Shown piece after piece: positions 1 through 64,000 of a DNA stretch of 64,000 nt. Each line of letters begins with the position of its first letter. Positions within the stretch are counted from its first letter, which is position 1. Origin of the DNA: Candidatus Enterousia onthequi (GTDB lineage Bacteria > Pseudomonadota > Alphaproteobacteria > Rs-D84); NCBI GenBank assembly GCA_018064365.1, contig JAGHVJ010000011.1, positions 13,269 through 77,268 of the forward strand, given 5' to 3'. The notes below the pieces were generated by a model. That model was not told the origin of the DNA and did not search any database. It saw nothing but the letters and a program-made list of their open reading frames with translations. A program made the position numbers and the translations under genes.

Positions 1-343
1 GTCGTGGAAAATATTGGGTATTAAAGAATTGTTTTAATGTCATGTCACGCAGTGTTTCATTACGTTCTTGACTAGGATCATTACCTTTATCTGCTTCCGT
101 TCGCAATTCACGAGCTTTCATCCTGGCATCAACCAGTTTAGTTACGCCAACCCTGCCAATCTTAACCCGTTTTGGAACACCCAAGAACTTAGTGTAAAAA
201 TAGTATGTTTTAGTACCACCATATGTTATCATTACACACAACCCAGCCTGACCAGTATCATAATATACAGCCGCTTTATCATCTGTTGGAACAGGCAGTT
301 CTAACAAGTTTTTTTCTGTAAAATTTATATGGTTATTTGTCAT
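1..343 (-). CDS. int: tyrosine integrase, P4/CP4-57-like; N-terminal part only, the gene runs off the left edge
   Basis: Not in the ORF track because there is no stop in the window. Reverse-strand translation from the ATG at 343-341 gives MTNNHINFTEKNLLELPVPTDDKAAVYYDTGQAGLCVMITYGGTKTYYFYTKFLGVPKRVKIGRVGVTKLVDARMKARELRTEADKGNDP... This has the layout of the DUF4102 arm-type DNA-binding domain of P4-like integrases. The ATG overlaps the TGA of the upstream ORF (ATGA at 340-343). Confidence 0.7.
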   Translation of the reverse strand, partial: MTNNHINFTEKNLLELPVPTDDKAAVYYDTGQAGLCVMITYGGTKTYYFYTKFLGVPKRVKIGRVGVTKLVDARMKARELRTEADKGNDPSQERNETLRDMTLKQFFNTQYFPR

Positions 344-987
344 TTTGTTTCACCTGTTTTTTCAAATTTTCCATCTAAAATGTCTTGCAGCCTATTAACC
401 ATGTCATGACGAGGTTCTGTTTGCTTAACAGCCGCATATAAACCATCCCAATAATCATGTGCCAAAATATGTGCCATACTTCGTACTTCTAATAAGAAAT
501 CTGCATCTTTTTCATACAAAACAAAATACACATAACTCAATACATCTAATACAAATTTTGTGGCACGCATCAAATCTTTACAATAGACCATGATTTCAGC
601 ATTTTCTTCCGTATTATGACAAATAGAATCTCTAAAAACTTTTAGTCTTTTTGCACCGTCGCTCTCGATTAATTCTTCATATGTTTTTGATAAAAAATCC
701 ATATCAGCTTTCCAAGAAGGGAACCTGTCTTTGAATAAGTCGGAATTTTTATCTAGCTGTTTAATAATGGTATTAATATTTATCTTATCCTTACCAGACG
801 GTTCTATCAATTTCTTAACAGACAATATTGTTCTTTGACGAATAGAGTAGAAAGAATACCTGTATAAATGACAACCATTATCTGGATACGAACACTTCAT
901 CCCCATAAGAAATATAACCGTATCAATGTACGCATTTATAGCATCTGCGCACACCCTATTAAACATTGTTCTTAAATCGTCTTTCAT
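340..987 (-). CDS. hypothetical protein with R-x4-H motif (possible HEPN-domain, AbiU2-like)
   Basis: 215-aa ORF. The only signature I recognise is FRDSICHN (R-x4-H) in a helical-looking C-terminal half. Its stop overlaps the integrase start, so the two look co-transcribed. Confidence 0.35.
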   Translation of the reverse strand: MKDDLRTMFNRVCADAINAYIDTVIFLMGMKCSYPDNGCHLYRYSFYSIRQRTILSVKKLIEPSGKDKININTIIKQLDKNSDLFKDRFPSWKADMDFLSKTYEELIESDGAKRLKVFRDSICHNTEENAEIMVYCKDLMRATKFVLDVLSYVYFVLYEKDADFLLEVRSMAHILAHDYWDGLYAAVKQTEPRHDMVNRLQDILDGKFEKTGETK

Positions 988-1020
988 TTTGTCTCCTGGT
1001 TATTACATCCGTATGTCATT

Positions 1021-1059
1021 TTTGCTACCCTTTTGCTACCATGAACGTTTTTTGCTACC
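1021..1059. repeat. three direct TTTGCTACC repeats (candidate arm-type recombinase binding sites)
   Basis: TTTGCTACC occurs at 1021-1029, 1032-1040 and 1051-1059, in noncoding DNA about 100 nt left of the tRNA-Asn fragment. Confidence 0.5.
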
Positions 1060-1159
1060 AATTTTCGTTTATTATCATTAATTGCATATTAGCCGCAACA
1101 CCGCAGAATATCAAGTAAAAATTAAAAATATTAAGTTTTGTTAAAACCACCAAAAACGC

Positions 1160-1205
1160 ACTGTTAATCCGTATGTCACTGGTTCGAGTCCAGTTGCCCG
1201 AACCA
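1160..1205 (+). pseudogene. tRNA-Asn(GUU) 3' fragment, anticodon loop to CCA; att-type junction, not a functional tRNA
   Basis: ACTGTTAATCCGTATGTCACTGGTTCGAGTCCAGTTGCCCGAACCA contains the anticodon loop CUGUUAA, T-arm CTGGTTCGAGTCCAG, acceptor 3' strand and CCA. It matches my recollection of E. coli tRNA-Asn over most of this length. The complementary 5' acceptor strand (TCGGGCA) and the D-arm are absent upstream. Confidence 0.8.
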
Positions 1206-1384
1206 AGAGTTTTTGAATATAATGAACCCCGCAGAAATGCTGGGTTTTTCTTTATCCTGATTGTTTTTTGAATCAAATGGCTTGGGTTTGTTGGGAGCGA
1301 TCATTTCCAAGGCAATAACATTCGAAAAGCCCCAGATTTCCAACACTTTGTATCACCAGTTAAAAATCAAACGGAGTAAAAATT

Positions 1385-3085
1385 ATGTTGTTTGAAAAGT
1401 GTGATACGCCCTGTGGTACATTTGGACCAAAACCACGAATAATCTTGCGTAAAAATATCTTCTATTATATGATTGAATTACCATACGTTAACGGTAAAAG
1501 ACGCTTCTTCAGAAAATCGCTACATACTGATAACTATTTTGAAGCACGCCAAATCGTTAAGATGTGGATAACCCAAGGATTGAATATGCGTACACCAAAG
1601 TTTCCAGTTTTTGAATATCCGTCTGATCGTCAGATGTATGATATGAAAAAACAAGCGAAATCGATATATAAATCTGGCAATTTGTGGTCTGAAATTCGTC
1701 GATTGTTGGAATTAACACACTTTGATACACCTAACATTAAAATGTGTACGGTCAGCAAATTAGATCCGCTTGAACCCTTTGAATTATCTAAATCTAATGA
1801 TCCGAAAACCGTTGAAATGTTGTTGGAATTAGATCCTTATGCACAAAGGGAAATGATAATTAAAGAACGTGAAATTGCTGTATTAAAGCGTGAAATGGCG
1901 ATTGCAGAACGCGAACAAAAACAAGCCGAACGGGAACAACAATTTTATCAAAAACAACAAGAATTTGCAGATATGCAAAAAACGTACCAACAGATGCAAT
2001 ACGTAAGATCTGCAAGTATAGATTTTCTGCAAAATCAAAACGTTATCCAACCTGCTAAACCAGATAAAAAATTAGATTTGATAACGATCCAAAGTGTTTT
2101 AAATCGTTTTGCGTTTAAATGTGGTGAAACAAAAGAAGAAACGCAAAGAAAGCAAAAGATTATAACGAAGTATTCAACCGAAGCAGGATTAACACTTGAT
2201 GATGATTACTCAAAGTTTCATAATGCAACAATGCTGACCACTATTTTCAATTTGATAATAAATAATCCAGACATCAAAGGTGATCAAAAAAGGAAACACG
2301 CAAGATGGATCAAAGAATTTGTTAATTTTGCAGCCCAGGTTCATCCTGATTTGTATAAAACGAACATTTTGGCGTATTTACCAGATATTGAAGGTACTAA
2401 AAAATCAGAAAAGACCCCACACGACCCATACAGCGAAGAACAATTGATGCAAATTTTCAACCCAGAATATAAATTCTTTGAAAAACACCCTGATTTTTAT
2501 TGGGGTTGTATGATTGCGTTATTTACTGGCGCCAGATTAAATGCGACTTTTACCCTGCAATACAAAGACATATTTCAAAAAGACGGCATTTGGTGTGTTC
2601 ATTTCGTTGAAGATTGTCCGGGGGTTAAAAAATTAAAAACAGAAGAATCTGAACGATTGATTCCGATACATTCTGCGCTGGTAAACATGGGATTTATTGA
2701 ATATCTTAACCGCCAAAAGATTAAACGCAAAGCTACAGATACAGATTTTATATTTCCGGTGTGTTTAACATCTGGCGGAAAATTGAATACCCACATACCA
2801 AGAAACTTTTTCAATTTTATAACCCAAATTGGTATTAAAGATGCTGCAAGTGGCAAATATGATTTTCACAGTTTCCGCAAAAATGCTAATATGCGGATGG
2901 AATCTTGCGGTATCATCCGTTCATATATCGATAAATTAATCGGTTGGTTAAGCAAAGGTAGCGAAGGCGAACGCTCGTATTCGAATTACACAATCAAACA
3001 ATTATCAGATCAGCTGGAATTATTAAATTATGATTTCCTGCAGGACGAGTTCGATTACTGGCGTGATGTGATGTCAAAAAAATAA
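1385..3085 (+). CDS. int: tyrosine recombinase / phage-type integrase
   Basis: 566 aa. The C-terminal catalytic region has the conserved Arg (GARLNATFTL), HxxR (HSFRKNANM) and a terminal Tyr region (ERSYSNY). It lies immediately downstream of a tRNA 3' fragment. Confidence 0.85.
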   Translation: MLFEKCDTPCGTFGPKPRIILRKNIFYYMIELPYVNGKRRFFRKSLHTDNYFEARQIVKMWITQGLNMRTPKFPVFEYPSDRQMYDMKKQAKSIYKSGNLWSEIRRLLELTHFDTPNIKMCTVSKLDPLEPFELSKSNDPKTVEMLLELDPYAQREMIIKEREIAVLKREMAIAEREQKQAEREQQFYQKQQEFADMQKTYQQMQYVRSASIDFLQNQNVIQPAKPDKKLDLITIQSVLNRFAFKCGETKEETQRKQKIITKYSTEAGLTLDDDYSKFHNATMLTTIFNLIINNPDIKGDQKRKHARWIKEFVNFAAQVHPDLYKTNILAYLPDIEGTKKSEKTPHDPYSEEQLMQIFNPEYKFFEKHPDFYWGCMIALFTGARLNATFTLQYKDIFQKDGIWCVHFVEDCPGVKKLKTEESERLIPIHSALVNMGFIEYLNRQKIKRKATDTDFIFPVCLTSGGKLNTHIPRNFFNFITQIGIKDAASGKYDFHSFRKNANMRMESCGIIRSYIDKLIGWLSKGSEGERSYSNYTIKQLSDQLELLNYDFLQDEFDYWRDVMSKK

Positions 3086-3744
3086 ATTCCAAAAAAACGC
3101 GCTTTAGGGACTTTTTATGCCATTTGCATACATCGAATTCAGTACGTTGTGCGATTTTTGATGTTCCGCCAGTTAAGATTTTGTGTCGTTGTTGTATCTA
3201 AAAAAAATTAATTTCTCACTTAAAACTATAGTTAAAAATATAATAACCCATTGATTTGCCATCAATTTTTTATTTTTTTATTTTCTATTATTTTTTACTT
3301 TTTTTATTTTTTACCCAAAAATGAAAAAATAAAAAATAATTTTTACCAATATTAAAATTTTCCACAAAAAACGCCTTTCTGCTTCAAGCAAAACAACCGA
3401 TTGAGAACACAACACATTATTTTGCTTTACAAAGTATTTTTTTGATGATACGATAGTAATATATACGAAAGTTAAGTAGTAACTCAACTTAGTATGCGTT
3501 TGATCTGTATATGAAAAACATTCGTTAAATATGTTTTAATATATAAGTTTATGTGCTTATGCATTTTTATGATGGGTTTTTTATACCCTATTTTTTTTTA
3601 CGTTCTTAAAACCAATTTCCCAATAAACAGTGTAGATAGCTAGTTATATAATAGCACTTTTTGTGCTTTTTTTTATAAACCCGGGCCTTTTTGGCCCTTT
3701 TTTCATTTCTAAAAATCAATCTCAACATATAAAGGAAACAAGCC

Positions 3745-4041
3745 ATGAAATACGAAAAAGTACCTGCAACAAATGCAAACGAAAACGATATTGCAGCATA
3801 TTGTGCAAACAATAATATCGAAATCAGTCTGGGCAATGCTCACGATGTAACTATGAGAACTTTTAAACTCAACCCCATTATGCAACTTGATTCATATGGG
3901 GTGCCTCATAATGTAACAGAAAGAGTCGCTAGGTTTATAGAGTGCCAACCGACCACAATTGCACGTATTGCAGAAAAAACTGAACTTATAAAAGTCGAAT
4001 TACAACAAGAAAACTTTCGAAAAAATATTCAAAAAGCATAA
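3745..4041 (+). CDS. small hypothetical protein, possible HTH (excisionase/regulator-like)
   Basis: 98-aa ORF just upstream of the helicase-like gene. The segment VARFIECQPTTIARIAEK looks helix-turn-helix-like. No firm motif. Confidence 0.3.
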   Translation: MKYEKVPATNANENDIAAYCANNNIEISLGNAHDVTMRTFKLNPIMQLDSYGVPHNVTERVARFIECQPTTIARIAEKTELIKVELQQENFRKNIQKA

Positions 4042-4059
4042 ATTGATGCGATTCCAGAT

Positions 4060-5088
4060 TTGACAAAATTGGTCAAAAATCTTTACCGCTTAAATATTGT
4101 GGATGAAAACAGCTATTTAGCTTTGGTCTGTTTTCTTATGCAACTCAAATATTCGCGTGATCAAGAAATTCCAACAAATGATAAAACTTGTGTATTTTTC
4201 AACGGTGTGGCACGCAATGGCAAATCTGCAACAGCAAAAGCAATTTGTGATATAGAATCACAATATGGAAATGTGTTTAAAGCACAATCTGGAAAACTTT
4301 TAGAATCAACTCACGAAGAACAAGTTTGGAAAAGCCATTTAAATTATTTTGATGAAGTAAAACCAACAGATATTGATCGTGAATTGTTATTAACTATTGT
4401 TAACGGTGGTGAAGTCGAAATTAACCCTAAAAATAAAAAACCCTATAATTATCACGTTAATACCAACAATATATTCACATCTAATGATCAAATAAGTTTA
4501 AAACAGCGTCGTGTATCGATTATTAAATTTGGCAACAGATTAAGTGGACGACCTTTAGGGGCAGAAGCTTTAATTGATATTGTAACCAATATTATTAATT
4601 CGTTACCAAGTTTTGATCATTATTATGATTTATACGATATTGTTTCCGTTTATAATGAAAATCGTATAAACGCGTTAGCGATATCAAATATTATCACATA
4701 TATATCTGAAAAATTTGGTTTTGTGAATGCTTCAAATGAGATTTCTTTAACCAGCAATCTAACTTTCGCACCACATGATATATATAACTGTGTACAGAAC
4801 GTTTTTACAAAACAAATCATTACATCAGAACGTAAAGAAGCTATACGAACGGCCTTAAATTATTTGGAAGAACAAAATTTGATTCATCGTATTGAATACG
4901 ATTACTGCTCCACCAAATATTATAGTGTAGACGCTCGAAGTTATCTAAAAATCATGGAGATTTATAACGACATAAACACCAAATATGAAACAAATATTAA
5001 AGTCACAGAATCTGATCTTTATCAAAGTTTATCCAGATTCTTTGATAACGTTTCAGCAACAAATTTAACAGAAACACAAGGAGAATAA
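4060..5088 (+). CDS. SF3-helicase-like P-loop NTPase (P4 alpha / D5-family C-terminal type)
   Basis: Walker A GVARNGKS, Walker B-like HLNYFDEV, and motif C-like NIFTSN. The TTG start comes from the ORF track. Confidence 0.55.
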   Translation: MTKLVKNLYRLNIVDENSYLALVCFLMQLKYSRDQEIPTNDKTCVFFNGVARNGKSATAKAICDIESQYGNVFKAQSGKLLESTHEEQVWKSHLNYFDEVKPTDIDRELLLTIVNGGEVEINPKNKKPYNYHVNTNNIFTSNDQISLKQRRVSIIKFGNRLSGRPLGAEALIDIVTNIINSLPSFDHYYDLYDIVSVYNENRINALAISNIITYISEKFGFVNASNEISLTSNLTFAPHDIYNCVQNVFTKQIITSERKEAIRTALNYLEEQNLIHRIEYDYCSTKYYSVDARSYLKIMEIYNDINTKYETNIKVTESDLYQSLSRFFDNVSATNLTETQGE

Positions 5089-5091
5089 ATT

Positions 5092-5649
5092 ATGCTTAAA
5101 ACAATTAATATGGATTTGGGAAAACCCCTTCTTGAAGAAATGAAGTTACATAAAGAAAATCAACTGGTGATTACAGCCGACACGATAGCTAAAGGGAATA
5201 TGCTTTATCATACTAATCTTAAGCAAATACTTAAGTTTATTTTGCAAAATCCGAAGTTTGAAATGGCAGCAAACAAAGGTTTTACTTTAGAAGATGTATT
5301 AAAACGTTATATAACTAAAGATGTTTGCACGTATATTTCATGTAATTTCATATTAAACTTTTTAGACGAACAACTTCCAATTAGGGAGCTTATTGAAGAT
5401 TATGTAAAAGAATTATATATGAACACCCTAGGTTTGAGCGACGAAAAAACCATGGAAATTTTCGAAAACTACAAAATACACAATATTTCAATGGGATGTC
5501 CACCTGGTGTAACGATGGAAGATAAATGGTCTTTCCGGCAACGTAAAAAGCGGGAAAAGCAGCAGGCGATAGCAAAATACAAAAAGGAACAACGCGAAAA
5601 GAGAAAATTGGCTCATTTGCAACATTTATATGACACTACCCCACATTAA
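5092..5649 (+). CDS. hypothetical protein with basic C-terminal tail
   Basis: 185-aa ORF 3 nt after the previous gene. Lys/Arg-rich tail (RQRKKREKQQAIAKYKKEQREKRK). No recognisable domain. Confidence 0.4.
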   Translation: MLKTINMDLGKPLLEEMKLHKENQLVITADTIAKGNMLYHTNLKQILKFILQNPKFEMAANKGFTLEDVLKRYITKDVCTYISCNFILNFLDEQLPIRELIEDYVKELYMNTLGLSDEKTMEIFENYKIHNISMGCPPGVTMEDKWSFRQRKKREKQQAIAKYKKEQREKRKLAHLQHLYDTTPH

Positions 5650-5805
5650 TTATATTACGGAACAAAATATCTCAAAAAATATGTTCTATGTAATATATGG
5701 GTTGGTTGGTGTTATAGGCTGTAAATCGCTATTTCTATTAACCGCCTTGTCTGTAAAACATAAAAAGCGCTGAAAATACTGTAAAAAAACAATACAGAGA
5801 TTCAA

Positions 5806-5837
5806 GTAAGCGTTTGTAATGTTTATATCGCGTAATG
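5806..5837. repeat. perfect tandem duplication of a 16-mer (GTAATGTTTATATCGC x2), candidate iteron/origin element
   Basis: Units at 5806-5821 and 5822-5837 are identical. They lie about 50 nt upstream of the HUH-like gene. Confidence 0.6.
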
Positions 5838-5884
5838 TTTATATCGCGCGCAAAAAAATTAAAGCAATCGAGGACTAATAAAAA

Positions 5885-6403
5885 ATGACTACGAATACTA
5901 AAATAAGCCTTAATTCCAACACAACCATCCAAACAAAAAGTATATTATATTCGTGGTTAAATAATATTAGTCCTCAATTTTTTTTATCAATTCAACTTCC
6001 CAAGCACCTTCGTTCAACAGATTTGACAAAATCCAACAAAAATTTATTAAAAATTATGCTAAAATTTGAGAAAATATCATTAAAAAGACATTGGAATAAA
6101 AAACACATCCCTTTTATTGCTTTTTCAGAACACGGGAAAGCACGAACTTGGCATTACCATGTATATATTTATAGCTGTTCCTTTAGTTTTTTTAAAATAA
6201 AATCAATAATTAATGATGTTTCAACAGAATTAAATTTACCCCCTGAAGTGCTACATGTTGAACCCATATCAACAACTGGAGTATATCCGTATACATCCAA
6301 AGAAATTATTGCTGATATTAATTACCACTTTGATTCAGACCGTATAATTACATCAGAATTTTTATTTAATCTTCCACCTATATCAATAAAACATATTCCA
6401 TAA
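5885..6403 (+). CDS. HUH-superfamily endonuclease-like protein (Rep/relaxase-type)
   Basis: 172 aa with an HUH-like motif (TWHYHVYIY) followed by a YxxK-type motif (VYPYTSKEI). Confidence 0.45.
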   Translation: MTTNTKISLNSNTTIQTKSILYSWLNNISPQFFLSIQLPKHLRSTDLTKSNKNLLKIMLKFEKISLKRHWNKKHIPFIAFSEHGKARTWHYHVYIYSCSFSFFKIKSIINDVSTELNLPPEVLHVEPISTTGVYPYTSKEIIADINYHFDSDRIITSEFLFNLPPISIKHIP

Positions 6404-6506
6404 TCACAGAATCAGGTCCAGAATCACAGAAATTAAAATTTTGATAACTTATACATCGGTCAAAATTAGAGCAATTCAGGATCAATTATTTGCAAAGTAA
6501 TTAAAA

Positions 6507-6541
6507 ACCACCAATTTTTATCTTGGTGGTCTTTTTTTTTA
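6507..6541 (+). terminator. rho-independent terminator after the HUH-like gene
   Basis: Stem ACCACCAA (6507-6514) pairs with TTGGTGGT (6523-6530), followed by a T-run at 6532-6541. Confidence 0.7.
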
Positions 6542-6690
6542 TACATTTATGATGTTCACACTCATTGCAATGTTATTATCTTTTAATTTTTGCCGTGCTA
6601 TCTTTGCCTGTTCATACGTAAAATATAATTCAGGTAGTTCAATCCCATTTGCAACAAGTTTAAAGCAAGTGCAATTCATATCATCCCCCT

Positions 6691-6930
6691 TTATTGCAAT
6701 ATTAAAACTTCTTTTTTATCTGTATCTGAATCAGTATCATCATCGTCATCATCCACATCAACTAATTTATCCATACGGTGATAACTACTGTATTCAACGT
6801 ATCCAGTATCGATATCTTTAATTTCTTTGCATACGGTGGTGTTCCAATAATCCCCATAGTTATATGCAAATTCAACTTCCATATCATCTGGATAAAATGA
6901 TAATTCACTAATAAGTTCACTTACGGTCAT
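6691..6930 (-). CDS. small highly acidic hypothetical protein
   Basis: 79 aa ending in VDVDDDDDDTDSDTD. The overlapping plus-strand ORF 6549..6821 looks like low-complexity shadow. Confidence 0.5.
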   Translation of the reverse strand: MTVSELISELSFYPDDMEVEFAYNYGDYWNTTVCKEIKDIDTGYVEYSSYHRMDKLVDVDDDDDDTDSDTDKKEVLILQ

Positions 6931-6985
6931 TTTTTATTCCTTTGGTTTGTGGTAAATTTAATTAACTATTTGATTTGAATAGTTT

Positions 6986-7315
6986 TCAATATTCATCACT
7001 ACGCATAATGGTCAAAACACGTGTTGTGATATCTGGGTTACTTGGATCATTGGATCCATACTCCATTGATGTATCGTAATAATCTATCTTGAAAAAATAG
7101 TTTATTCCATCGTGTTCAATACGACCAAAATCGTGTTCTTGGTATGGATCATTATCAGCATTAAAATTATTAAATTCACTGACTTTTTTAAATAAATTCA
7201 TTCTGTTAATAATTGATAACGCCACAACCCCGGCAGTAATAACAACTTTATTCTTACCGGGACTAAATATATTTTGACGTAATCTATCGTTTAATTCAGC
7301 AATTCTGTTTTTCAT
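6986..7315 (-). CDS. DUF3768-like protein
   Basis: 109 aa containing DNDPYQEHDFGRIEH. This matches my recollection of the conserved (N)DPYGEHDFG core of DUF3768, a family common on plasmids and islands. Confidence 0.55.
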   Translation of the reverse strand: MKNRIAELNDRLRQNIFSPGKNKVVITAGVVALSIINRMNLFKKVSEFNNFNADNDPYQEHDFGRIEHDGINYFFKIDYYDTSMEYGSNDPSNPDITTRVLTIMRSDEY

Positions 7316-7593
7316 TATGCAACCTTTGATTCCATAATAAACTTGTTAAATTGACGCAAGCCACATCTTACTGCACGTGATTTCATACGACCACGGACAT
7401 AATGTTCACCACCGTCAAAATATCGTGGTAAAACATCAGATATAGAATCTGCTAATTGTTCAATTGTCTTATTTTCCCACTGACACACGTATTTTACACC
7501 GGTCAAATAATCAAACACTGTGGATGGTTTATTGTTCGCAGTAAACAATTTATAACCGTTGTTAATTAACCAATTTTTAAAGTTTTTTGTCAT
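7315..7593 (-). CDS. hypothetical protein
   Basis: 92-aa ORF whose stop overlaps the start of the DUF3768-like gene by 1 nt (TAATG), which suggests translational coupling. Confidence 0.45.
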   Translation of the reverse strand: MTKNFKNWLINNGYKLFTANNKPSTVFDYLTGVKYVCQWENKTIEQLADSISDVLPRYFDGGEHYVRGRMKSRAVRCGLRQFNKFIMESKVA

Positions 7594-7817
7594 GATTTAT
7601 ACCTCTTTGTTTATCATTACAGGTATAATCCTACCGTGTAAAAACTGCTTTGCACACAAAAAAATGGCTAAAACCCGCCATTTTTTTGATAATTTACTAT
7701 TTAATTTGAATAGGTTATCTCGAATAAACTATTAGATTTAAATAGTTTATAATGCTTTTTATACCAATATGCTTCACTAAAAATACCCCTAATTATAAGA
7801 TAATATAAAGAACTTTG

Positions 7818-9899
7818 CTACTCGTCCTCATCATCAACGACATTATCGTTTGCGCTTTCTTTCATAAGTTGTTCAAGTGTTTTTCCCTGATACTTCCACT
7901 TATCAATACCCCAATACTGTCCAGATTTTGTGCGCCGGTTTTTACGTGTTTCTATTTCACATGTTAATGGAGACAAATGGTATTCTTTATTCTCAAATTG
8001 TACAAGTTTATCACCAACGACTTCCGCTTTTATGTTATCATCATCAAAATAATATATTTCCTTTCCCACAAGTCCGAGCTGCTCAAACGAGAGTCTGTTA
8101 CCAGAACTTTTTTTGTCGGTACTATAGTTATTTGCTGCTTTAAATTTATCGGGTAGAGAAAGTAAATTATCTACAATGAGGTTTATTAAATATATAGCGC
8201 GATCTTTAATTTGTTCTTCACCCCAGTTCTGTTGATCCGTAATTTTATCTCGCGCTATTTGCATACCAGCACGATGTTCGTATATAAACTTTTTACAGTC
8301 ATCATCATCGGAATTATCGTTGGCAAAACGTTTATTTCCTAACTCTTGATTCCATCTGATTAAGGTTAAGTTTCCTATATTATTCAAATAATCATCATGA
8401 ATTTGCCTATGATTAGAACCAAGAGCAGAAACCCAATCATCGTTTAGCGTTTGTGGCATAATGTGTTCAATTTGCAATTTTGGGTCTTTTAGATCATGAC
8501 GGTGACGCGTTAATAATTCCTCAATCAATATGTAAATAAACTTACAAATCCTTAAATTATAGAAATTAGAATCAACACTTGATAAATAGCTTCTAACATC
8601 GTTATCGTTTGGAAGACGTGACGAATAGCGTTGATTTGATAGCAGAGACAGCATAGTTTCTTTTTTGTTGTCACTATTTATCAAATCATCATAATATTTA
8701 ACTAATAATGGGGCCTCTCTATTTTCACCATGCGCAACGCGCAAGATACGTCTGCGAGTAATATAAATAAATATTGCATCAAAAATTTGCAAACAATCTG
8801 AATCTGAGATTTTGTTTTCACTTCGTAATTGCAATACGCCCAACATAAAGGAATAGAAACCGGATGATTCAACTATTTTTAAATCTGATATTTTAGTATC
8901 AATTTCTTTGTTTCCACTTGATTTATAACCCGCAAGCACCGCATAATTTTCAGAATATTCAGACAATTTTTTGATTAGTTCCTCAGAATTTCCCCCCTCA
9001 AATAATTCCTTGAAATTTCGATAAAGCTCCTTATAGTTTGTCGCAGTTGCTTTTTTAAAGCTTGACATATCATCAAGTTGCATAAAATCTCTAATAAAAG
9101 CCGAAACAGAAAAATCGTTGTTGTTGCCAGATAAATTTGTTTCAATTTTTAACCAATAATCATGGTATAAACGCATTTGCGCGACTGCACTTTTACCCAA
9201 CAATAAATAATTTCTAACCAAATCAGCTAGTGAGAGCGGTTTTCCTAGAGAATTCATTGATTCAAAAATCTCTTGGGGTTTTTCCCATTTGTTTATATCC
9301 GGTTCAAGTTGTATCGTAACAATACTAAAATTTTCTAACCCGTTTTGGATGAGACTGGAAATAGTTTCTTGGTCCAGTTTTTCTAATTGAGATTTAAAAT
9401 AGGTATAATTTTGTGCAACTGCTGTATTAAGCTCTTTTGCATCTAACGGCTCTTTAAGAATGAGTTTTTTGTATGTATTCCAATCACTTTCTACTTGCTT
9501 AAGCTTGATTTTGCATTCAACATCTTTTTCGGATGCGTTATTGTTTTTTAAATACTTGGCTTCAATAAGATTTCCTAATTCATTATCTGTAACAACATCT
9601 CTAACGGCAATCATGAAAAGCATAATGGTGGTAAGACGCTGTTGGCCATCTACTAGTATAAGTTTTGATGGTTGACCAAAATATTGAGAACCTTCAGAAT
9701 AAAAAATGACCGTTCCAAAGAAATGCATGGTTGTCGTATTCGGATGGTCTTTGTTTGCTGCAGCAACTCTCACAATATCTTTATACAGAACCTCACAAGT
9801 TTGAACATCCCATTCATAATTACGTTGATACGGAGGAATAAAGAAAGTCACATCATTGTTCGATAATAAACCTAATATTTTACCATCATTACTACGCAT
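7818..9899 (-). CDS. GmrSD-family type IV (modification-dependent) restriction endonuclease: DUF262 + DUF1524 with an extra C-terminal domain
   Basis: N-terminal DUF262 motifs FFIPPYQRNYEWD and VDGQQRLTT. C-terminal HNH-like DUF1524 motifs QIEHIMPQ and NIGNLTLIRWNQELGNK. About 110 further residues follow (possible RAMA/DUF4357-like). Confidence 0.75.
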   Translation of the reverse strand: MRSNDGKILGLLSNNDVTFFIPPYQRNYEWDVQTCEVLYKDIVRVAAANKDHPNTTTMHFFGTVIFYSEGSQYFGQPSKLILVDGQQRLTTIMLFMIAVRDVVTDNELGNLIEAKYLKNNNASEKDVECKIKLKQVESDWNTYKKLILKEPLDAKELNTAVAQNYTYFKSQLEKLDQETISSLIQNGLENFSIVTIQLEPDINKWEKPQEIFESMNSLGKPLSLADLVRNYLLLGKSAVAQMRLYHDYWLKIETNLSGNNNDFSVSAFIRDFMQLDDMSSFKKATATNYKELYRNFKELFEGGNSEELIKKLSEYSENYAVLAGYKSSGNKEIDTKISDLKIVESSGFYSFMLGVLQLRSENKISDSDCLQIFDAIFIYITRRRILRVAHGENREAPLLVKYYDDLINSDNKKETMLSLLSNQRYSSRLPNDNDVRSYLSSVDSNFYNLRICKFIYILIEELLTRHRHDLKDPKLQIEHIMPQTLNDDWVSALGSNHRQIHDDYLNNIGNLTLIRWNQELGNKRFANDNSDDDDCKKFIYEHRAGMQIARDKITDQQNWGEEQIKDRAIYLINLIVDNLLSLPDKFKAANNYSTDKKSSGNRLSFEQLGLVGKEIYYFDDDNIKAEVVGDKLVQFENKEYHLSPLTCEIETRKNRRTKSGQYWGIDKWKYQGKTLEQLMKESANDNVVDDEDE

Positions 9900-10084
9900 T
9901 GTTCATCCTTATAGTAGATAATTCAGATTACACGCGTCGAATTATATCATAAATTTGTTTTTTTTGCAATTTTATATAGTTTACAAACAATTAGCTACTT
10001 ATTGTCAATTGTTATACAAATAGGAAAACATTGGTTTCATAATAAAACACTAGACTTTCAAGAAGCTAATGAACCTCATTCGTT

Positions 10085-10777
10085 TTATAGATTAGAAAGT
10101 ATTTTTCGTTCCATTTTGGATTCTATCTGCTTCCAGTTTGGTATTTTTGATTCTAACAAATTATAGAAAGCAGAATTATGTTCTTTGTAATAATAATGAC
10201 ATAATTCATGTACTATTATAAAATCGATCGCGGATTTTGATGCTTGTATAAGACAAGGGTTTAATATGATCGTATTGGATTTTCTTAAGTAGCTTCCCCA
10301 TCTGCGTGTTAATTTACGTAATTTAAGCTTCGGTTTTGCCACTTTGTCAAACATAGCATGAACAGCATCTAAACGCTCTTGAAATATCGTTATTGCCCTA
10401 TTATTTAACCATTCGTCTAACACCTGTTGATTTTCTGTTTCTTTGTCTATGAATGGGACATTCAGAATTATTTTATTTTTCTCTATTTTTACAAATTTTT
10501 GTAAATTCTTTCTGACGATTAACTGATATTGTCGCCCGAGATATAGCACCGAACTGCCCGATAACTTAGTTATGTTTGTACAGTTACAAAACTGTTGAAA
10601 ATAACACAATTGTTTTTTCAACCACAATCTTCTTTTGACAATAAAACGATCAACCTCTTCATCTGTTGCTTGCCACGGAACTTTGACAACGACCCTCATA
10701 TCTGGGAACACACGAATAGATAGACTTTTTCGCGTTTCTCTTATCAATTCCGCCGAACAGATGTCTTTGATAATCAT
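10085..10777 (-). CDS. DUF45 / YgjP-like HExxH metal-dependent hydrolase
   Basis: IVHELCHYYYKEH (HExxH). It starts 2 nt after hsdR, a placement I know as typical for this family. Confidence 0.7.
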   Translation of the reverse strand: MIIKDICSAELIRETRKSLSIRVFPDMRVVVKVPWQATDEEVDRFIVKRRLWLKKQLCYFQQFCNCTNITKLSGSSVLYLGRQYQLIVRKNLQKFVKIEKNKIILNVPFIDKETENQQVLDEWLNNRAITIFQERLDAVHAMFDKVAKPKLKLRKLTRRWGSYLRKSNTIILNPCLIQASKSAIDFIIVHELCHYYYKEHNSAFYNLLESKIPNWKQIESKMERKILSNL

Positions 10778-10778
10778 T

Positions 10779-13700
10779 TTATATATTATCCTTATTCTCT
10801 ACTGCTAACTCCCAGCATTTCTGCGCAATTGACTCCGCTTGTTGTGGTGTAATATTCGCATTCACTTCATCTAACAAAAAGTCCTCTATTTCTATCAACA
10901 CAGCTCTTTTCACAGATATATTGCTTTCAAAATCCACAATTTTATGCATCTGAATTACGCGTACTATATGCTTTATTACATCTGCAAATTCGTCTTTACT
11001 CAGTCCTGTATTCTCAACAAAATTCCATGTATTTCTAAAGAATGCATGCGTATTTTTTTGTTCGCGTAACATTTCTGGGATATCAGAATCCTCGTAATTT
11101 TCAACTTGTGATTGAATAGCCTTAGCCTGATCAAATAATGTTGCTATATCTTCAGCTTTGGCATTTCTCAATTCTTCCAATAATTTTTGAATTCTGTCAG
11201 AGAAATTCTTATAAAACACCTCGTCTTGTTTGTAGCGTTCACTGATAACCCGACTTGTTTGAGCGGCTATGGCCTTGGCCTGTGATCGTTTTGATAACCC
11301 ATTCTTTTGGTCTTCTATAAACTGATTAAATTCTCGCATATCCATCAAGCTAATTTCCTGAGACAACACTTCCACATCATTGGCAGTCACATATTTGTCC
11401 AGCAATTTACGCAATTGGTCTTTATATTTTGAAAAATCAACCTTTTCGCCATTTGCCAATTGAGTAGTTTTCTTGATTTCTACAAAACGTTTCAGATCCA
11501 TTTTGTAACGTTTCAATTTTTCTTCATCAAATTTATCGTAGAAGTCATATAAACAAGAACATGCAGAAAATGTTTTTATAAAATTATTTACATTTTCGTA
11601 AAATTCTTTCTTTAATTCTTCATTATTTGGTTCCAACAACTTCTGTACATAAGCATCTGTATTGTGAATATCTTTGATGTCCGCAAAAGTTCCGTGTAAT
11701 TTTTGATATAAACTTTCTAATACTTTGATTTGTTCATCAGTGTCTAACAAAGCCCTGTTTATATCGCTTGGATCATAATTCGAGAATAATTCCAGCGCAT
11801 TTTTCAGATTCTTAGCATTTTTCGAATAATCAACAATCAAACCATTCGTCTTTGATTGTTTACCTTCGTCACCGTCAAACAACCTATTTACACGTGCAAT
11901 TGCTTGCAACAAATTATGGTCACGCAATTGTTTTGCTAAATACAATACGGTATCACGTGGGGCGTCAAATCCTGTCAGCAATTTATCCACAACAATTAAC
12001 AATTCAATACCTTCGGGATTCTTCTTAAAATCGCTGATTATTTGTTTTTCGCGTGACTCTAACGAACCATATTTGCGTTTTTGTTCCTGTAAATATCGTT
12101 CTACAACCGCCTTTTGTTCTGGCAGCTTATCTTCATCCGCTTCGCTGGTTTGTGTATCAGATATAACTACTGCCGAATTTATACCACCCAACATTTCCAA
12201 CGCATTTTGGAACATAACCGCTGCATATTTGGATGGAGCGACCAGCTGTCCCTTTAAGCCGGTACCCTGGAAATACTTTGTATAATGATCATAAACATCT
12301 TCTGCAATCATATCTATGCGCTGTGATGTTTCTTCTAAAACCGATGCAGAAACGCACTTTTTTTCAAAATCTTTACGTTCTGATTCAGACATAGGTTTGG
12401 ATATGCGGTCATAGAATTTATTAACAATCGGGTTGACTTCTTGATCCACAAACCGTCCTTGATATACCAACGGCAAAATAGCACCATCCGCCTCAGCTTC
12501 AGATATTGTATATGAATCAATAATACCACCAAACTTTGTTTCTGTTGTACGTTTCTTTTTTGTCATCAATGGTGTTCCGGTAAATGCTATTTGACATGCA
12601 TTTGGTAACATTAAATTCATGTTTGCATCATCTTCACCACCATGGGTTCTGTGCGCCTCGTCTATCAAGACAAATATATTGTTATCTGTATCTTTGAATT
12701 TAGTTGGTTCGAACTTCTGAACCAAAGTGGTTATCACATCCGTGGTTTTCTTTTTGATTTTATCTTCTAGGTCCTTGCATGATGTTGCCTGTTGAACTCC
12801 AACTTTGATATTGCATGCATTAAAAGTATCACGGATCTGTCTATCCAAATCTGTACGATCTGTCACAACTATAACACGTGGATTTTGAATATGTTCAATC
12901 AAATTCTTGGTCAACATAACCATTGTCAAAGACTTACCAGATCCCTGGGTATGCCAAATCACACCGCCTTGGCGTTTACCCTTTTCATCTGTTTTTTCTA
13001 TACGTTCCAAAGTCTTTTTTATTGCAAAGTATTGCTGATATCTTGGTAATTTCTTCACACCATTATCGTAAATCACAAAATTACGTACAATGTCCAACAT
13101 ACGTGTCGGTTCCAGCAAACTGTAAATACCATAATCTTGTGCTGTTAGGGACTGTTTTTCACCTTGAACATAATCACTACGGTTCAAATCAGACAACATT
13201 TGAGATAAATCACTTTCAGATATCTTTTTGTTCACAGAATTAAACACATCATCTTGGAATGTTGGACTTTCATATTTTTCTTTCCACACAGAATAAAACT
13301 CACGTGGGGTTAACATTGTCCCGTATTTTAATTCATTGATATTGGCCGCTATCAAGATTTGTGGATATATAAAGAACTTTGGTGTTTGGTTTCCCGATTG
13401 GTTGCGTATCATCTGTTTAACCGCTTCGTCAACAGATACAGATGCTTTTTTGTTTTCAATCACCGCAAATGGAATTCCATTTACAAACAACACTATATCA
13501 GGACGACGGTTTTGTTCCTCTGATATTTCGAATTCTGGAACCACATGAAATTTATTTTTTTCCGGCTCGTCCCAATTTACAAATCTAAGCTGCGGAGATG
13601 TTTTTTTACCGTCAATTATTTCGGATACACCAACACCAGCCAATAAATTAGAGAATAACGTTTCCGATGCTTTGATAATACCATCATCCATCTTTATCTT

Positions 13701-13946
13701 TTCAAGATCCAAAATGGCTTCACGGATACTGGCGTCTGAGATTTTTGCCGGTTCATTTATTTCACGCAATGCATCGAAAGCAATATCACGCAAAATATAC
13801 TGTCCGTGCGATTCACGCATTTTATCAACTTCACGACGCGGAATATAAATATATCCCATATTGATTAACTGAATAAGTGCAGGAATTTGACTGCTAGACG
13901 CTTCATCAAAATCTGGTAAAAAATAAGTATTATCAGTATATTTCAT
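10779..13946 (-). CDS. hsdR: type I restriction enzyme R subunit
   Basis: 1055 aa with helicase motif I (HTQGSGKSLTM) and motif II DEAH (LIDEAHRTH). It sits in an operon with hsdM and hsdS. Confidence 0.9.
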   Translation of the reverse strand: MKYTDNTYFLPDFDEASSSQIPALIQLINMGYIYIPRREVDKMRESHGQYILRDIAFDALREINEPAKISDASIREAILDLEKIKMDDGIIKASETLFSNLLAGVGVSEIIDGKKTSPQLRFVNWDEPEKNKFHVVPEFEISEEQNRRPDIVLFVNGIPFAVIENKKASVSVDEAVKQMIRNQSGNQTPKFFIYPQILIAANINELKYGTMLTPREFYSVWKEKYESPTFQDDVFNSVNKKISESDLSQMLSDLNRSDYVQGEKQSLTAQDYGIYSLLEPTRMLDIVRNFVIYDNGVKKLPRYQQYFAIKKTLERIEKTDEKGKRQGGVIWHTQGSGKSLTMVMLTKNLIEHIQNPRVIVVTDRTDLDRQIRDTFNACNIKVGVQQATSCKDLEDKIKKKTTDVITTLVQKFEPTKFKDTDNNIFVLIDEAHRTHGGEDDANMNLMLPNACQIAFTGTPLMTKKKRTTETKFGGIIDSYTISEAEADGAILPLVYQGRFVDQEVNPIVNKFYDRISKPMSESERKDFEKKCVSASVLEETSQRIDMIAEDVYDHYTKYFQGTGLKGQLVAPSKYAAVMFQNALEMLGGINSAVVISDTQTSEADEDKLPEQKAVVERYLQEQKRKYGSLESREKQIISDFKKNPEGIELLIVVDKLLTGFDAPRDTVLYLAKQLRDHNLLQAIARVNRLFDGDEGKQSKTNGLIVDYSKNAKNLKNALELFSNYDPSDINRALLDTDEQIKVLESLYQKLHGTFADIKDIHNTDAYVQKLLEPNNEELKKEFYENVNNFIKTFSACSCLYDFYDKFDEEKLKRYKMDLKRFVEIKKTTQLANGEKVDFSKYKDQLRKLLDKYVTANDVEVLSQEISLMDMREFNQFIEDQKNGLSKRSQAKAIAAQTSRVISERYKQDEVFYKNFSDRIQKLLEELRNAKAEDIATLFDQAKAIQSQVENYEDSDIPEMLREQKNTHAFFRNTWNFVENTGLSKDEFADVIKHIVRVIQMHKIVDFESNISVKRAVLIEIEDFLLDEVNANITPQQAESIAQKCWELAVENKDNI

Positions 13947-13963
13947 TTTTGTTTCTCTTTTTA

Positions 13964-15172
13964 TTAGCTGTTCTTTTTTTGTAATAATTCATAAAAGTTC
14001 TTTAGCCTATTATAAAATTCATCGTAAAGGACAAAAGATATATTTTTTAAACTTTCTCGTAACATTTTAAAATCTTGTTTTTGCTTTTCATTTTTTAACT
14101 GCTTAGAATGCCCAGCAATAATTATTGCTTTAGGACGAATGATTTCCACATCTTTATTTGTTTGTGTTTTTATGGTACGAATAATGTCAGAAGCTCCATC
14201 TTGTATTTGTTTTATATATTTTTCAGCCTGTGCGATAACTTTTACAATATCTGAATGCCAATAATAATTATCATGACTCGCATCATAATTTAAAAGATTT
14301 GTTTTCGTTATTTTTAATTCATAAATATCTATGTAATTATGCAAGTCCAACATCATAAGATCTGGTTTTTTTGTAGAAAACACAGAAATGTTTACTTTTG
14401 AAAGGTTTTCTACATATCCTGTGTCAAAAACTCTTATATATTTTTCAAAAAACAACTGCCACTTTTGTTCATTTGGTTCTTCTGCAAGTAATTTTTTATA
14501 CTCCCCTAAAATATCTTCTAATGTTTTTATTCTGATCTTATCCTTCATACCAATCAAAACACGCTCATTTACGTCTTGACGCTTAAATCTGTTGGATAAA
14601 GAAACAGCAAAATTTGTTATCTTTGCTACATCTTGTTCTGTCAAATTATCTGTATTTATTGTATCTATGGCATTCAATAAAAAACTTTTGTTTGTTTTAG
14701 GAAGAGCTATTTCATCTTCAGAAAAGACCTGGGGGAATATTTCATTTAATATCTGAAATAATTTTCCGTTTAATTCTATTTGAGACTGCCTTGTCATATC
14801 AATAACAGTTTGTCTTAACTTTTTAAAATCTATTATATTTAAAGTAAGTTTGTCTGATGATATAGAAGACCCTTGTTTTAGAGATATAACAAGAGTAGAA
14901 AAACTCTTTTGTTTAATAAACTTATTTAAATAATATGTTAATCTGGTTGTTTTAAAATTTCCACCTTTGGGTTTTACAAAATCTGGCAAACAAGCAAAAC
15001 CTTCTAAAATCACAGCATTAGTATCCAAAGACGCTATATAATATTCAATGATTTTTTTTACTTTATCTACGACATAAATATCCGTACGTTTATCTTCATC
15101 ATCCTTTATATAATAAAACACCTTGTCGTTTTTACTTTCATGAAAAACATCTATATTTGTACCGTATGCCAT
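13964..15172 (-). CDS. DUF4263 / Shedu (SduA)-like PD-(D/E)xK nuclease-family protein
   Basis: 402 aa. Candidate PD-(D/E)xK core KPDLMMLD...IDIYELKITK. The C-terminal pattern AIIIAG...ISFVLYDEFYNRL resembles the end of DUF4263 as I remember it. Confidence 0.5.
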   Translation of the reverse strand: MAYGTNIDVFHESKNDKVFYYIKDDEDKRTDIYVVDKVKKIIEYYIASLDTNAVILEGFACLPDFVKPKGGNFKTTRLTYYLNKFIKQKSFSTLVISLKQGSSISSDKLTLNIIDFKKLRQTVIDMTRQSQIELNGKLFQILNEIFPQVFSEDEIALPKTNKSFLLNAIDTINTDNLTEQDVAKITNFAVSLSNRFKRQDVNERVLIGMKDKIRIKTLEDILGEYKKLLAEEPNEQKWQLFFEKYIRVFDTGYVENLSKVNISVFSTKKPDLMMLDLHNYIDIYELKITKTNLLNYDASHDNYYWHSDIVKVIAQAEKYIKQIQDGASDIIRTIKTQTNKDVEIIRPKAIIIAGHSKQLKNEKQKQDFKMLRESLKNISFVLYDEFYNRLKNFYELLQKKNS

Positions 15173-15184
15173 ATAAATTCCTTT

Positions 15185-16123
15185 TTATTTTTCTATAAAT
15201 ACTAATTGTGTTTTTCTATCAAACACATCTTCTAAAACTTGACCATTTGGGAACCGAATTGGAACAGAAAAAGCACCGCTACAAGTACGTTCTCCTTCAA
15301 ACACCGGTATGTAAAAATCTGCTTCGTCTTCTATTCTGACATCAAAAGTATTTCTGACTAAATTGCTACAAGCATCATTTTCATGATATAACAAATATGG
15401 CGAATATCGAACACAAAACATAATAATATTGGCACACACTGCATTCAAACAATTTTCTAATGTCGCTAAATTAAACGCGTCATTTCTATTGTGTTTTGTT
15501 TTATTGTAGGCATCATACCAATCCAATTTATCTGTTTCCCAATTTTTAAATGGATTACAATCATATTTTACAGAATAACTGACCAGCGCAATTTTATATT
15601 TCGACAAATCAATTAGTTTTAATATCTGTTTATAGTCAGATATTCTTTCATTTTTTCCGAATTTATAGTTTTTAAATGTACATTCCAAATCAGTACAAGC
15701 CAAAATTAACAATTCTCGTAATTTATGACTGTATGCTTTTAATCCATTTTCAGAAGGTTCAATATACATCAACACATCTTGCAATCTTTGAATCAATATT
15801 GATAAATTACGTTTTGCCCGACAAAGTTCATAAACATCTATATCTAATTCTTTTTCTATATTTTCCTGTAACAACGGTTTCCAGATGTGCTTTTTCTTAA
15901 CACCAATTTCTATGCGTTTTTTATCTTCGATTTGATATTGATATGCGTTTTTGATTACCAGATCAATATCATATCTATTATCAACAATAACAACACTGTG
16001 AATACCTGGGGCAAAATCCGTGTGTTTTACATCAATAAAAACACGTTGATTTTTATCGTTTTTATATGCAATCAAAGATTCTTTGCCATGTTTTGCCTTG
16101 GCAAATGTCACTTCTGTTAACAT
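15185..16123 (-). CDS. hypothetical protein embedded in the type I R-M operon
   Basis: 312-aa ORF overlapping the hsdS stop by 7 nt. It has a conserved-looking helical segment WYDAYNKTKHNRNDAF (possibly HEPN-like). I recognise no family. Confidence 0.5.
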   Translation of the reverse strand: MLTEVTFAKAKHGKESLIAYKNDKNQRVFIDVKHTDFAPGIHSVVIVDNRYDIDLVIKNAYQYQIEDKKRIEIGVKKKHIWKPLLQENIEKELDIDVYELCRAKRNLSILIQRLQDVLMYIEPSENGLKAYSHKLRELLILACTDLECTFKNYKFGKNERISDYKQILKLIDLSKYKIALVSYSVKYDCNPFKNWETDKLDWYDAYNKTKHNRNDAFNLATLENCLNAVCANIIMFCVRYSPYLLYHENDACSNLVRNTFDVRIEDEADFYIPVFEGERTCSGAFSVPIRFPNGQVLEDVFDRKTQLVFIEK

Positions 16124-17328
16124 GTTGCCGCATCCACCTTTACACGTATTTCGCCGGTCAGTAATTTTTGCATCAGCCCACGTTTTTGTTCTTTTAATAA
16201 TTCCAACTGTTGGTTTAACAAATCAATTTCTGAATCAGCCTTGGACAATACGTCAGCAATAGCTTTTTGTTCTGCAAGTTCCGTTGGCACAAACAACACA
16301 CACTTTTCCACATCTCGTTTTGCCAATCCTAGTTGTGCAGACCCCGTAGAAACCCTTCGCATATATTTATTCACACCAAATGAATTGATTAGATTTGAAA
16401 TAAATTTGGCACACTCTACACTTGTTACACGTATTTTAAAGACGTGATCACCTAAAATATATTTATTATTATAATCAATAACTACTGTTTTCCCTATGAT
16501 ATTACCACCACCAATGTCGTCTTTTGGCATTATAAGGTCATCACGTATTAAAAAGTCACCTTCATAATCTGTTTGTTTTTTTGCTATAAGTGTCGCCTCA
16601 TTTGAAACAGCTCCCATATCAACAATAAGATATGGTCCAGTTTCTTTTATATATTGTGATTTGCTGACCGCTGTTGCGATATGTGTTATATCGCCAATTT
16701 TTTTATTTTGCCACGGTTTAGTAAAACCTGGCAGGCGTTGGGTGCCGGATAGCAACCGTTGCATCAGGCCACGTTTTAATTCTTTCTTTTCTGCAATCAG
16801 TCCTGTCAATGCTTCAATCGCCCGATCCCAAGTCCCCAATATCTCCGCAATCTTTTTTTGTTCTGTGATATTATCGGGATATAAAACAAGACACTTTCCG
16901 ATTTCGTCTTTATTTATCTTTTCTGGGAAAGCGACGTGTAATGTGCGTTTCCATAGTTCAAATTGAAAATAATTACTTTGAATGAAGTAAAATAAATATT
17001 CTGGGACAACGTCACGTTTTAATTTTAACAACGCCAATGTAACATAATAAGCAAAATCTTCATCGGTTTTTAACAAAAAAGGTATTCCTATACGACCTAT
17101 GCGTGTCATAAAAATATCGTTTTTGTTAGGGCGTATTTTAAAATTATTTTCAAATGCTTGATGTGTTATATATTTTGTGGAGGCACTGGGATCAGAAATA
17201 TCTTCAGCACTGATAAATTTTATACCATGGTCAACATATTCCGGTGTCTGATGTGTTCCATCAAAAACATCGGCAACATTACCCAATTTATTTATTTTCC
17301 AGTCAAACGGTACGTTATTCATTTGCAT
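16117..17328 (-). CDS. hsdS: type I R-M specificity subunit with two target-recognition domains
   Basis: 403 aa. The conserved central and C-terminal coiled-coil repeats are EQKKIAEILGTWDRAIE...KKELKRGLMQRLLSG and EQKAIADVLSKADSEIDLL...EQKRGLMQKLLTG. Confidence 0.85.
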   Translation of the reverse strand: MQMNNVPFDWKINKLGNVADVFDGTHQTPEYVDHGIKFISAEDISDPSASTKYITHQAFENNFKIRPNKNDIFMTRIGRIGIPFLLKTDEDFAYYVTLALLKLKRDVVPEYLFYFIQSNYFQFELWKRTLHVAFPEKINKDEIGKCLVLYPDNITEQKKIAEILGTWDRAIEALTGLIAEKKELKRGLMQRLLSGTQRLPGFTKPWQNKKIGDITHIATAVSKSQYIKETGPYLIVDMGAVSNEATLIAKKQTDYEGDFLIRDDLIMPKDDIGGGNIIGKTVVIDYNNKYILGDHVFKIRVTSVECAKFISNLINSFGVNKYMRRVSTGSAQLGLAKRDVEKCVLFVPTELAEQKAIADVLSKADSEIDLLNQQLELLKEQKRGLMQKLLTGEIRVKVDAATC

Positions 17329-17422
17329 GTTATACCCTTATAATATAGTTATTGCTTTTTTTACCTTTTATGTTATAATCTCAATGAACCACTGAAAGTG
17401 ACTCGTTCACCGTAGGTGGTGT

Positions 17423-18217
17423 TTATTTTGGATGTACCATTATCCCGTACTCATCATTCGAAGCCGCTCTTAGATTCAAAACGGGCTTCAGTAATTCCAA
17501 ACATTCTTTAATGACTTCTTCAGTCAACGCCGCAGGCACTCTATTTCCCCAAGGAGAATGATTTAGTTGCTTTAACTCATGTAAATATACAATAAACGAT
17601 ACCAAATCCGCCAGTTGAACAAAGAATGATTCAGCCGAATTCTTCGGCAACGGATCTTCCAACAGTTTTGTTATATTGTTACTGTACGGCGTAGAAGAAA
17701 AATGCGATTGTATAAAATTTTGTTTTTGGATTTTTCTTGTGGTCTTTACCATTTTACCTACACGACCTTCGTCTGTTATAATTATAAATTTGTGTGAAGC
17801 GTCCATTTGTTTTAGATCATTTTCTATTCTTTGAACATTGAATGTTAATGCATTATTCAAAATATCGTAATCGCTTTTCCTTATAACTTTTTTGTTGATT
17901 ACCACGTTTATTATTTTGATATCCAATGTTGCGATCATAGCACAAAACTTTTTCAGAATATCTACTCTGGTTTCTTCATCGAGACCGTATGTCACATATG
18001 GTTTTTTATTTAAAACAAAATTTTTCGTATGAAATTCAGTGCGAACTTTTATACCTGTACGTTCTTTTAATTCTCTTCTAAACTGTACAATTTTATTGTA
18101 ATTATCCTTCCATGTTTGATAATGCATATACACAGAAGTCAAAACAAATAATTCTGATGCATAATGTGGAAATCCATCATCACCAGTTTCATCAAAATAA
18201 GATATAAACATGCCCAT
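17423..18217 (-). CDS. DUF3800-like protein
   Basis: 264 aa. The N-terminus FISYFDETGDDG matches the Y-x-D-E-S/T-G start characteristic of DUF3800. It lies between hsdM and hsdS. Confidence 0.55.
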   Translation of the reverse strand: MGMFISYFDETGDDGFPHYASELFVLTSVYMHYQTWKDNYNKIVQFRRELKERTGIKVRTEFHTKNFVLNKKPYVTYGLDEETRVDILKKFCAMIATLDIKIINVVINKKVIRKSDYDILNNALTFNVQRIENDLKQMDASHKFIIITDEGRVGKMVKTTRKIQKQNFIQSHFSSTPYSNNITKLLEDPLPKNSAESFFVQLADLVSFIVYLHELKQLNHSPWGNRVPAALTEEVIKECLELLKPVLNLRAASNDEYGIMVHPK

Positions 18218-18226
18218 TTTTACCCC

Positions 18227-19729
18227 TTACAAACCCAATTCTTTCAAATATTTTTCCATTTCATCTGTGGTTTTGGATAGTTCCGATGTTAATTCGGCGA
18301 TGCGTTTGCGGGTTGCAGGAATATCCACCGGTTCTTCTTCTTCAAATGTATCGACATAACGCGGAATATTCAGGTTGAAATCGTTTTCTTTGATTTCATC
18401 GAATGTTGCCACATGTGAATATTTTTCAATTTCACTGCGTTTTTTATACGTATCCACGATTTTTTCGATATTTTCATCCGACAGAGCATTTTGGTTTTTA
18501 CCGGCTGTAAATTCACGGCTGGCATCAATAAATAAAACGTCTTTGCGGTTTTCGTTTTTACCACCGGCTTCACGTGAACGATCGAAAATCAATATTGCGA
18601 CTGGTATACCTGTGGTTTGGAACAAACCAGACGGCAACCCAATGACCGCATCCAAGATATTTTCTTCTAAAAATGCCTGACGGATGCGTCCTTCGGACGA
18701 ACCACGGAACAAAACACCATGCGGAACAATTACCGCCACACGACCCTCTTTGGTTTTAGCCGTTTCAACCATGTGGGATATAAATGCATAATCGCCCTTG
18801 CTGGCCGGTGGCATACCACGCCAGAAACGATTGTATTTATCGTTTTCCAGCGATTTATCACCCCATTTATCTAATGAAAATGGCGGATTGGCAACGACAA
18901 CATCAAATTTCATCAATCCATTGCCATCACGCAACAATGGATTGTTTAATGTATCACCCCATTCAATACGCGCGGAATCCAAACCGTGTAAAAACATATT
19001 CATACGCGCCAAGTTATATGTTGCACCGGTTTTTTCCTGGCCATAAAGTGCATAATCTTTGGACCCAGATTTTTCGATTTCGGCACCGGCCAACAACAAT
19101 AATCCACCCGAACCGCATGCTGGGTCACATATACGATCACCGGATTTTGGTTCCGCCAATTTAGCGACCAATTTACATAAAGTGCGTGGCGAAAAGAACT
19201 CACCCGCCTTTTTTCCCGCTTCAGTCCCGAACCTCTCGATCATGTACATGTATGCATTACCCAGAATATCATCATCAACTTCGCCCAGATCCGCCCCATT
19301 AAAATCTTTTAACAAGTTACGTATCATTTTATTACGTTGGTCGGTTGGACCAAGAATTGCCTGGGAATTAAAATCAACCGTAAATATGTCATGCAACTTT
19401 TCATCGTTGGCATCTTCAATCTGTTGCAATGCCACATTTAATATTTCGCCGATATTATCCGCCGACTGTTGAGCATAGACGTCGTAAAAACTTGCACCGT
19501 CTGGCATAACAAAACGGGCGTTTTTCAAACGCATTTCGATACGTTCTTTGTCATCGCCATAACGTTCAACCAATTTTGCACGTTCAATTTTGTGCATATC
19601 CGACATGTATTTGTAGAATAACAACGCCAAGACATAGTCTTTGAAAACACCTGCATCAACCGTTCCACGTGCAGAATCCGCCGCAGACCACAATAATTTA
19701 TTCAAATCGTCCTGTGTAATTTTAGCCAT
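18227..19729 (-). CDS. hsdM: type I R-M N6-adenine DNA methyltransferase subunit
   Basis: AdoMet motif DPACGSGGLL and catalytic motif VVANPPFS. 500 aa. Confidence 0.9.
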   Translation of the reverse strand: MAKITQDDLNKLLWSAADSARGTVDAGVFKDYVLALLFYKYMSDMHKIERAKLVERYGDDKERIEMRLKNARFVMPDGASFYDVYAQQSADNIGEILNVALQQIEDANDEKLHDIFTVDFNSQAILGPTDQRNKMIRNLLKDFNGADLGEVDDDILGNAYMYMIERFGTEAGKKAGEFFSPRTLCKLVAKLAEPKSGDRICDPACGSGGLLLLAGAEIEKSGSKDYALYGQEKTGATYNLARMNMFLHGLDSARIEWGDTLNNPLLRDGNGLMKFDVVVANPPFSLDKWGDKSLENDKYNRFWRGMPPASKGDYAFISHMVETAKTKEGRVAVIVPHGVLFRGSSEGRIRQAFLEENILDAVIGLPSGLFQTTGIPVAILIFDRSREAGGKNENRKDVLFIDASREFTAGKNQNALSDENIEKIVDTYKKRSEIEKYSHVATFDEIKENDFNLNIPRYVDTFEEEEPVDIPATRKRIAELTSELSKTTDEMEKYLKELGL

Positions 19730-20285
19730 CTATAGCCCCTTTGATTATTTGATTCATTAAACTTTTATTTTGTTTTTGCAAATCCGAAAGTATGTCTTTG
19801 CACCGTTGTGATGCATTAAATGCCCCAGATAACAATTCTTGCTTTTCTTTTGAAACAATCGGGATTTCTAATTCTTGTATTTGTTTAACCGTCAAAGCCG
19901 GCACAGTCATAGATTCTTGTTTTGATGCAAGTTGCCGCTGTCCGATTTCCGAATTGATGTATAACGCGATATATTCTGGCGTTACTTCAGTATCGGAATA
20001 TAACCGAATAACAAACACACCACTAGTTGTTATCGCCTTAAACCGTTCGTTAAAAACACGAGCACAAAATGTTCCGCGGTTAGTCACAAGTACAGAACCA
20101 CGATCTATAATGTGGTGGTCCGGCACCATTCCGGACTTCATGTGTATAAAACTGTTACCATAACCCGAAATTACGTCCTTTGGTTGAATAACAACCAGTC
20201 GCCCATCCGAATCATCCAAAATCGTGCTACGGAAGGCATAACCTGACTTTATCGTTGAAAAAGATCCTAACTTTTTGTACTTCAT
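19722..20285 (-). CDS. hsdS: half-size (single-TRD) type I specificity subunit
   Basis: One TRD followed by one conserved helical region (IPIVSKEKQELLSGAFNASQRCKDILSDLQKQNKSLMNQIIKG). Start taken at the internal MKYKKLGSF (ATG at 20285). The stop overlaps the hsdM start by 8 nt. Confidence 0.6.
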   Translation of the reverse strand: MKYKKLGSFSTIKSGYAFRSTILDDSDGRLVVIQPKDVISGYGNSFIHMKSGMVPDHHIIDRGSVLVTNRGTFCARVFNERFKAITTSGVFVIRLYSDTEVTPEYIALYINSEIGQRQLASKQESMTVPALTVKQIQELEIPIVSKEKQELLSGAFNASQRCKDILSDLQKQNKSLMNQIIKGAIDG

Positions 20286-20363
20286 ACAATCGAAAGTAAC
20301 AGAATTGAGAACAAAAGTCAAGAAAATATTTTGCAATATTAAAATACTACAATACAAACAATA

Positions 20364-21467
20364 TTAAGATTCGAATTTCAACACGTTAACTTCCAACATT
20401 ATTTCACCTGCGCGTTTGTCGGTGATCCCGACTTTGCGTGCAACAGTCAACATGTCAGTATTTGTTATATTTGCACCTTTGCCGTTAATTGACGTTGCGT
20501 GTTCCCATACGCCTGGTGTTTCTGTTAAATCAAATGCAGGTGCCAAATGCCAACCATCGCCGTCATATAAAAACGCAAAATTCTTGGCATGATCGTCCGT
20601 ATTATTTATCAACACATTAAAGCACATCAGACGAAACATCTTTTCAACTTCGACCATATTACGTGTCAATTTTGCCGTCAAAGATAATAAATCTGTATAA
20701 TCCAAAACCGGCTGCTTATGATCCGCATCCAATAAAGCAGAAGCAGATATCATAAACACCTTTTCGCCATTTGGTTTTCTGTCGAAACGCTCTACACCAA
20801 AGTATTTACCATTAAATAATCTGTGCGCTGGAACATCCAGACCAACACGTAATGCTTGTTCCATTATATCAAATTCACGTTTACCGATATCCTTTGGATC
20901 AACAGAAGCCCTGAATTTAATAATCCAATCTGCTCCATCAATTTTACGGAATATCTTTGGTCTTGTTCCGCCAGATGATCCACCAATACGAAATAATTCT
21001 TCTGTTATTTGATCGTCGGTTACAGTGGTTCTGTCGTCTATTATTTTACCGATTTGTTCGGCAATTGCATCCAGGTCAGAATCTTTATATTCAGACACCA
21101 TTTCTTCGGCTGGTTCATATTCCAAAGCACCAGGTCCATTTTTACCAACGATTGCAAGACGATCCAAAACAGATACGCTGTTTGGCGCAATACCACGACG
21201 CTGCAATTCACGATTAACCAATAATTCACCCCAAGCATCAGGTAAACTGTCATTAAACACACCAAAATTCCCATTAAATGGATCACGTTTCGCAACAAAA
21301 ACTCGCTTTTCCAACGGCAATTTGAACAGCGATATGCTGAATCCATTTTTTAACCAATCTGTATCGTATTCAAATGCCATCAAATTATCAGGTGTTAACG
21401 CTAAACGCCCCACGACGTCACCATGATATTTCACAGTTAATATTTTATTTTGCATTTTCACCACCAT
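20364..21467 (-). CDS. hipA: HipA-family serine/threonine kinase toxin
   Basis: Catalytic-loop motif NNTDDHAKNFAFLY plus an N-terminal HipA coupling-domain-like region. It overlaps the upstream HTH gene. Confidence 0.8.
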   Translation of the reverse strand: MVVKMQNKILTVKYHGDVVGRLALTPDNLMAFEYDTDWLKNGFSISLFKLPLEKRVFVAKRDPFNGNFGVFNDSLPDAWGELLVNRELQRRGIAPNSVSVLDRLAIVGKNGPGALEYEPAEEMVSEYKDSDLDAIAEQIGKIIDDRTTVTDDQITEELFRIGGSSGGTRPKIFRKIDGADWIIKFRASVDPKDIGKREFDIMEQALRVGLDVPAHRLFNGKYFGVERFDRKPNGEKVFMISASALLDADHKQPVLDYTDLLSLTAKLTRNMVEVEKMFRLMCFNVLINNTDDHAKNFAFLYDGDGWHLAPAFDLTETPGVWEHATSINGKGANITNTDMLTVARKVGITDKRAGEIMLEVNVLKFES

Positions 21468-21729
21468 CCTTTACCACATCAAATATAGATTGATAATTCT
21501 TGCGCGCGAACAGGTTATTAAAATCATCTTCGTAACCCAGCACGAATGCAAGTTTCAACAAAGATGTTAATGATATTTCACCTGTTCGTTCAAAGCGTTT
21601 AATACTGCCTAATGAAACCCCAGATCGTTGTGCAATTGTTGCTTGCGACATCTTGGACATACGTCTGGCATTACGAAACCGCTCCACCAACGCTGTTTTT
21701 ATAGACAACATATTGTCTATATCTGTCAT
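21445..21729 (-). CDS. hipB: XRE-family HTH antitoxin (HipB-like)
   Basis: 94 aa with an HTH segment (MSQATIAQRSGVSLGSIKRFERTG). It overlaps hipA by 23 nt. Confidence 0.7.
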   Translation of the reverse strand: MTDIDNMLSIKTALVERFRNARRMSKMSQATIAQRSGVSLGSIKRFERTGEISLTSLLKLAFVLGYEDDFNNLFARKNYQSIFDVVKDGGENAK

Positions 21730-21943
21730 TTTATTATACTCTTGGTTATTATATTATTCATAATAATAAAACAAAAACACAGAAAATACAACCGTTTTTT
21801 TCATAAAAAATTAGTGTGCTTTTTGGAAAAATCATGATAAATTTGAAAGTAAGATACAAAGTGGGATACAAATTATACCAAAAAATCTCGGTTTTTCGGA
21901 AAAAAGGTTAGATTTCCAAGCATTTCAGAAAAGTGGCTTGGAA

Positions 21944-21955
21944 CCAGTTGCCCGA
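21944..21955. repeat. att-like direct repeat CCAGTTGCCCGA (right end of the island)
   Basis: A 12/12 match to 1190-1201, the T-stem/acceptor part of the tRNA-Asn fragment. The flanks are partly similar (TGGCTTGGAA versus TGGTTCGAGT). Confidence 0.5.
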
Positions 21956-21970
21956 GCCACATTTTACAAG

Positions 21971-21993
21971 ACTGCCTTTTAAGGCAGTTTTTC
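21971..21993 (+). terminator. rho-independent terminator-like hairpin
   Basis: ACTGCCTT / AAGGCAGT inverted repeat (21971-21988) followed by TTTTCTTT. No annotated plus-strand gene lies upstream. Confidence 0.45.
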
Positions 21994-22069
21994 TTTGGAA
22001 TTTCAAGCTTTTTCGTGGTTCGATAATTCCATTTCAAAAACAGCAAAATTTTATACATTATCGAACTAA
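21986..22069. repeat. approximately 84-nt hairpin-forming repeat, copy A
   Basis: Contains GTTCGATAAT (22018-22027) and ATTATCGAAC (22057-22066) around a conserved loop TCCATTTCAAAAA. A second copy is at 30806-30888. Confidence 0.7.
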
Positions 22070-22111
22070 ATAGAAAAACACCTACGAACCAGCTGCCAAA
22101 TGGCACCTTTT

Positions 22112-22753
22112 CTACTCATTTGGCATTTCGCGTAACGTCTTAGCTGGTACTTTGCCACAATTATTCCTGATATATTTATGAAAATTGTTAGAAAAAACGG
22201 ATTGTTTGGCAGCTCGTTCTTTAAGGTCTTGGATAGAAAACAGTTCTTTGTACCCATTCCACATGTAGTCTGAAAAACATTTGCACGCTTTTTCATTATC
22301 TTCAAGTTTGGTATCCTTGAATTCTATACCCGCATAATGTAGACAATCTACATATATTCTATTGTAACCATCTTCAACAATATCTTTTATGTCCGATGCT
22401 GTTAAAGTTTTCTTATTATATCTGAATTCTACAACGGGGACTTTATCTTGTACACCATCTTTGCGTGTATATCCATATTCGCCAACAGACACAAAGCAAT
22501 GATGCCTTGGTGCTTTAATTTTTTGATCAATTTCCAGTGTTGCCCGAAATCCTTTTGGCAATAAAACCGTATCTCCAATACAACCTTCAGCCATTTTCTT
22601 ATTACAATTAACAGCCAGCGCAGCAGGTCCATTATTTGCATCACCAATCATATCAATAACCTGAACTTCTTTTAAATGTTTCAAACATTCTGGATTTTGG
22701 TTTCTATCACAGGCGCACAGTGCTAATGGTAATAATAAATATGCTTTTTTCAT
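22112..22753 (-). CDS. putative lipoprotein, Cys-rich
   Basis: N-terminus MKKAYLLLPLALCAC is signal peptide/lipobox-like. 213 aa. No recognisable domain. Confidence 0.55.
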   Translation of the reverse strand: MKKAYLLLPLALCACDRNQNPECLKHLKEVQVIDMIGDANNGPAALAVNCNKKMAEGCIGDTVLLPKGFRATLEIDQKIKAPRHHCFVSVGEYGYTRKDGVQDKVPVVEFRYNKKTLTASDIKDIVEDGYNRIYVDCLHYAGIEFKDTKLEDNEKACKCFSDYMWNGYKELFSIQDLKERAAKQSVFSNNFHKYIRNNCGKVPAKTLREMPNE

Positions 22754-22808
22754 GCTGCTATCCTTCCTTTATAAAAACTATACTTTATTTATTTCGTTTT
22801 GCAACCAA

Positions 22809-23192
22809 TCAACTGTGCTTTTCATTTGTTTTTTCGTTTTTATACAATTTTATGCCGATCCATATGGCACAAACCAACAAAGCGCAACTAAACAGAAACA
22901 ACAATAACGCACGAAACGGATGTTCTCTAGATTCTGATGCAAAAATTGCTATTCCGATTCCCATAGCACCAATCATTGCCATAAAATAATCAAGTATTGC
23001 TATAACAAAACCAAACAAAGAAAAGAGACCTTTCATTCCTTCTTTCTTGTAAACTTTCACGACTTTCCCGGGAAATTTCGCAATGCTTATAAACAATTCC
23101 CCAACACCATTCAGAAAAAAAGCAAGCCCATTTAAAATTAATGGAATTCCAATAAACACAAACAAAATCGCACCAACTATAGTCCAAAACAC
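22809..23192 (-). CDS. small integral membrane protein
   Basis: 127 aa with about four hydrophobic segments (for example FWTIVGAILFVFIGIPLILNGLAFFL and FVIAILDYFMAMIGAMGIGIAIF). Confidence 0.5.
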   Translation of the reverse strand: MFWTIVGAILFVFIGIPLILNGLAFFLNGVGELFISIAKFPGKVVKVYKKEGMKGLFSLFGFVIAILDYFMAMIGAMGIGIAIFASESREHPFRALLLFLFSCALLVCAIWIGIKLYKNEKTNEKHS

Positions 23193-23395
23193 CTATATTC
23201 CTCTTAGATACACCCATAATCTATAACATAAATTTATATTTTTCAATATGTTTATTTCCACATATATTTGTGGCATATATACTTCAGAAATCTGTTTTAT
23301 AGCTAAATTACTAAGTAAGTAATTTGCTGAGTTTTTTTAGGGTTATTAGATGCAATGTTCAGTAGACATAAAAAAAAGCACAAAGTTTTTTCATA

Positions 23396-23920
23396 TCATG
23401 CTTCTTTTACAACCAAATTATTTTTGACCCAGCAACGGCTTCCTTCACTTGTACGCACAAGCATCTTTATCTTTGAAAGTTCGTATCCCATAAATTCTTG
23501 TTCATCTATTGGATAATAAATAACCATTTTGGGTGGTATAGCAAGATTATCCCCTGGATTAGTGTAAAGCATATAAGCATCATCAAAACTATTCATTTGC
23601 TGACTTGGCCACCAAATAGCATAATCCTCTCTAAAACAAGACATAGAATGTTTATCACTCCCTATAAAAACAGTATGATTTGTTTCATTTTTTATTCTTA
23701 ACATTATTTGTCCATCTTTTCTGTAATACAGCTCTGATGCCAATTTATCTGTGTGATGATACGGGAACACGTTTAGAATCGTCACCCCGCACGTTCCCAA
23801 GGCAGTCAAAGCCATTATTATAAACATTCCAATATCTTGATCGGGGCCTAAATTTGACCACGCGTACACGATTGCTATCAGTATTAACAAAACAAAAAAA
23901 TAAAAAGCAAAATTCTTCAT
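23396..23920 (-). CDS. membrane-anchored hypothetical protein
   Basis: Start chosen at MKNFAFYFFVLLILIAIVYAW (ATG at 23920). Two N-terminal TM segments are followed by a soluble domain of about 110 aa. Confidence 0.45.
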   Translation of the reverse strand: MKNFAFYFFVLLILIAIVYAWSNLGPDQDIGMFIIMALTALGTCGVTILNVFPYHHTDKLASELYYRKDGQIMLRIKNETNHTVFIGSDKHSMSCFREDYAIWWPSQQMNSFDDAYMLYTNPGDNLAIPPKMVIYYPIDEQEFMGYELSKIKMLVRTSEGSRCWVKNNLVVKEA

Positions 23921-24231
23921 GATTCTAACCGTAACAAAACAATGAATATTTTGCAAACACATTATTTTGATAAAATGGGTTTTATATCTAATTTTGAATA
24001 ACCTTTCTGGAATCGTCCCGCCAATTATTTAGAAAGATTTCACAAATTCTACCTAAGTGGGTAAATTCTTCTGGATTTTCTACCCGATACACGCGAGTTA
24101 TGTCGAACCAAGGAATTTATTCAAATGACCTTTTTTATCGGTTTTACGCACTTTACAGGACACAACGAACCAAGGACCAACAAAAACAATACCTGCCGCA
24201 TATGAAGACCAAACATTCATAAAATATTTAA

Positions 24232-25020
24232 TTATATATTATAACCTGGATACTTTACAGAAATTCCGCCATCTATATTTATAGATTGACCGTTTAAATA
24301 TTCCGATTTATCAGACAGCAAATATTCTATAAAGTTATTTATTTCTGTGAATGTTGAAAAACGACCGGCCGGAATTTGTTGCAAATTATTTTTTGTATTT
24401 TCCGTTTTGGGTTGCGTGTCATATCTTACAACTTTTGTTTCAGAACCCAGTATAGTCAAATCACCACTGATACCGGCTATCCTTATTGAATTACATACAA
24501 TCCCTTTATCTGCATATTCTACAATCAAATTTCGAGCAAAGGCCTCTAATGCTGCTTTTGATGCAGAATATGCCGCGCTTTTTTCTGCACCAAAAATACT
24601 TAATAAAGACGAAATGTTTACTATATTTAATTTTTGATTTTTGGCTATTGCATTCTTTACTAACAATAAAGTTAAATATGCTGTTCCGACATAATTTACG
24701 CTTATTATGTCCTGCAACTTCTTGTAATTTAGATTTTCTATTTTATCAACATTATCTGTAGCAGCATTATTAACAAGGCCTTTGATCTGTATGTTTTGTA
24801 CAGATTTGACAAAATTCTCAATGGAATTTTGGTCAGACAAATCTAATTCCATAAACAATATATTATTTTTATATTCTTGAAATATTTCCTGCATTTCTTG
24901 CAAATGTTCAATATTTCTTGACGTCATAATCAACGCATAACCTTTGCTTAATAAAAATTGAGCAAGTTTATTTCCTATATTTCCAGAGGCACCTGTTAAA
25001 ATTATATAATTTTTATGCAT
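24232..25020 (-). CDS. short-chain dehydrogenase/reductase (SDR)
   Basis: Cofactor motif TGASGNIG and catalytic YSASK. It overlaps the upstream gene by 8 nt. Confidence 0.85.
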   Translation of the reverse strand: MHKNYIILTGASGNIGNKLAQFLLSKGYALIMTSRNIEHLQEMQEIFQEYKNNILFMELDLSDQNSIENFVKSVQNIQIKGLVNNAATDNVDKIENLNYKKLQDIISVNYVGTAYLTLLLVKNAIAKNQKLNIVNISSLLSIFGAEKSAAYSASKAALEAFARNLIVEYADKGIVCNSIRIAGISGDLTILGSETKVVRYDTQPKTENTKNNLQQIPAGRFSTFTEINNFIEYLLSDKSEYLNGQSINIDGGISVKYPGYNI

Positions 25021-26191
25021 TTTTCTTCCTTTGTAATTTCAAAGAATGTAACAACCCAGGTATACATTCTACTATTACATCATCGCGCTTTATCGATAGT
25101 TTATCCGATAGAATATCCTTGATTTGTTCAGAATATTTCAACATATCTTCATCAAAAAAACGTAAATTTACTTGTCTTGTTTGCAAATGTTGGACCAAGA
25201 CACATTTTTGCTGCAAAATATCAGCGATAAATTCCATTGAATCTTTTGGATACATACCATTTATTGCAATATCAGACGAACGTCCTAATAAGACCAAACG
25301 ACCATCTGCGTCAAAACGCGCAATGTCCGTTGTTTGATAAAAATTATTTTCTGGTTCTATAAATTGACCATTTATATTTATTCTGCGACCAATATTAGGA
25401 GAAATTAGTTTTACCATTGGTTTTGAATCAATTTGCACCAACTCTGTTGAGATATTAGAATCGACCGCAAAACCTACTGTTCCTACAGATTTGTCTGTTC
25501 CTTCTATATCAAAATGTGTCAAAGATGCCGTTTCTGTTAAACCGTAACCTTCTCTGATATCAAAACCACGACTTCTGTATATCTGTATAGCTTTTGTACT
25601 TAACGGAGCCCCACCAGAATCAATCAAAACATTTGTACCTGTTGTGTTATCCATTTCTGATAACATATCCAAAATTATCGGATTAGCTAAAATTACAACT
25701 TTATCATAAAATTTTGCGGATGAATCCAAAAAACTCATAATTTCTTCTGGCTTCTTATAAAAGTATTTTGCACCATTATTTTCTGCGTTCAAAACCCCAG
25801 CGATAAAGCTAAAATTATAAGAAGTCGGCATAGGAGAAACAATCATAGATTTATCAGTAATACCATAAATTTTTTTATACCACGAAAGGGTTTGTTTTAT
25901 TTTATCCTGATTAAAAGCGTATATCTTAGGATCTTCTGTACTACCACTGGTAAACATCGCCAAAGAAAAATCATCTAGATGTTCTGTAGAATTCTTACGA
26001 ATACAAATGGTCAAAAATTCATCTTCATAAACCACACTTAAATCAAAATGTTTTTTTAACTGTTCTGGCAACAACACTAACTGACACCCCATCTTTAAAG
26101 CTTTGACAGCTATGTCAGCATATATGTTTTGATCTGTCGCAGTAAGATATATCAATTTATTATTTTTTAATATCTGATCTATACTGTTCAT
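25013..26191 (-). CDS. ANL-superfamily adenylate-forming enzyme (short form)
   Basis: FTSGSTEDPK (A3-like), EGYGLTE (A5-like) and TTDIARFDADGRLVLLGRSSD (A7/A8-like). At 392 aa the C-terminal subdomain is short. Confidence 0.75.
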   Translation of the reverse strand: MNSIDQILKNNKLIYLTATDQNIYADIAVKALKMGCQLVLLPEQLKKHFDLSVVYEDEFLTICIRKNSTEHLDDFSLAMFTSGSTEDPKIYAFNQDKIKQTLSWYKKIYGITDKSMIVSPMPTSYNFSFIAGVLNAENNGAKYFYKKPEEIMSFLDSSAKFYDKVVILANPIILDMLSEMDNTTGTNVLIDSGGAPLSTKAIQIYRSRGFDIREGYGLTETASLTHFDIEGTDKSVGTVGFAVDSNISTELVQIDSKPMVKLISPNIGRRININGQFIEPENNFYQTTDIARFDADGRLVLLGRSSDIAINGMYPKDSMEFIADILQQKCVLVQHLQTRQVNLRFFDEDMLKYSEQIKDILSDKLSIKRDDVIVECIPGLLHSLKLQRKKNA

Positions 26192-27945
26192 TGGTTGCCC
26201 CCCTTGGTAAAATTGAAAGTTTCAAGGAAATGGTATATTGCTGATATTTTCCAATACAATTCAGATGGAAGTTTATGATTACCAGATTTAATATCAATCC
26301 ATAAACTTTTATCAAATAATTTGTTCATATATTCAGATGATGATATTTCGTCTATATGTTCTTGTAAATATTGAACTGCTAATAAATCGTATTTATCTGA
26401 AGGATTGACAAACGCCTGTTTTCTGCGTTTTATGATACCATCTGGGACATATTCAACAGCAATATCTTTGATCGGAGATTTTTCTATATTATTTACTATC
26501 TTTTCTTGACCAGACAAAGCAAATGCCATTTCTACAAATTTATGGTCAGTAAAAGGAACCCGACATTCTACTGAATTAGCCATAGACATTCTATCTTCTT
26601 GCATAAGATTACTTTGCAAATATGTTTTTGTTGCCCAATATGCCATTGAATTCAAATGGTCTTTGTTATTAAAAACAGTGTAAAAATTATTTAAACAACG
26701 CGCGGCATTTTCCAATAAATAATCTGTGTTTGCGTAAAATTTATTATAAATAGATAAATCTTTTAAATACTGTTCAGAAAAATGTTTTGTTAAATATTCT
26801 GGTTCGATATTTTTTAACGAATAAAAAGGAAAATCGTAATAATAACCCAACCACACTTCATCTGAACCTTGGCCATTTATTACTATTCTAAAACCGTTTT
26901 CCGAAGCGAATTTGTAATTACTAAACATAGAAAAATACACTTTGTCCCAAATAACCTCTTCCATGTGATAAGTTAATTTTTTCAGCAACGGCACAGAAAT
27001 ATCTTTTTTGGATACAAGAACCTTGTTATGTTTGATATTTGGATATTTATCTACCACTGTTTTTGCAAAATCAAAATCTATATTATTTTCAGAATCATCA
27101 TATTGGATAGTCATGGCAAAAATATCGGATTTTGTGTTTTTGGCGACAATAGAAGTCAACAAAGAACTATCAAGCCCACCTGATAATAATGTGGCATATT
27201 TTGCACTGCCTTGTAATCTTGTTAAAGTAGAATGTACCAATCTATCTTTTATCTCTTCTGTTGTGTACTTTTTATCATACGACTGTTTTAAATTCCAATA
27301 AACGTGTTCAGAAATATTATTTTTGCTTATTTCTATATATGTTCCGGGATTGACATGATAAACATCTTTGAAATATGTTTCTTTTTTATCGTCCCAAAAC
27401 CACATATATAAATCATTAAATATTTTGTTTATGTTTGGTTCCGTGACAACACCAAAATCAAATAAAGCCTTTACCTCTGATGCAAAATACAAAGAATTAT
27501 TAAGAAGTCTGTACACAATTTGTTTTACACCCAATCTATCACGTATAAGATATGTTTTTACAGATTTTTTATCATATATACCTATTGCAAAATCACCTTC
27601 AATGTATTTTATAAAATCTATTCCGAACTTGTCGTATAATCTTGAAATTACGCCTGCATCTAGTAAATCTGTGTCTAATCCAAAATCTCTAATCAATGCT
27701 TTATAATTATATATTTCCCCATTTAAAATAACGACAGATTTATCAGTTTCTATAGGTTGATTAGATTTATCGGAAAAATCTAATATAGATAATTTTGCAT
27801 GTCCCATTATGACGCTATCATCACTATACAAAATTTGACAATCTGGGCCACGATGTTTAATTGTGTTTAAAGCGTTGGTTGCGTTTTCTACATCTTTTTC
27901 AGATATAAATTCTTTTTGTTTAAATACACCTATTATTCCACACAT
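26188..27945 (-). CDS. asparagine synthetase B-like glutamine amidotransferase
   Basis: N-terminal nucleophile MCGIIG and PP-loop LLSGGLDSS. 585 aa. Confidence 0.85.
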   Translation of the reverse strand: MCGIIGVFKQKEFISEKDVENATNALNTIKHRGPDCQILYSDDSVIMGHAKLSILDFSDKSNQPIETDKSVVILNGEIYNYKALIRDFGLDTDLLDAGVISRLYDKFGIDFIKYIEGDFAIGIYDKKSVKTYLIRDRLGVKQIVYRLLNNSLYFASEVKALFDFGVVTEPNINKIFNDLYMWFWDDKKETYFKDVYHVNPGTYIEISKNNISEHVYWNLKQSYDKKYTTEEIKDRLVHSTLTRLQGSAKYATLLSGGLDSSLLTSIVAKNTKSDIFAMTIQYDDSENNIDFDFAKTVVDKYPNIKHNKVLVSKKDISVPLLKKLTYHMEEVIWDKVYFSMFSNYKFASENGFRIVINGQGSDEVWLGYYYDFPFYSLKNIEPEYLTKHFSEQYLKDLSIYNKFYANTDYLLENAARCLNNFYTVFNNKDHLNSMAYWATKTYLQSNLMQEDRMSMANSVECRVPFTDHKFVEMAFALSGQEKIVNNIEKSPIKDIAVEYVPDGIIKRRKQAFVNPSDKYDLLAVQYLQEHIDEISSSEYMNKLFDKSLWIDIKSGNHKLPSELYWKISAIYHFLETFNFTKGGNQ

Positions 27946-27955
27946 AATTACTCTT

Positions 27956-28969
27956 TTATTTTAATTTATTCAACACGTAGTCTTCTGCGACTGTTAAAAC
28001 AGACGTCTTGTTTTCTTTTGCTTTTTTAAGAAAATCTGTTGATTTATCGTAAATAATACCAACTCGTTTGTACACATAATCTGGACAATAATTTATTCCT
28101 TCACAATCAACATCTATAACACCACCAGAATTACATAAAAAATCTGGGATGTATGTAATTCCTCGATCAAACAATACATTATCAAGTTTCCGGCTCTGTA
28201 ATTGGTTGTTTGCGCCACCAGCAATGACTTTTGCTTTAAACATATGCACAGTATCATCATTTATGGTATTGCCCAATGCGCAAGGAGATAAAATATCTAT
28301 TTTATTCGAAAACATACCATTAGAATCTGACGGTATACAATCTAGTTCTTCAATACATTTATTCATTATATCTTTATTTATATCATACACATAAACATTG
28401 GCATTTGCAGCACGTAACATCTTTGCAAAATTATATCCAACCTTTCCTAATCCTTGAATAAATATATTTATATTATCTAAACTGTCCGTGTGCAGAACTT
28501 CTTTTGCGGCGGCTTTTATCGCCATACAAACACCGTAAGACGTAGCAGGAATTTGTGTCCCTTTATAATAAACACCCCGCGCATAGGGGGTATAATTACG
28601 CATAAACTCCATATCCTTAACAGATGTATTTACATCATCTGCGGTCATATATTCTCCTTTGAGAGAATTTAATAAATTACTAAATTCCAACAAAAGCGTT
28701 TCGCGCGGTACATTTGGGTTCCAATCATATATAAGTGTTTTACCACCACCAAAAGGCAAATCTACTACTGCGTTTTTATATGTCATCGCCTTGGATAACA
28801 AAGCTACGTGTTTTAATGCAGAAAAAGAATTATCCACTTTTAACATTCTGCATCCGCCAAGCGCAGGACCAAGTTTCGTACTATGAATTACAATCCATAA
28901 TTTTAAATTTTCAGATTTATAAGATACAGCTTTATAAAAATCTTTCCCTTTGAATATCTTGATTTCCAT
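27956..28969 (-). CDS. Glu/Leu/Phe/Val dehydrogenase-family enzyme (Leu/Phe-DH-like)
   Basis: LGPALGGCRM, LPFGGGKT (catalytic Lys region) and Rossmann GLGKVG. 337 aa. Confidence 0.8.
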   Translation of the reverse strand: MEIKIFKGKDFYKAVSYKSENLKLWIVIHSTKLGPALGGCRMLKVDNSFSALKHVALLSKAMTYKNAVVDLPFGGGKTLIYDWNPNVPRETLLLEFSNLLNSLKGEYMTADDVNTSVKDMEFMRNYTPYARGVYYKGTQIPATSYGVCMAIKAAAKEVLHTDSLDNINIFIQGLGKVGYNFAKMLRAANANVYVYDINKDIMNKCIEELDCIPSDSNGMFSNKIDILSPCALGNTINDDTVHMFKAKVIAGGANNQLQSRKLDNVLFDRGITYIPDFLCNSGGVIDVDCEGINYCPDYVYKRVGIIYDKSTDFLKKAKENKTSVLTVAEDYVLNKLK

Positions 28970-29692
28970 TTATCTGCCTCGACTTATTTCTTGCAAGAAA
29001 AAACGTTGCTTGTCTCTGCTTTTTAGTTGTCCATATGCGTATTCACAAACATTAGCACTTAATTCGTTTAAATATCCAAAGACCGGTTTGTATTTTGGTG
29101 ATAAATCCGGTGGCAAATAATTCACACAAGAATCTGTAATTTCAATAGTCTTATCAACAAATTCCCACTTTTCTTGAAAAGTCCACAATGGCGGATGTTC
29201 TACAACATCAATAACATTTGCTATCATGTCACTTATCTTGACTACTTTTGCATCAACTGAAATAGTTCTGGCATGCGGCACTTGCCATGCACGTTTGTCT
29301 TCTTCCTTGATTCCTGGCGGATTTGATAATTCATAAACCATTTCAGATATGTTTTTTGTGTTTTCTGTTCCGCCAACAAAACCAGATATGCTGTGTGCCA
29401 ACTTTTCCTTTGTGTTACATTGCGTATCTTCTATAACATCATGCAACAAAGCCACAGATGCAATTTTTATAATCCACTGAGGCATTTTTGAACATAAATA
29501 CTGCTTTAATGGAGCATCAACTAACGCATTCATTGAAATTTCAAAAACTCTTAACAAATGGTTTAAATGCGGTATCCTTTCTGTTCCCTCTCTTAATTGG
29601 CCTGCATGTTTTTCTTCAACAAAATAATAAACAGGTTTTAAATCTCTGTTTTTCAATATATCATTTACTGGAATTTGCTGATATTGTTTCAT
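28970..29692 (-). CDS. RelA/SpoT-type HD-domain phosphohydrolase (small alarmone hydrolase-like)
   Basis: HLNHLLRV... and ALLHDVIEDT are the His and HD..ED motifs of the SpoT hydrolase domain. 240 aa with no synthetase domain. Confidence 0.7.
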   Translation of the reverse strand: MKQYQQIPVNDILKNRDLKPVYYFVEEKHAGQLREGTERIPHLNHLLRVFEISMNALVDAPLKQYLCSKMPQWIIKIASVALLHDVIEDTQCNTKEKLAHSISGFVGGTENTKNISEMVYELSNPPGIKEEDKRAWQVPHARTISVDAKVVKISDMIANVIDVVEHPPLWTFQEKWEFVDKTIEITDSCVNYLPPDLSPKYKPVFGYLNELSANVCEYAYGQLKSRDKQRFFLQEISRGR

Positions 29693-30555
29693 AATTCCTC
29701 CAGATATTTCAAAATATCTTTGATTACTTGTATCTCTCGCTCCGAAGAATTACGAAGTTCCCGCTTATTTAACAGTTTATTCAAACGTTCATAAAAAACG
29801 TCTTTACTTACAATGTTGCCTCTATTTTTTTGAATACATTCTATAACAGGTGCGTAAGTTTCTGTAAATTGTGGCAAATCACCATCTTTTTCACCCCTAA
29901 CAACAACTTTTATAACATCGTATATCTTTTCTTTTTCAAACAAAGCCAATGTTGTTTCATAGCCAGAAGTAGCCAATTGATGAAAATTAAAATCGATAAA
30001 ATGAACAACTGGTGCATTGGTATCCAACTGTTTTTCATACCTTTCCTGGGTGGATATCAAACTTTCAATCTGATTAACCGCCATAGCATAGATTTGTATT
30101 TGATAGCCTTTTTCCTTTGCGTGTTTCACGATAAAATTTAATGCGAAATCAGTATCTCTTAATGTTCCTACGTATATTATATTTTTTCTTTGAGATGTTG
30201 CTGCAAGAATTATGTCTTCTTCCATATCAAACAGAAAACTGTTTGTGAACACAATAACATCATTACGATATTGCTTTATTTCTTCAAAATCAGGATGAAT
30301 TGTTCTGTATTCATCAATATCGATTACAACAAAACCCTCGTCCGGATAATCTTCCTTTATTCTTTTTATCAATGCTGTTTTACCTGCACCTGGCTGTCCT
30401 GCAGCAAAAATCAACTTTGGATTATTTGTTTCTGATACAGTATCTATATCTTTGCTTATCAAATAATTCTTTTTTTCTTCGTATTCATCTAACCTGACAC
30501 TTCTATTCACTGTAAATTTAGTCTTTAACTCGTCAAAATTCATTTTATTCTCCAT
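29689..30555 (-). CDS. zeta-toxin-like P-loop kinase
   Basis: Walker A AAGQPGAGKTAL, as in zeta/PezT-family kinases. 288 aa. An alternative start at 30543 (MNFDEL) is preceded by GGAG. The stop overlaps the HD gene start (ATGA). Confidence 0.65.
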   Translation of the reverse strand: MENKMNFDELKTKFTVNRSVRLDEYEEKKNYLISKDIDTVSETNNPKLIFAAGQPGAGKTALIKRIKEDYPDEGFVVIDIDEYRTIHPDFEEIKQYRNDVIVFTNSFLFDMEEDIILAATSQRKNIIYVGTLRDTDFALNFIVKHAKEKGYQIQIYAMAVNQIESLISTQERYEKQLDTNAPVVHFIDFNFHQLATSGYETTLALFEKEKIYDVIKVVVRGEKDGDLPQFTETYAPVIECIQKNRGNIVSKDVFYERLNKLLNKRELRNSSEREIQVIKDILKYLEEL

Positions 30556-30697
30556 ATGTGTGTATTTTCAATAAAACACCATCTCTTGTGTTAAGAGCTA
30601 TATTTAATCCGTGTTTGATGATTTTTTGGGCGAGTCTATTTAAACCATAAAAACTAGGTGCAATCAAATTTGTAAAGAAAATTATGACTCGCATCAT
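30545..30697 (-). CDS. possible 50-aa upstream ORF overlapping the kinase start
   Basis: My own translation: MMRVIIFFTNLIAPSFYGLNRLAQKIIKHGLNIALNTRDGVLLKIHTYGE. The TAA at 30547-30545 overlaps the 30555 ATG region and ends 1 nt before the 30543 ATG. No homology recognised. Confidence 0.25.
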   Translation of the reverse strand: MMRVIIFFTNLIAPSFYGLNRLAQKIIKHGLNIALNTRDGVLLKIHTYGE

Positions 30698-30805
30698 ATA
30701 TCCTTGATTGCACTTTATGATACAACACGCTTTTATAAAGTCAAGTTTTACTTGTTAAAACATCACTTTTGTATTATTTGGCTACATTCGACCACACTAC
30801 CGGAT

Positions 30806-30888
30806 AGTTTTCTTTGACTTCATTGGTCTTCGGGCAGTTCGATAAATCCATTTCAAAAATGGTCATTTTTTAAGCATTATCGAACTAA
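30806..30888. repeat. approximately 84-nt hairpin-forming repeat, copy B
   Basis: GTTCGATAA (30837-30845) pairs with TTATCGAAC (30877-30885). The core GTTCGATAAATCCATTTCAAAAA is 22/23 identical to copy A, and CATTATCGAACTAA is 14/14. Confidence 0.7.
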
Positions 30889-30958
30889 TTGAACACTGCT
30901 TAAACATCTTGTTTTTTGCAAATTTATGCGATAGTATCAATACAAACAAAAAACCGCC

Positions 30959-31756
30959 ATGATAAAAGATAAAAGTTTTTCTGCATATATTATACCAGTT
31001 CGCGTAAAAGATGGAGAAACGCAAGTTGCTATGTTGAATTATGGTTCAAATAATTATGGACCGATTGGCGGACGTCTTGATGATGGCGAAGATTTCAAAA
31101 CCGCGTTGCGTCGTGAATTAACTGAAGAATTGGGCGAACAATCTCTGAATTTGTTAGATTTAGTCACAGAAATCCCAGTTGCATATTCTTTCAAACACAC
31201 AGACCAGCAACGTGCAGAAAAGCGTGGTGCTTGGTCCGAAGAACACCATTATTTTATTTCACACGAAACAGAAAATATTGACCTAACATTTTGTGAAAAA
31301 CGAAATGAAAATATATCTGTTGTTTGGTTGAATATTGCAAGTTTAATCGACCCACAAATTATTCAAATTGCCGATATGCGTAATTTTTTTGCAAAACACA
31401 TTATATCTAACCTAGAATGTCGTTTTTCTATGAGTGTTCGGCATAAGTATTTTGAATTGATAAAATCTGGACAAAAAGATATTGAATTACGCGCGTATGG
31501 CGAAAAACGCAGAAAGATGAAAGTCGGTGATAAATTCTTGCTGTTTGATGCAGAAAATCCTGATGAATCCATTATTTGTGAAATATTAAATATGCATGTT
31601 GCGCCAAATTTTGAATCTTTGTTTAAAAAATTGGATATTAAACGTTCTGGTTTTGATAACTTAGACGAACTGATTGATACTGTCACAAAATTTGTTTCAC
31701 GTGAAGAATTACAGCGAGAACAAGTTGTCGGTATTGAAATCAAACGGGTTAAATAA
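30959..31756 (+). CDS. Nudix hydrolase fused to an ASCH-like (PUA-fold) C-terminal domain
   Basis: Complete Nudix box GRLDDGEDFKTALRRELTEELG (Gx5Ex7REUxEExG). The C-terminal roughly 110 aa (FELIKSGQKDIELRAYGEKRRKMKVGDKFLLF) resemble ASCH domains. Confidence 0.65.
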   Translation: MIKDKSFSAYIIPVRVKDGETQVAMLNYGSNNYGPIGGRLDDGEDFKTALRRELTEELGEQSLNLLDLVTEIPVAYSFKHTDQQRAEKRGAWSEEHHYFISHETENIDLTFCEKRNENISVVWLNIASLIDPQIIQIADMRNFFAKHIISNLECRFSMSVRHKYFELIKSGQKDIELRAYGEKRRKMKVGDKFLLFDAENPDESIICEILNMHVAPNFESLFKKLDIKRSGFDNLDELIDTVTKFVSREELQREQVVGIEIKRVK

Positions 31757-31970
31757 TAATTAAAATATTCCGTAAGTCGTGTTTTACGCGTTCTGTCTTT
31801 TGTATGTTTTTGACACATGTGGCTACACGATAGTGCAATTTTTTTGCTACACAGAAGCCACACAATGAAATTCTGCTACACAGTGAGCACACAGTTACAC
31901 GCGCTACCCCCCCCGCAGATTCTGTGGCGTTGCGAAGGTGTGTATAAATTTTTTGCGATTTTCCGGGGGC

Positions 31971-31995
31971 CACTGTTAATCCGTGTGGTATCGGT
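31971..31995. repeat. tRNA-Asn anticodon-region-like att fragment
   Basis: CACTGTTAATCCGT (31971-31984) is identical to 1159-1172. The next 11 nt are partly similar, after which similarity ends. Confidence 0.5.
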
Positions 31996-32038
31996 GTATA
32001 TTGCGCAAGGGGGGCTGACACCCAAAAAACAACAACGC

Positions 32039-32066
32039 TTGACATTTTGTTTATTTTGTCTATAAT
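32039..32066 (+). promoter_or_regulatory. near-consensus sigma70-type promoter
   Basis: TTGACA (32039-32044), 16-nt spacer, TATAAT (32061-32066). The ATG at 32074 lies 7 nt after the -10 element, which implies a leaderless or near-leaderless mRNA. Confidence 0.55.
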
Positions 32067-32073
32067 ACTTGGT

Positions 32074-32646
32074 ATGAAGAAAAAACAAACATTTATTGAT
32101 ACAATATATCTTGATATGGATGGGGTTGTTGCCGACATTCGGACATTGGCCTCTGCGTTGACAACCTGGATGCCGTGGGACATGTTATCACAACAAGAAC
32201 AACAAGAAGCACAGTCTAATCTTATACATTATAAAAAAGATTTTTTTCAACAGGCCACAACATACGAACATACAGAAAAATTATATAAATTATGCAGAAA
32301 ATATGCGTTACATGTTCGTTTTTTGTCTTGCTTTACACCCGAGTCTGAAAAAGAATTTGAACGCGTGGCACAAGATAAAAGAGATTGGATTCACAAGCAT
32401 ATAGATCCTGATATTCCTGATTCTGATATTATTATTGTTCAGCGCGGCAAACACAAGTATGCCAATGCTTCTAGTTTACTTATTGACGACAATCCAAAAA
32501 ACATTAAAAGATGGAGAGATTGTTATGGTACTGGTATAATCTTCAAAAATTTGAACAATTGTACATATCAATTAGAATCATTAAACTTTCAAAAAAAGCC
32601 TTGTAATTCTAACCTGTTACACACTGTGTTGCAAAGACAACGCTAA
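32074..32646 (+). CDS. HAD-family 5'(3')-deoxyribonucleotidase-like protein
   Basis: HAD motif I LDMDGVVAD and motif LLIDDNPKNI. Start moved to MKKKQTF (32074) because of the promoter position; the ORF-track start is 32047. Confidence 0.6.
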   Translation: MKKKQTFIDTIYLDMDGVVADIRTLASALTTWMPWDMLSQQEQQEAQSNLIHYKKDFFQQATTYEHTEKLYKLCRKYALHVRFLSCFTPESEKEFERVAQDKRDWIHKHIDPDIPDSDIIIVQRGKHKYANASSLLIDDNPKNIKRWRDCYGTGIIFKNLNNCTYQLESLNFQKKPCNSNLLHTVLQRQR

Positions 32647-32699
32647 TACTATTTTCATACAAATATATAAAAATGCCCCGAAGGGCATTTTTATATTTA

Positions 32700-35600
32700 T
32701 CAATCAACCGTCCAACCATCTTTTGTCCCCAGATACATAGGGCTTACTTGTGGTTGTTTCTTTTTCATTCGCAAAGATGCAGAATTAAAGTTGTCAGCAT
32801 TGTTTTCTACACTTCTGGATTCATAAATCCAATCCGGATTAGCGGCCATAACTTGCATAGCCATCAATTCCGTTTGGAGTTGTTCTATTTTTCGTTGCAA
32901 TTTTCTTTGTGCAATGACCAACGCCGCTTTTCTTACTTCATCTTTTTTACCTTCTAGTCTTTGCAATTCTGCTTCTACCTTGGATAATTGTTCTTGTTTT
33001 GAATTCAGGATATCCTTTTTTAAAGCATAATCAACACCGGTATTCAAATCGTTTTGTGATGGACGTCCAAACTTATTATACAATCTGTTAATTTCTTGTT
33101 TGATTGTTTTTTCTTGACGTTTTAAATCATTCGCTTCGCCTGCAGGAAGATTTTTTGATTTACGTTTCAACTGAATTCTGTCAAGTTGATCATGTAAATC
33201 ATTCCATTTTTTAGCGTCACTTCTGCTAATTTCAAGAATATCTTTAGATTTTTCCGCGCCAGGTAACGCTTTACGATCTTCGGACAAATCTTCGCGTTCC
33301 GGTGCGATCGGTAAGAATTCACCGTCTGTTGCACCTGGTAAACCTTTGCGTTCTTCACCACCTGGTAAGCCCTTGTGTTCTTCACCACCTGGTAAACCTT
33401 TGCGTTCAGGCGCAGCCGGTAATCCGTTCCGTTCATCTTCGACCGGAACCACAGGAGCTTCTTCTTGGCGTTCTGGCTCTTGTGGTGTCGGTTCTTTACG
33501 AGGACCAAAAATAGCATCAGCCAACGAACCTAGTCTATCTCTGATTTTTTCAGATGTTGTTTTTGGTGCATATTGCCCAAACATACCCATACCAGAATTA
33601 TTTATCGGCTCATAAACACTATTTACACCATCATGACGAATTGTATCTTCTACTATATGGAAAGGAGATTCCCCATTTGCGTAAGTGTTAAATACAGGTG
33701 TTTCACCATCTGTCAATGTTGTATTTTGATGCAACCAACCATCACGATGCGCTATGGAATCTCCATTAGAAACCACACCAACTTCATTAATAGCAGATAC
33801 CATAGGATCTATTTTTTGAGCAGCCGCCATACCATCTGGGTTTATCGAACCATCTGCATTAAACAGATGTTTCAAAGCGTTTACTTCACTCATATCGATA
33901 CCATGTTCATGAGCCCACCCTGCCCCAAAAACAGTGTGATGTCCGTGTGACGGAATCGGATTTGGATTATAATCAGCGTGTAATCCCATGTTATCCGCAG
34001 TGACACCACCCGCATCACCATTTAATACAATTGCACGATACGGGTCAATTGTAGTTCCATGTTCTGCGTTATATGCCTCGATTGCCTCAACACGTTGTTG
34101 CAATAAATCTGGATTATCTTGATACCATCTTGTTGCGATATCCTTGGCATGTTCCAAAGCCTCGGGAGTATATTCTTGACGTTGTACCCTTTCATCCCAG
34201 GCCTCGTGTCCTTCTGAAACTTTTTTCTGAAAGATTTCGTTATCTGGGTGCGCTTTGTTATACTCACTAATTCCATAATTTGCCGCCGCGCGTCCCGCGA
34301 AACCACCGCCAATAGTAGCCGCAACATTTGCCAAAGACCACACCAAAGATTCTGCTGTACTCATATGCGCATCTTTGGCATCACGATACATTTGAATAGC
34401 ACTTGTTGTACTGCCAATCGCCAAAGCACCATACCCCAAAGGTATCGCAACCTGGGCCAAACCTGCGGCACCAAATACCATAGCCACCGCCCCAAGAGCA
34501 CTGGTTCCCAAAGAAGCCACCAAACGTTTATCTTTGATAAACGCCTTGATATCACATGGTAAACCTTTTGCTTTTTGATTTTTACGCCATTTATGAATCT
34601 GAACAGCACTTTTAGCAATAGCAACAATCACGCCAACCGCAGCAAGACCCGCAGCAAGACTCACACCCGCAAGCGCCGCACCAGCAGTCGCAATTGTTGT
34701 AATAGCAGCACTAACCAAGAAAGCACTGGCAAACCCCTTCAAAATACGAACAAAGAAATCTATTCTTTTTTTGCGCTTATCTTCTGGTGTAGCAGATTTT
34801 GCAAAGCGCGCCTTGGAACGTTTATCTATATTCGAAATCGGTTTAAATAATTTTGAAAAAACGCCTTTGATTTTATCCGCCGAGCCTTTTACCTTGGCCT
34901 TTAATCTCGCGGCAAAACCGGCAGTTTGATTAACCTGGTAATCCATGGCCGCCTGATACCCGCTGTCTGATATTTTGCCACCTTCCTTGCGCAAATTCTT
35001 GATAAAGTCGTCACGGTATTTTGGATCTGTAAACTGTTCTGGATTTTCTGCACCACTGATAATTTTTTCAGCAGTGTCTATTTCATACAATTTGTATAAC
35101 AGTTCTTCGTTGACTTCACTGGCCAAAGCCTTGCCATCAATCTTTTCATCGACTTTCGCAGCATGGCGCAAAACAACCTCGTGTCTTGCCAAATCTACAA
35201 CAGATTGCAAACGACCTTGTTCATCGATAGTACAACCTTTGGCATAATCAGAAACCAGTTTTCCTTTTTTATCGCGGAACTGGGGGATTGGATTACCATC
35301 TTGGTCCAAGAATTTATATTTTGATAAATCTTGTTTCTTGTCTTCTGTTATTTCAACCTTGCCAACAGCGGCACTAACATCATCCAAATGCTTTTCTATT
35401 TTACCAGCATTTTTATCAGAAACATCAGACAATCCGTATTCTTGGTCATATTCTTGGAGTGTTGCTTCTATTTGTTGTTGGTTTTTTGTTAAAATATCTT
35501 TTAAATTCGTATTACCAAGTTCGACAGCACCAACATCTGAATCTTCTAGACGCGCAGCAAACATTTTGTTATAGCCATCGTACGTATCAGCAATATTAGT

Positions 35601-36062
35601 CACATCTATAAAATTCAGGAAACGTTTTTCGTCTTCCGTTGGCAAAACACCCGCACCATTAAATGAGTAAAATTCTGCAGCCAAAGCGTCTATTCTATCA
35701 CGAACAGCACCCAATAATTGTTTATCTTCATCTTTATCAGATTTTTTTAATGATTTATACGCATCTGCCAGTAAACCAGGTGAAACAGTATCAACATTTT
35801 GATTTGCCTGGTATATGCGTTTCACAAAACGTTCAGAAAATTCCAATTGTTGTTTATCCGTCAGCTCTGGAACAACGGTTAATTTTTCATCAATAACACG
35901 AACATCATCAGAATCTTTAACCGCTTTGTAATCTTTGCCAGAAATCAATTTCATATCATGATATATTTCCAATACATCACGACAAAAATTTAACTCTACA
36001 GCGTCTGCATTCAAGGAACGCACACGTTTTGCATTAGTCAAATCTGTTGGTTGTTTAGCCAT
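32700..36062 (-). CDS. very large (1120 aa) membrane-associated orphan protein with internal repeats
   Basis: The central region has several long Ala/Gly-rich hydrophobic segments (for example AFLVSAAITTIATAGAALAGVSLAAGLAAVGVIVAIA). The C-terminal part has ER/HKGLPGG repeats. No enzymatic motif recognised. Confidence 0.6.
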   Translation of the reverse strand: MAKQPTDLTNAKRVRSLNADAVELNFCRDVLEIYHDMKLISGKDYKAVKDSDDVRVIDEKLTVVPELTDKQQLEFSERFVKRIYQANQNVDTVSPGLLADAYKSLKKSDKDEDKQLLGAVRDRIDALAAEFYSFNGAGVLPTEDEKRFLNFIDVTNIADTYDGYNKMFAARLEDSDVGAVELGNTNLKDILTKNQQQIEATLQEYDQEYGLSDVSDKNAGKIEKHLDDVSAAVGKVEITEDKKQDLSKYKFLDQDGNPIPQFRDKKGKLVSDYAKGCTIDEQGRLQSVVDLARHEVVLRHAAKVDEKIDGKALASEVNEELLYKLYEIDTAEKIISGAENPEQFTDPKYRDDFIKNLRKEGGKISDSGYQAAMDYQVNQTAGFAARLKAKVKGSADKIKGVFSKLFKPISNIDKRSKARFAKSATPEDKRKKRIDFFVRILKGFASAFLVSAAITTIATAGAALAGVSLAAGLAAVGVIVAIAKSAVQIHKWRKNQKAKGLPCDIKAFIKDKRLVASLGTSALGAVAMVFGAAGLAQVAIPLGYGALAIGSTTSAIQMYRDAKDAHMSTAESLVWSLANVAATIGGGFAGRAAANYGISEYNKAHPDNEIFQKKVSEGHEAWDERVQRQEYTPEALEHAKDIATRWYQDNPDLLQQRVEAIEAYNAEHGTTIDPYRAIVLNGDAGGVTADNMGLHADYNPNPIPSHGHHTVFGAGWAHEHGIDMSEVNALKHLFNADGSINPDGMAAAQKIDPMVSAINEVGVVSNGDSIAHRDGWLHQNTTLTDGETPVFNTYANGESPFHIVEDTIRHDGVNSVYEPINNSGMGMFGQYAPKTTSEKIRDRLGSLADAIFGPRKEPTPQEPERQEEAPVVPVEDERNGLPAAPERKGLPGGEEHKGLPGGEERKGLPGATDGEFLPIAPEREDLSEDRKALPGAEKSKDILEISRSDAKKWNDLHDQLDRIQLKRKSKNLPAGEANDLKRQEKTIKQEINRLYNKFGRPSQNDLNTGVDYALKKDILNSKQEQLSKVEAELQRLEGKKDEVRKAALVIAQRKLQRKIEQLQTELMAMQVMAANPDWIYESRSVENNADNFNSASLRMKKKQPQVSPMYLGTKDGWTVD
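33332..33412. repeat. 3 x 27-nt tandem repeat inside the 1120-aa gene
   Basis: Units at 33332-33358, 33359-33385 and 33386-33412 (CACCTGGTAA(A/G)CC(T/C)TTG(C/T)GTTC...) encode EE(R/H)KGLPGG. A degenerate fourth unit follows. Confidence 0.8.
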
Positions 36063-36294
36063 AACTTTCTCCTTTGGGGTTTATCTTTTCTATTGTTATA
36101 CTGGGGATTATATCATAAGTTTTGATATTACGCAAGTAATAAATTGACAAACAATTTCATTTTTGTCAATCGGTATATAAATAAAAATTATCGACATAAA
36201 GCGTATGCTAAACACCAATAAAATCACTGCTTAAAAACTTGACTTTGGCATCGGTCATGAATACAATCGTTTGGAACAGATAAATATGTAATGG

Positions 36295-37737
36295 ATGGTA
36301 AAAATGGCTGAAAAACTTTATTTTTATAACACAATGTCCAGGGCGATAGACGCATTTGAACCCGCAGATGCCGCAGAGGTTAAAATGTATTGCTGTGGAC
36401 CAACGGTTTACAATTATGCACATATCGGCAATCTGAGAACTTATATTTTTGAAGATTTGTTAGCAAAAACTATTCGTATGGCAGGTTATAAACTGAAACA
36501 CGTTATGAACATAACAGACGTTGGCCATTTGACAAGTGATGCTGATACAGGCGAAGATAAAATGTTGTTGGCCGCAGAAAAAGAGAAAATTCAGGTATTG
36601 GACCTGGCTCGCAAGTATGAAAAAGTGTTTTTTGATCACACATCGGCATTGGGATTAAATCGCCCCGACGTGGTGGCACGCGCAACTGAACATATCCAAG
36701 ATATGATAAAATTTGTCCAAAAATTAGAAGAAAAAGGCTATGCTTATTTTTCTAATGGGAATGTTTACTTTGATACTGCCAAGTTTCCAGAATATGGCAA
36801 ACTGTCTGGACAAAACCGTTCTGAACTACGCCATGGTGCCAGAGTTGAACAAGACGAAAATAAACGTAATCCATCGGATTTTGTTTTGTGGTTTACTACA
36901 TCAAAATTCGCAAACCAAATATTACAATGGGATTCCCCGTGGGGCAAAGGGTATCCTGGGTGGCATATAGAATGTTCAACAATGGCCATGAAATATTTAG
37001 GCGAGCATTTGGATATTCATTGTGGCGGGATTGACCATATCGCCGTTCATCACGAAAACGAAATCGCCCAAAGCGAGGCTTTTTTGGGACACACATGGGT
37101 CAACACGTGGATGCATGCTGCATTTTTACAGATGAAAGATGGAAAAATGTCCAAATCCAAAGGCGAATTTTTAACTTTGGATACATTGGTTGAAAAAGGA
37201 TATAAACCCGAACACTATAAATATTTTTGCCTGTCTTCACACTATAAGACATCTGCAAACTTTACTTTCGAGGCTTTGGATGCGGCTAAGAATTCTTATG
37301 AAACATTAATCAATAAAATAAGTGAATTAAAAAGACTTGCCACTTCGGATGATTTTGTGGATTCAGCAAAAGAGGCGGACAGTATAAAAACATTTAATTC
37401 TTTTATGTTTAACGATTTGAAAACGCCCCAGGCATTGGCCACCATATGGGATGTATTAAAAGACCAATCCATCCCTGCGAAGTCAAAGTTAAACTTTGTA
37501 GAACATGTTGACAAGATATTTGGGCTGTCTTTGGACAAAACCATAAAAGCACAAGAGACAGAGTTTGTTATTTCAGATGATATGACCAAGATAGTAGAAC
37601 AACGGCAACAAGCAAGAACGAATAAAGATTGGGCAAAATCTGATGAATTAAGGGATTTGTTGTTGGCAAACGGTATCGGCATTAAAGATTTACCAAATAA
37701 TCAGTACCAATTGTTTGCAGCAAAAAAATCTGATTAA
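36295..37737 (+). CDS. cysS: cysteine--tRNA ligase
   Basis: Class I motifs HIGN (YAHIGNLRTY) and KMSKS (GKMSKSKGEF). About 477-480 aa. The start could instead be the ATG at 36304. Confidence 0.9.
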   Translation: MVKMAEKLYFYNTMSRAIDAFEPADAAEVKMYCCGPTVYNYAHIGNLRTYIFEDLLAKTIRMAGYKLKHVMNITDVGHLTSDADTGEDKMLLAAEKEKIQVLDLARKYEKVFFDHTSALGLNRPDVVARATEHIQDMIKFVQKLEEKGYAYFSNGNVYFDTAKFPEYGKLSGQNRSELRHGARVEQDENKRNPSDFVLWFTTSKFANQILQWDSPWGKGYPGWHIECSTMAMKYLGEHLDIHCGGIDHIAVHHENEIAQSEAFLGHTWVNTWMHAAFLQMKDGKMSKSKGEFLTLDTLVEKGYKPEHYKYFCLSSHYKTSANFTFEALDAAKNSYETLINKISELKRLATSDDFVDSAKEADSIKTFNSFMFNDLKTPQALATIWDVLKDQSIPAKSKLNFVEHVDKIFGLSLDKTIKAQETEFVISDDMTKIVEQRQQARTNKDWAKSDELRDLLLANGIGIKDLPNNQYQLFAAKKSD

Positions 37738-37906
37738 AAAGACGTGTTTTAAATTTGCGACACACAACAATATTCGACAAAAATACAACAGGTATTCGTA
37801 CCGTGTAGTGTTGTGTGCGCCACACAAATGGTCTTTTTGTTTTAACGCAATAAAAACAACTTGTTTTTAGGCTATTTATTAAAAAATATAAAAACGCAGC
37901 ACAAAG

Positions 37907-37934
37907 TTGACAATCAGAAATTTTGTGCTATCAT
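37907..37934 (+). promoter_or_regulatory. sigma70-type promoter embedded in an 8-bp inverted repeat
   Basis: TTGACA (37907-37912), 16-nt spacer, TATCAT (37929-37934). AGCACAAA (about 37897-37904) and TTTGTGCT (37921-37928) flank the -35 element. Confidence 0.45.
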
Positions 37935-37968
37935 CCTTGTAAAAATAAACAAAAAAGGTTAAAGAAAG

Positions 37969-40900
37969 ATGACTATCCCAAAGACACTGTTGGACATGCC
38001 TGCCGAGGAACGCGAGCGTTTGAACGAAATATTTGACGGATTAACAAACAACAAAGACACAGTACTAAAAGCAGCGACATCCGCCGAAGATGACGAATAC
38101 ACAAAACAAGTCCAAAAAAAGATTGACGAGGCTGTCGCACTTGGTTTTTCTGACAATTATGTGTTAATGGGGATTAAACCTGGACCACATCCTGGACCAA
38201 AAGAAGCAGCACGAACATTATATGATTTGGGCACTCTTGTTTCGCCACCTAGGGGCGTTGACTGCAACGACTTTGCTTTTGCTGTTTATTACAAAAACGT
38301 TGTCGACTTTTTTGGATTAAACGATGCTCTCATCGACGCAAACAATAGCAATATTGACGATGTAATAAAAATGGTGACAAAACACAAAAAAGAAAGTTAT
38401 CTTTTGTTAGGATTAGCCACGATAACCCAGTCTATTTTTGATGCCAGAGATCTGTCCGCAGATGTTTATATGGAACAATTGGCTAAATCTGAAAACCATG
38501 CCCCCATCGCAAAACACATAAAAACAACGGATGATAAAATTACATTTTTATTATCATTGTGTTCTGGCGATATGAGTTTAGAGACCGCTAGCGAACAAGA
38601 CCTTTTATCAGCGGAAATTTTTAGGCACATGGTTCTGTTAGCGATAGACAAAATAAAGAAAGAACAAGATGTCAAAAAAATCGATGAAATATTTTATCAA
38701 TTTGTTGACAACTGTTTAATTGACAATTTACAACAAAAACTGGACCGTTATAAACGTTTGCCGACTGCAACACCTAATAACTCTGAAGTGATATTGAATA
38801 ACGGAGAAAGCGTCTATCTGGTCGATATATCACCCAATAAGAATCCAAACAAAGATAAAGTATATGAAGTTGCACACAGTATTGATGTTAGCAAAATAAT
38901 TGATAAAACGTCTGATTTTTCTAATTTGATTGTGCATGGTGATTTTATTTGCAACAAAAAGAAGTCAAATGCAACAATAACTTTGCCACAATACATATAT
39001 GGAAATTTAGATTGTTCCAGTTGCGATACAAATTTATTAAAAAATGTAAAAAACATTCCACAGGGAACAAAATCTATCGATTTTACACACACTATTACAA
39101 ATTTCAGTGATTTATCTGATGTTATATTTCCTGATTCTGTTATCAGTTTGCAACTGGCGAGATACACAATAAATAAAATTTTGAAAAACCCCGTAGAGTT
39201 GGAAAGTTTTCAAGAGTTTACAAAAAAATATCCAGCAATAAAAGTATACGATGACAAGGGGATATGTTTACAAGATAAAATCGCCCAATTATCACAACCA
39301 AAAACGGTCGAACAAGAAGAAACAAAATCTAAAAAGGCCGTTCAACAACAAGTTGTGGATGATTCTGTGCTTTTTGAAAAAACAGATGAATGGTTATCTC
39401 GTAAAGATATTATTACCATACTGCAACAAGAAGACTTTTTCAAAAGTAACAATCTTGATTTGGATAGATTAATCAGACTCGCAACCAAAACAGCAAAAAT
39501 ATCATCTAAAACATATAATGATATCGTTTGTATTCATGTTTCTTGTCTTGAACAACTAAAACATACAATATTAGAAATAATAAAAGAAAACGAACAACGT
39601 TCTTTGTCCAAACAAGAAGAAAACGTTTCTGTTGTGAACGCTGAACAAACAAAAACACAAGTTCAACAAGAAAAACCTATCGTTATCGAAAAATACATTC
39701 CCAGTTCTGTGTGGAGGGATATTTGTAAAACCTGTGGTGACGGTAAACATACATTGTTGGCATTATTACAAGATGCAGATTGCATTAACATAGACCCAAC
39801 AATCACGCCAGATAATCAGGTTTATTATTTTGATAAAAACAATGTCAAAGCCAAAGCGTCTTCGTTTAAATGCGAAACAGGTTCTTGTTTTACACAGAGT
39901 CCAGACACACATGCAAAACTGGGCAGAAAACGTATCGTATGGTCAGTGGTTCACGAACAAGATACCGTTTTTATGGTTGCATTGGGCTTTTTCGAAGAAC
40001 ATTCTGGCACAGGCCGTATTTCTAAACAGTATGGTATCTTAATTAACAATGCAAAAAAATGTTTGTATCAAGATGCCACCATTACTTTGAAATCTGTAAA
40101 AGATATGCAAACAGTTAGAAAGTTATTAGCAGAACAAATGGCATCAGAAAAAAAGTCAACAAACCAACAAAAAACTTTACAAACATCCGATACAGAAAAC
40201 ACACCTATGCAAGAGACAACACCAGAATCCCAACCTGATGCAAACGAAAGCGTTGTTGAACCCGTTGGTCAAACAGAACAGCCTCAAACAGTTACAACAC
40301 AAATCACATCAGAACAACAGGAAATAAAAGATGTTGTAAATGTACCGGTTGCGCCTATTGACAAAACAGAGGACACAAAGCAAACAAAAACAACCGAACA
40401 AGTGCCAGAACAAACACAAGCCCCGGTTGTTGTTGTGCCAAAACATAGACGTCCAAGGATTGGCGAACACAGGGTACTCGTTCCGGCTGACGACCAAAAA
40501 GCACCACAAGTAAATCAACAACAAAATTTCCTACAAAAGTCTGAACCGGCAACAAAAGGAAACAGTAATATGAAAAAAACTGAAAAACAAACCGCACATA
40601 AATTTACATTGAGCGATGTGCAACTGATGGAAAAATACATTCAGTTTGTATTAGATGCTTTGACTGAAAAAATTGCAAGTCTGGACACCCAAATCAATGA
40701 GGCAAACAATAAAGTCCAGACTTTAATGACGCGTATAAGCAGTCAATCACAACAAGTCATCCAGGCGAGCGAAACATCACAAACACAAGCCGATTTTGAA
40801 AATTGGAACAAGTTAATTCAATCCAGAAATCAAACACTGGAACAAAATAAAAACATTCAAGAAGCACAGAAGAACTTGTTAAAACAACAAAATAATTCTG

Positions 40901-41130
40901 ATGTAAATTTATCTGAATCGGATTTAACTGTTGTAAAAGCCTGCATTAATACATTTGCAACAAATTTAAACAAACAAATCAAAATTGCCAAAGAAAAAGT
41001 CGATACAACAATGGCAAGCACCAATGTGGATGACCAAGTAAATGCAGTCAATAAACTTGGCGACATTTTACTACAAAAAAAGTCTATTGATTATATATGT
41101 AATAAAATTGCTCAACAAAAAGCAAAATAA
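37969..41130 (+). CDS. very large (1053 aa) Gln/Thr/Lys-rich orphan protein
   Basis: Long uninterrupted ORF. The C-terminal third is low-complexity (QQ, TEQ, PQ runs) and coiled-coil-like. No motif recognised. Confidence 0.6.
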   Translation: MTIPKTLLDMPAEERERLNEIFDGLTNNKDTVLKAATSAEDDEYTKQVQKKIDEAVALGFSDNYVLMGIKPGPHPGPKEAARTLYDLGTLVSPPRGVDCNDFAFAVYYKNVVDFFGLNDALIDANNSNIDDVIKMVTKHKKESYLLLGLATITQSIFDARDLSADVYMEQLAKSENHAPIAKHIKTTDDKITFLLSLCSGDMSLETASEQDLLSAEIFRHMVLLAIDKIKKEQDVKKIDEIFYQFVDNCLIDNLQQKLDRYKRLPTATPNNSEVILNNGESVYLVDISPNKNPNKDKVYEVAHSIDVSKIIDKTSDFSNLIVHGDFICNKKKSNATITLPQYIYGNLDCSSCDTNLLKNVKNIPQGTKSIDFTHTITNFSDLSDVIFPDSVISLQLARYTINKILKNPVELESFQEFTKKYPAIKVYDDKGICLQDKIAQLSQPKTVEQEETKSKKAVQQQVVDDSVLFEKTDEWLSRKDIITILQQEDFFKSNNLDLDRLIRLATKTAKISSKTYNDIVCIHVSCLEQLKHTILEIIKENEQRSLSKQEENVSVVNAEQTKTQVQQEKPIVIEKYIPSSVWRDICKTCGDGKHTLLALLQDADCINIDPTITPDNQVYYFDKNNVKAKASSFKCETGSCFTQSPDTHAKLGRKRIVWSVVHEQDTVFMVALGFFEEHSGTGRISKQYGILINNAKKCLYQDATITLKSVKDMQTVRKLLAEQMASEKKSTNQQKTLQTSDTENTPMQETTPESQPDANESVVEPVGQTEQPQTVTTQITSEQQEIKDVVNVPVAPIDKTEDTKQTKTTEQVPEQTQAPVVVVPKHRRPRIGEHRVLVPADDQKAPQVNQQQNFLQKSEPATKGNSNMKKTEKQTAHKFTLSDVQLMEKYIQFVLDALTEKIASLDTQINEANNKVQTLMTRISSQSQQVIQASETSQTQADFENWNKLIQSRNQTLEQNKNIQEAQKNLLKQQNNSDVNLSESDLTVVKACINTFATNLNKQIKIAKEKVDTTMASTNVDDQVNAVNKLGDILLQKKSIDYICNKIAQQKAK

Positions 41131-41137
41131 AAAATCA

Positions 41138-41157
41138 CCGCCCATTTGGGCGGTTTT
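41138..41157 (+). terminator. rho-independent terminator
   Basis: CCGCCC ATTT GGGCGG followed by TTTT, directly after the stop at 41130. Confidence 0.65.
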
Positions 41158-41177
41158 ATTCTTTCTGGAACTTTATA

Positions 41178-42296
41178 CTAAATGCCAAATTTATATTCTA
41201 CGCCACTTTCGTGTGGAATTAGCGTTAAAGTTTTGTTTTCTAAATCATATACAGAAGTGTGTGTTGTGTACCATGTTTTTCCGGTTCTTTCATGTTGTTC
41301 AAACATGGACACAGCCGTTTCAATCACAGGCACAAAATCTTGCAGAGGTGATGATATTGTCACATCTTTATAGGCGGGACTAAAATCACCAACATATTCG
41401 GAATACCAAAACGGTGTTGTGTTCTTGTTATAGGCATTTGTGTACCAAACACTTTTCAACAAAGAAATCATTCCATCATTTGTCGATGCGTTATTATAAT
41501 TTTCGCGCAAAATATTAAAACGTTCTATTCCCGCAGAATGAGGCGTTTTATCAACCGCCAAATAGAAATTTGTCATAATATTAGCGTTTTCTACAACAAC
41601 CAATTCATTATTTATAAATTCCACCACAACAGTTTTTTCTGGGTCAGAAATCATAAAATGCCCTTCTTCGTGTTTATCGCCATTGTTCATCGCATATATG
41701 TTTTTTGATTTCAATAACTCTATTGCAGAATCAACAGAATCTGCATAATCTAAAACATAACGAATTACAGACACAAAATACATATCATCGCCATCCGGAT
41801 TTGTCCCTGTGGTCAAAGGCATATCGCCAAATGGAACAACATTTATGTTTATCGCGACACCTGCATCATTTATTCCGTCAACAACACGAAACGGCAAGAT
41901 TTTATATCCGTCGGTATATAAACCACTGTCCACAAAATCAACACTGGTACCAGGAACCATTGTTGCAATACCCACCGAAGCATGCCGACCATTTTTTGCA
42001 GATGTATGAACGATAAACTCTACATTTTCATCGTAATACCAATCATAATTGCGTCCATGAAAATTGCCGTTGCGCACACTGGAACAAGCGCCTAAATTTG
42101 GATTATTATATTTGCGATTAAAAGATTCCGCAAATTGGTAGTCATAATCATCATAATAGACCTCGTAAAAATAATCTGCGACCTTGGACAATTTCAGATT
42201 TTTCATAAAAACTTCATTTTGCGATTTATTATCACAAGCAGTTAAACCAAAAACACACAAACACCCAAGTATTGTAAAAAATTTTTTCATAGGCAC
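41178..42296 (-). CDS. Ntn-hydrolase lipoprotein (choloylglycine hydrolase / linear amide C-N hydrolase family)
   Basis: Signal peptide with LTAC lipobox. Family-like segment GACSSVRNGNFHGRNYDW (candidate nucleophile Cys plus the R-N-x-D-W motif). Confidence 0.6.
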   Translation of the reverse strand: MPMKKFFTILGCLCVFGLTACDNKSQNEVFMKNLKLSKVADYFYEVYYDDYDYQFAESFNRKYNNPNLGACSSVRNGNFHGRNYDWYYDENVEFIVHTSAKNGRHASVGIATMVPGTSVDFVDSGLYTDGYKILPFRVVDGINDAGVAININVVPFGDMPLTTGTNPDGDDMYFVSVIRYVLDYADSVDSAIELLKSKNIYAMNNGDKHEEGHFMISDPEKTVVVEFINNELVVVENANIMTNFYLAVDKTPHSAGIERFNILRENYNNASTNDGMISLLKSVWYTNAYNKNTTPFWYSEYVGDFSPAYKDVTISSPLQDFVPVIETAVSMFEQHERTGKTWYTTHTSVYDLENKTLTLIPHESGVEYKFGI

Positions 42297-42390
42297 CCTC
42301 CCCCCACTTTTTTTGTTATTACAACAGAGAGAATACTATGATTTAATCAAAAGAGTCAACAAGAATAGTTATCCAAGGAAATAATTGGGA

Positions 42391-43293
42391 TTAGTATAAC
42401 ACCTCTATCTGGACATGCTGTTCACGGCAGAAATTGGCGAAAAAGCTGACAAATGCACGTATTTTTTGAGAATCAGCAATTTCAGTTCTGCAAACACAAT
42501 GTACTTCGGTTTCGTATTGGTATGGAACAGTGTCCAGCGCAACCAGATTATGACTATATTTTTCAAACCATGATGGTAAAACTGTAATTCCATCCCCAGC
42601 ATTAACCAAACGATATATCAGCGCCAAAGAATCTGATGTAGTATTCAAATGTTTTGCACGTTTGACGATGCTCTGATACTCTGGCAAGTTCAGATACCGT
42701 TTTGCCATACATAAATCATGGTTTTCCAATAAATCTTCCAAATTTTTTGGTGGCGTGTGAGAATTCAGATATTGTTTACTGGCATAAAATTGTGTGTGGG
42801 CCTTGAATTTAAATAAAATTTTACCGTGGATATTCGTGCGGACCTTGGAGTCGATTATCAATATATCTGTATTTTCAATATCTGGTTCTTGTTTCATTAA
42901 CAAATCCAGACGAATTTTTGGGTATTGTGCATAGAATGCAGACATATTTTGCATAATAAAACTGCCAATCAGGCCTTCTTCGGTCCAGACGGATATAAAG
43001 CCAGACAAATCGTCAAAATTCGCGAATTTGTTTAAAATATTATCCAGTGTTTTTTCTATGACGTCTATTTCACTGTATATCAACTGGGTAGAATTTGTTG
43101 GGATACTACCTTCGTAATTTCTGTCGATGCATTTGGTATTCAATCGTGTTTCCAAATCTTTTATCAATTGGGACATATTGGAATTTTTGATACCGTTTTC
43201 AAGGGCAGCAGCCTGGATGCTGCCCTTGTCGACAATTTCTTTCAGAGCCAATAACTCTTTCAGTAAAATAATTTTTGTTTTCAAAGTAGCCAC
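42391..43293 (-). CDS. LysR-family transcriptional regulator
   Basis: 300 aa. N-terminal HTH (GSIQAAALENGIKNSNMSQLIKDLETRL) plus a substrate-binding-domain-sized C-terminus. Confidence 0.75.
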   Translation of the reverse strand: MATLKTKIILLKELLALKEIVDKGSIQAAALENGIKNSNMSQLIKDLETRLNTKCIDRNYEGSIPTNSTQLIYSEIDVIEKTLDNILNKFANFDDLSGFISVWTEEGLIGSFIMQNMSAFYAQYPKIRLDLLMKQEPDIENTDILIIDSKVRTNIHGKILFKFKAHTQFYASKQYLNSHTPPKNLEDLLENHDLCMAKRYLNLPEYQSIVKRAKHLNTTSDSLALIYRLVNAGDGITVLPSWFEKYSHNLVALDTVPYQYETEVHCVCRTEIADSQKIRAFVSFFANFCREQHVQIEVLY

Positions 43294-43336
43294 ACCTTTA
43301 TGTTAACAATATAAATATTTTTGTAAACAAAAATGT

Positions 43337-43558
43337 TTATATTCCTTTCACAAATTCTTCCAGTGTTGCACCTGTGGCATTTAAAATTTTTGCAATACTG
43401 TTAGTAGATGGCCACCGTGGTTGACCATATTTCGACCAACGTTTACTTTTATTAAAAGATGTTGCGTCCAATCCACTGTATTTCGCCAATCCAGAACAAG
43501 ACATATTATGTTGACTAGCAAAGTTATCTATTGCTGTCCAAATATCGTTGTGTGTCAT
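43337..43558 (-). CDS. stand-alone HTH protein resembling the N-terminal domain of S24/LexA-like phage repressors
   Basis: IWTAIDNFASQHNMSCSGLAKYSGLDATSFNKSKR...RWPSTNSIAKILNATG follows the pattern I know from alphaproteobacterial repressor N-termini. No peptidase domain is present. Confidence 0.5.
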   Translation of the reverse strand: MTHNDIWTAIDNFASQHNMSCSGLAKYSGLDATSFNKSKRWSKYGQPRWPSTNSIAKILNATGATLEEFVKGI

Positions 43559-44190
43559 ATTTTTCTCCTTTGTTTGCTATGCACGAGATGATTATATTCT
43601 GTTTTTTAGAATTTTATTCATACCCCTTTTTATATACTGGATATATAAAAACGGTAATTCGGGTGAATAGATTCATATAAAACATCGGTATACATGTTAG
43701 GAAATCGCCCAAAAAACAGACTAAAATCATAGAAATATATTCATGCGATAATAATTCCAGGCCCTATAAAAAATAGGATTTTGCTCTTGTTATAATATGC
43801 AAAATAAAATTATTGATGACGTCAAATATGTCTTGAAACGTATAAAACCAAGCACCAGAAAAAAATTAAAAAAATTGGATAAAAAACGCTTGCGTGGAAT
43901 ACGATAAATTTTCTAAAATTGATGTAAAGAACAGGTGGTGAAAACCAAATGTTCGGGGTTGTGATAGGCCCTGTGGTATGCTCGGCGCGGTTGTACGTGT
44001 CGTTACAGATTGTATTTACACATATGCATTTGATTGGCATTTGTGTATATTTACACCGGAATTCGATTCGGTGTGCGTTTGAACAGATATCATTTGTAAA
44101 ATGGTTGATATCTGGGCATATCATGGTATTTATTACAAATTCCTGAATAATTGTGTTTAACACCTGTCAAAGGGAAAGGACAGGGAAGAT

Positions 44191-46071
44191 ATGAGAAAAA
44201 CATTATTTGGATTGGTTGGGTTATGCGGAATATTGTTCGCATTACCGGCAATGGCTACGCTCCCTGCAGGATATACCGAATTGGAATATATTGAAAGCAC
44301 AGGAACACAGTATATCAAAACATCCTTGAAAGCCTCTGATGGTGACGTTACAGTTGTTGCAAAATGGACACCAACAAATTTTGATAACCTTTCTCAATAC
44401 GCATGTGTATTTGGTGCCAATTCTAATTTTCAGGCTGGATACAATTCAAGTGGCACAGCAAATATTGGCAACGCATCATCTTCTGGTCGCTTTTTCTATT
44501 TAGATACTCCTGTTAATATTATGGCTGTATTATCAACTGACGCATCTCGTGGGACATACTATGTTGGGGGTACTGACACAGGGTTAAAACGCGCTTCATC
44601 TGTTAGCTTTACATATATATTTGCAGCATACAATAGCGGAAGTGTTTCATATTATGCTACTGGAAAATTATATAAATTTTATGCAATCAGAAGTAATGCA
44701 AAAATTATGAATTTGGTTCCTGCACAAAATTCTTCTGGTGTGGTCGGCATGTACGATACTGTTACCAATACTTTCTTTACAAATTCTGGGACAGGTGAAT
44801 TTATCGCAGGGCCGATTGCTGGCATAAAGATTGCGACGACCAAAATGGTTGATGATGAATTTGCGGTGGCGGAGGCGAATTTAGCGGCGACGGTTCAAAC
44901 AATTGAAAGTGTTGTTAGTCGCACAATATCCCAGACCGGACAAATTCAAGTATTGCAAGACACAAAACAAACCAGACCAGATGAAACTTGTCCACCCTAT
45001 CGTCAATGTTTATTGGTTGAAGACGAACAAGATGTCCCACATTGGTATGTGATTATTGATCCATTCCGCGATTTTGCAGCACCAATTATAGCAAACAACG
45101 TTGCGCCAATCAGTACTACGAGCGATGTTGGGTATACACAATTAGAGTATATCGCTTCTAGTGGTTCCCAGTATATTGATACAGGTATTGCTGTCAACAC
45201 TTTAACAACCCCTACTATTGAAACCGAATTTACTACGACAGATTCAGGAGATAGAGATTTTTTTGGCACAACAGCAAACTCACCTGAGACAATTCTTTAT
45301 AATGTAGCGATGTCTGGTGGCAATCTTTACATCAGATGGGGTAGCACGTCTGGACGTAGTTTTTCTGGGACAACATCTTTTTTAAACTTTACCAATGGCT
45401 TTCATAAATTAAAAATTACAGGAACGACAACTGCCGAAATTTATGTAGACAATGTAAAGCAACTAACAGCAACTTCAGGCTTTTCCGGTTTCAGCAACAC
45501 ACAAACTATTAATATCTTCCGAGGAAGAAACAATCCGTCGAATGCTAAGTTTAAAAGTTTTACAATAACAAATGCAAATACAATCCTATTTAATGGTATT
45601 CCCGCTCGTCGCAACACCGATAATAAAATAGGCATGTACGACACAGTGTCAGGAAGATTTTTTGAAAATGCTGGGAGCGGAACATTTACAGCCGGTCCAG
45701 CAGTTGCAAACACAGATATACCTGCTATCCCAACATGGTCTGCCACATGGGCGACAGATGCAACCAAAGGCGTTGTTGCAGGTAATGCGTATGGAGAAGG
45801 TTTGTGTAATGCAACATCAGAAACAACGATTGGTGCAATTGCAACTGCTATACAATTATCCAATACAAATTGGGCAACGGACGGATCACATTGCTGGTGC
45901 AGAATTACAGGTATTAAGGTTGACGGCACTCACTCTATAGCAAACACACAAAATTGGGTCAAAGCAACAACTTTCTCTTCGCAAGTAAATTGTGACACTG
46001 ATTGTGCAAGCAGTTGTAGTAATTATATATCAACAGAAACAGCATTTCGATCAGCGATGTTAAATATATGA
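44191..46071 (+). CDS. secreted paralogue A: two tandem (L)PxGYT-LEYI domains with the family C-terminal module in the middle
   Basis: Signal peptide MRKTLFGLVGLCGILFALPAMA. Domain starts at LPAGYTELEYIESTGTQYI and again at GYTQLEYIASSGSQYI. The internal module IKIATTKMVDDEF...PHWYVII corresponds to the C-terminal ends of paralogues B and C. Confidence 0.6.
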   Translation: MRKTLFGLVGLCGILFALPAMATLPAGYTELEYIESTGTQYIKTSLKASDGDVTVVAKWTPTNFDNLSQYACVFGANSNFQAGYNSSGTANIGNASSSGRFFYLDTPVNIMAVLSTDASRGTYYVGGTDTGLKRASSVSFTYIFAAYNSGSVSYYATGKLYKFYAIRSNAKIMNLVPAQNSSGVVGMYDTVTNTFFTNSGTGEFIAGPIAGIKIATTKMVDDEFAVAEANLAATVQTIESVVSRTISQTGQIQVLQDTKQTRPDETCPPYRQCLLVEDEQDVPHWYVIIDPFRDFAAPIIANNVAPISTTSDVGYTQLEYIASSGSQYIDTGIAVNTLTTPTIETEFTTTDSGDRDFFGTTANSPETILYNVAMSGGNLYIRWGSTSGRSFSGTTSFLNFTNGFHKLKITGTTTAEIYVDNVKQLTATSGFSGFSNTQTINIFRGRNNPSNAKFKSFTITNANTILFNGIPARRNTDNKIGMYDTVSGRFFENAGSGTFTAGPAVANTDIPAIPTWSATWATDATKGVVAGNAYGEGLCNATSETTIGAIATAIQLSNTNWATDGSHCWCRITGIKVDGTHSIANTQNWVKATTFSSQVNCDTDCASSCSNYISTETAFRSAMLNI

Positions 46072-46105
46072 CACCCTTTGTAAGACAAACAAAAAGGTAA
46101 AAGTA

Positions 46106-46960
46106 ATGAAAAGATTATTATTTGTATTATTCGGATTGTATGGGATGTTATTTGTGATACCTGCATGGTCAGCAAATAATTTGCCAGCTGGATATACAGA
46201 ATTAGAATATCTTGAAGCCACTGGTACACAATATATTAATTTAGGCACCTTATCCAACGGTAGTGTTGAAGTAACTTTTAGTCCAACCAGATTAACCGGC
46301 GACGCATCAGGAAATGAATACGATGGTATTTTAGGCATAAATTCTGCACCACAATTGGGATGGTTTACAACAGGTTGGACAATTGGTAATGCAGGCAGCA
46401 CCAAACCATATAAGCCAGAAATCGGTAAAGTATACACATATAAATGGACTGCCAGTGACGGTAAATCGTACATTGACAATATTCCAACAGGCCTAACTAG
46501 AACAGGTACCTTGACTCTTAAGTTATTTTGGACTGCTGATAATAGCAAACCCTCTAAATGTTATGGCTATAGGCAATATAATTCTGATGGTGTTTTACAG
46601 GTTAATTTAATCCCTGCGCGTTATGATAATGACGGAACACTTGGAATGTATGATACTATTTCTGGGACATTTTTTGATAATGATGGGACTGGTAATTTTA
46701 TTGCGGGTCCAGATGCCATTATAAAAATTGCAACAACAAAGATGGTTGACGAAGAATTTGCAGCGGCGGAGGCGAATTTAGCGGCGACGGTTCAAACGAT
46801 TGAAAGTGTTGTTAGTCGCACAATAACCCAGACCGAACAAATTGCGGCTTTGCAAGCCGAAAAACAAACGCGCCCAGATGAAAGTTGCCCTGCGAATAAA
46901 AAATGTTTATTAGTTGAAGACGAGCAAGGGTTTCCGCATTGGTATGAAATTATTGAATAA
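46106..46960 (+). CDS. secreted paralogue B
   Basis: Signal peptide, LPAGYTELEYLEATGTQYI, and C-terminal module IKIATTKMVDEEF...CPANKKCLLVEDEQGFPHWYEIIE. Confidence 0.6.
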   Translation: MKRLLFVLFGLYGMLFVIPAWSANNLPAGYTELEYLEATGTQYINLGTLSNGSVEVTFSPTRLTGDASGNEYDGILGINSAPQLGWFTTGWTIGNAGSTKPYKPEIGKVYTYKWTASDGKSYIDNIPTGLTRTGTLTLKLFWTADNSKPSKCYGYRQYNSDGVLQVNLIPARYDNDGTLGMYDTISGTFFDNDGTGNFIAGPDAIIKIATTKMVDEEFAAAEANLAATVQTIESVVSRTITQTEQIAALQAEKQTRPDESCPANKKCLLVEDEQGFPHWYEIIE

Positions 46961-46995
46961 TCATGTCGTATAATAACAAACAAGGAATAAAAAAT

Positions 46996-47862
46996 ATGAA
47001 AAAATATTTATTAGGATTACTGGCTATATTCTTTGTATTACCAGCGATAGCATCATTACCAGATGGTTATACGGAATTAGAATATATTGAATCTACTGGC
47101 ACACAATATATTAGTTCATTTTTAAACACTTCTGGGGGAGATGTTACAATTGTTACAAAGTTTGTTCCAACACGTTTTGATAATCTTGATGATTATGCAT
47201 GTGTATTTGGGGTAGACAGCAATTTTCAAGCTGGCTACCGTAAAAACGGTACGGCTTACATTGGAAATGCAGCATCCAGTAATAGTTTTTTTAGTCTCAA
47301 CACCCCTGTTATCATTACAGGTGTGTTGTCCTCTAATTTAGAACGAGGAACTTATTATGTTAATGGGCTTAACACAGGATTGAAACGCACAGTATCTGGA
47401 TATAACGCATATATATTTGCTGCAAATCGCCAAAATGTCGCAAACCATTTTGCTACAGGTAAAATGTATAAATTTTCTGCTACAAAAAATAATGAAGAAA
47501 TTATGAATTTAATTCCTGCGCAGAACTCTTCTGGCATTGTCGGTATGTTTGATACTGTTACCAACACTTTCTTTACAAATTCTGGGACAGGTGAATTTAT
47601 TGCAGGGCCAGAAGTTATTATAAAAATTGCAACAACAAAGATGGTGGATGATGAATTTGCGGCGGCGGAGGCAAAATTAGCAACAACGGTTCAAACGATT
47701 GAAAGTGTTGTATCGCGCACGATATCCCAAACTGGGCAGATTCAGGTATTGCAAGACACAAAACAAACGCGACCAGACGAAAGTTGTCCTGCGAATAAAA
47801 AATGTTTATTGGTTGAGGACGAACAAGGCATTCCCCATTGGTATGAAATTATAGAGCCATAA
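46996..47862 (+). CDS. secreted paralogue C
   Basis: Start at MKKYLLGLLAIFFVLPAIA (ATG at 46996, upstream AAGGA). LPDGYTELEYIESTGTQYI and the same C-terminal module. Confidence 0.6.
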   Translation: MKKYLLGLLAIFFVLPAIASLPDGYTELEYIESTGTQYISSFLNTSGGDVTIVTKFVPTRFDNLDDYACVFGVDSNFQAGYRKNGTAYIGNAASSNSFFSLNTPVIITGVLSSNLERGTYYVNGLNTGLKRTVSGYNAYIFAANRQNVANHFATGKMYKFSATKNNEEIMNLIPAQNSSGIVGMFDTVTNTFFTNSGTGEFIAGPEVIIKIATTKMVDDEFAAAEAKLATTVQTIESVVSRTISQTGQIQVLQDTKQTRPDESCPANKKCLLVEDEQGIPHWYEIIEP

Positions 47863-47900
47863 CTCATGGCTTTGTTATCTTGATAGTTTCTACATCAAAT

Positions 47901-47927
47901 AAAAAACCGACATATGTCGGTTTTTTA
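47901..47927. terminator. bidirectional rho-independent terminator
   Basis: AAAAAACCGACATATGTCGGTTTTTT lies between convergent genes. Confidence 0.7.
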
Positions 47928-47952
47928 TTGTGCATAGAACAAAAGATTTTTT

Positions 47953-48282
47953 TTATTTAGATTGGATTTCTTTAACTGTGACCTTGAACACAACCTCGTG
48001 TCCTGCCAATTCTGGAACATAATTATCTGGGAAACGGATATTCACATCGCGTTGTTCACCAACATTTGCACCAATCAATTGTTCTTCAAAGCCCGGAACA
48101 AATTGGCCACTACCCAAAACCAATGGATAATTTTCTGCGGTACCACCAGCAAATTGAACACCGTTATCAAAACCAGCAAAATCAATTACAACCGTATCAC
48201 CATTTTTTGCCCCGGCGTTCGAATCGCATGCCGCCAATGTGATTGCCCCAAAAATACCCATAATAGATACTAATTTTTTCAT
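47953..48282 (-). CDS. FKBP-type peptidyl-prolyl isomerase lipoprotein (trigger-factor PPIase-domain-like)
   Basis: Lipobox LAAC. GDTVVIDFAGFDNGVQFAGGTAENYPLVLGSGQFVPGFEEQLIG...VFKVTVKEI follows the trigger-factor/FKBP PPIase pattern. Confidence 0.7.
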   Translation of the reverse strand: MKKLVSIMGIFGAITLAACDSNAGAKNGDTVVIDFAGFDNGVQFAGGTAENYPLVLGSGQFVPGFEEQLIGANVGEQRDVNIRFPDNYVPELAGHEVVFKVTVKEIQSK

Positions 48283-48327
48283 TTTCTTTCCTTTTTTGTT
48301 AGTCTGTTTTGTTTAAGTTGAATCTGT

Positions 48328-48885
48328 TTATTTTTTCGTTTTGCCATAGACGCAACGAAATCCGTATTCACGCATGGTGGGACCTTCGGCCTCTACCCTG
48401 TAATCAAAGAACGGGGTTGGACGCATAACCTCGAACGAAGGTTCATCATACACGACCATAATATTTTCAACATTACGTCCACAAACGCGTTTCATTTCAT
48501 AATCTGCGACATGCGACAATACAGAACGTGCATCGCCGTCAATATCCATACCATCAGCACTTTGAATCATACGCAAACGCATACGGCGCAATTCACTGTT
48601 GCCCAATAAAATCTGAACGCGCACCATCGCGCCATGATATTCTTGCCAACGGGTTTCCATACGCGAAGAATTCCATAATTGGTTTGATTCTTCCTTTTCA
48701 GCATCCGTCAATGGACGAACCGAATCGATTTCAGCATATTCGTTCGAAGAATCCATAAATTCAGACGTGCGTTCATTATAATACGGGGCATCCGCGCCGC
48801 CATTTGCATAATCGTCCGAATTATATGTGTTCATGCAAGCCGCCAAAAACGGCACCGCACACAAAAATAGCAATGATTTTTTCAT
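48328..48885 (-). CDS. putative lipoprotein
   Basis: Start moved to MKKSLLFLCAVPFLAAC (ATG at 48885, lipobox). The longer ORF-track version would overlap the divergent virB11-like gene. Confidence 0.55.
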   Translation of the reverse strand: MKKSLLFLCAVPFLAACMNTYNSDDYANGGADAPYYNERTSEFMDSSNEYAEIDSVRPLTDAEKEESNQLWNSSRMETRWQEYHGAMVRVQILLGNSELRRMRLRMIQSADGMDIDGDARSVLSHVADYEMKRVCGRNVENIMVVYDEPSFEVMRPTPFFDYRVEAEGPTMREYGFRCVYGKTKK

Positions 48886-48971
48886 TTCTTTTTCTCTTTC
48901 TCTGATATTGTTGATTCTAACAAATAAACTATTTTGATTCAAGAGGCGATTTATGATAAAATTAAAATAAA

Positions 48972-49931
48972 ATGACAAATATAGTTCTGGAATCTTTATT
49001 AAAACCATTGGCGGAATTTTATACTCCGTCTTTTGTAGAAGAAATCGCTATCAATCACGCCGGCCAAGTGTGGATGCGTTTGCACGGTGCGCGCGTGCCG
49101 TGGGTTGCGTATAACGCGCCACAATTGACCAAGCAATATCTGGTGGATTTAATTCACACAATTGCGAATATTTACGAGCAACCCTTTGACCCGTATCATG
49201 GTGTGCCGGTGGTTTATGCTGCCCTGCCCGGCAGTCATAGATTTTCTGGGATTGCGGGGCCAAATGTGCAATATGACGATAACGATTTGACAGGTGGCGT
49301 CGCAATGAGCATTCGTGGCGGTGGTGCGGTGGATACCAGTTTTGAAAACTATCATTTAGAACGCGGAAAACAGTTATTAAAGGTTAAACCACGCGAAAAA
49401 GTTCGCCCTGATGACCCGTATGACCGGTTGATGCACGCAATCAGCGATGGCAGTCCTATTTTGATTAGTGGTGCAACCGCAACTGGGAAAACAACATTTT
49501 TGAATCATATGCTGACTTTGATTGATAAAAATGCGCGTGTGATTACAGTCGAAGATTCTCGGGAAATTCGTGTTCCCCAGGCAAATCGAGTTCATTTTGT
49601 ATTATCGCGCACAGAACAAAACAATGATTTTGATTATCCCAGATTGTTGGACTTGGTTGTTCGTATGACACCTGATGTTATTATCGGTGGCGAAATTTCA
49701 ACAAGTAATGCATCTGTGTTGTGGGAAATGTTGGGCACAGGACACGACCATTTTTACACGACAATTCACGCAGAATCGGCCGAGGCCGCATACGCCGCGT
49801 TTGCAGACAGAATTTTACATACTCAACCGGCATATAATCGCGCAGATTTAATCAGTGAAATGAAACAAAAAATCCGCGTTGTTCAATTATCGCGTGACGG
49901 GTCTTTGCGCGCCGTGACCGAGGTTGTATAA
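48972..49931 (+). CDS. virB11: VirB11/TrbB-like secretion ATPase (orphan)
   Basis: Walker A SGATATGKTTFLN, ITVEDSREI, PDVIIGGEIS and TTIHAES (His box). 319 aa. Confidence 0.65.
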   Translation: MTNIVLESLLKPLAEFYTPSFVEEIAINHAGQVWMRLHGARVPWVAYNAPQLTKQYLVDLIHTIANIYEQPFDPYHGVPVVYAALPGSHRFSGIAGPNVQYDDNDLTGGVAMSIRGGGAVDTSFENYHLERGKQLLKVKPREKVRPDDPYDRLMHAISDGSPILISGATATGKTTFLNHMLTLIDKNARVITVEDSREIRVPQANRVHFVLSRTEQNNDFDYPRLLDLVVRMTPDVIIGGEISTSNASVLWEMLGTGHDHFYTTIHAESAEAAYAAFADRILHTQPAYNRADLISEMKQKIRVVQLSRDGSLRAVTEVV

Positions 49932-50003
49932 ATATCTGCTTGATTGTTGAAAAAAATATGCTAGTTTTCTTGTATATCATCCCAAAACCAAAAGGAGTTA
50001 GTT

Positions 50004-50414
50004 ATGGGTAGTTGTGAGTATGCGGATAAACTGACTTATATTGAAACATCTATCAAATATGCTTTGGAATCAAAACATATTATCGATAGGGATGGTAAAA
50101 TTTTAAACCTTGCTCTGTATCGTCAAGAAATTCAAAATGCGATTGAGGCTCGCGAAAAAAACTTGGCTCAATATGTATCCCCCAATAGTGTTGTCAAATC
50201 CAGAAATGAATACAATGTTATATCTAGTGAAATAAATTACTTGAACGATATTATCACACACACACAATATGTTGACACAGCCCAAGAACACCCTGAATTT
50301 GTTATTGACCCCGTGCAAACTAATCCTATAAGATTCACGCTAAAAGGATTAAAACAAGATTTGTTGATGTTACGCAACAAATTGTGTAAAAAATTTAATC
50401 AAAAAACAAAATAA
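50004..50414 (+). CDS. hypothetical protein
   Basis: 136-aa ORF with a good terminator after the stop. No motif. Confidence 0.45.
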   Translation: MGSCEYADKLTYIETSIKYALESKHIIDRDGKILNLALYRQEIQNAIEAREKNLAQYVSPNSVVKSRNEYNVISSEINYLNDIITHTQYVDTAQEHPEFVIDPVQTNPIRFTLKGLKQDLLMLRNKLCKKFNQKTK

Positions 50415-50415
50415 T

Positions 50416-50440
50416 AAAAACCCGATATTTCGGGTTTTTT
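50416..50440. terminator. bidirectional rho-independent terminator shared with priA
   Basis: AAAAACCCGATATTTCGGGTTTTTT. It abuts the priA stop at 50439-50441. Confidence 0.7.
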
Positions 50441-52637
50441 ACATAAAGTTTTGTGGATTCACATCTATTTTAATTCTAATATTTGCAGGGATACGCACGC
50501 CGGACAACCAATGTTTTACCACTGGTTGTAAATTCGCAAATTCGTCGCCGGCAATTAAAAATCGCATACGATACCATGACCTGATTTGATAAATTTGCGC
50601 CGCGATTGGCCCCAGAATTTTTCCGCCATTTAATTTCGGTGCTGTTGCCGCCAATGTGTCACAAAAAGATTTTAATGTTTGTTCTTTTTCACCTTCGATA
50701 ATCAAAGCAATCAGTTGACCAAATGGCGGCATTTTTGCAACCCGACGCGCCGCCATATCTGTGTTCATAAAACTATCGCGGTCGCATGCGCAAATCGCGT
50801 TAAACACCGGATTATCGGGCTGATATGTTTGTAATAAAACACGACCAGGAAATTCGCCACGGCCCGCACGACCTGCGACTTGGAATAATTGTTGAAATGT
50901 GTGTTCGGGGGCGCGAAAATCTGTGCCAAACAATCCCATATCGGCATCAACTACACCAACCAAAGTCAAATTTGGGAAATGGTGACCTTTGGCCAAAATT
51001 TGTGTTCCAATGACGATGTCTATGTTGCCGTTTTCCATGTCGCACACCAATCTTTCCAATGTTTGACGCGTCATAATTGTATCACTGGACACCAATGCAG
51101 TTTTTGCATTTGGAAAACGACTGTGAACTTCTTGCTCTATCCTTTCCAGACCCGCACCAAACATAGAAATATCATTTCCACATTCTGGACATTTCTGTGG
51201 TAAAGTCATTGTGCGTCCACACATATGGCATAATAATTTACCAACTCGCTTGTGATATGTCATACCAACAGAACAATCTGGACACATCGCAACCCAACCA
51301 CACTTCTTGCATTGTGTTATGGGCGCAAACCCACGGCGATTTATAAACAACATAACCTGTTGATTGGCAGATAGTGTTTCATTTATTGCGTCGTACAATA
51401 CAGGCGATAAATTCCCGTGTTGTGGTGTATCTGAATCTGGCAAAACATAATCCGTGGGTTTAGATTCGCGCAAATCTATGGTTGAAATTTTTGGTAATTG
51501 CGCCCCGCCAAAACGTGATTTCAATTTTAATATTTTATATTTTCCAACATCAACATTATGTAATGTTTCCGCAGACGGAGTCGCAGATGCCAGCACCACT
51601 GGAAAACCAGAAATTTTTGCACGCAAAATCGCCATGTCGCGCGCATGATAATTGCCCATATCTTCTTGTTTATAAGATGTGTCGTGTTCTTCGTCAATCA
51701 CAATCAAGCCTAAATCTTGCCATGGCAAAAACAGGGCACTGCGCGTGCCGACAACGATTCTGATTTTTTTATTTAATACACCACGCCAAATTTCACGCCG
51801 GCGCGCCGCCGTCAGATTAGAATGCCATACAACCGGTGGCGCACCAAATCTGTTCAAAAATCGAGTCATAAATTGCGCCGTCAATGCGATTTCTGGCATC
51901 ATCAACAATACAGATTTACCCGCATTATATGCACGCAAAACAGAATCAAAATAAACCTGGGTTTTACCACTGCCGGTAATACCGTCCAATAAATGCACAG
52001 AAAACCCACCGTTATCCAATGCTGCACCAATTGCGTTTGCCGCCGCCGATTGTTCATTATTCAAAACGACATTACCTGTATCATGGTATGTAAAATCAAA
52101 TTCGTTGTTTTCTATAATTTTTTTATCGCACAATGTTAAAACACTTTTTTTAATCATTGTGTTTATAACCGCCAGACTGACATGCGATATATTCCGCAAA
52201 TCGTTTATTGTCATTGCTGTATTATCATTTGATTCATACGCGTCCATAACACGTTGACGAGATTCTGTCATTTTGGCAGATATATCAAAGTTAAAATTAT
52301 ACAATGGTTCTGTTTTTGGTGGCAAAAATGCGTCTGGGACATTTATTATTAAACGCAATACCGCCCCCGGTGTCATCAATGTCCAATTCGACATTTTCTG
52401 AATCCATAACAAATCATTGTCTGATAGTTTTTGCGGATATATTTCAGACACATTTTTGATTTTTTGTGGTTCCAGTCCACTGTCCCCAAAGCCAAATATA
52501 ACACCGATATATGGACGATTCATAACAGATACACGCACAAATTGTCCAATATCTGCATCTGCCGTTAAACGATAGTCGTATCCGGTGTTGATAACATTTG
52601 GAATTAAAACTTTTACGATTGTGTCTTTTGCAAACAT
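50439..52637 (-). CDS. priA: primosomal replication-restart helicase PriA
   Basis: Walker A GITGSGKTQVY, DEEH (VIDEEHD), and the Cys4-type zinc region CKKCGWVAMCPDC...CHMCG...CPECG. Confidence 0.9.
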   Translation of the reverse strand: MFAKDTIVKVLIPNVINTGYDYRLTADADIGQFVRVSVMNRPYIGVIFGFGDSGLEPQKIKNVSEIYPQKLSDNDLLWIQKMSNWTLMTPGAVLRLIINVPDAFLPPKTEPLYNFNFDISAKMTESRQRVMDAYESNDNTAMTINDLRNISHVSLAVINTMIKKSVLTLCDKKIIENNEFDFTYHDTGNVVLNNEQSAAANAIGAALDNGGFSVHLLDGITGSGKTQVYFDSVLRAYNAGKSVLLMMPEIALTAQFMTRFLNRFGAPPVVWHSNLTAARRREIWRGVLNKKIRIVVGTRSALFLPWQDLGLIVIDEEHDTSYKQEDMGNYHARDMAILRAKISGFPVVLASATPSAETLHNVDVGKYKILKLKSRFGGAQLPKISTIDLRESKPTDYVLPDSDTPQHGNLSPVLYDAINETLSANQQVMLFINRRGFAPITQCKKCGWVAMCPDCSVGMTYHKRVGKLLCHMCGRTMTLPQKCPECGNDISMFGAGLERIEQEVHSRFPNAKTALVSSDTIMTRQTLERLVCDMENGNIDIVIGTQILAKGHHFPNLTLVGVVDADMGLFGTDFRAPEHTFQQLFQVAGRAGRGEFPGRVLLQTYQPDNPVFNAICACDRDSFMNTDMAARRVAKMPPFGQLIALIIEGEKEQTLKSFCDTLAATAPKLNGGKILGPIAAQIYQIRSWYRMRFLIAGDEFANLQPVVKHWLSGVRIPANIRIKIDVNPQNFM

Positions 52638-52707
52638 ACCAATAAAATACTTGTTTTTTTTATAAAATTCAATACCATTTGTGTGAAATAAATCTGGGGT
52701 ATTATTT

Positions 52708-53430
52708 ATGTGGAAGTTTTTATTCGATTTTTGTTATTTTTTGTCTTTTTTTATTCCAAACCGTAAATGGCGCGATAATTTCCGTGTAAATACTTTATTT
52801 GATTACAAACGTAAATTACATATTTTACGGCGCGCATGTCCTGATATAACTTTTCACAGTGTCCGCATGATAAAAGGCGGTTGGAATATTGGTTTTATCA
52901 TAAACAAAAAGTATGTTTTTAAAATCAGAAAAAAATTTACTGATTCTCATATTCCTAAAATTATCAGAGAAAAACGTATAACAGATGCATTTCGTGATAT
53001 TGTGCCTTTGAAAATTCCTAGAATCGACATTATATCTGCCGAAGATTATACATTTTATAAATATGAATTTATCCGCGGTCATAATTTAAATACTTTACCT
53101 GGACACGTGATTTTGAAACATCGTCATGCGTGGGCTAAGCAATTGGCACAATTTATTTTTATTATGCACAACTCTAACCCTGATGGAATTCAAGATTTAA
53201 TTACAGAAAAAGGTGATGGTTGGTGTCATAACGATATTTGTAATAATGTCATAGTTGATACAAAAACAATGCGTATTGTTGGCTTGATAGATTGGGAATA
53301 TTCTGGGTGGAATTATTTAGAAACAGAATTCGTCAACTGCACGGCATTTTCTAGTAAATTACGGAAATCAAATATCGGTGAACTGGTTCGTGCAGAATAT
53401 AAAAAATTGTCAGAAAAAAACAAAAATTAG
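52708..53430 (+). CDS. APH/choline-kinase-family phosphotransferase
   Basis: Catalytic loop WCHNDICNNVIV and GLIDWEYSGW. Confidence 0.65.
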   Translation: MWKFLFDFCYFLSFFIPNRKWRDNFRVNTLFDYKRKLHILRRACPDITFHSVRMIKGGWNIGFIINKKYVFKIRKKFTDSHIPKIIREKRITDAFRDIVPLKIPRIDIISAEDYTFYKYEFIRGHNLNTLPGHVILKHRHAWAKQLAQFIFIMHNSNPDGIQDLITEKGDGWCHNDICNNVIVDTKTMRIVGLIDWEYSGWNYLETEFVNCTAFSSKLRKSNIGELVRAEYKKLSEKNKN

Positions 53431-54335
53431 TTTGCCTGGTTTAACACTTTATCTATGTCATCGTCCGTTGGGATATGGTCAATGACGATGTCGGCATTAT
53501 ACTGATGACGAAACCATGTTCGTTGTCTTTTGGCATATTGATTTGTGCGCGAAATCCAATTTTGAATCATTGTATCATATGTACAATCGCCACGCAAATA
53601 TGCGACCACTTGTGATGCACCGATTGCACGTTCTGGGTTCCAACCACTGGCAATTATGGTATACCCTTCTTCAATCGCACCACCGGACAACATTTCGGGG
53701 ATTCTGGCCGCGATGCGCTCGCGCAATATATCTGCATCTGGATTTATTAAAATTTTAATTGTGTCTGGGGGCAAAACAGCACCCACACGTTTGTTGTGTT
53801 GAAATTCTGTGATATGATGACCTGTTTCAAAATAAATTTCCAATGCGCGAGCAATACGTTGCGGGTCGGTCGCCGAAAAATCAGATGGCAACATCGCAAT
53901 CGCAGCATCACGATTTGTCGCAACCAATTCACGGGCACGGGCACGATTTTCTGGACTAACCGTGGGCATTTCTGAAATGCCGTTCAACAGTGCGTTTACA
54001 TAATATCCCGTTCCACCAACAACCACCACAGGTCGCCCTGCCAAATGTGCATCATTGTATTCAGCACGTGCCATATCTAAATATTCGCAAACACTTTGTT
54101 GTTCTGATAAATTTAGAACAGAAAATAATTTATATGGAACACCGTCCAATTCTTTGACATCTATTTTATCTGTGAGACCGGCAAATGGACTGGCAGAAAT
54201 ATTTTCAATTCCACGATAAACCTGAACACTGTCGCAATTTATAATTACGCCGTTTATTTTTTTTGCCAACGCGTGCGCAAATCCGGATTTTCCAGATGCA
54301 GTTGGCCCAACAATAACGTAATCCTGTATTTTCAT
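53427..54335 (-). CDS. miaA: tRNA dimethylallyltransferase
   Basis: P-loop VGPTASGKS, family length (302 aa) and conserved RQRTWFR near the C-terminus. Confidence 0.85.
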   Translation of the reverse strand: MKIQDYVIVGPTASGKSGFAHALAKKINGVIINCDSVQVYRGIENISASPFAGLTDKIDVKELDGVPYKLFSVLNLSEQQSVCEYLDMARAEYNDAHLAGRPVVVVGGTGYYVNALLNGISEMPTVSPENRARARELVATNRDAAIAMLPSDFSATDPQRIARALEIYFETGHHITEFQHNKRVGAVLPPDTIKILINPDADILRERIAARIPEMLSGGAIEEGYTIIASGWNPERAIGASQVVAYLRGDCTYDTMIQNWISRTNQYAKRQRTWFRHQYNADIVIDHIPTDDDIDKVLNQAN

Positions 54336-54450
54336 AATGTTTGTATTGTAAAATCTAAATATTAGAAATTCAAGTACACATGTAAAAAATCTGATTGTTG
54401 TAATTTCTGAAAAGTGTTATCATTGTTATCGTAACAGGAAAGGATTATAT

Positions 54451-55449
54451 ATGAAAAAAATTAGGGTTGCTATAAACGGATTTGGTCGTATCGGTCGCTT
54501 GGTCTTGCGTGCGGCATTGGAATCAAATCGTCAAGATATAGAATTTGTCGCGATAAATGATTTGGCTCCGATTGAACAAAATGCTCATTTGTTGCAATAT
54601 GATTCTGTTCATGGGAAATTGCCCATGGATGTCAAAATAAATGGCGATTATATTATCGTCGGAAAACAAAAAATTAAATGTCTTTCTGAACGAGACCCAG
54701 AAAAATTACCATGGGGTAAATTACGCGTTGATGTCGTTATGGAATGCACTGGCATTTTTACTGCAGCAGACAAGGCACACGTGCATTTGGACGCGGGTGC
54801 AAAACGCGTTTTGGTATCCGCCCCATCCGCAGGTGCAGACAAAACTATCGTGTTTGGTGTGAACGAAAAAACATTGACTAAAAAAGATTTGATTGTTTCA
54901 AATGCTTCTTGCACTACAAATTGTTTGGCACATATTGCCAAGGTTTTACATGAAAAATTCGGAATCCAAAACGGATGGATGACAACAGTACATGCATACA
55001 CCGGCGACCAACAATTATTGGATAAAACACACAAAGATTTGCGACGCGCACGATCGGCCGCAATGTCTATGATTCCAACAACAACTGGGGCAGCCCGCGC
55101 AATTGGTTTGGTATTACCAAAATTGGCTGGCAAACTGGATGGAATCGCAATTCGTGTTCCAACCCCAGATGTGTCTGTTGTGGAATTGGTCGTGAACACA
55201 AACAAACCTGCGACAATTGATAAAGTCAATGCGGCGATGGAACGTGCAGCGTCTGGAGTGTTTGGGTATAACACGATGCCGTTGGTTTCTGTGGATTTTA
55301 CACATGATGCGCGCAGTTCTATATTTGATGCAACCCAAACAAATGTTATTGACGGACATTTGGTGCATGTGACGGCTTGGTACGATAACGAGTGGGGATT
55401 TTCTAATCGTATGTGCGACACAGCCGTAGCAATAGGCAAGTTGATTTAA
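54451..55449 (+). CDS. gap: glyceraldehyde-3-phosphate dehydrogenase
   Basis: INGFGRIGR and the active site SNASCTTNCLA. 332 aa. Confidence 0.95.
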   Translation: MKKIRVAINGFGRIGRLVLRAALESNRQDIEFVAINDLAPIEQNAHLLQYDSVHGKLPMDVKINGDYIIVGKQKIKCLSERDPEKLPWGKLRVDVVMECTGIFTAADKAHVHLDAGAKRVLVSAPSAGADKTIVFGVNEKTLTKKDLIVSNASCTTNCLAHIAKVLHEKFGIQNGWMTTVHAYTGDQQLLDKTHKDLRRARSAAMSMIPTTTGAARAIGLVLPKLAGKLDGIAIRVPTPDVSVVELVVNTNKPATIDKVNAAMERAASGVFGYNTMPLVSVDFTHDARSSIFDATQTNVIDGHLVHVTAWYDNEWGFSNRMCDTAVAIGKLI

Positions 55450-55507
55450 TTTTTTCAAAAAAACACTTGCAAAGTGATAATGAAAGGTATAATATACTTT
55501 GGCACAC

Positions 55508-55584
55508 GGGGTGTTAGCTCAGCTGGTTAGAGCGTCTGCCTGTCACGCAGAAGGTCGAGGGTTCGAGCCCCTTACATCCCGCCA
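55508..55584 (+). tRNA. tRNA-Asp(GUC)
   Basis: Cloverleaf folded by hand: acceptor GGGGTGT/ACATCCC, anticodon stem TCTGC/GCAGA with loop CTGTCAC, T-loop GGTTCGAGCCC, 3' GCCA. Confidence 0.9.
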
Positions 55585-55630
55585 GAAATTTAACCACGGT
55601 TTTTCCGTGGTTTTTTCGTATTATGTTTTA

Positions 55631-55658
55631 TTGACAAAGTTATCGTGGTCTGTATAAT
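55631..55658 (+). promoter_or_regulatory. sigma70-type promoter (extended -10)
   Basis: TTGACA (55631-55636), 16-nt spacer ending in TG, TATAAT (55653-55658). It lies upstream of the small lipoprotein ORF and tRNA-Leu. Confidence 0.5.
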
Positions 55659-55665
55659 ATATGGC

Positions 55666-55785
55666 ATGAAAAAAGTTATATTATGCTTTTTAATATTATC
55701 GGTTGTGGCGTTGGCTGGATGTGGCAGAAAATCGTCATTGGAACATCCGACCTCCGGATTTCCACGCAATTATCCGGTATATTAA
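55666..55785 (+). CDS. small lipoprotein (39 aa), LptM/YifL-like pattern
   Basis: My own translation: MKKVILCFLILSVVALAGCGRKSSLEHPTSGFPRNYPVY. Lipobox LAGC followed by G-R-K. Too short for the ORF track. Confidence 0.4.
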   Translation: MKKVILCFLILSVVALAGCGRKSSLEHPTSGFPRNYPVY

Positions 55786-55796
55786 AAGATTCAAAT

Positions 55797-55881
<85 letters not shown>

Positions 55882-55951
55882 AATCAAAAAAAACTTGATT
55901 TGTCTAAAAAAAACGGTAGAATACGATACGCAATAAAAAAAGGTTATTAAA

Positions 55952-56131
55952 ATGGCATCAAAAAAAGGCGCAGTAGAAGTTATCAAATTAGAAAATAAAG
56001 AAACAGGATACTTTTACACAACACAAAAAAATACTAAATCTGAAAATACCAAGGGTAAAATGAAATTCCGTAAATATGACCCTAAATTGCGCAAGCATGT
56101 GGTGTTTACAGAAGGTAAAATGTCTCACTAA
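55952..56131 (+). CDS. rpmG: 50S ribosomal protein L33
   Basis: My own translation (59 aa): MASKKGAVEVIKLENKETGYFYTTQKNTKSENTKGKMKFRKYDPKLRKHVVFTEGKMSH, which follows the L33 pattern (YTT.KN, KYDP..RKHV). Too short for the ORF track. Confidence 0.85.
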   Translation: MASKKGAVEVIKLENKETGYFYTTQKNTKSENTKGKMKFRKYDPKLRKHVVFTEGKMSH

Positions 56132-56134
56132 AAT

Positions 56135-56166
56135 TCAAAAAATCGCCAATTTGGCGATTTTTTTGT
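56135..56166. terminator. bidirectional rho-independent terminator
   Basis: AAAAAATCGCCAATTTGGCGATTTTTTT lies between convergent rpmG and the 85-aa ORF. Confidence 0.7.
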
Positions 56167-56192
56167 TTTCTGTAAAAAACATATTATAAATT

Positions 56193-56450
56193 TTATTTTT
56201 GCTTGGACTTTACTTGTGCAACTATGCAATTGGTCAGATTTCCAACTGTTTTATATTTAACATAATCAGATTCTGGCAATTTAACCTTGAAAACATGTTG
56301 CAACGTATATAATGCACCAACCATATCCCAATAAGTAATATCTTTGTTATCAACAAACGGAGTACTCGGATTTACAGTTTGTTGTGTCATCCCACATTCT
56401 TGTGCAATTATACGACGAATTTGCTGTCTAATTTTTGGCATTGTGTTCAC
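56193..56450 (-). CDS. small hypothetical protein, faintly acyl-carrier-protein-like
   Basis: 85 aa. Helical pattern IRRIIAQECGM...F.....DITYWDMVGALYTLQHVF.V.LP. No canonical DSL serine. Confidence 0.3.
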   Translation of the reverse strand: MNTMPKIRQQIRRIIAQECGMTQQTVNPSTPFVDNKDITYWDMVGALYTLQHVFKVKLPESDYVKYKTVGNLTNCIVAQVKSKQK

Positions 56451-56511
56451 TCCCGTTTTAGTAAAAAAACAACGGATGTTATAATACCCAAAAACAACCG
56501 TTTGTCAAATA

Positions 56512-58749
56512 TTATTTATTAAATCTTCCACTGCGTGGAAAACCAACAGGGATTGTTCGTCCCTGGGACGCGCGCTTTGCCGTCCATGGCGATATATCAT
56601 CTAATTTCGTAGTGCCCCGCCCCGTAGTCCAACCAAAACCGTCCACAGAATTAAAGAACATCACATCCAAAACATATGTCCGGTCTGCATTGTATTTTTG
56701 CAAGATTACCCCCTTGCCCCGGGACATTTCTGGTATTTGTTCGGTTGGGAATATCAGTAATTTATCATTTGACCCAGATATCGCAATCATATCCCCAGTG
56801 ACAGGCACACACAAAATCGCCGGATTTTCAGAATCTGTATTCATAATCTGTTTTCCGTTTTTGGTTTGCGCCAAACAATTTTCACCACTGACTATAAATC
56901 CAGCCCCATGCCGAGATACCAATAAATATTTTGCCGATGTATCTAAAACAAATGCACGCACAATATTTTCATCTGCCCCAATGTCAGCCATCATACGCAC
57001 AGATTCCCCAAAACCACGTGCCGACGGCAAATCCGACACCGGAATTGAAAACATTTTTCCCGACGCCCCAAATATATTGACCCGGTCCGTACTCATCGCA
57101 TGAAAAGCCGTTTGTAACGCATCGCCGTCTTTGAATTTGGTGTCCAAATTATTCAAATCCAGATGTCCCTTGGCCGCACGAATCCAACCCATTTCTGACA
57201 AAATAATCGTCATCGGTTCTTTTTCAATGAAATCATCTGGATTTACATCCACATCTATAACCGCAGAATCCCATGTTGTGCGTCGACGCCCCAATGTTGT
57301 TTTTTTATCATACATTTTTTTAATATCCGCAAACCACGCCTTTAATTGGTCATTTTGAGCCCCCGCATCAGCCAGCAACATTTGCAATTTTTCTTGTTCT
57401 GCACGGAGTTCAGCATCTTCGCGTTTTATTTCCATTTCTTCTAATTTACGAAGAGAACGCAGACGCGTGTTCAAAATAGATTCAACCTGGATTTCTGTTA
57501 AATCAAATTCAGCCATCAAAACAGGTTTTGGTTCGTCTTCGTTACGGATAATTTCAATCACCCTGTCCAAATTCAAATACACAACCAACAAACCGCCCAA
57601 TATTTCCAAACGGTGCGCAATATTACGCAAACGCCAATTCGTACGACGGATTAAAACATTTTTCTGGTGTGCGATAAATTCACGCAATACATCACCAATC
57701 GGCATTACCCGAGGCGCGCCATTTGTATCGATGACATTGAAATTCATATTGAATTTATATTCTAAATCAGTCATCGCAAACAAATGCGCCATCATTTTAT
57801 CAATTGGAACATTTTTATTTTTTGGTGTAATAACAATACGAACATCTGTGGTAGATTCATCAACAATATCTTCGACCAATGGCAGTTTCTTGGCATCTAT
57901 CATTTCGCCAATTTGTTCCACCAATTTAGATTTTACAATACCGTACGGGATTTCAGTGATTACAACCTGGGACTGACCCCGTTCCAGATTTTCAATTTCC
58001 CACCTTGCCCGAATACGAAATGCACCGCGCCCAGTGTCATAATTTTTAACAATCGTATCAAAGTCATCTATTAAAATACCACCTGTTGGAAAATCAGGAC
58101 CAACCAATTTTTTCATAATTTGCGCAGTTGTGGATTCTGGTTTATCAACCACCAAACACAGGGCATCACAAACCTCGGCCACGTTGTGTGTTGGTATGTT
58201 TGTTGCCATACCAACCGCAATCCCCATACCACCATTTGCCAATAAATTTGGAAAAGCACCTGGCATAACCGTTGGTTCGACAGTTGTGCCATCAAAGTTT
58301 GGCATCATATCAACACTGTCTTCATCTAAACCCTCCATAATCAACATGGCCGCCTGGGTCATTTTTGATTCTGTATAACGGTATGCCGCCTGGGGGTCAC
58401 CGTCGATATTTCCGAAATTGCCCTGGCCATCAATTAATGGGTAACGAACGGAAAAATCCTGGGCCAATCTGACCATCGCGTCATACACAGACGAGTCCCC
58501 ATGCGGATGATAATGTCCCAATACATCACCAACAACAGTTGCGCATTTACGAAATGCCGCCGACGGAGATAATTTTTGGCGCAACATAGAATACAAAATA
58601 CGGCGATGCACAGGCTTTAACCCGTCACGAACATCCGGCAATGCGCGCGATACAATGGTCGATACCGCATATGACAAATACCGTTCAGATAATGCATCAC
58701 CCAATTGTTGAGATTCTATATTTTCGATAATTTTTGCGTTTTCTTTCAT
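56512..58749 (-). CDS. parC: DNA topoisomerase IV subunit A (GyrA/ParC family)
   Basis: [19 protein letters not shown], the active-site region AAYRYTE(S) and a size of about 745 aa favour ParC over GyrA. Start chosen at MKENAK (58749); the ORF-track start is 58803. Confidence 0.75.
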
Positions 58750-58814
58750 ATCTACCGTCTTTATTTTCATCAAGAATTTAGAACATTTGAAAAATTTTCG
58801 CAAGTCAATATTAT

Positions 58815-59222
58815 TTATCTTGTTTTCATAAAGTCTGAAATTGTTGTTTTATTGATTTTTTTCCAAACTTCACCAACGCGTCCCACCAGAACCCCCAAGT
58901 ACAAATTTGAATTATCGTTCAAATTAAACAATGCACACAAATCCGGTAAATACTGTTGCACAATTTTATAATTTTTGGGTTGTAATTCCCATGTTTTGGA
59001 TTTATCTGATACCCCTTGATAAACACACAGTTCACTGTTCATACAGTATCCACGTGGCAGTTCATTTAAGTATTGCACGGTTTGCACAACAGAAAATCCC
59101 ATTTGTGCTAACATTTCTTTATGGGATAATTTACTATTCGCGGGTGCCAACAACACACCGGAATTTTCCATTATAATAAATGCACGACGGGCAGCATGAA
59201 AAACTTGTTCACCTTTATCCAT
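58815..59222 (-). CDS. hypothetical protein
   Basis: 135-aa ORF packed between thyX and parC. No motif. Confidence 0.4.
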
Positions 59223-59224
59223 TT

Positions 59225-60634
59225 CTAAATCTCACGGTCACGAAAATATTTTACCAATGTTTCATCACGCAAATTGCGTCCACAATAGCGCGGGCCTTCG
59301 ACACATTTTCCCATAGATAAACATGGTGGGGTCAGGTATTTTAATACTTTTGCATTTTCGCCGATATGTTTTGCCAATTCACGACGCAAATCACATGCCA
59401 AATGGTAAATTGCCTCCTGCGCACACCAACATGTGCGTTTACCCTGCTCGTGAATCAAAGCGTTCAAATCCGCATGTTTTTCGTATTGAACCATTGCACC
59501 GTATGGCATGATAGATGTCACCATTGAACGTGAAAAATCTGGATTACGTACCATATTATAAAAATCACGCATCCCTGTGTCTGCAACAGGTTTCAATCCA
59601 GCCATGTCCAACAATGGTGGCAAATAGAAATATCCGGTGACAGTAGGTTTTGAACGTTTGATACTGCGGTGACGTTGATCCTGACCCATTGTGGCACCCG
59701 CATCAACATGAATACGACTGCGTACATACATTAACGAATTGTCCATGTATTCCGGGCTGAATTGCAAAGTATCAACCGTATCACGAGATTTATTTTCTAC
59801 AAAATTTCCATTGATATATCCATAATCTAATAATTTAAAGTCTGGACGGGTTTTTGTACCAATATATTCTGTTCTGGTGTCAAACTCGTCAAAAAGCCCG
59901 CCCAACAATTCATATTCTGGTGTCCAATCTTTGGTACTGCGCGCATATTCATCAAACATATATGCAATATCAGGATGTGTTGTTTTGATGTTGGCTACAA
60001 TTTTATCCATTACGTCACGCATAAATGGTGTCCATGCGGTTCGATAAAACGCACAAATTGTTGCCAAATCGACCGTCCAATCCAATGCCGTTGGCGCAAT
60101 CATTGAAACAAACATACGCAATTGTTCCTGGGCAAATTTGGGTGCGTTTTGTTCAACATATTTGTCATTTGCGTTTGGACGTTCATAACGGATAGCATCA
60201 CGTGCAAGTTCCGTCACATGTTGTATATTATCAGCATAAACATTTAACCCACGTTCAATGAAATTATATGCTTGATTTATGTTTTTTGCCGGTGCACCCG
60301 GGTAATATGTTTCCAAAGTATTTTTTATGTCCGCCATATCTGGATTATCGTACATCTTGGAAAAACGTCCACTGCGTTGATCAGTATCATAAAACGGCGC
60401 CGTCAGATGCAGACCAAAAACAACACTGGAAACCGGGATGTTTTCAATCATAAATGTCCAATAATTATGTTCCAATGTTGAATGATGCCCAGTATCAAAC
60501 AAACGTTTTTTTACATCAATTACGTCACCTAATTTGGAACTTTCTGCCGTATAGCACATACGCGCAGCGTGTGATGCCAATATTGTCGGCTCAACATTTG
60601 TTTCAGCAATCGGTGTTACTTTTATTTCTGACAT
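59225..60634 (-). CDS. thyX: FAD-dependent thymidylate synthase, long form
   Basis: GHHSTLEH and the ThyX signature RHRSIKRS (RHR..S). At 469 aa it is about twice the canonical length. Confidence 0.7.
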   Translation of the reverse strand: MSEIKVTPIAETNVEPTILASHAARMCYTAESSKLGDVIDVKKRLFDTGHHSTLEHNYWTFMIENIPVSSVVFGLHLTAPFYDTDQRSGRFSKMYDNPDMADIKNTLETYYPGAPAKNINQAYNFIERGLNVYADNIQHVTELARDAIRYERPNANDKYVEQNAPKFAQEQLRMFVSMIAPTALDWTVDLATICAFYRTAWTPFMRDVMDKIVANIKTTHPDIAYMFDEYARSTKDWTPEYELLGGLFDEFDTRTEYIGTKTRPDFKLLDYGYINGNFVENKSRDTVDTLQFSPEYMDNSLMYVRSRIHVDAGATMGQDQRHRSIKRSKPTVTGYFYLPPLLDMAGLKPVADTGMRDFYNMVRNPDFSRSMVTSIMPYGAMVQYEKHADLNALIHEQGKRTCWCAQEAIYHLACDLRRELAKHIGENAKVLKYLTPPCLSMGKCVEGPRYCGRNLRDETLVKYFRDREI

Positions 60635-60932
60635 GTGTAGAATCTCCTTTTATAATTTTACATTTATAGTAAAAATATTTATGGAATTATCAAGCATTTT
60701 ATCTTTGTTTGCATACCAACAATTTTGAACTTGACATAACCCAAGTTTTGTAGTAAAAATAGGGTGTTTAAGGAAATATTTTGGTTCCCTGAAATTGGGC
60801 GGGCTGTCGTGGTGACAAGTCGGAATATGTTGATGATTTTCACATATTTGAATGTACGTTATGCAATGTAACGAGCCAATTGTATCGATTCCTGGGTTAA
60901 GGGGTTGTGTACGTATGGTAAAGGGGGCCGCT

Positions 60933-62003
60933 ATGAAAATTCGTTTATTGTGTAAATATTTTTTGATGGGTTCTTTACTTGCTGTACCAAAAGGGACAGG
61001 TAATTTTTGTGATACGGATATTTCTATGCATGCACAACAAACTGTGAAAACACGTATTCCTGTGTGTCAAAAACAGATAGACAAACAGATAAACGACAAA
61101 TCAAAAGAACTGTGCGATAAATATATCGATTTTGTTTTACAAGGTCAAAAAAACATACAATCTGGACACGACGGCCATATGTCTGCGGTAAAACGCGAAT
61201 TACCAGGCGCAGTCCCAAGATGGTATTGTATTTATGGACAATATACTCAATTAAATCGTGCGTTGGCAGAATTAGGCGATACATTGACTTTGATACCATT
61301 TAACGGCCGTCATTCTTGTCCAGAATTTCGTAGATTGATGAAAGAAAAATACGATAACAACACATACTCTAACGCTATACACAGTGGCAAAATGTTTCAA
61401 TCTGATACCGAATACAATCGGGCTTTACAGGCATTTTTGAAACACAATAAAGTCACAGATTCAACACCAGACATTCAAAAAAATACTGTTGTTGCGCAAT
61501 TTGAAAAAAATAATTTCAAGGCTTCTGATTTACACCCCGGTACAATTATTATTGTACAACACAACAACACCCCATCAAATACGCACGCAATTATGTATTT
61601 GGGACGCGGATATGTTAAAGCAAACGAATTCGTGCCTGATAGCAATGGTGAATTTATATATGCGGGATATAATAACGAAACGATTGGTAATATATTTACA
61701 ACATATAATACAAATCATTTATTTACTGCGGATATATACAATATTGCCACGGTTGAATATACAAAAGAATATAAAAATATTATGAACAAGAATAATCAAG
61801 AATTATTTGATTATGTTTATACCCCATCTGATGCTATGTACTGTGCTTATCCTAATCGTGAAAAATTAAAAGAACTGGCACAGGAAAAGTATTTTAATCG
61901 AAACAAATTTGTTCCGCCAGAATTACCGATGGCTCCAACGATGGCAAAAATTGCGCCATTTCCTGGGATACAGACAAATCTTTTGGGTGGGCAACAACGA
62001 TAA
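60933..62003 (+). CDS. secreted hypothetical protein, possible papain-like (NlpC/P60- or CHAP-type) hydrolase
   Basis: Start at MKIRLLCKYFLMGSLLAVP (ATG at 60933 after AAGGGGG). Candidate Cys (PRWYCIYGQY) and His (NTHAIMYLGRG) in the order expected for a Cys-His peptidase. Confidence 0.35.
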   Translation: MKIRLLCKYFLMGSLLAVPKGTGNFCDTDISMHAQQTVKTRIPVCQKQIDKQINDKSKELCDKYIDFVLQGQKNIQSGHDGHMSAVKRELPGAVPRWYCIYGQYTQLNRALAELGDTLTLIPFNGRHSCPEFRRLMKEKYDNNTYSNAIHSGKMFQSDTEYNRALQAFLKHNKVTDSTPDIQKNTVVAQFEKNNFKASDLHPGTIIIVQHNNTPSNTHAIMYLGRGYVKANEFVPDSNGEFIYAGYNNETIGNIFTTYNTNHLFTADIYNIATVEYTKEYKNIMNKNNQELFDYVYTPSDAMYCAYPNREKLKELAQEKYFNRNKFVPPELPMAPTMAKIAPFPGIQTNLLGGQQR

Positions 62004-62007
62004 AAAA

Positions 62008-62034
62008 CGGGGCAAAAAATTAAGCCCCGATTTT
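62008..62034 (+). terminator. rho-independent terminator overlapping the 3' end of zapA
   Basis: CGGGGC (62008-62013) pairs with GCCCCG (62024-62029), followed by TTTT. Confidence 0.5.
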
Positions 62035-62298
62035 ATGTTTAATTTCACGAATTCTTGCCAATATTTCGCGTAAATCACCATCAGTAGCCGCAGCGACAGG
62101 ACGGTTATGCGCAGAGTCAGCCAGGACGATACACAATGTTGCCAGCAAAGAATTTTCTGGCAATGGACCTATTTTATCAAGAATTTCACGCGCACGAGCA
62201 TCAACAATGCGCCCCAATTCGATTAAACGATCTTCTTGACCGTCTTCACAGCCCATTTGGTAATTTTTATTTACAATAGGTATGGTAACAACACTCAT
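62020..62298 (-). CDS. zapA: cell division protein ZapA
   Basis: 92 aa. MSVVTIPIVNKNYQMGCEDGQEDRLIELGRIVDARAREI follows the ZapA pattern (V.I.I.G..Y...C....E..L...A..V). Confidence 0.75.
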   Translation of the reverse strand: MSVVTIPIVNKNYQMGCEDGQEDRLIELGRIVDARAREILDKIGPLPENSLLATLCIVLADSAHNRPVAAATDGDLREILARIREIKHKIGA

Positions 62299-62304
62299 AT
62301 TTCT

Positions 62305-62541
62305 TTATTTTCCCTTTAATTTTTCTAGAATTGACATCGATTTATCAATCATTTCAACCGCACGTGCATTTTTTGCGCGCAGGTTTTTAACCTGTTGTGT
62401 CAAGATTGCAACCTCTAAATCTGTTTGACGACCAGCGGCCGACACATCAGAACGCAACCCTAAAACCGCATTTTCCAGGGAATTTAGTTCTTGAAAAATT
62501 TGTTGTTTTAAATCTGTCATTTTATTTCTATGATACGACAT
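62305..62541 (-). CDS. coiled-coil protein upstream of zapA (DUF4164/ZapB-like)
   Basis: 78 aa, all-helical heptad-like sequence. A conserved position upstream of zapA is something I associate with alphaproteobacteria. Confidence 0.5.
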   Translation of the reverse strand: MSYHRNKMTDLKQQIFQELNSLENAVLGLRSDVSAAGRQTDLEVAILTQQVKNLRAKNARAVEMIDKSMSILEKLKGK

Positions 62542-62635
62542 TTTTTATATGCGTTCAACCATAAAATGTGATATAATGTCCTGTGAAATTATCCTGTGTA
62601 ACAACTGGTTTTGTTTTTTTGGGGGGACAGATTTA

Positions 62636-63625
62636 ATGAAAACGAAAATTATTTATATTTCTGGTAGTGAAGTTTTTAACATGGCAGATGTACGCAATGC
62701 ATTTGAAACTGTGCGGCATGAATTGGGCTTGGCAAATGACACTATTTTATTTGGTGTTCCTGTGGATGCCGAAGATGCTTTGGCTGGGCAATTTGATAAC
62801 ATTCAACCTGTTACAATTCCTGAAATCCACACAGCACAAGAACCTGAATCTACATTGGCACATATTGAAACCGACCCACAAGAAATTTCAGAACCGGATA
62901 TTGAACCTGTTGTAAAAAAAGAAAAGCGCTCTAAAAAGGTTATTGCGAAAAAAGATGAAGAAAACACAAAACCAGAAGATAATGAAAAAGTAATTCCAAT
63001 TTTGTCTGTGTTGTCTGGTGATGATGCGCCACATGTAGATATTGTCCCAGATAAAGACATATCGCCAATGGTTGATGACATTATAGACACTGTGGACGAA
63101 GATATAGATTTATCAGACAAACCAGAAAAATCAGATACAAGAATTGATATTTCAGACGATTTTTCAACGGACAATATTGCACAACAATCTGACGATTTTG
63201 ATTTGGCAGATGTTGATATTGATATAGATATTCCAAGTATCGAGCCAGAAACAACAAAGGTATCAGAATCAGACTCTGATGAAGAAGACGGTTTGGCAAA
63301 ATTGTTAAAATCTGTTCAATCCTTGCACGAAGACGAATTGCAAAAACCCGAATTATCTGTGATAGAAAATGATACAGATGAAACAGATGCCACGTTGGAA
63401 AAATTAGCAACTGAATTTGCGGAAAACCAAGATAAAATTGTAAACACTACAAAATCTGGTGCACGCGGTGGCAGAATCGGAAAATTAAAAAATATACTGC
63501 CGTTTAAAAAGGCAAAAAATAATGATTCTAGTTTAATGGGTGATTTATTTGGTTGGGCTGGCGTTGCAGCAAACGATGAAGAGTTTGGGTTGCCTGAATT
63601 TTTCCCAAGCGCAGCAAAGAAATAA
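62636..63625 (+). CDS. acidic hypothetical protein
   Basis: Start moved to MKTKIIYISG (ATG at 62636 after GGGGGGA). The long Asp/Glu-rich middle includes DIDIDI repeats. Confidence 0.5.
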   Translation: MKTKIIYISGSEVFNMADVRNAFETVRHELGLANDTILFGVPVDAEDALAGQFDNIQPVTIPEIHTAQEPESTLAHIETDPQEISEPDIEPVVKKEKRSKKVIAKKDEENTKPEDNEKVIPILSVLSGDDAPHVDIVPDKDISPMVDDIIDTVDEDIDLSDKPEKSDTRIDISDDFSTDNIAQQSDDFDLADVDIDIDIPSIEPETTKVSESDSDEEDGLAKLLKSVQSLHEDELQKPELSVIENDTDETDATLEKLATEFAENQDKIVNTTKSGARGGRIGKLKNILPFKKAKNNDSSLMGDLFGWAGVAANDEEFGLPEFFPSAAKK

Positions 63626-63638
63626 GGTCTAGGATTGG

Positions 63639-64000
63639 ATGGACGAAATAAAACGAATTCTTGTAGAAAGCGGATATGATGTTCTCAAAGACTGTCCTGG
63701 GGATACATTATGTATCGTTGACCCTACTTGTGTTTGGCCCCCGCTGTTAGAATTTATACATACAGCATGGATTGTTTTGACAGTTGTTACAGCCTTTTTA
63801 TTGATTGGTTGGGCGGTGACGATGTTGCGTGGCGCAAATCATGATATGTTGAAAAACCTACGTAGTTTGTTTTTGATTTTTGGAACTTTGTCTGTTGCTT
63901 TACCGGCAGTGAATGTATTGGGGATGGGGCGCGCGATTGTCAACCATTGCGAAACCATCAAAATTTCCCAAGCACAAGTGGAAGAATTGTTAAAAATGCG
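63639..64000 (+). CDS. membrane protein, 5' part (runs off the right edge)
   Basis: My own translation from the ATG at 63639 is open to the window end: MDEIKRILVESGYDVLKDCPGDTLCIVDPTCVWPPLLEFIHTAWIVLTVVTAFLLIGWAVTMLRG...LFLIFGTLSVALPAVNVLG. Two hydrophobic segments. Confidence 0.4.
   Translation, partial: MDEIKRILVESGYDVLKDCPGDTLCIVDPTCVWPPLLEFIHTAWIVLTVVTAFLLIGWAVTMLRGANHDMLKNLRSLFLIFGTLSVALPAVNVLGMGRAIVNHCETIKISQAQVEELLKM

Follow-up and report, generated by a model that had tools for sequence, protein, structure and literature searches.

A run of six minus-strand genes (24232-30555) in the 64,000-nt stretch of DNA analysed here (the window) raises the question of which pathway so unusual a combination of enzymes could serve. 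A preliminary description could assign it to no known pathway, and our searches agree: PADLOC gave no significant match, no NCBIfam equivalog passed its cut-off except the generic AsnB model, and the agrocin 84 plasmid was not homologous. Likewise, nothing matching the six-gene set was found in the literature. In order of transcription, the genes are:

29689-30555, minus strand: zeta-toxin-family P-loop kinase (PF06414, Zeta_toxin, E = 1.8e-36; motif GQPGAGKT)
28970-29692, minus strand: HD (pyro)phosphohydrolase resembling Mesh1 and small alarmone hydrolases, with a C-terminal extension (PDB matches; motif LLHDVIEDT)
27956-28969, minus strand: LeuDH-like amino-acid dehydrogenase, ELFV (PF00208 and PF02812; motifs GGCRM, GGGK, GLGKVG)
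26188-27945, minus strand: glutamine-hydrolysing AsnB-type amidotransferase (Asn_synthase and GATase; TIGR01536)
25013-26191, minus strand: N-terminally shortened ANL adenylating enzyme, 392 aa (PF00501, AMP-binding, 59 bits; motifs TSGSTEDPK, GYGLTE)
24232-25020, minus strand: classical short-chain dehydrogenase/reductase, SDR (adh_short and adh_short_C2, E about 1e-35; motifs TGASGNIG, YSASK)

Every gene overlaps its neighbour or lies within 10 nt of it, and all junctions are as first described. The kinase and HD genes share a 4-nt ATGA overlap (29689-29692), the HD gene abuts the dehydrogenase gene at 28969/28970, a 10-nt gap (27946-27955) precedes the AsnB gene, and the AsnB/ANL and ANL/SDR junctions are overlaps of 4 nt (26188-26191) and 8 nt (25013-25020). 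The GC content of the operon is 0.29-0.33, compared with 0.357 across the whole window. Upstream of the genes lie two regulatory candidates:

30717-30744, minus strand: promoter-like site TTGACT-16 nt-TATCAT, the top score in a regional scan
30545-30697, minus strand: conserved leader of about 170 nt that includes a short upstream ORF (hydrophobic product) and a hairpin with a T-run after it

This is the single strong promoter-like site for the operon. The homologous loci L181, L002, and L003 keep both its hexamers and their spacing, and site and leader are conserved together in four operon variants. On the basis of this single conserved predicted promoter and leader and of the overlapping or abutting frames, the six genes form one transcription unit. 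The leader is conserved in nucleotide sequence across the four variants, in which its ORF measures 50, 52, 52, and 27 aa; the window ORF (50 aa, hydrophobic) begins MMRVIIFFTNLIAPSFYGL and stops 1 nt ahead of the likely kinase start. That start is most likely the second ATG, at 30543, because homologues align from residue 5 of the window protein. RNAalifold predicted two conserved hairpins with few compensatory changes, and Rfam gave no match to the leader, which may be an attenuator.

The family assignments of the preliminary description hold in Pfam, NCBIfam, and PDB comparisons, and all eleven motifs that it quoted are present in the translations. The dehydrogenase matches LeuDH structures at E = 6e-68, retains the catalytic residues Lys68, Lys80, Asp115, Asn261, and Asn262, and has LeuDH-like pocket residues (Leu40, Ala113, Val291, and Val294); the changes E114D, G117N, and N293D are common to all operon-linked copies. 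The amidotransferase scores 349.4 bits against the TIGR01536 cut-off of 267.1, carries the N-terminal MCGI nucleophile and the SGGLDSS PP-loop, and has the TsnB9 hydroxyamidotransferase (7YLZ) and Escherichia coli AsnB as its best PDB matches. The PDB relatives of the ANL enzyme are all distant (oxalate-CoA and malonyl-CoA ligases, E = 1e-9 to 1e-7), and in a family alignment of 30 sequences the TSGST, EGYGLTE, TxD, and GR motifs and the C-terminal lysine are invariant or nearly so. The SDR, to which the ANL enzyme is fused in some relatives (P0042 and P0098), reached no NCBIfam equivalog cut-off. Catalytic residues are retained in all six operon proteins, and judged by these residues the enzymes look active. 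As first described, the six genes include no carrier protein, NRPS/PKS, glycosyltransferase, or transporter.

Family-level homology to the zeta/PezT UDP-GlcNAc kinases and to Mesh1 and the small alarmone hydrolases is clear for the two remaining proteins. The best solved relatives of the kinase are zeta (E = 2e-20) and PezT, and it keeps Lys46, Asp67, Glu100, Arg158, and the GTxR motif. However, it differs from zeta and PezT at three UNAG-site residues (E116V, T121D, and R171H), and no epsilon or PezA antitoxin partner was seen for it. The HD protein is weak in Pfam, where HD and HD_4 score under their cut-offs; its closest solved relatives are Mesh1 (E = 1.2e-6), human HDDC3, and Rel/SpoT hydrolase domains, with which its H, HD, ED, D, and N motifs align. 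Unlike Mesh1 and the small alarmone hydrolases, it has a C-terminal extension of ~50 aa. A word-indexed search found only three 90% clusters, every one within the six-gene operon, whereas an exhaustive search found nine representatives (E = 1e-17 to 1e-23, 30-41% identity), the weaker matches being mostly as long as small alarmone hydrolases (about 180-190 aa).

The same six genes, in identical order and with 65-81% protein identity, occur on at least three other sequence clusters, which makes the set more than a chance assembly. These relatives sit on integrase-bearing elements in other Alphaproteobacteria, and in L002 and L181 the syntenic block adjoins an integrase and tRNA-Asn; the operon is carried on mobile DNA. 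The close relatives come from MAGs labelled Alphaproteobacteria, with a gut or rumen habitat deduced from sample labels. The surroundings in the window include:

22018-22069, plus strand: left copy of a 52-nt direct repeat with palindromic ends GTTCGATAA...TTATCGAAC
30837-30888, plus strand: right copy of the repeat, within the divergent promoter region
30959-31756, plus strand: divergently transcribed NUDIX-ASCH protein (PF00293 and PF04266)
32047-32646, plus strand: NT5C-type 5'-nucleotidase-like protein (PF06941, E = 6e-8), loosely associated with the operon

The repeat bounding the cassette, noted earlier, is real: the copies are 83% identical, two matches were found against 0.02 expected, and they enclose 8.8 kb containing the operon. 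The NUDIX-ASCH gene travels with the operon: L181 and L182 have a copy of 51% identity at a distance of 3 kb from the operon. In L005, a 30%-identical NT5C homologue directly follows the SDR gene. Other neighbours in the window are GmrSD, a type I restriction-modification system, Shedu, DUF3800, and HipBA.

Comparing more distant relatives, we find a cassette family whose core, present in several phyla, consists of the AsnB amidotransferase, the truncated ANL enzyme, and the SDR. A LeuDH-like dehydrogenase is usually added, or an aminotransferase in its stead (L176 and L008). In four of eight architectures an arginyl-tRNA synthetase (ArgRS) gene is joined to the core, often translationally. 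The order in L005-7 is ArgRS-zeta-ELFV-AsnB-ANL-SDR-NT5C, with an 8-nt ArgRS/zeta overlap and a promoter of its own immediately upstream of ArgRS. L174/175 have HD_4+TGS and then ArgRS-ELFV-AsnB-ANL-SDR, with a 17-nt ArgRS/ELFV overlap, and L178 has ArgRS-ELFV-AsnB-ANL::SDR. In L176/177, a tRNA-Arg precedes ArgRS-AsnB-ANL-SDR-aminotransferase and further genes; the tRNA-Arg(UCU) gene of L176 lies 54 nt upstream of ArgRS and adjoins IS and phage genes. L015 (Bdellovibrionota) has the order oxygenase-MTase-SDR-ANL-AsnB-2H phosphoesterase-ArgRS, and its oxygenase best matches the enduracididine hydroxylase GntD (E = 2.6e-33) and the arginine beta-hydroxylase VioC (E = 1.1e-28). The cassette ArgRS genes stem from three or four unrelated lineages. 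Between lineages, ArgRS copies share 21-43% identity whereas AsnB copies share 34-62%, from which we conclude that the cassettes acquired ArgRS on several occasions. The ArgRS of L005 clusters with alphaproteobacterial sequences whose identity to it declines smoothly from 98% to 47%, which means that it may be the housekeeping gene. The window operon has no ArgRS and carries the Mesh1-like hydrolase beside the zeta-like kinase instead. This recurrent linkage to ArgRS and arginine-tailoring genes, the decisive clue, is not visible from the window sequence.

In other relatives the core lies inside NRPS clusters with a PPTase and MFS exporters. Four such clusters share the unusual A-domain code DLK(S/T)x(L/V)(T/S)D(I/V)K, which indicates that the core enzymes probably make a building block. 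Relatives with the aminotransferase swap, or with a core feeding NRPS modules, agree with the preliminary proposal of a pathway to an amide derived from an amino or keto acid. Both the aminotransferase swap and the shared code point to an amino acid as the product. The preliminary interpretation as a whole is partly supported.

Because cassette relatives are recurrently linked to ArgRS genes and arginine-type tailoring enzymes, our tentative reading, which we hold to be somewhat short of probable, is that the product of the cassette is a non-proteinogenic amino acid or amide that mimics arginine and targets ArgRS, the ArgRS copy conferring immunity. Genes for aminoacyl-tRNA synthetases (aaRS) within clusters can protect the producer, and ArgRS is among the targets of natural antibiotics (10.64898/2025.12.02.691738); producers of arginine antimetabolites have discriminating ArgRS enzymes (PMC10018355). 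The cassette enzymes would form the non-proteinogenic alpha-amino acid, or its amide, from a 2-oxo/2-hydroxy acid intermediate: the dehydrogenase or aminotransferase would perform amino/oxo exchange, the SDR keto/hydroxy chemistry, and the ANL enzyme the activation of one carboxylate, while AsnB would amidate a carboxylate with glutamine nitrogen. The product would mimic arginine or arginyl-adenylate and act on ArgRS, and in most stand-alone relatives the operon-borne ArgRS would shield the producer. In the NRPS-linked relatives, the same building block would be loaded onto a peptide and exported by the MFS pump; window-type, L005, and L174-type operons have no exporter. In the window variant, the zeta-like kinase and the Mesh1-like 3'-(pyro)phosphohydrolase might serve self-protection or activation by reversibly phosphorylating either the product itself or a nucleotide or tRNA 3' end damaged by it. 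This step, which we only infer, is the least supported part of the mechanism, and the earlier idea of a self-protection pair is weakened because L005 has the kinase without the hydrolase. Since the window operon lacks ArgRS, the putative arginine link rests on relatives whose enzymes are 37-62% identical. Against an arginine substrate, the dehydrogenase pocket looks hydrophobic and not obviously fit for a guanidinium group, the shared Asp changes being peripheral only.

The ArgRS linkage could also mean that the enzyme supplies arginyl-tRNA for an arginyl-containing product and is not the target, as the SerRS VlmL supplies aminoacyl-tRNA in valanimycin biosynthesis. ArgRS stands first and is translationally coupled in several operons, and the tRNA-Arg upstream of it in L176 would suit such a role, but that tRNA may be an integration site, given its IS and phage neighbours. 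Although cluster aaRS genes can be either protective or biosynthetic (10.64898/2025.12.02.691738), no known family that uses aminoacyl-tRNA (Fem/GNAT transferase, CDPS, or PEARL/LanB) is conserved in the cassettes and the window-type operon has no ArgRS gene, and we consider this explanation unlikely. Somewhat more improbable is that gut and rumen bacteria use the cassette for resistance to, and catabolism of, arginine analogues from the diet (canavanine or indospicine, for example), with a discriminating ArgRS safeguarding translation and the enzymes breaking the analogue down. The sample labels of the close relatives suit such a role; moreover, a link between canavanine catabolism genes and the quality control of tRNA-Arg is known in bacteria (PMC10018355), and indospicine degradation in the rumen is documented (PMC8226729). 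However, AsnB and ANL enzymes consume ATP, which is typical of synthesis rather than breakdown, the cassettes have no amidinohydrolase, lyase, or deacylase, and the same core occurs in NRPS clusters with a PPTase, exporters, and a dedicated A-domain code.

The preliminary description also proposed a nucleotide-modifying defence module, on the sole basis of the adjacent defence island; no defence model matches and direct support is lacking. In such an anti-phage or conflict role, nucleotides or the tRNA 3' end would be the substrates of the kinase and hydrolase, and the other four enzymes would make an intracellular effector or signal. The neighbouring defence genes, AbiEii near L174, the missing exporter, and accessory genes in relatives that all encode nucleotide- or RNA-end enzymes (NUDIX, NT5C, 2H phosphoesterase, and HD_4-TGS) are in keeping with such a module. 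We nevertheless judge this function about as improbable as the resistance and catabolism role: the six proteins have only marginal PADLOC matches (E = 0.009 and 0.002), a search of viral contigs found no homologue, no sensor or effector architecture is evident, and known defence systems seldom include four dedicated biosynthetic enzymes or have NRPS-linked relatives. Least probable is an addiction pair of zeta toxin and enzymatic HD antitoxin that merely travels with unrelated metabolic genes. The kinase is clearly a zeta/PezT relative, its gene overlaps the HD gene by ATGA, and Mesh1/SAH-type hydrolases are antitoxins to toxic RelA-SpoT homologues. However, epsilon/zeta modules place the antitoxin gene first, whereas the kinase comes first here; the UNAG-site changes, the confinement of the HD protein to the six-gene operon in the word-indexed search, and the L005 kinase, embedded between ArgRS and dehydrogenase without an HD protein, likewise speak against a pair.

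The arginine-mimic reading has a close parallel in the indolmycin (ind) cluster of Streptomyces griseus, whose product is an amino-acid mimic blocking the cognate aaRS. There the pathway turns an amino acid into a 2-oxo acid, which a reductase takes on to the 2-hydroxy acid; the coupling of this acid is the work of an ATP-dependent adenylating ligase and needs no carrier protein. Immunity comes from a second aaRS gene in the cluster, which encodes the resistant TrpRS Ind0. The cassette appears to follow a similar logic, with ArgRS rather than TrpRS as the proposed target; unlike the ind cluster it has an AsnB amidotransferase and a LeuDH-type dehydrogenase, the comparison being one of pathway logic, and the window variant lacks an aaRS and adds the kinase and hydrolase. 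In dapdiamide biosynthesis, DdaG and DdaH pair a stand-alone ANL ligase with an AsnB-type amidotransferase on one small acid, again without a carrier protein. This pairing is like that of the cassette in its logic, whereas the remaining pathway differs and has no aaRS link, the dapdiamide target being glucosamine-6-phosphate synthase. The agrocin 84 agn locus (pAgK84, CP000632), which is plasmid-borne and also carries NUDIX genes, yields an aminoacyl-adenylate mimic from a hydroxy-acid amide and includes a resistant LeuRS (AgnB2). As a homologue of the operon it was rejected, since the comparison gave one weak partial SDR match only. Tiarins and trifolitoxin are natural ArgRS inhibitors for which immunity comes from either an aaRS copy or a GNAT modifying enzyme (10.64898/2025.12.02.691738), alternatives that parallel the alternation of ArgRS with the kinase/HD pair in the cassettes. 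[quoted passage not shown] The window operon is a member of a previously undescribed family of small-molecule pathway cassettes that spreads horizontally; on the arginine-mimic reading, this family would be an uncharacterised variant of the antimetabolite clusters protected by a copy of their target.

Six minus-strand genes make up the operon, placed as follows by the ORF listing of the window:

29689-30555, minus: zeta-like kinase
28970-29692, minus: HD protein
27956-28969, minus: ELFV dehydrogenase
26188-27945, minus: AsnB
25013-26191, minus: ANL enzyme
24232-25020, minus: SDR

Going from kinase to SDR, the first gene pair overlaps by 4 nt, the second abuts, the third is 10 nt apart, and the last two overlap by 4 and 8 nt, which bears out the tight packing claimed in the preliminary description, and all motifs quoted there were found in the ORF translations. 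The family assignments of the six proteins were also confirmed, with the HD protein as the one weak case (16.3 bits against the Pfam HD_4 cut-off of 27.2, and likewise below the cut-off of the HD model). A 40-aa ORF 3' of the SDR gene (24095-24217) was rejected as an operon member, as relatives have no conserved copy. The GC content of the operon is 0.29 to 0.33 compared with 0.357 for the window, whose source is a low-GC, uncultured Alphaproteobacteria MAG. Upstream of the coding region lies one further element:

30545-30744, minus: promoter and leader, conserved across four operon variants

The promoter (TTGACT-16-TATCAT) and a leader of ~170 nt are kept in the window and in three homologous loci from other genomes or metagenomes (L181, L002, and L003). 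The leader contains a small hydrophobic ORF (50, 52, 52, and 27 aa across the four variants) as well as a hairpin followed by a T-run, and in the window the 50-aa ORF has its stop 1 nt ahead of the likely kinase start (30543). Because the promoter, the small ORF, and the hairpin/T-run leader are all conserved, they support a single transcript for the operon and hint that the leader may be a leader-peptide attenuator. Rfam gave no match over the leader; over the window, it returned only two distant tRNAs at the gathering threshold, and 23900-31100 was empty at E <= 1.

The same six genes recur in identical order, with proteins 65 to 81% identical, in two or more additional sequence clusters (L002 with L181-186, and L003 with L004). 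The L002 and L181 operons adjoin a tyrosine integrase and tRNA-Asn and are accompanied by NUDIX, GreA-like, NUDIX-ASCH, MetK-like, and DHFR genes. These neighborhoods show the operon to be a conserved unit carried by mobile DNA. The MetK-like protein accompanies the operon on different mobile elements; the copies at L005 416-1417 and L181 15105-16148 are 65% identical, and their central domain is missed or weakly detected by Pfam. The repeat-bounded setting and the adjacent defence island described previously in the window were both recovered:

22018-22069 and 30837-30888: 52-nt direct repeat, copies 83% identical
7818-9899: GmrSD, defence island
10085-13946: YgjP-like peptidase and HsdR, defence island
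13964-15172: Shedu SduA, defence island
20364-21729: HipBA, defence island

Besides the operon, the 8.8 kb enclosed by the repeats contains a lipoprotein ORF and two small membrane ORFs. Each copy has reverse-complementary ends (GTTCGATAA...TTATCGAAC), and among 186 loci the repeat was found on the window's own contig only; it may be either a shared operator or the scar of an insertion. The island (7818-21729) lies on one side of the operon and further holds DUF3800, two HsdS genes, and HsdM; the Hsd genes represent a type I restriction-modification system. Two other minus-strand ORFs of the window were noted. A 1120-aa ORF (32700-36062) has no Pfam match, a hydrophobic central region, four 27-nt tandem repeats (33305-33437) coding for GLPG-rich units, and a GC content of 0.41 to 0.45, above that of its neighbors, while the ORF at 41178-42296 weakly matches PF03417 (acyl-CoA:6-aminopenicillanic-acid acyltransferase; E = 3.8e-10).

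The dehydrogenase conforms to the LeuDH-type ELFV family, with both domains present and the catalytic residues K68, K80, D115, and N261 kept, and it scored 241 bits against the ScyB equivalog, short of the cut-off of 600. Its core pocket is hydrophobic and LeuDH-like (L40, A113, V291, and V294), and the only changes common to the operon-linked copies are E114D, G117N, and N293D. Arginine specificity was therefore rejected for this enzyme: because the core pocket is LeuDH-like, an arginine-derived substrate is unsupported at the dehydrogenase step, with only the peripheral E114D and N293D shared. AsnB scored 349.4 bits against TIGR01536 (cut-off 267.1) and possesses both the N-terminal cysteine nucleophile (MCGI) and the PP-loop (SGGLDSS). 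By these features, the operon AsnB is assigned to the glutamine-hydrolyzing asparagine synthetase B family, which does not imply aspartate as its substrate. The exosortase-A amidotransferase/ligase set and the NAGGN AsnO were discarded with scores far under their cut-offs. The ANL enzyme scored 59.1 bits against PF00501 (cut-off 29.9), reached none of the NCBIfam equivalogs, and belongs to a shortened family, typically ~390 to 430 aa, with 352 matches at E <= 0.001 among 8000 candidates scored. In an alignment of 30 family sequences, its A3, A5, A7, and A8 motifs, like the A10 lysine, vary little or not at all. Scans of metagenomes and of genomes with the ANL alignment were both swamped by the generic EGYGLTET pattern; among the matches listed, the true family consisted of L014-L023, L030, and L094. 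No relative of the ANL enzyme was found in viral contigs.

Eleven genomic contexts examined for ANL-family cassettes resolved into eight architectures. The conserved core across these contexts is AsnB, ANL, and SDR, sometimes with an ANL::SDR fusion, and it is usually accompanied by a LeuDH-like dehydrogenase or, instead, an aminotransferase. In half of the architectures (four of eight), an ArgRS gene is joined to the core. The ArgRS-bearing loci are arranged as follows:

L005-7: ArgRS-zeta-ELFV-AsnB-ANL-SDR-NT5C, with an 8-nt ArgRS/zeta overlap and a promoter directly 5' of ArgRS
L174/175: ArgRS-ELFV-AsnB-ANL-SDR, preceded by HD_4+TGS and followed by a methyltransferase remnant and a radical SAM gene
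L178: layout as in L174/175, with ANL fused to SDR
L176/177: ArgRS-AsnB-ANL-SDR-aminotransferase-PCP, preceded by tRNA-Arg(UCU) and followed by further genes
L015 (Bdellovibrionota MAG): oxygenase-methyltransferase-SDR-ANL-AsnB-2H phosphoesterase-ArgRS

An aaRS inside or fused to the operon is thus present in L005, L174, L176, L178, and L015 and absent in the window, where tblastn found no ArgRS; a CysRS gene (36295-37737) is nearby but separate from the operon. Sources of ArgRS-linked cassettes include GCA_017650375.1, a Bdellovibrionota MAG with contig JBILFA010000004.1, and the bins behind Ga0257091_10006398 and OLIV22-1 scaffold_281. Between lineages, ArgRS is only 21 to 43% identical while AsnB is 34 to 62% identical; on this evidence, the ArgRS gene has been recruited repeatedly, and chance adjacency is no explanation. 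The ArgRS of L005 could be a housekeeping gene because its identity to the ArgRS proteins of Alphaproteobacteria grades off smoothly. The best matches of the L015 oxygenase are the enduracididine hydroxylase GntD and the arginine beta-hydroxylase VioC, which lends independent support to the putative arginine chemistry. In L176, the tRNA-Arg(UCU) gene (5115-5188) precedes the cassette ArgRS by 54 nt and lies just 3' of IS and phage-like genes, one of which encodes a minor-capsid protein fused to an ADP-ribosyltransferase toxin domain. A dedicated recoding tRNA, as in a pyrrolysine-like reading, was rejected, as the only tRNAs in the loci are of ordinary kinds, namely tRNA-Arg(UCU), tRNA-Arg(CCG), and tRNA-Asn.

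The core also occurs inside NRPS clusters with MFS exporters (L008/L014, L010, L179, and L180), with a PPTase gene in L010 and L179. Each of the four clusters has one adenylation domain with a near-identical, unusual code, DLK(S/T)x(L/V)(T/S)D(I/V)K, as pulled out by hand from motif anchors:

L179, 8585-11686: DLKSLLTDVK
L180, 11832-14825: DLKTIVSDIK
L008, 3289-8061: DLKSVLTDIK
L010, 7236-14312: DLKSILTDIK

In actinomycetes (L016 7224-9152 and L017 7200-9167) and Priestia flexa (L010 1522-3417), the position of AsnB is taken by a conserved protein of 630 to 655 aa, which adjoins the SDR and ANL genes and is without a sequence match in Pfam, NCBIfam, or PDB. Three mutually unrelated architectures pair the cassette with a 2H (LigT-like) phosphoesterase (L015 12982-13503, L179 13579-14100, and L180 3423-3959).

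The kinase is a clear member of PF06414 (Zeta toxin/PezT family; 125.9 bits, cut-off 22.3), and its residues K46, D67, E100, and R158 and the sequence GTLR (GTxR motif) align to the zeta structure 1GVN. It scored 74.6 bits against the PezT equivalog NF041574, under the cut-off of 470, and relative to the zeta structure the UDP-GlcNAc site is altered at three positions (E116V, T121D, and R171H). The best solved relatives of the HD protein are Drosophila and human Mesh1 and Rel/SpoT hydrolase domains (Mesh1 3NQW, E = 1.2e-6), with HLNH, LLHDVIEDT, and KISDMIANV aligned over the H, HD, ED, D, and N motifs. A word-indexed search confined this protein to the six-gene operon; an exhaustive search yielded a small subfamily of nine representatives, past which the weaker matches were mostly ~180 to 190 aa, the size of small alarmone hydrolases. 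The kinase and the HD protein may form an addiction pair, but the kinase of L005 stands without an HD protein, which makes a strict toxin-antitoxin pair unlikely. The 5' neighbor of the kinase is the 50-aa hydrophobic ORF in the window and ArgRS in L005, and no epsilon/PezA antitoxin was recognizable in the homologous loci by gene-caller annotation. Common to all the accessory genes of the family (ArgRS, HD_4-TGS, 2H phosphoesterase, NUDIX, NT5C, and zeta kinase) is chemistry on the phosphates of nucleotides or RNA ends or on the 3' end of tRNA, which tentatively suggests that self-protection or product handling would proceed in this way.

On the simplest reading, the product of the core would be a single non-proteinogenic alpha-amino acid. 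Exchange of 2-oxo and amino groups would fall to the dehydrogenase or aminotransferase, the SDR would carry out a keto/hydroxy step, and ANL and AsnB would perform two ATP-dependent carboxylate activations, one yielding an amide. In the NRPS clusters, the amino acid would be incorporated, and in stand-alone operons, it or a simple derivative would be released. Because the core is coupled to ArgRS, the product may be an arginine or arginyl-adenylate mimic, for which the cassette copy of ArgRS would provide immunity. The tiarin preprint (10.64898/2025.12.02.691738) establishes ArgRS as a target of natural antibiotics and shows that immunity is provided alternately by aaRS genes in the clusters or by modifying enzymes. 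ArgRS has no editing function, and canavanine producers depend on discriminating enzymes (PMC10018355). We consider an ArgRS-protected antimetabolite pathway making an arginine mimic plausible, at somewhat less than an even chance.

Other roles for the cassette can be weighed against the same gene sets. ArgRS may supply Arg-tRNA for synthesis, in keeping with the tRNA-Arg gene in L176, but no tRNA-using enzyme family is conserved in the cassettes. Detoxification of dietary arginine analogues may also be considered, given the apparent gut or rumen origin and the canavanine precedent; however, the enzymes are ATP-consuming and synthetic, and the core has NRPS links. The cassette may be a defence module, for which its location is the sole support. 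A role in primary metabolism conflicts with the distribution of the cassette, which is sporadic, mobile, and spread across phyla. We regard it as improbable that the cassette makes an intracellular arginine or arginyl-adenylate mimic as a switchable translation brake, for example in abortive infection or growth arrest, with the kinase and the Mesh1-like hydrolase gating toxicity by (de)phosphorylating the compound or the tRNA-Arg 3' end. If true, it would be a chemical, ArgRS-centered counterpart of toxin-antitoxin systems on defence islands.

Should the ArgRS-protected antimetabolite pathway be the right reading, it would represent a second, enzymatically unrelated bacterial route against ArgRS, which was recognized as a natural antibiotic target only in 2025. 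Peptides would gain a new non-proteinogenic building block from the family, and the window variant would show how the compound can be tolerated when no resistant copy of the target is present. ArgRS assays and heterologous expression are practical because the cassette family is compact (five or six genes), has no carrier protein, and includes Priestia and actinomycetes among its hosts, besides uncultured gut Alphaproteobacteria.

The earlier statement that the gene set fits no known pathway held, as no characterized cluster, defence model, or literature description matched it. The six-gene set is undescribed in the published work searched, and PADLOC-DB v2 gave nothing significant for the six operon proteins, with only marginal matches to mad8 (E = 0.009) and QueC (E = 0.002). 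Homology to the agrocin 84 (agn) genes was rejected, as tblastn of the six proteins against pAgK84 returned only a 59-residue SDR match. We classify the gene set as a previously undescribed form of target-copy-protected antimetabolite pathways, among which the window variant is unusual in having no copy of the target, ArgRS. The closest known logic is that of the indolmycin cluster, in which an amino acid is converted to an oxo acid and then a hydroxy acid, the adenylating ligase works without a carrier, and the aaRS is a resistant one. Next in likeness of logic are agrocin 84, although not homologous, the tiarins, and the dapdiamide DdaG/DdaH pair.
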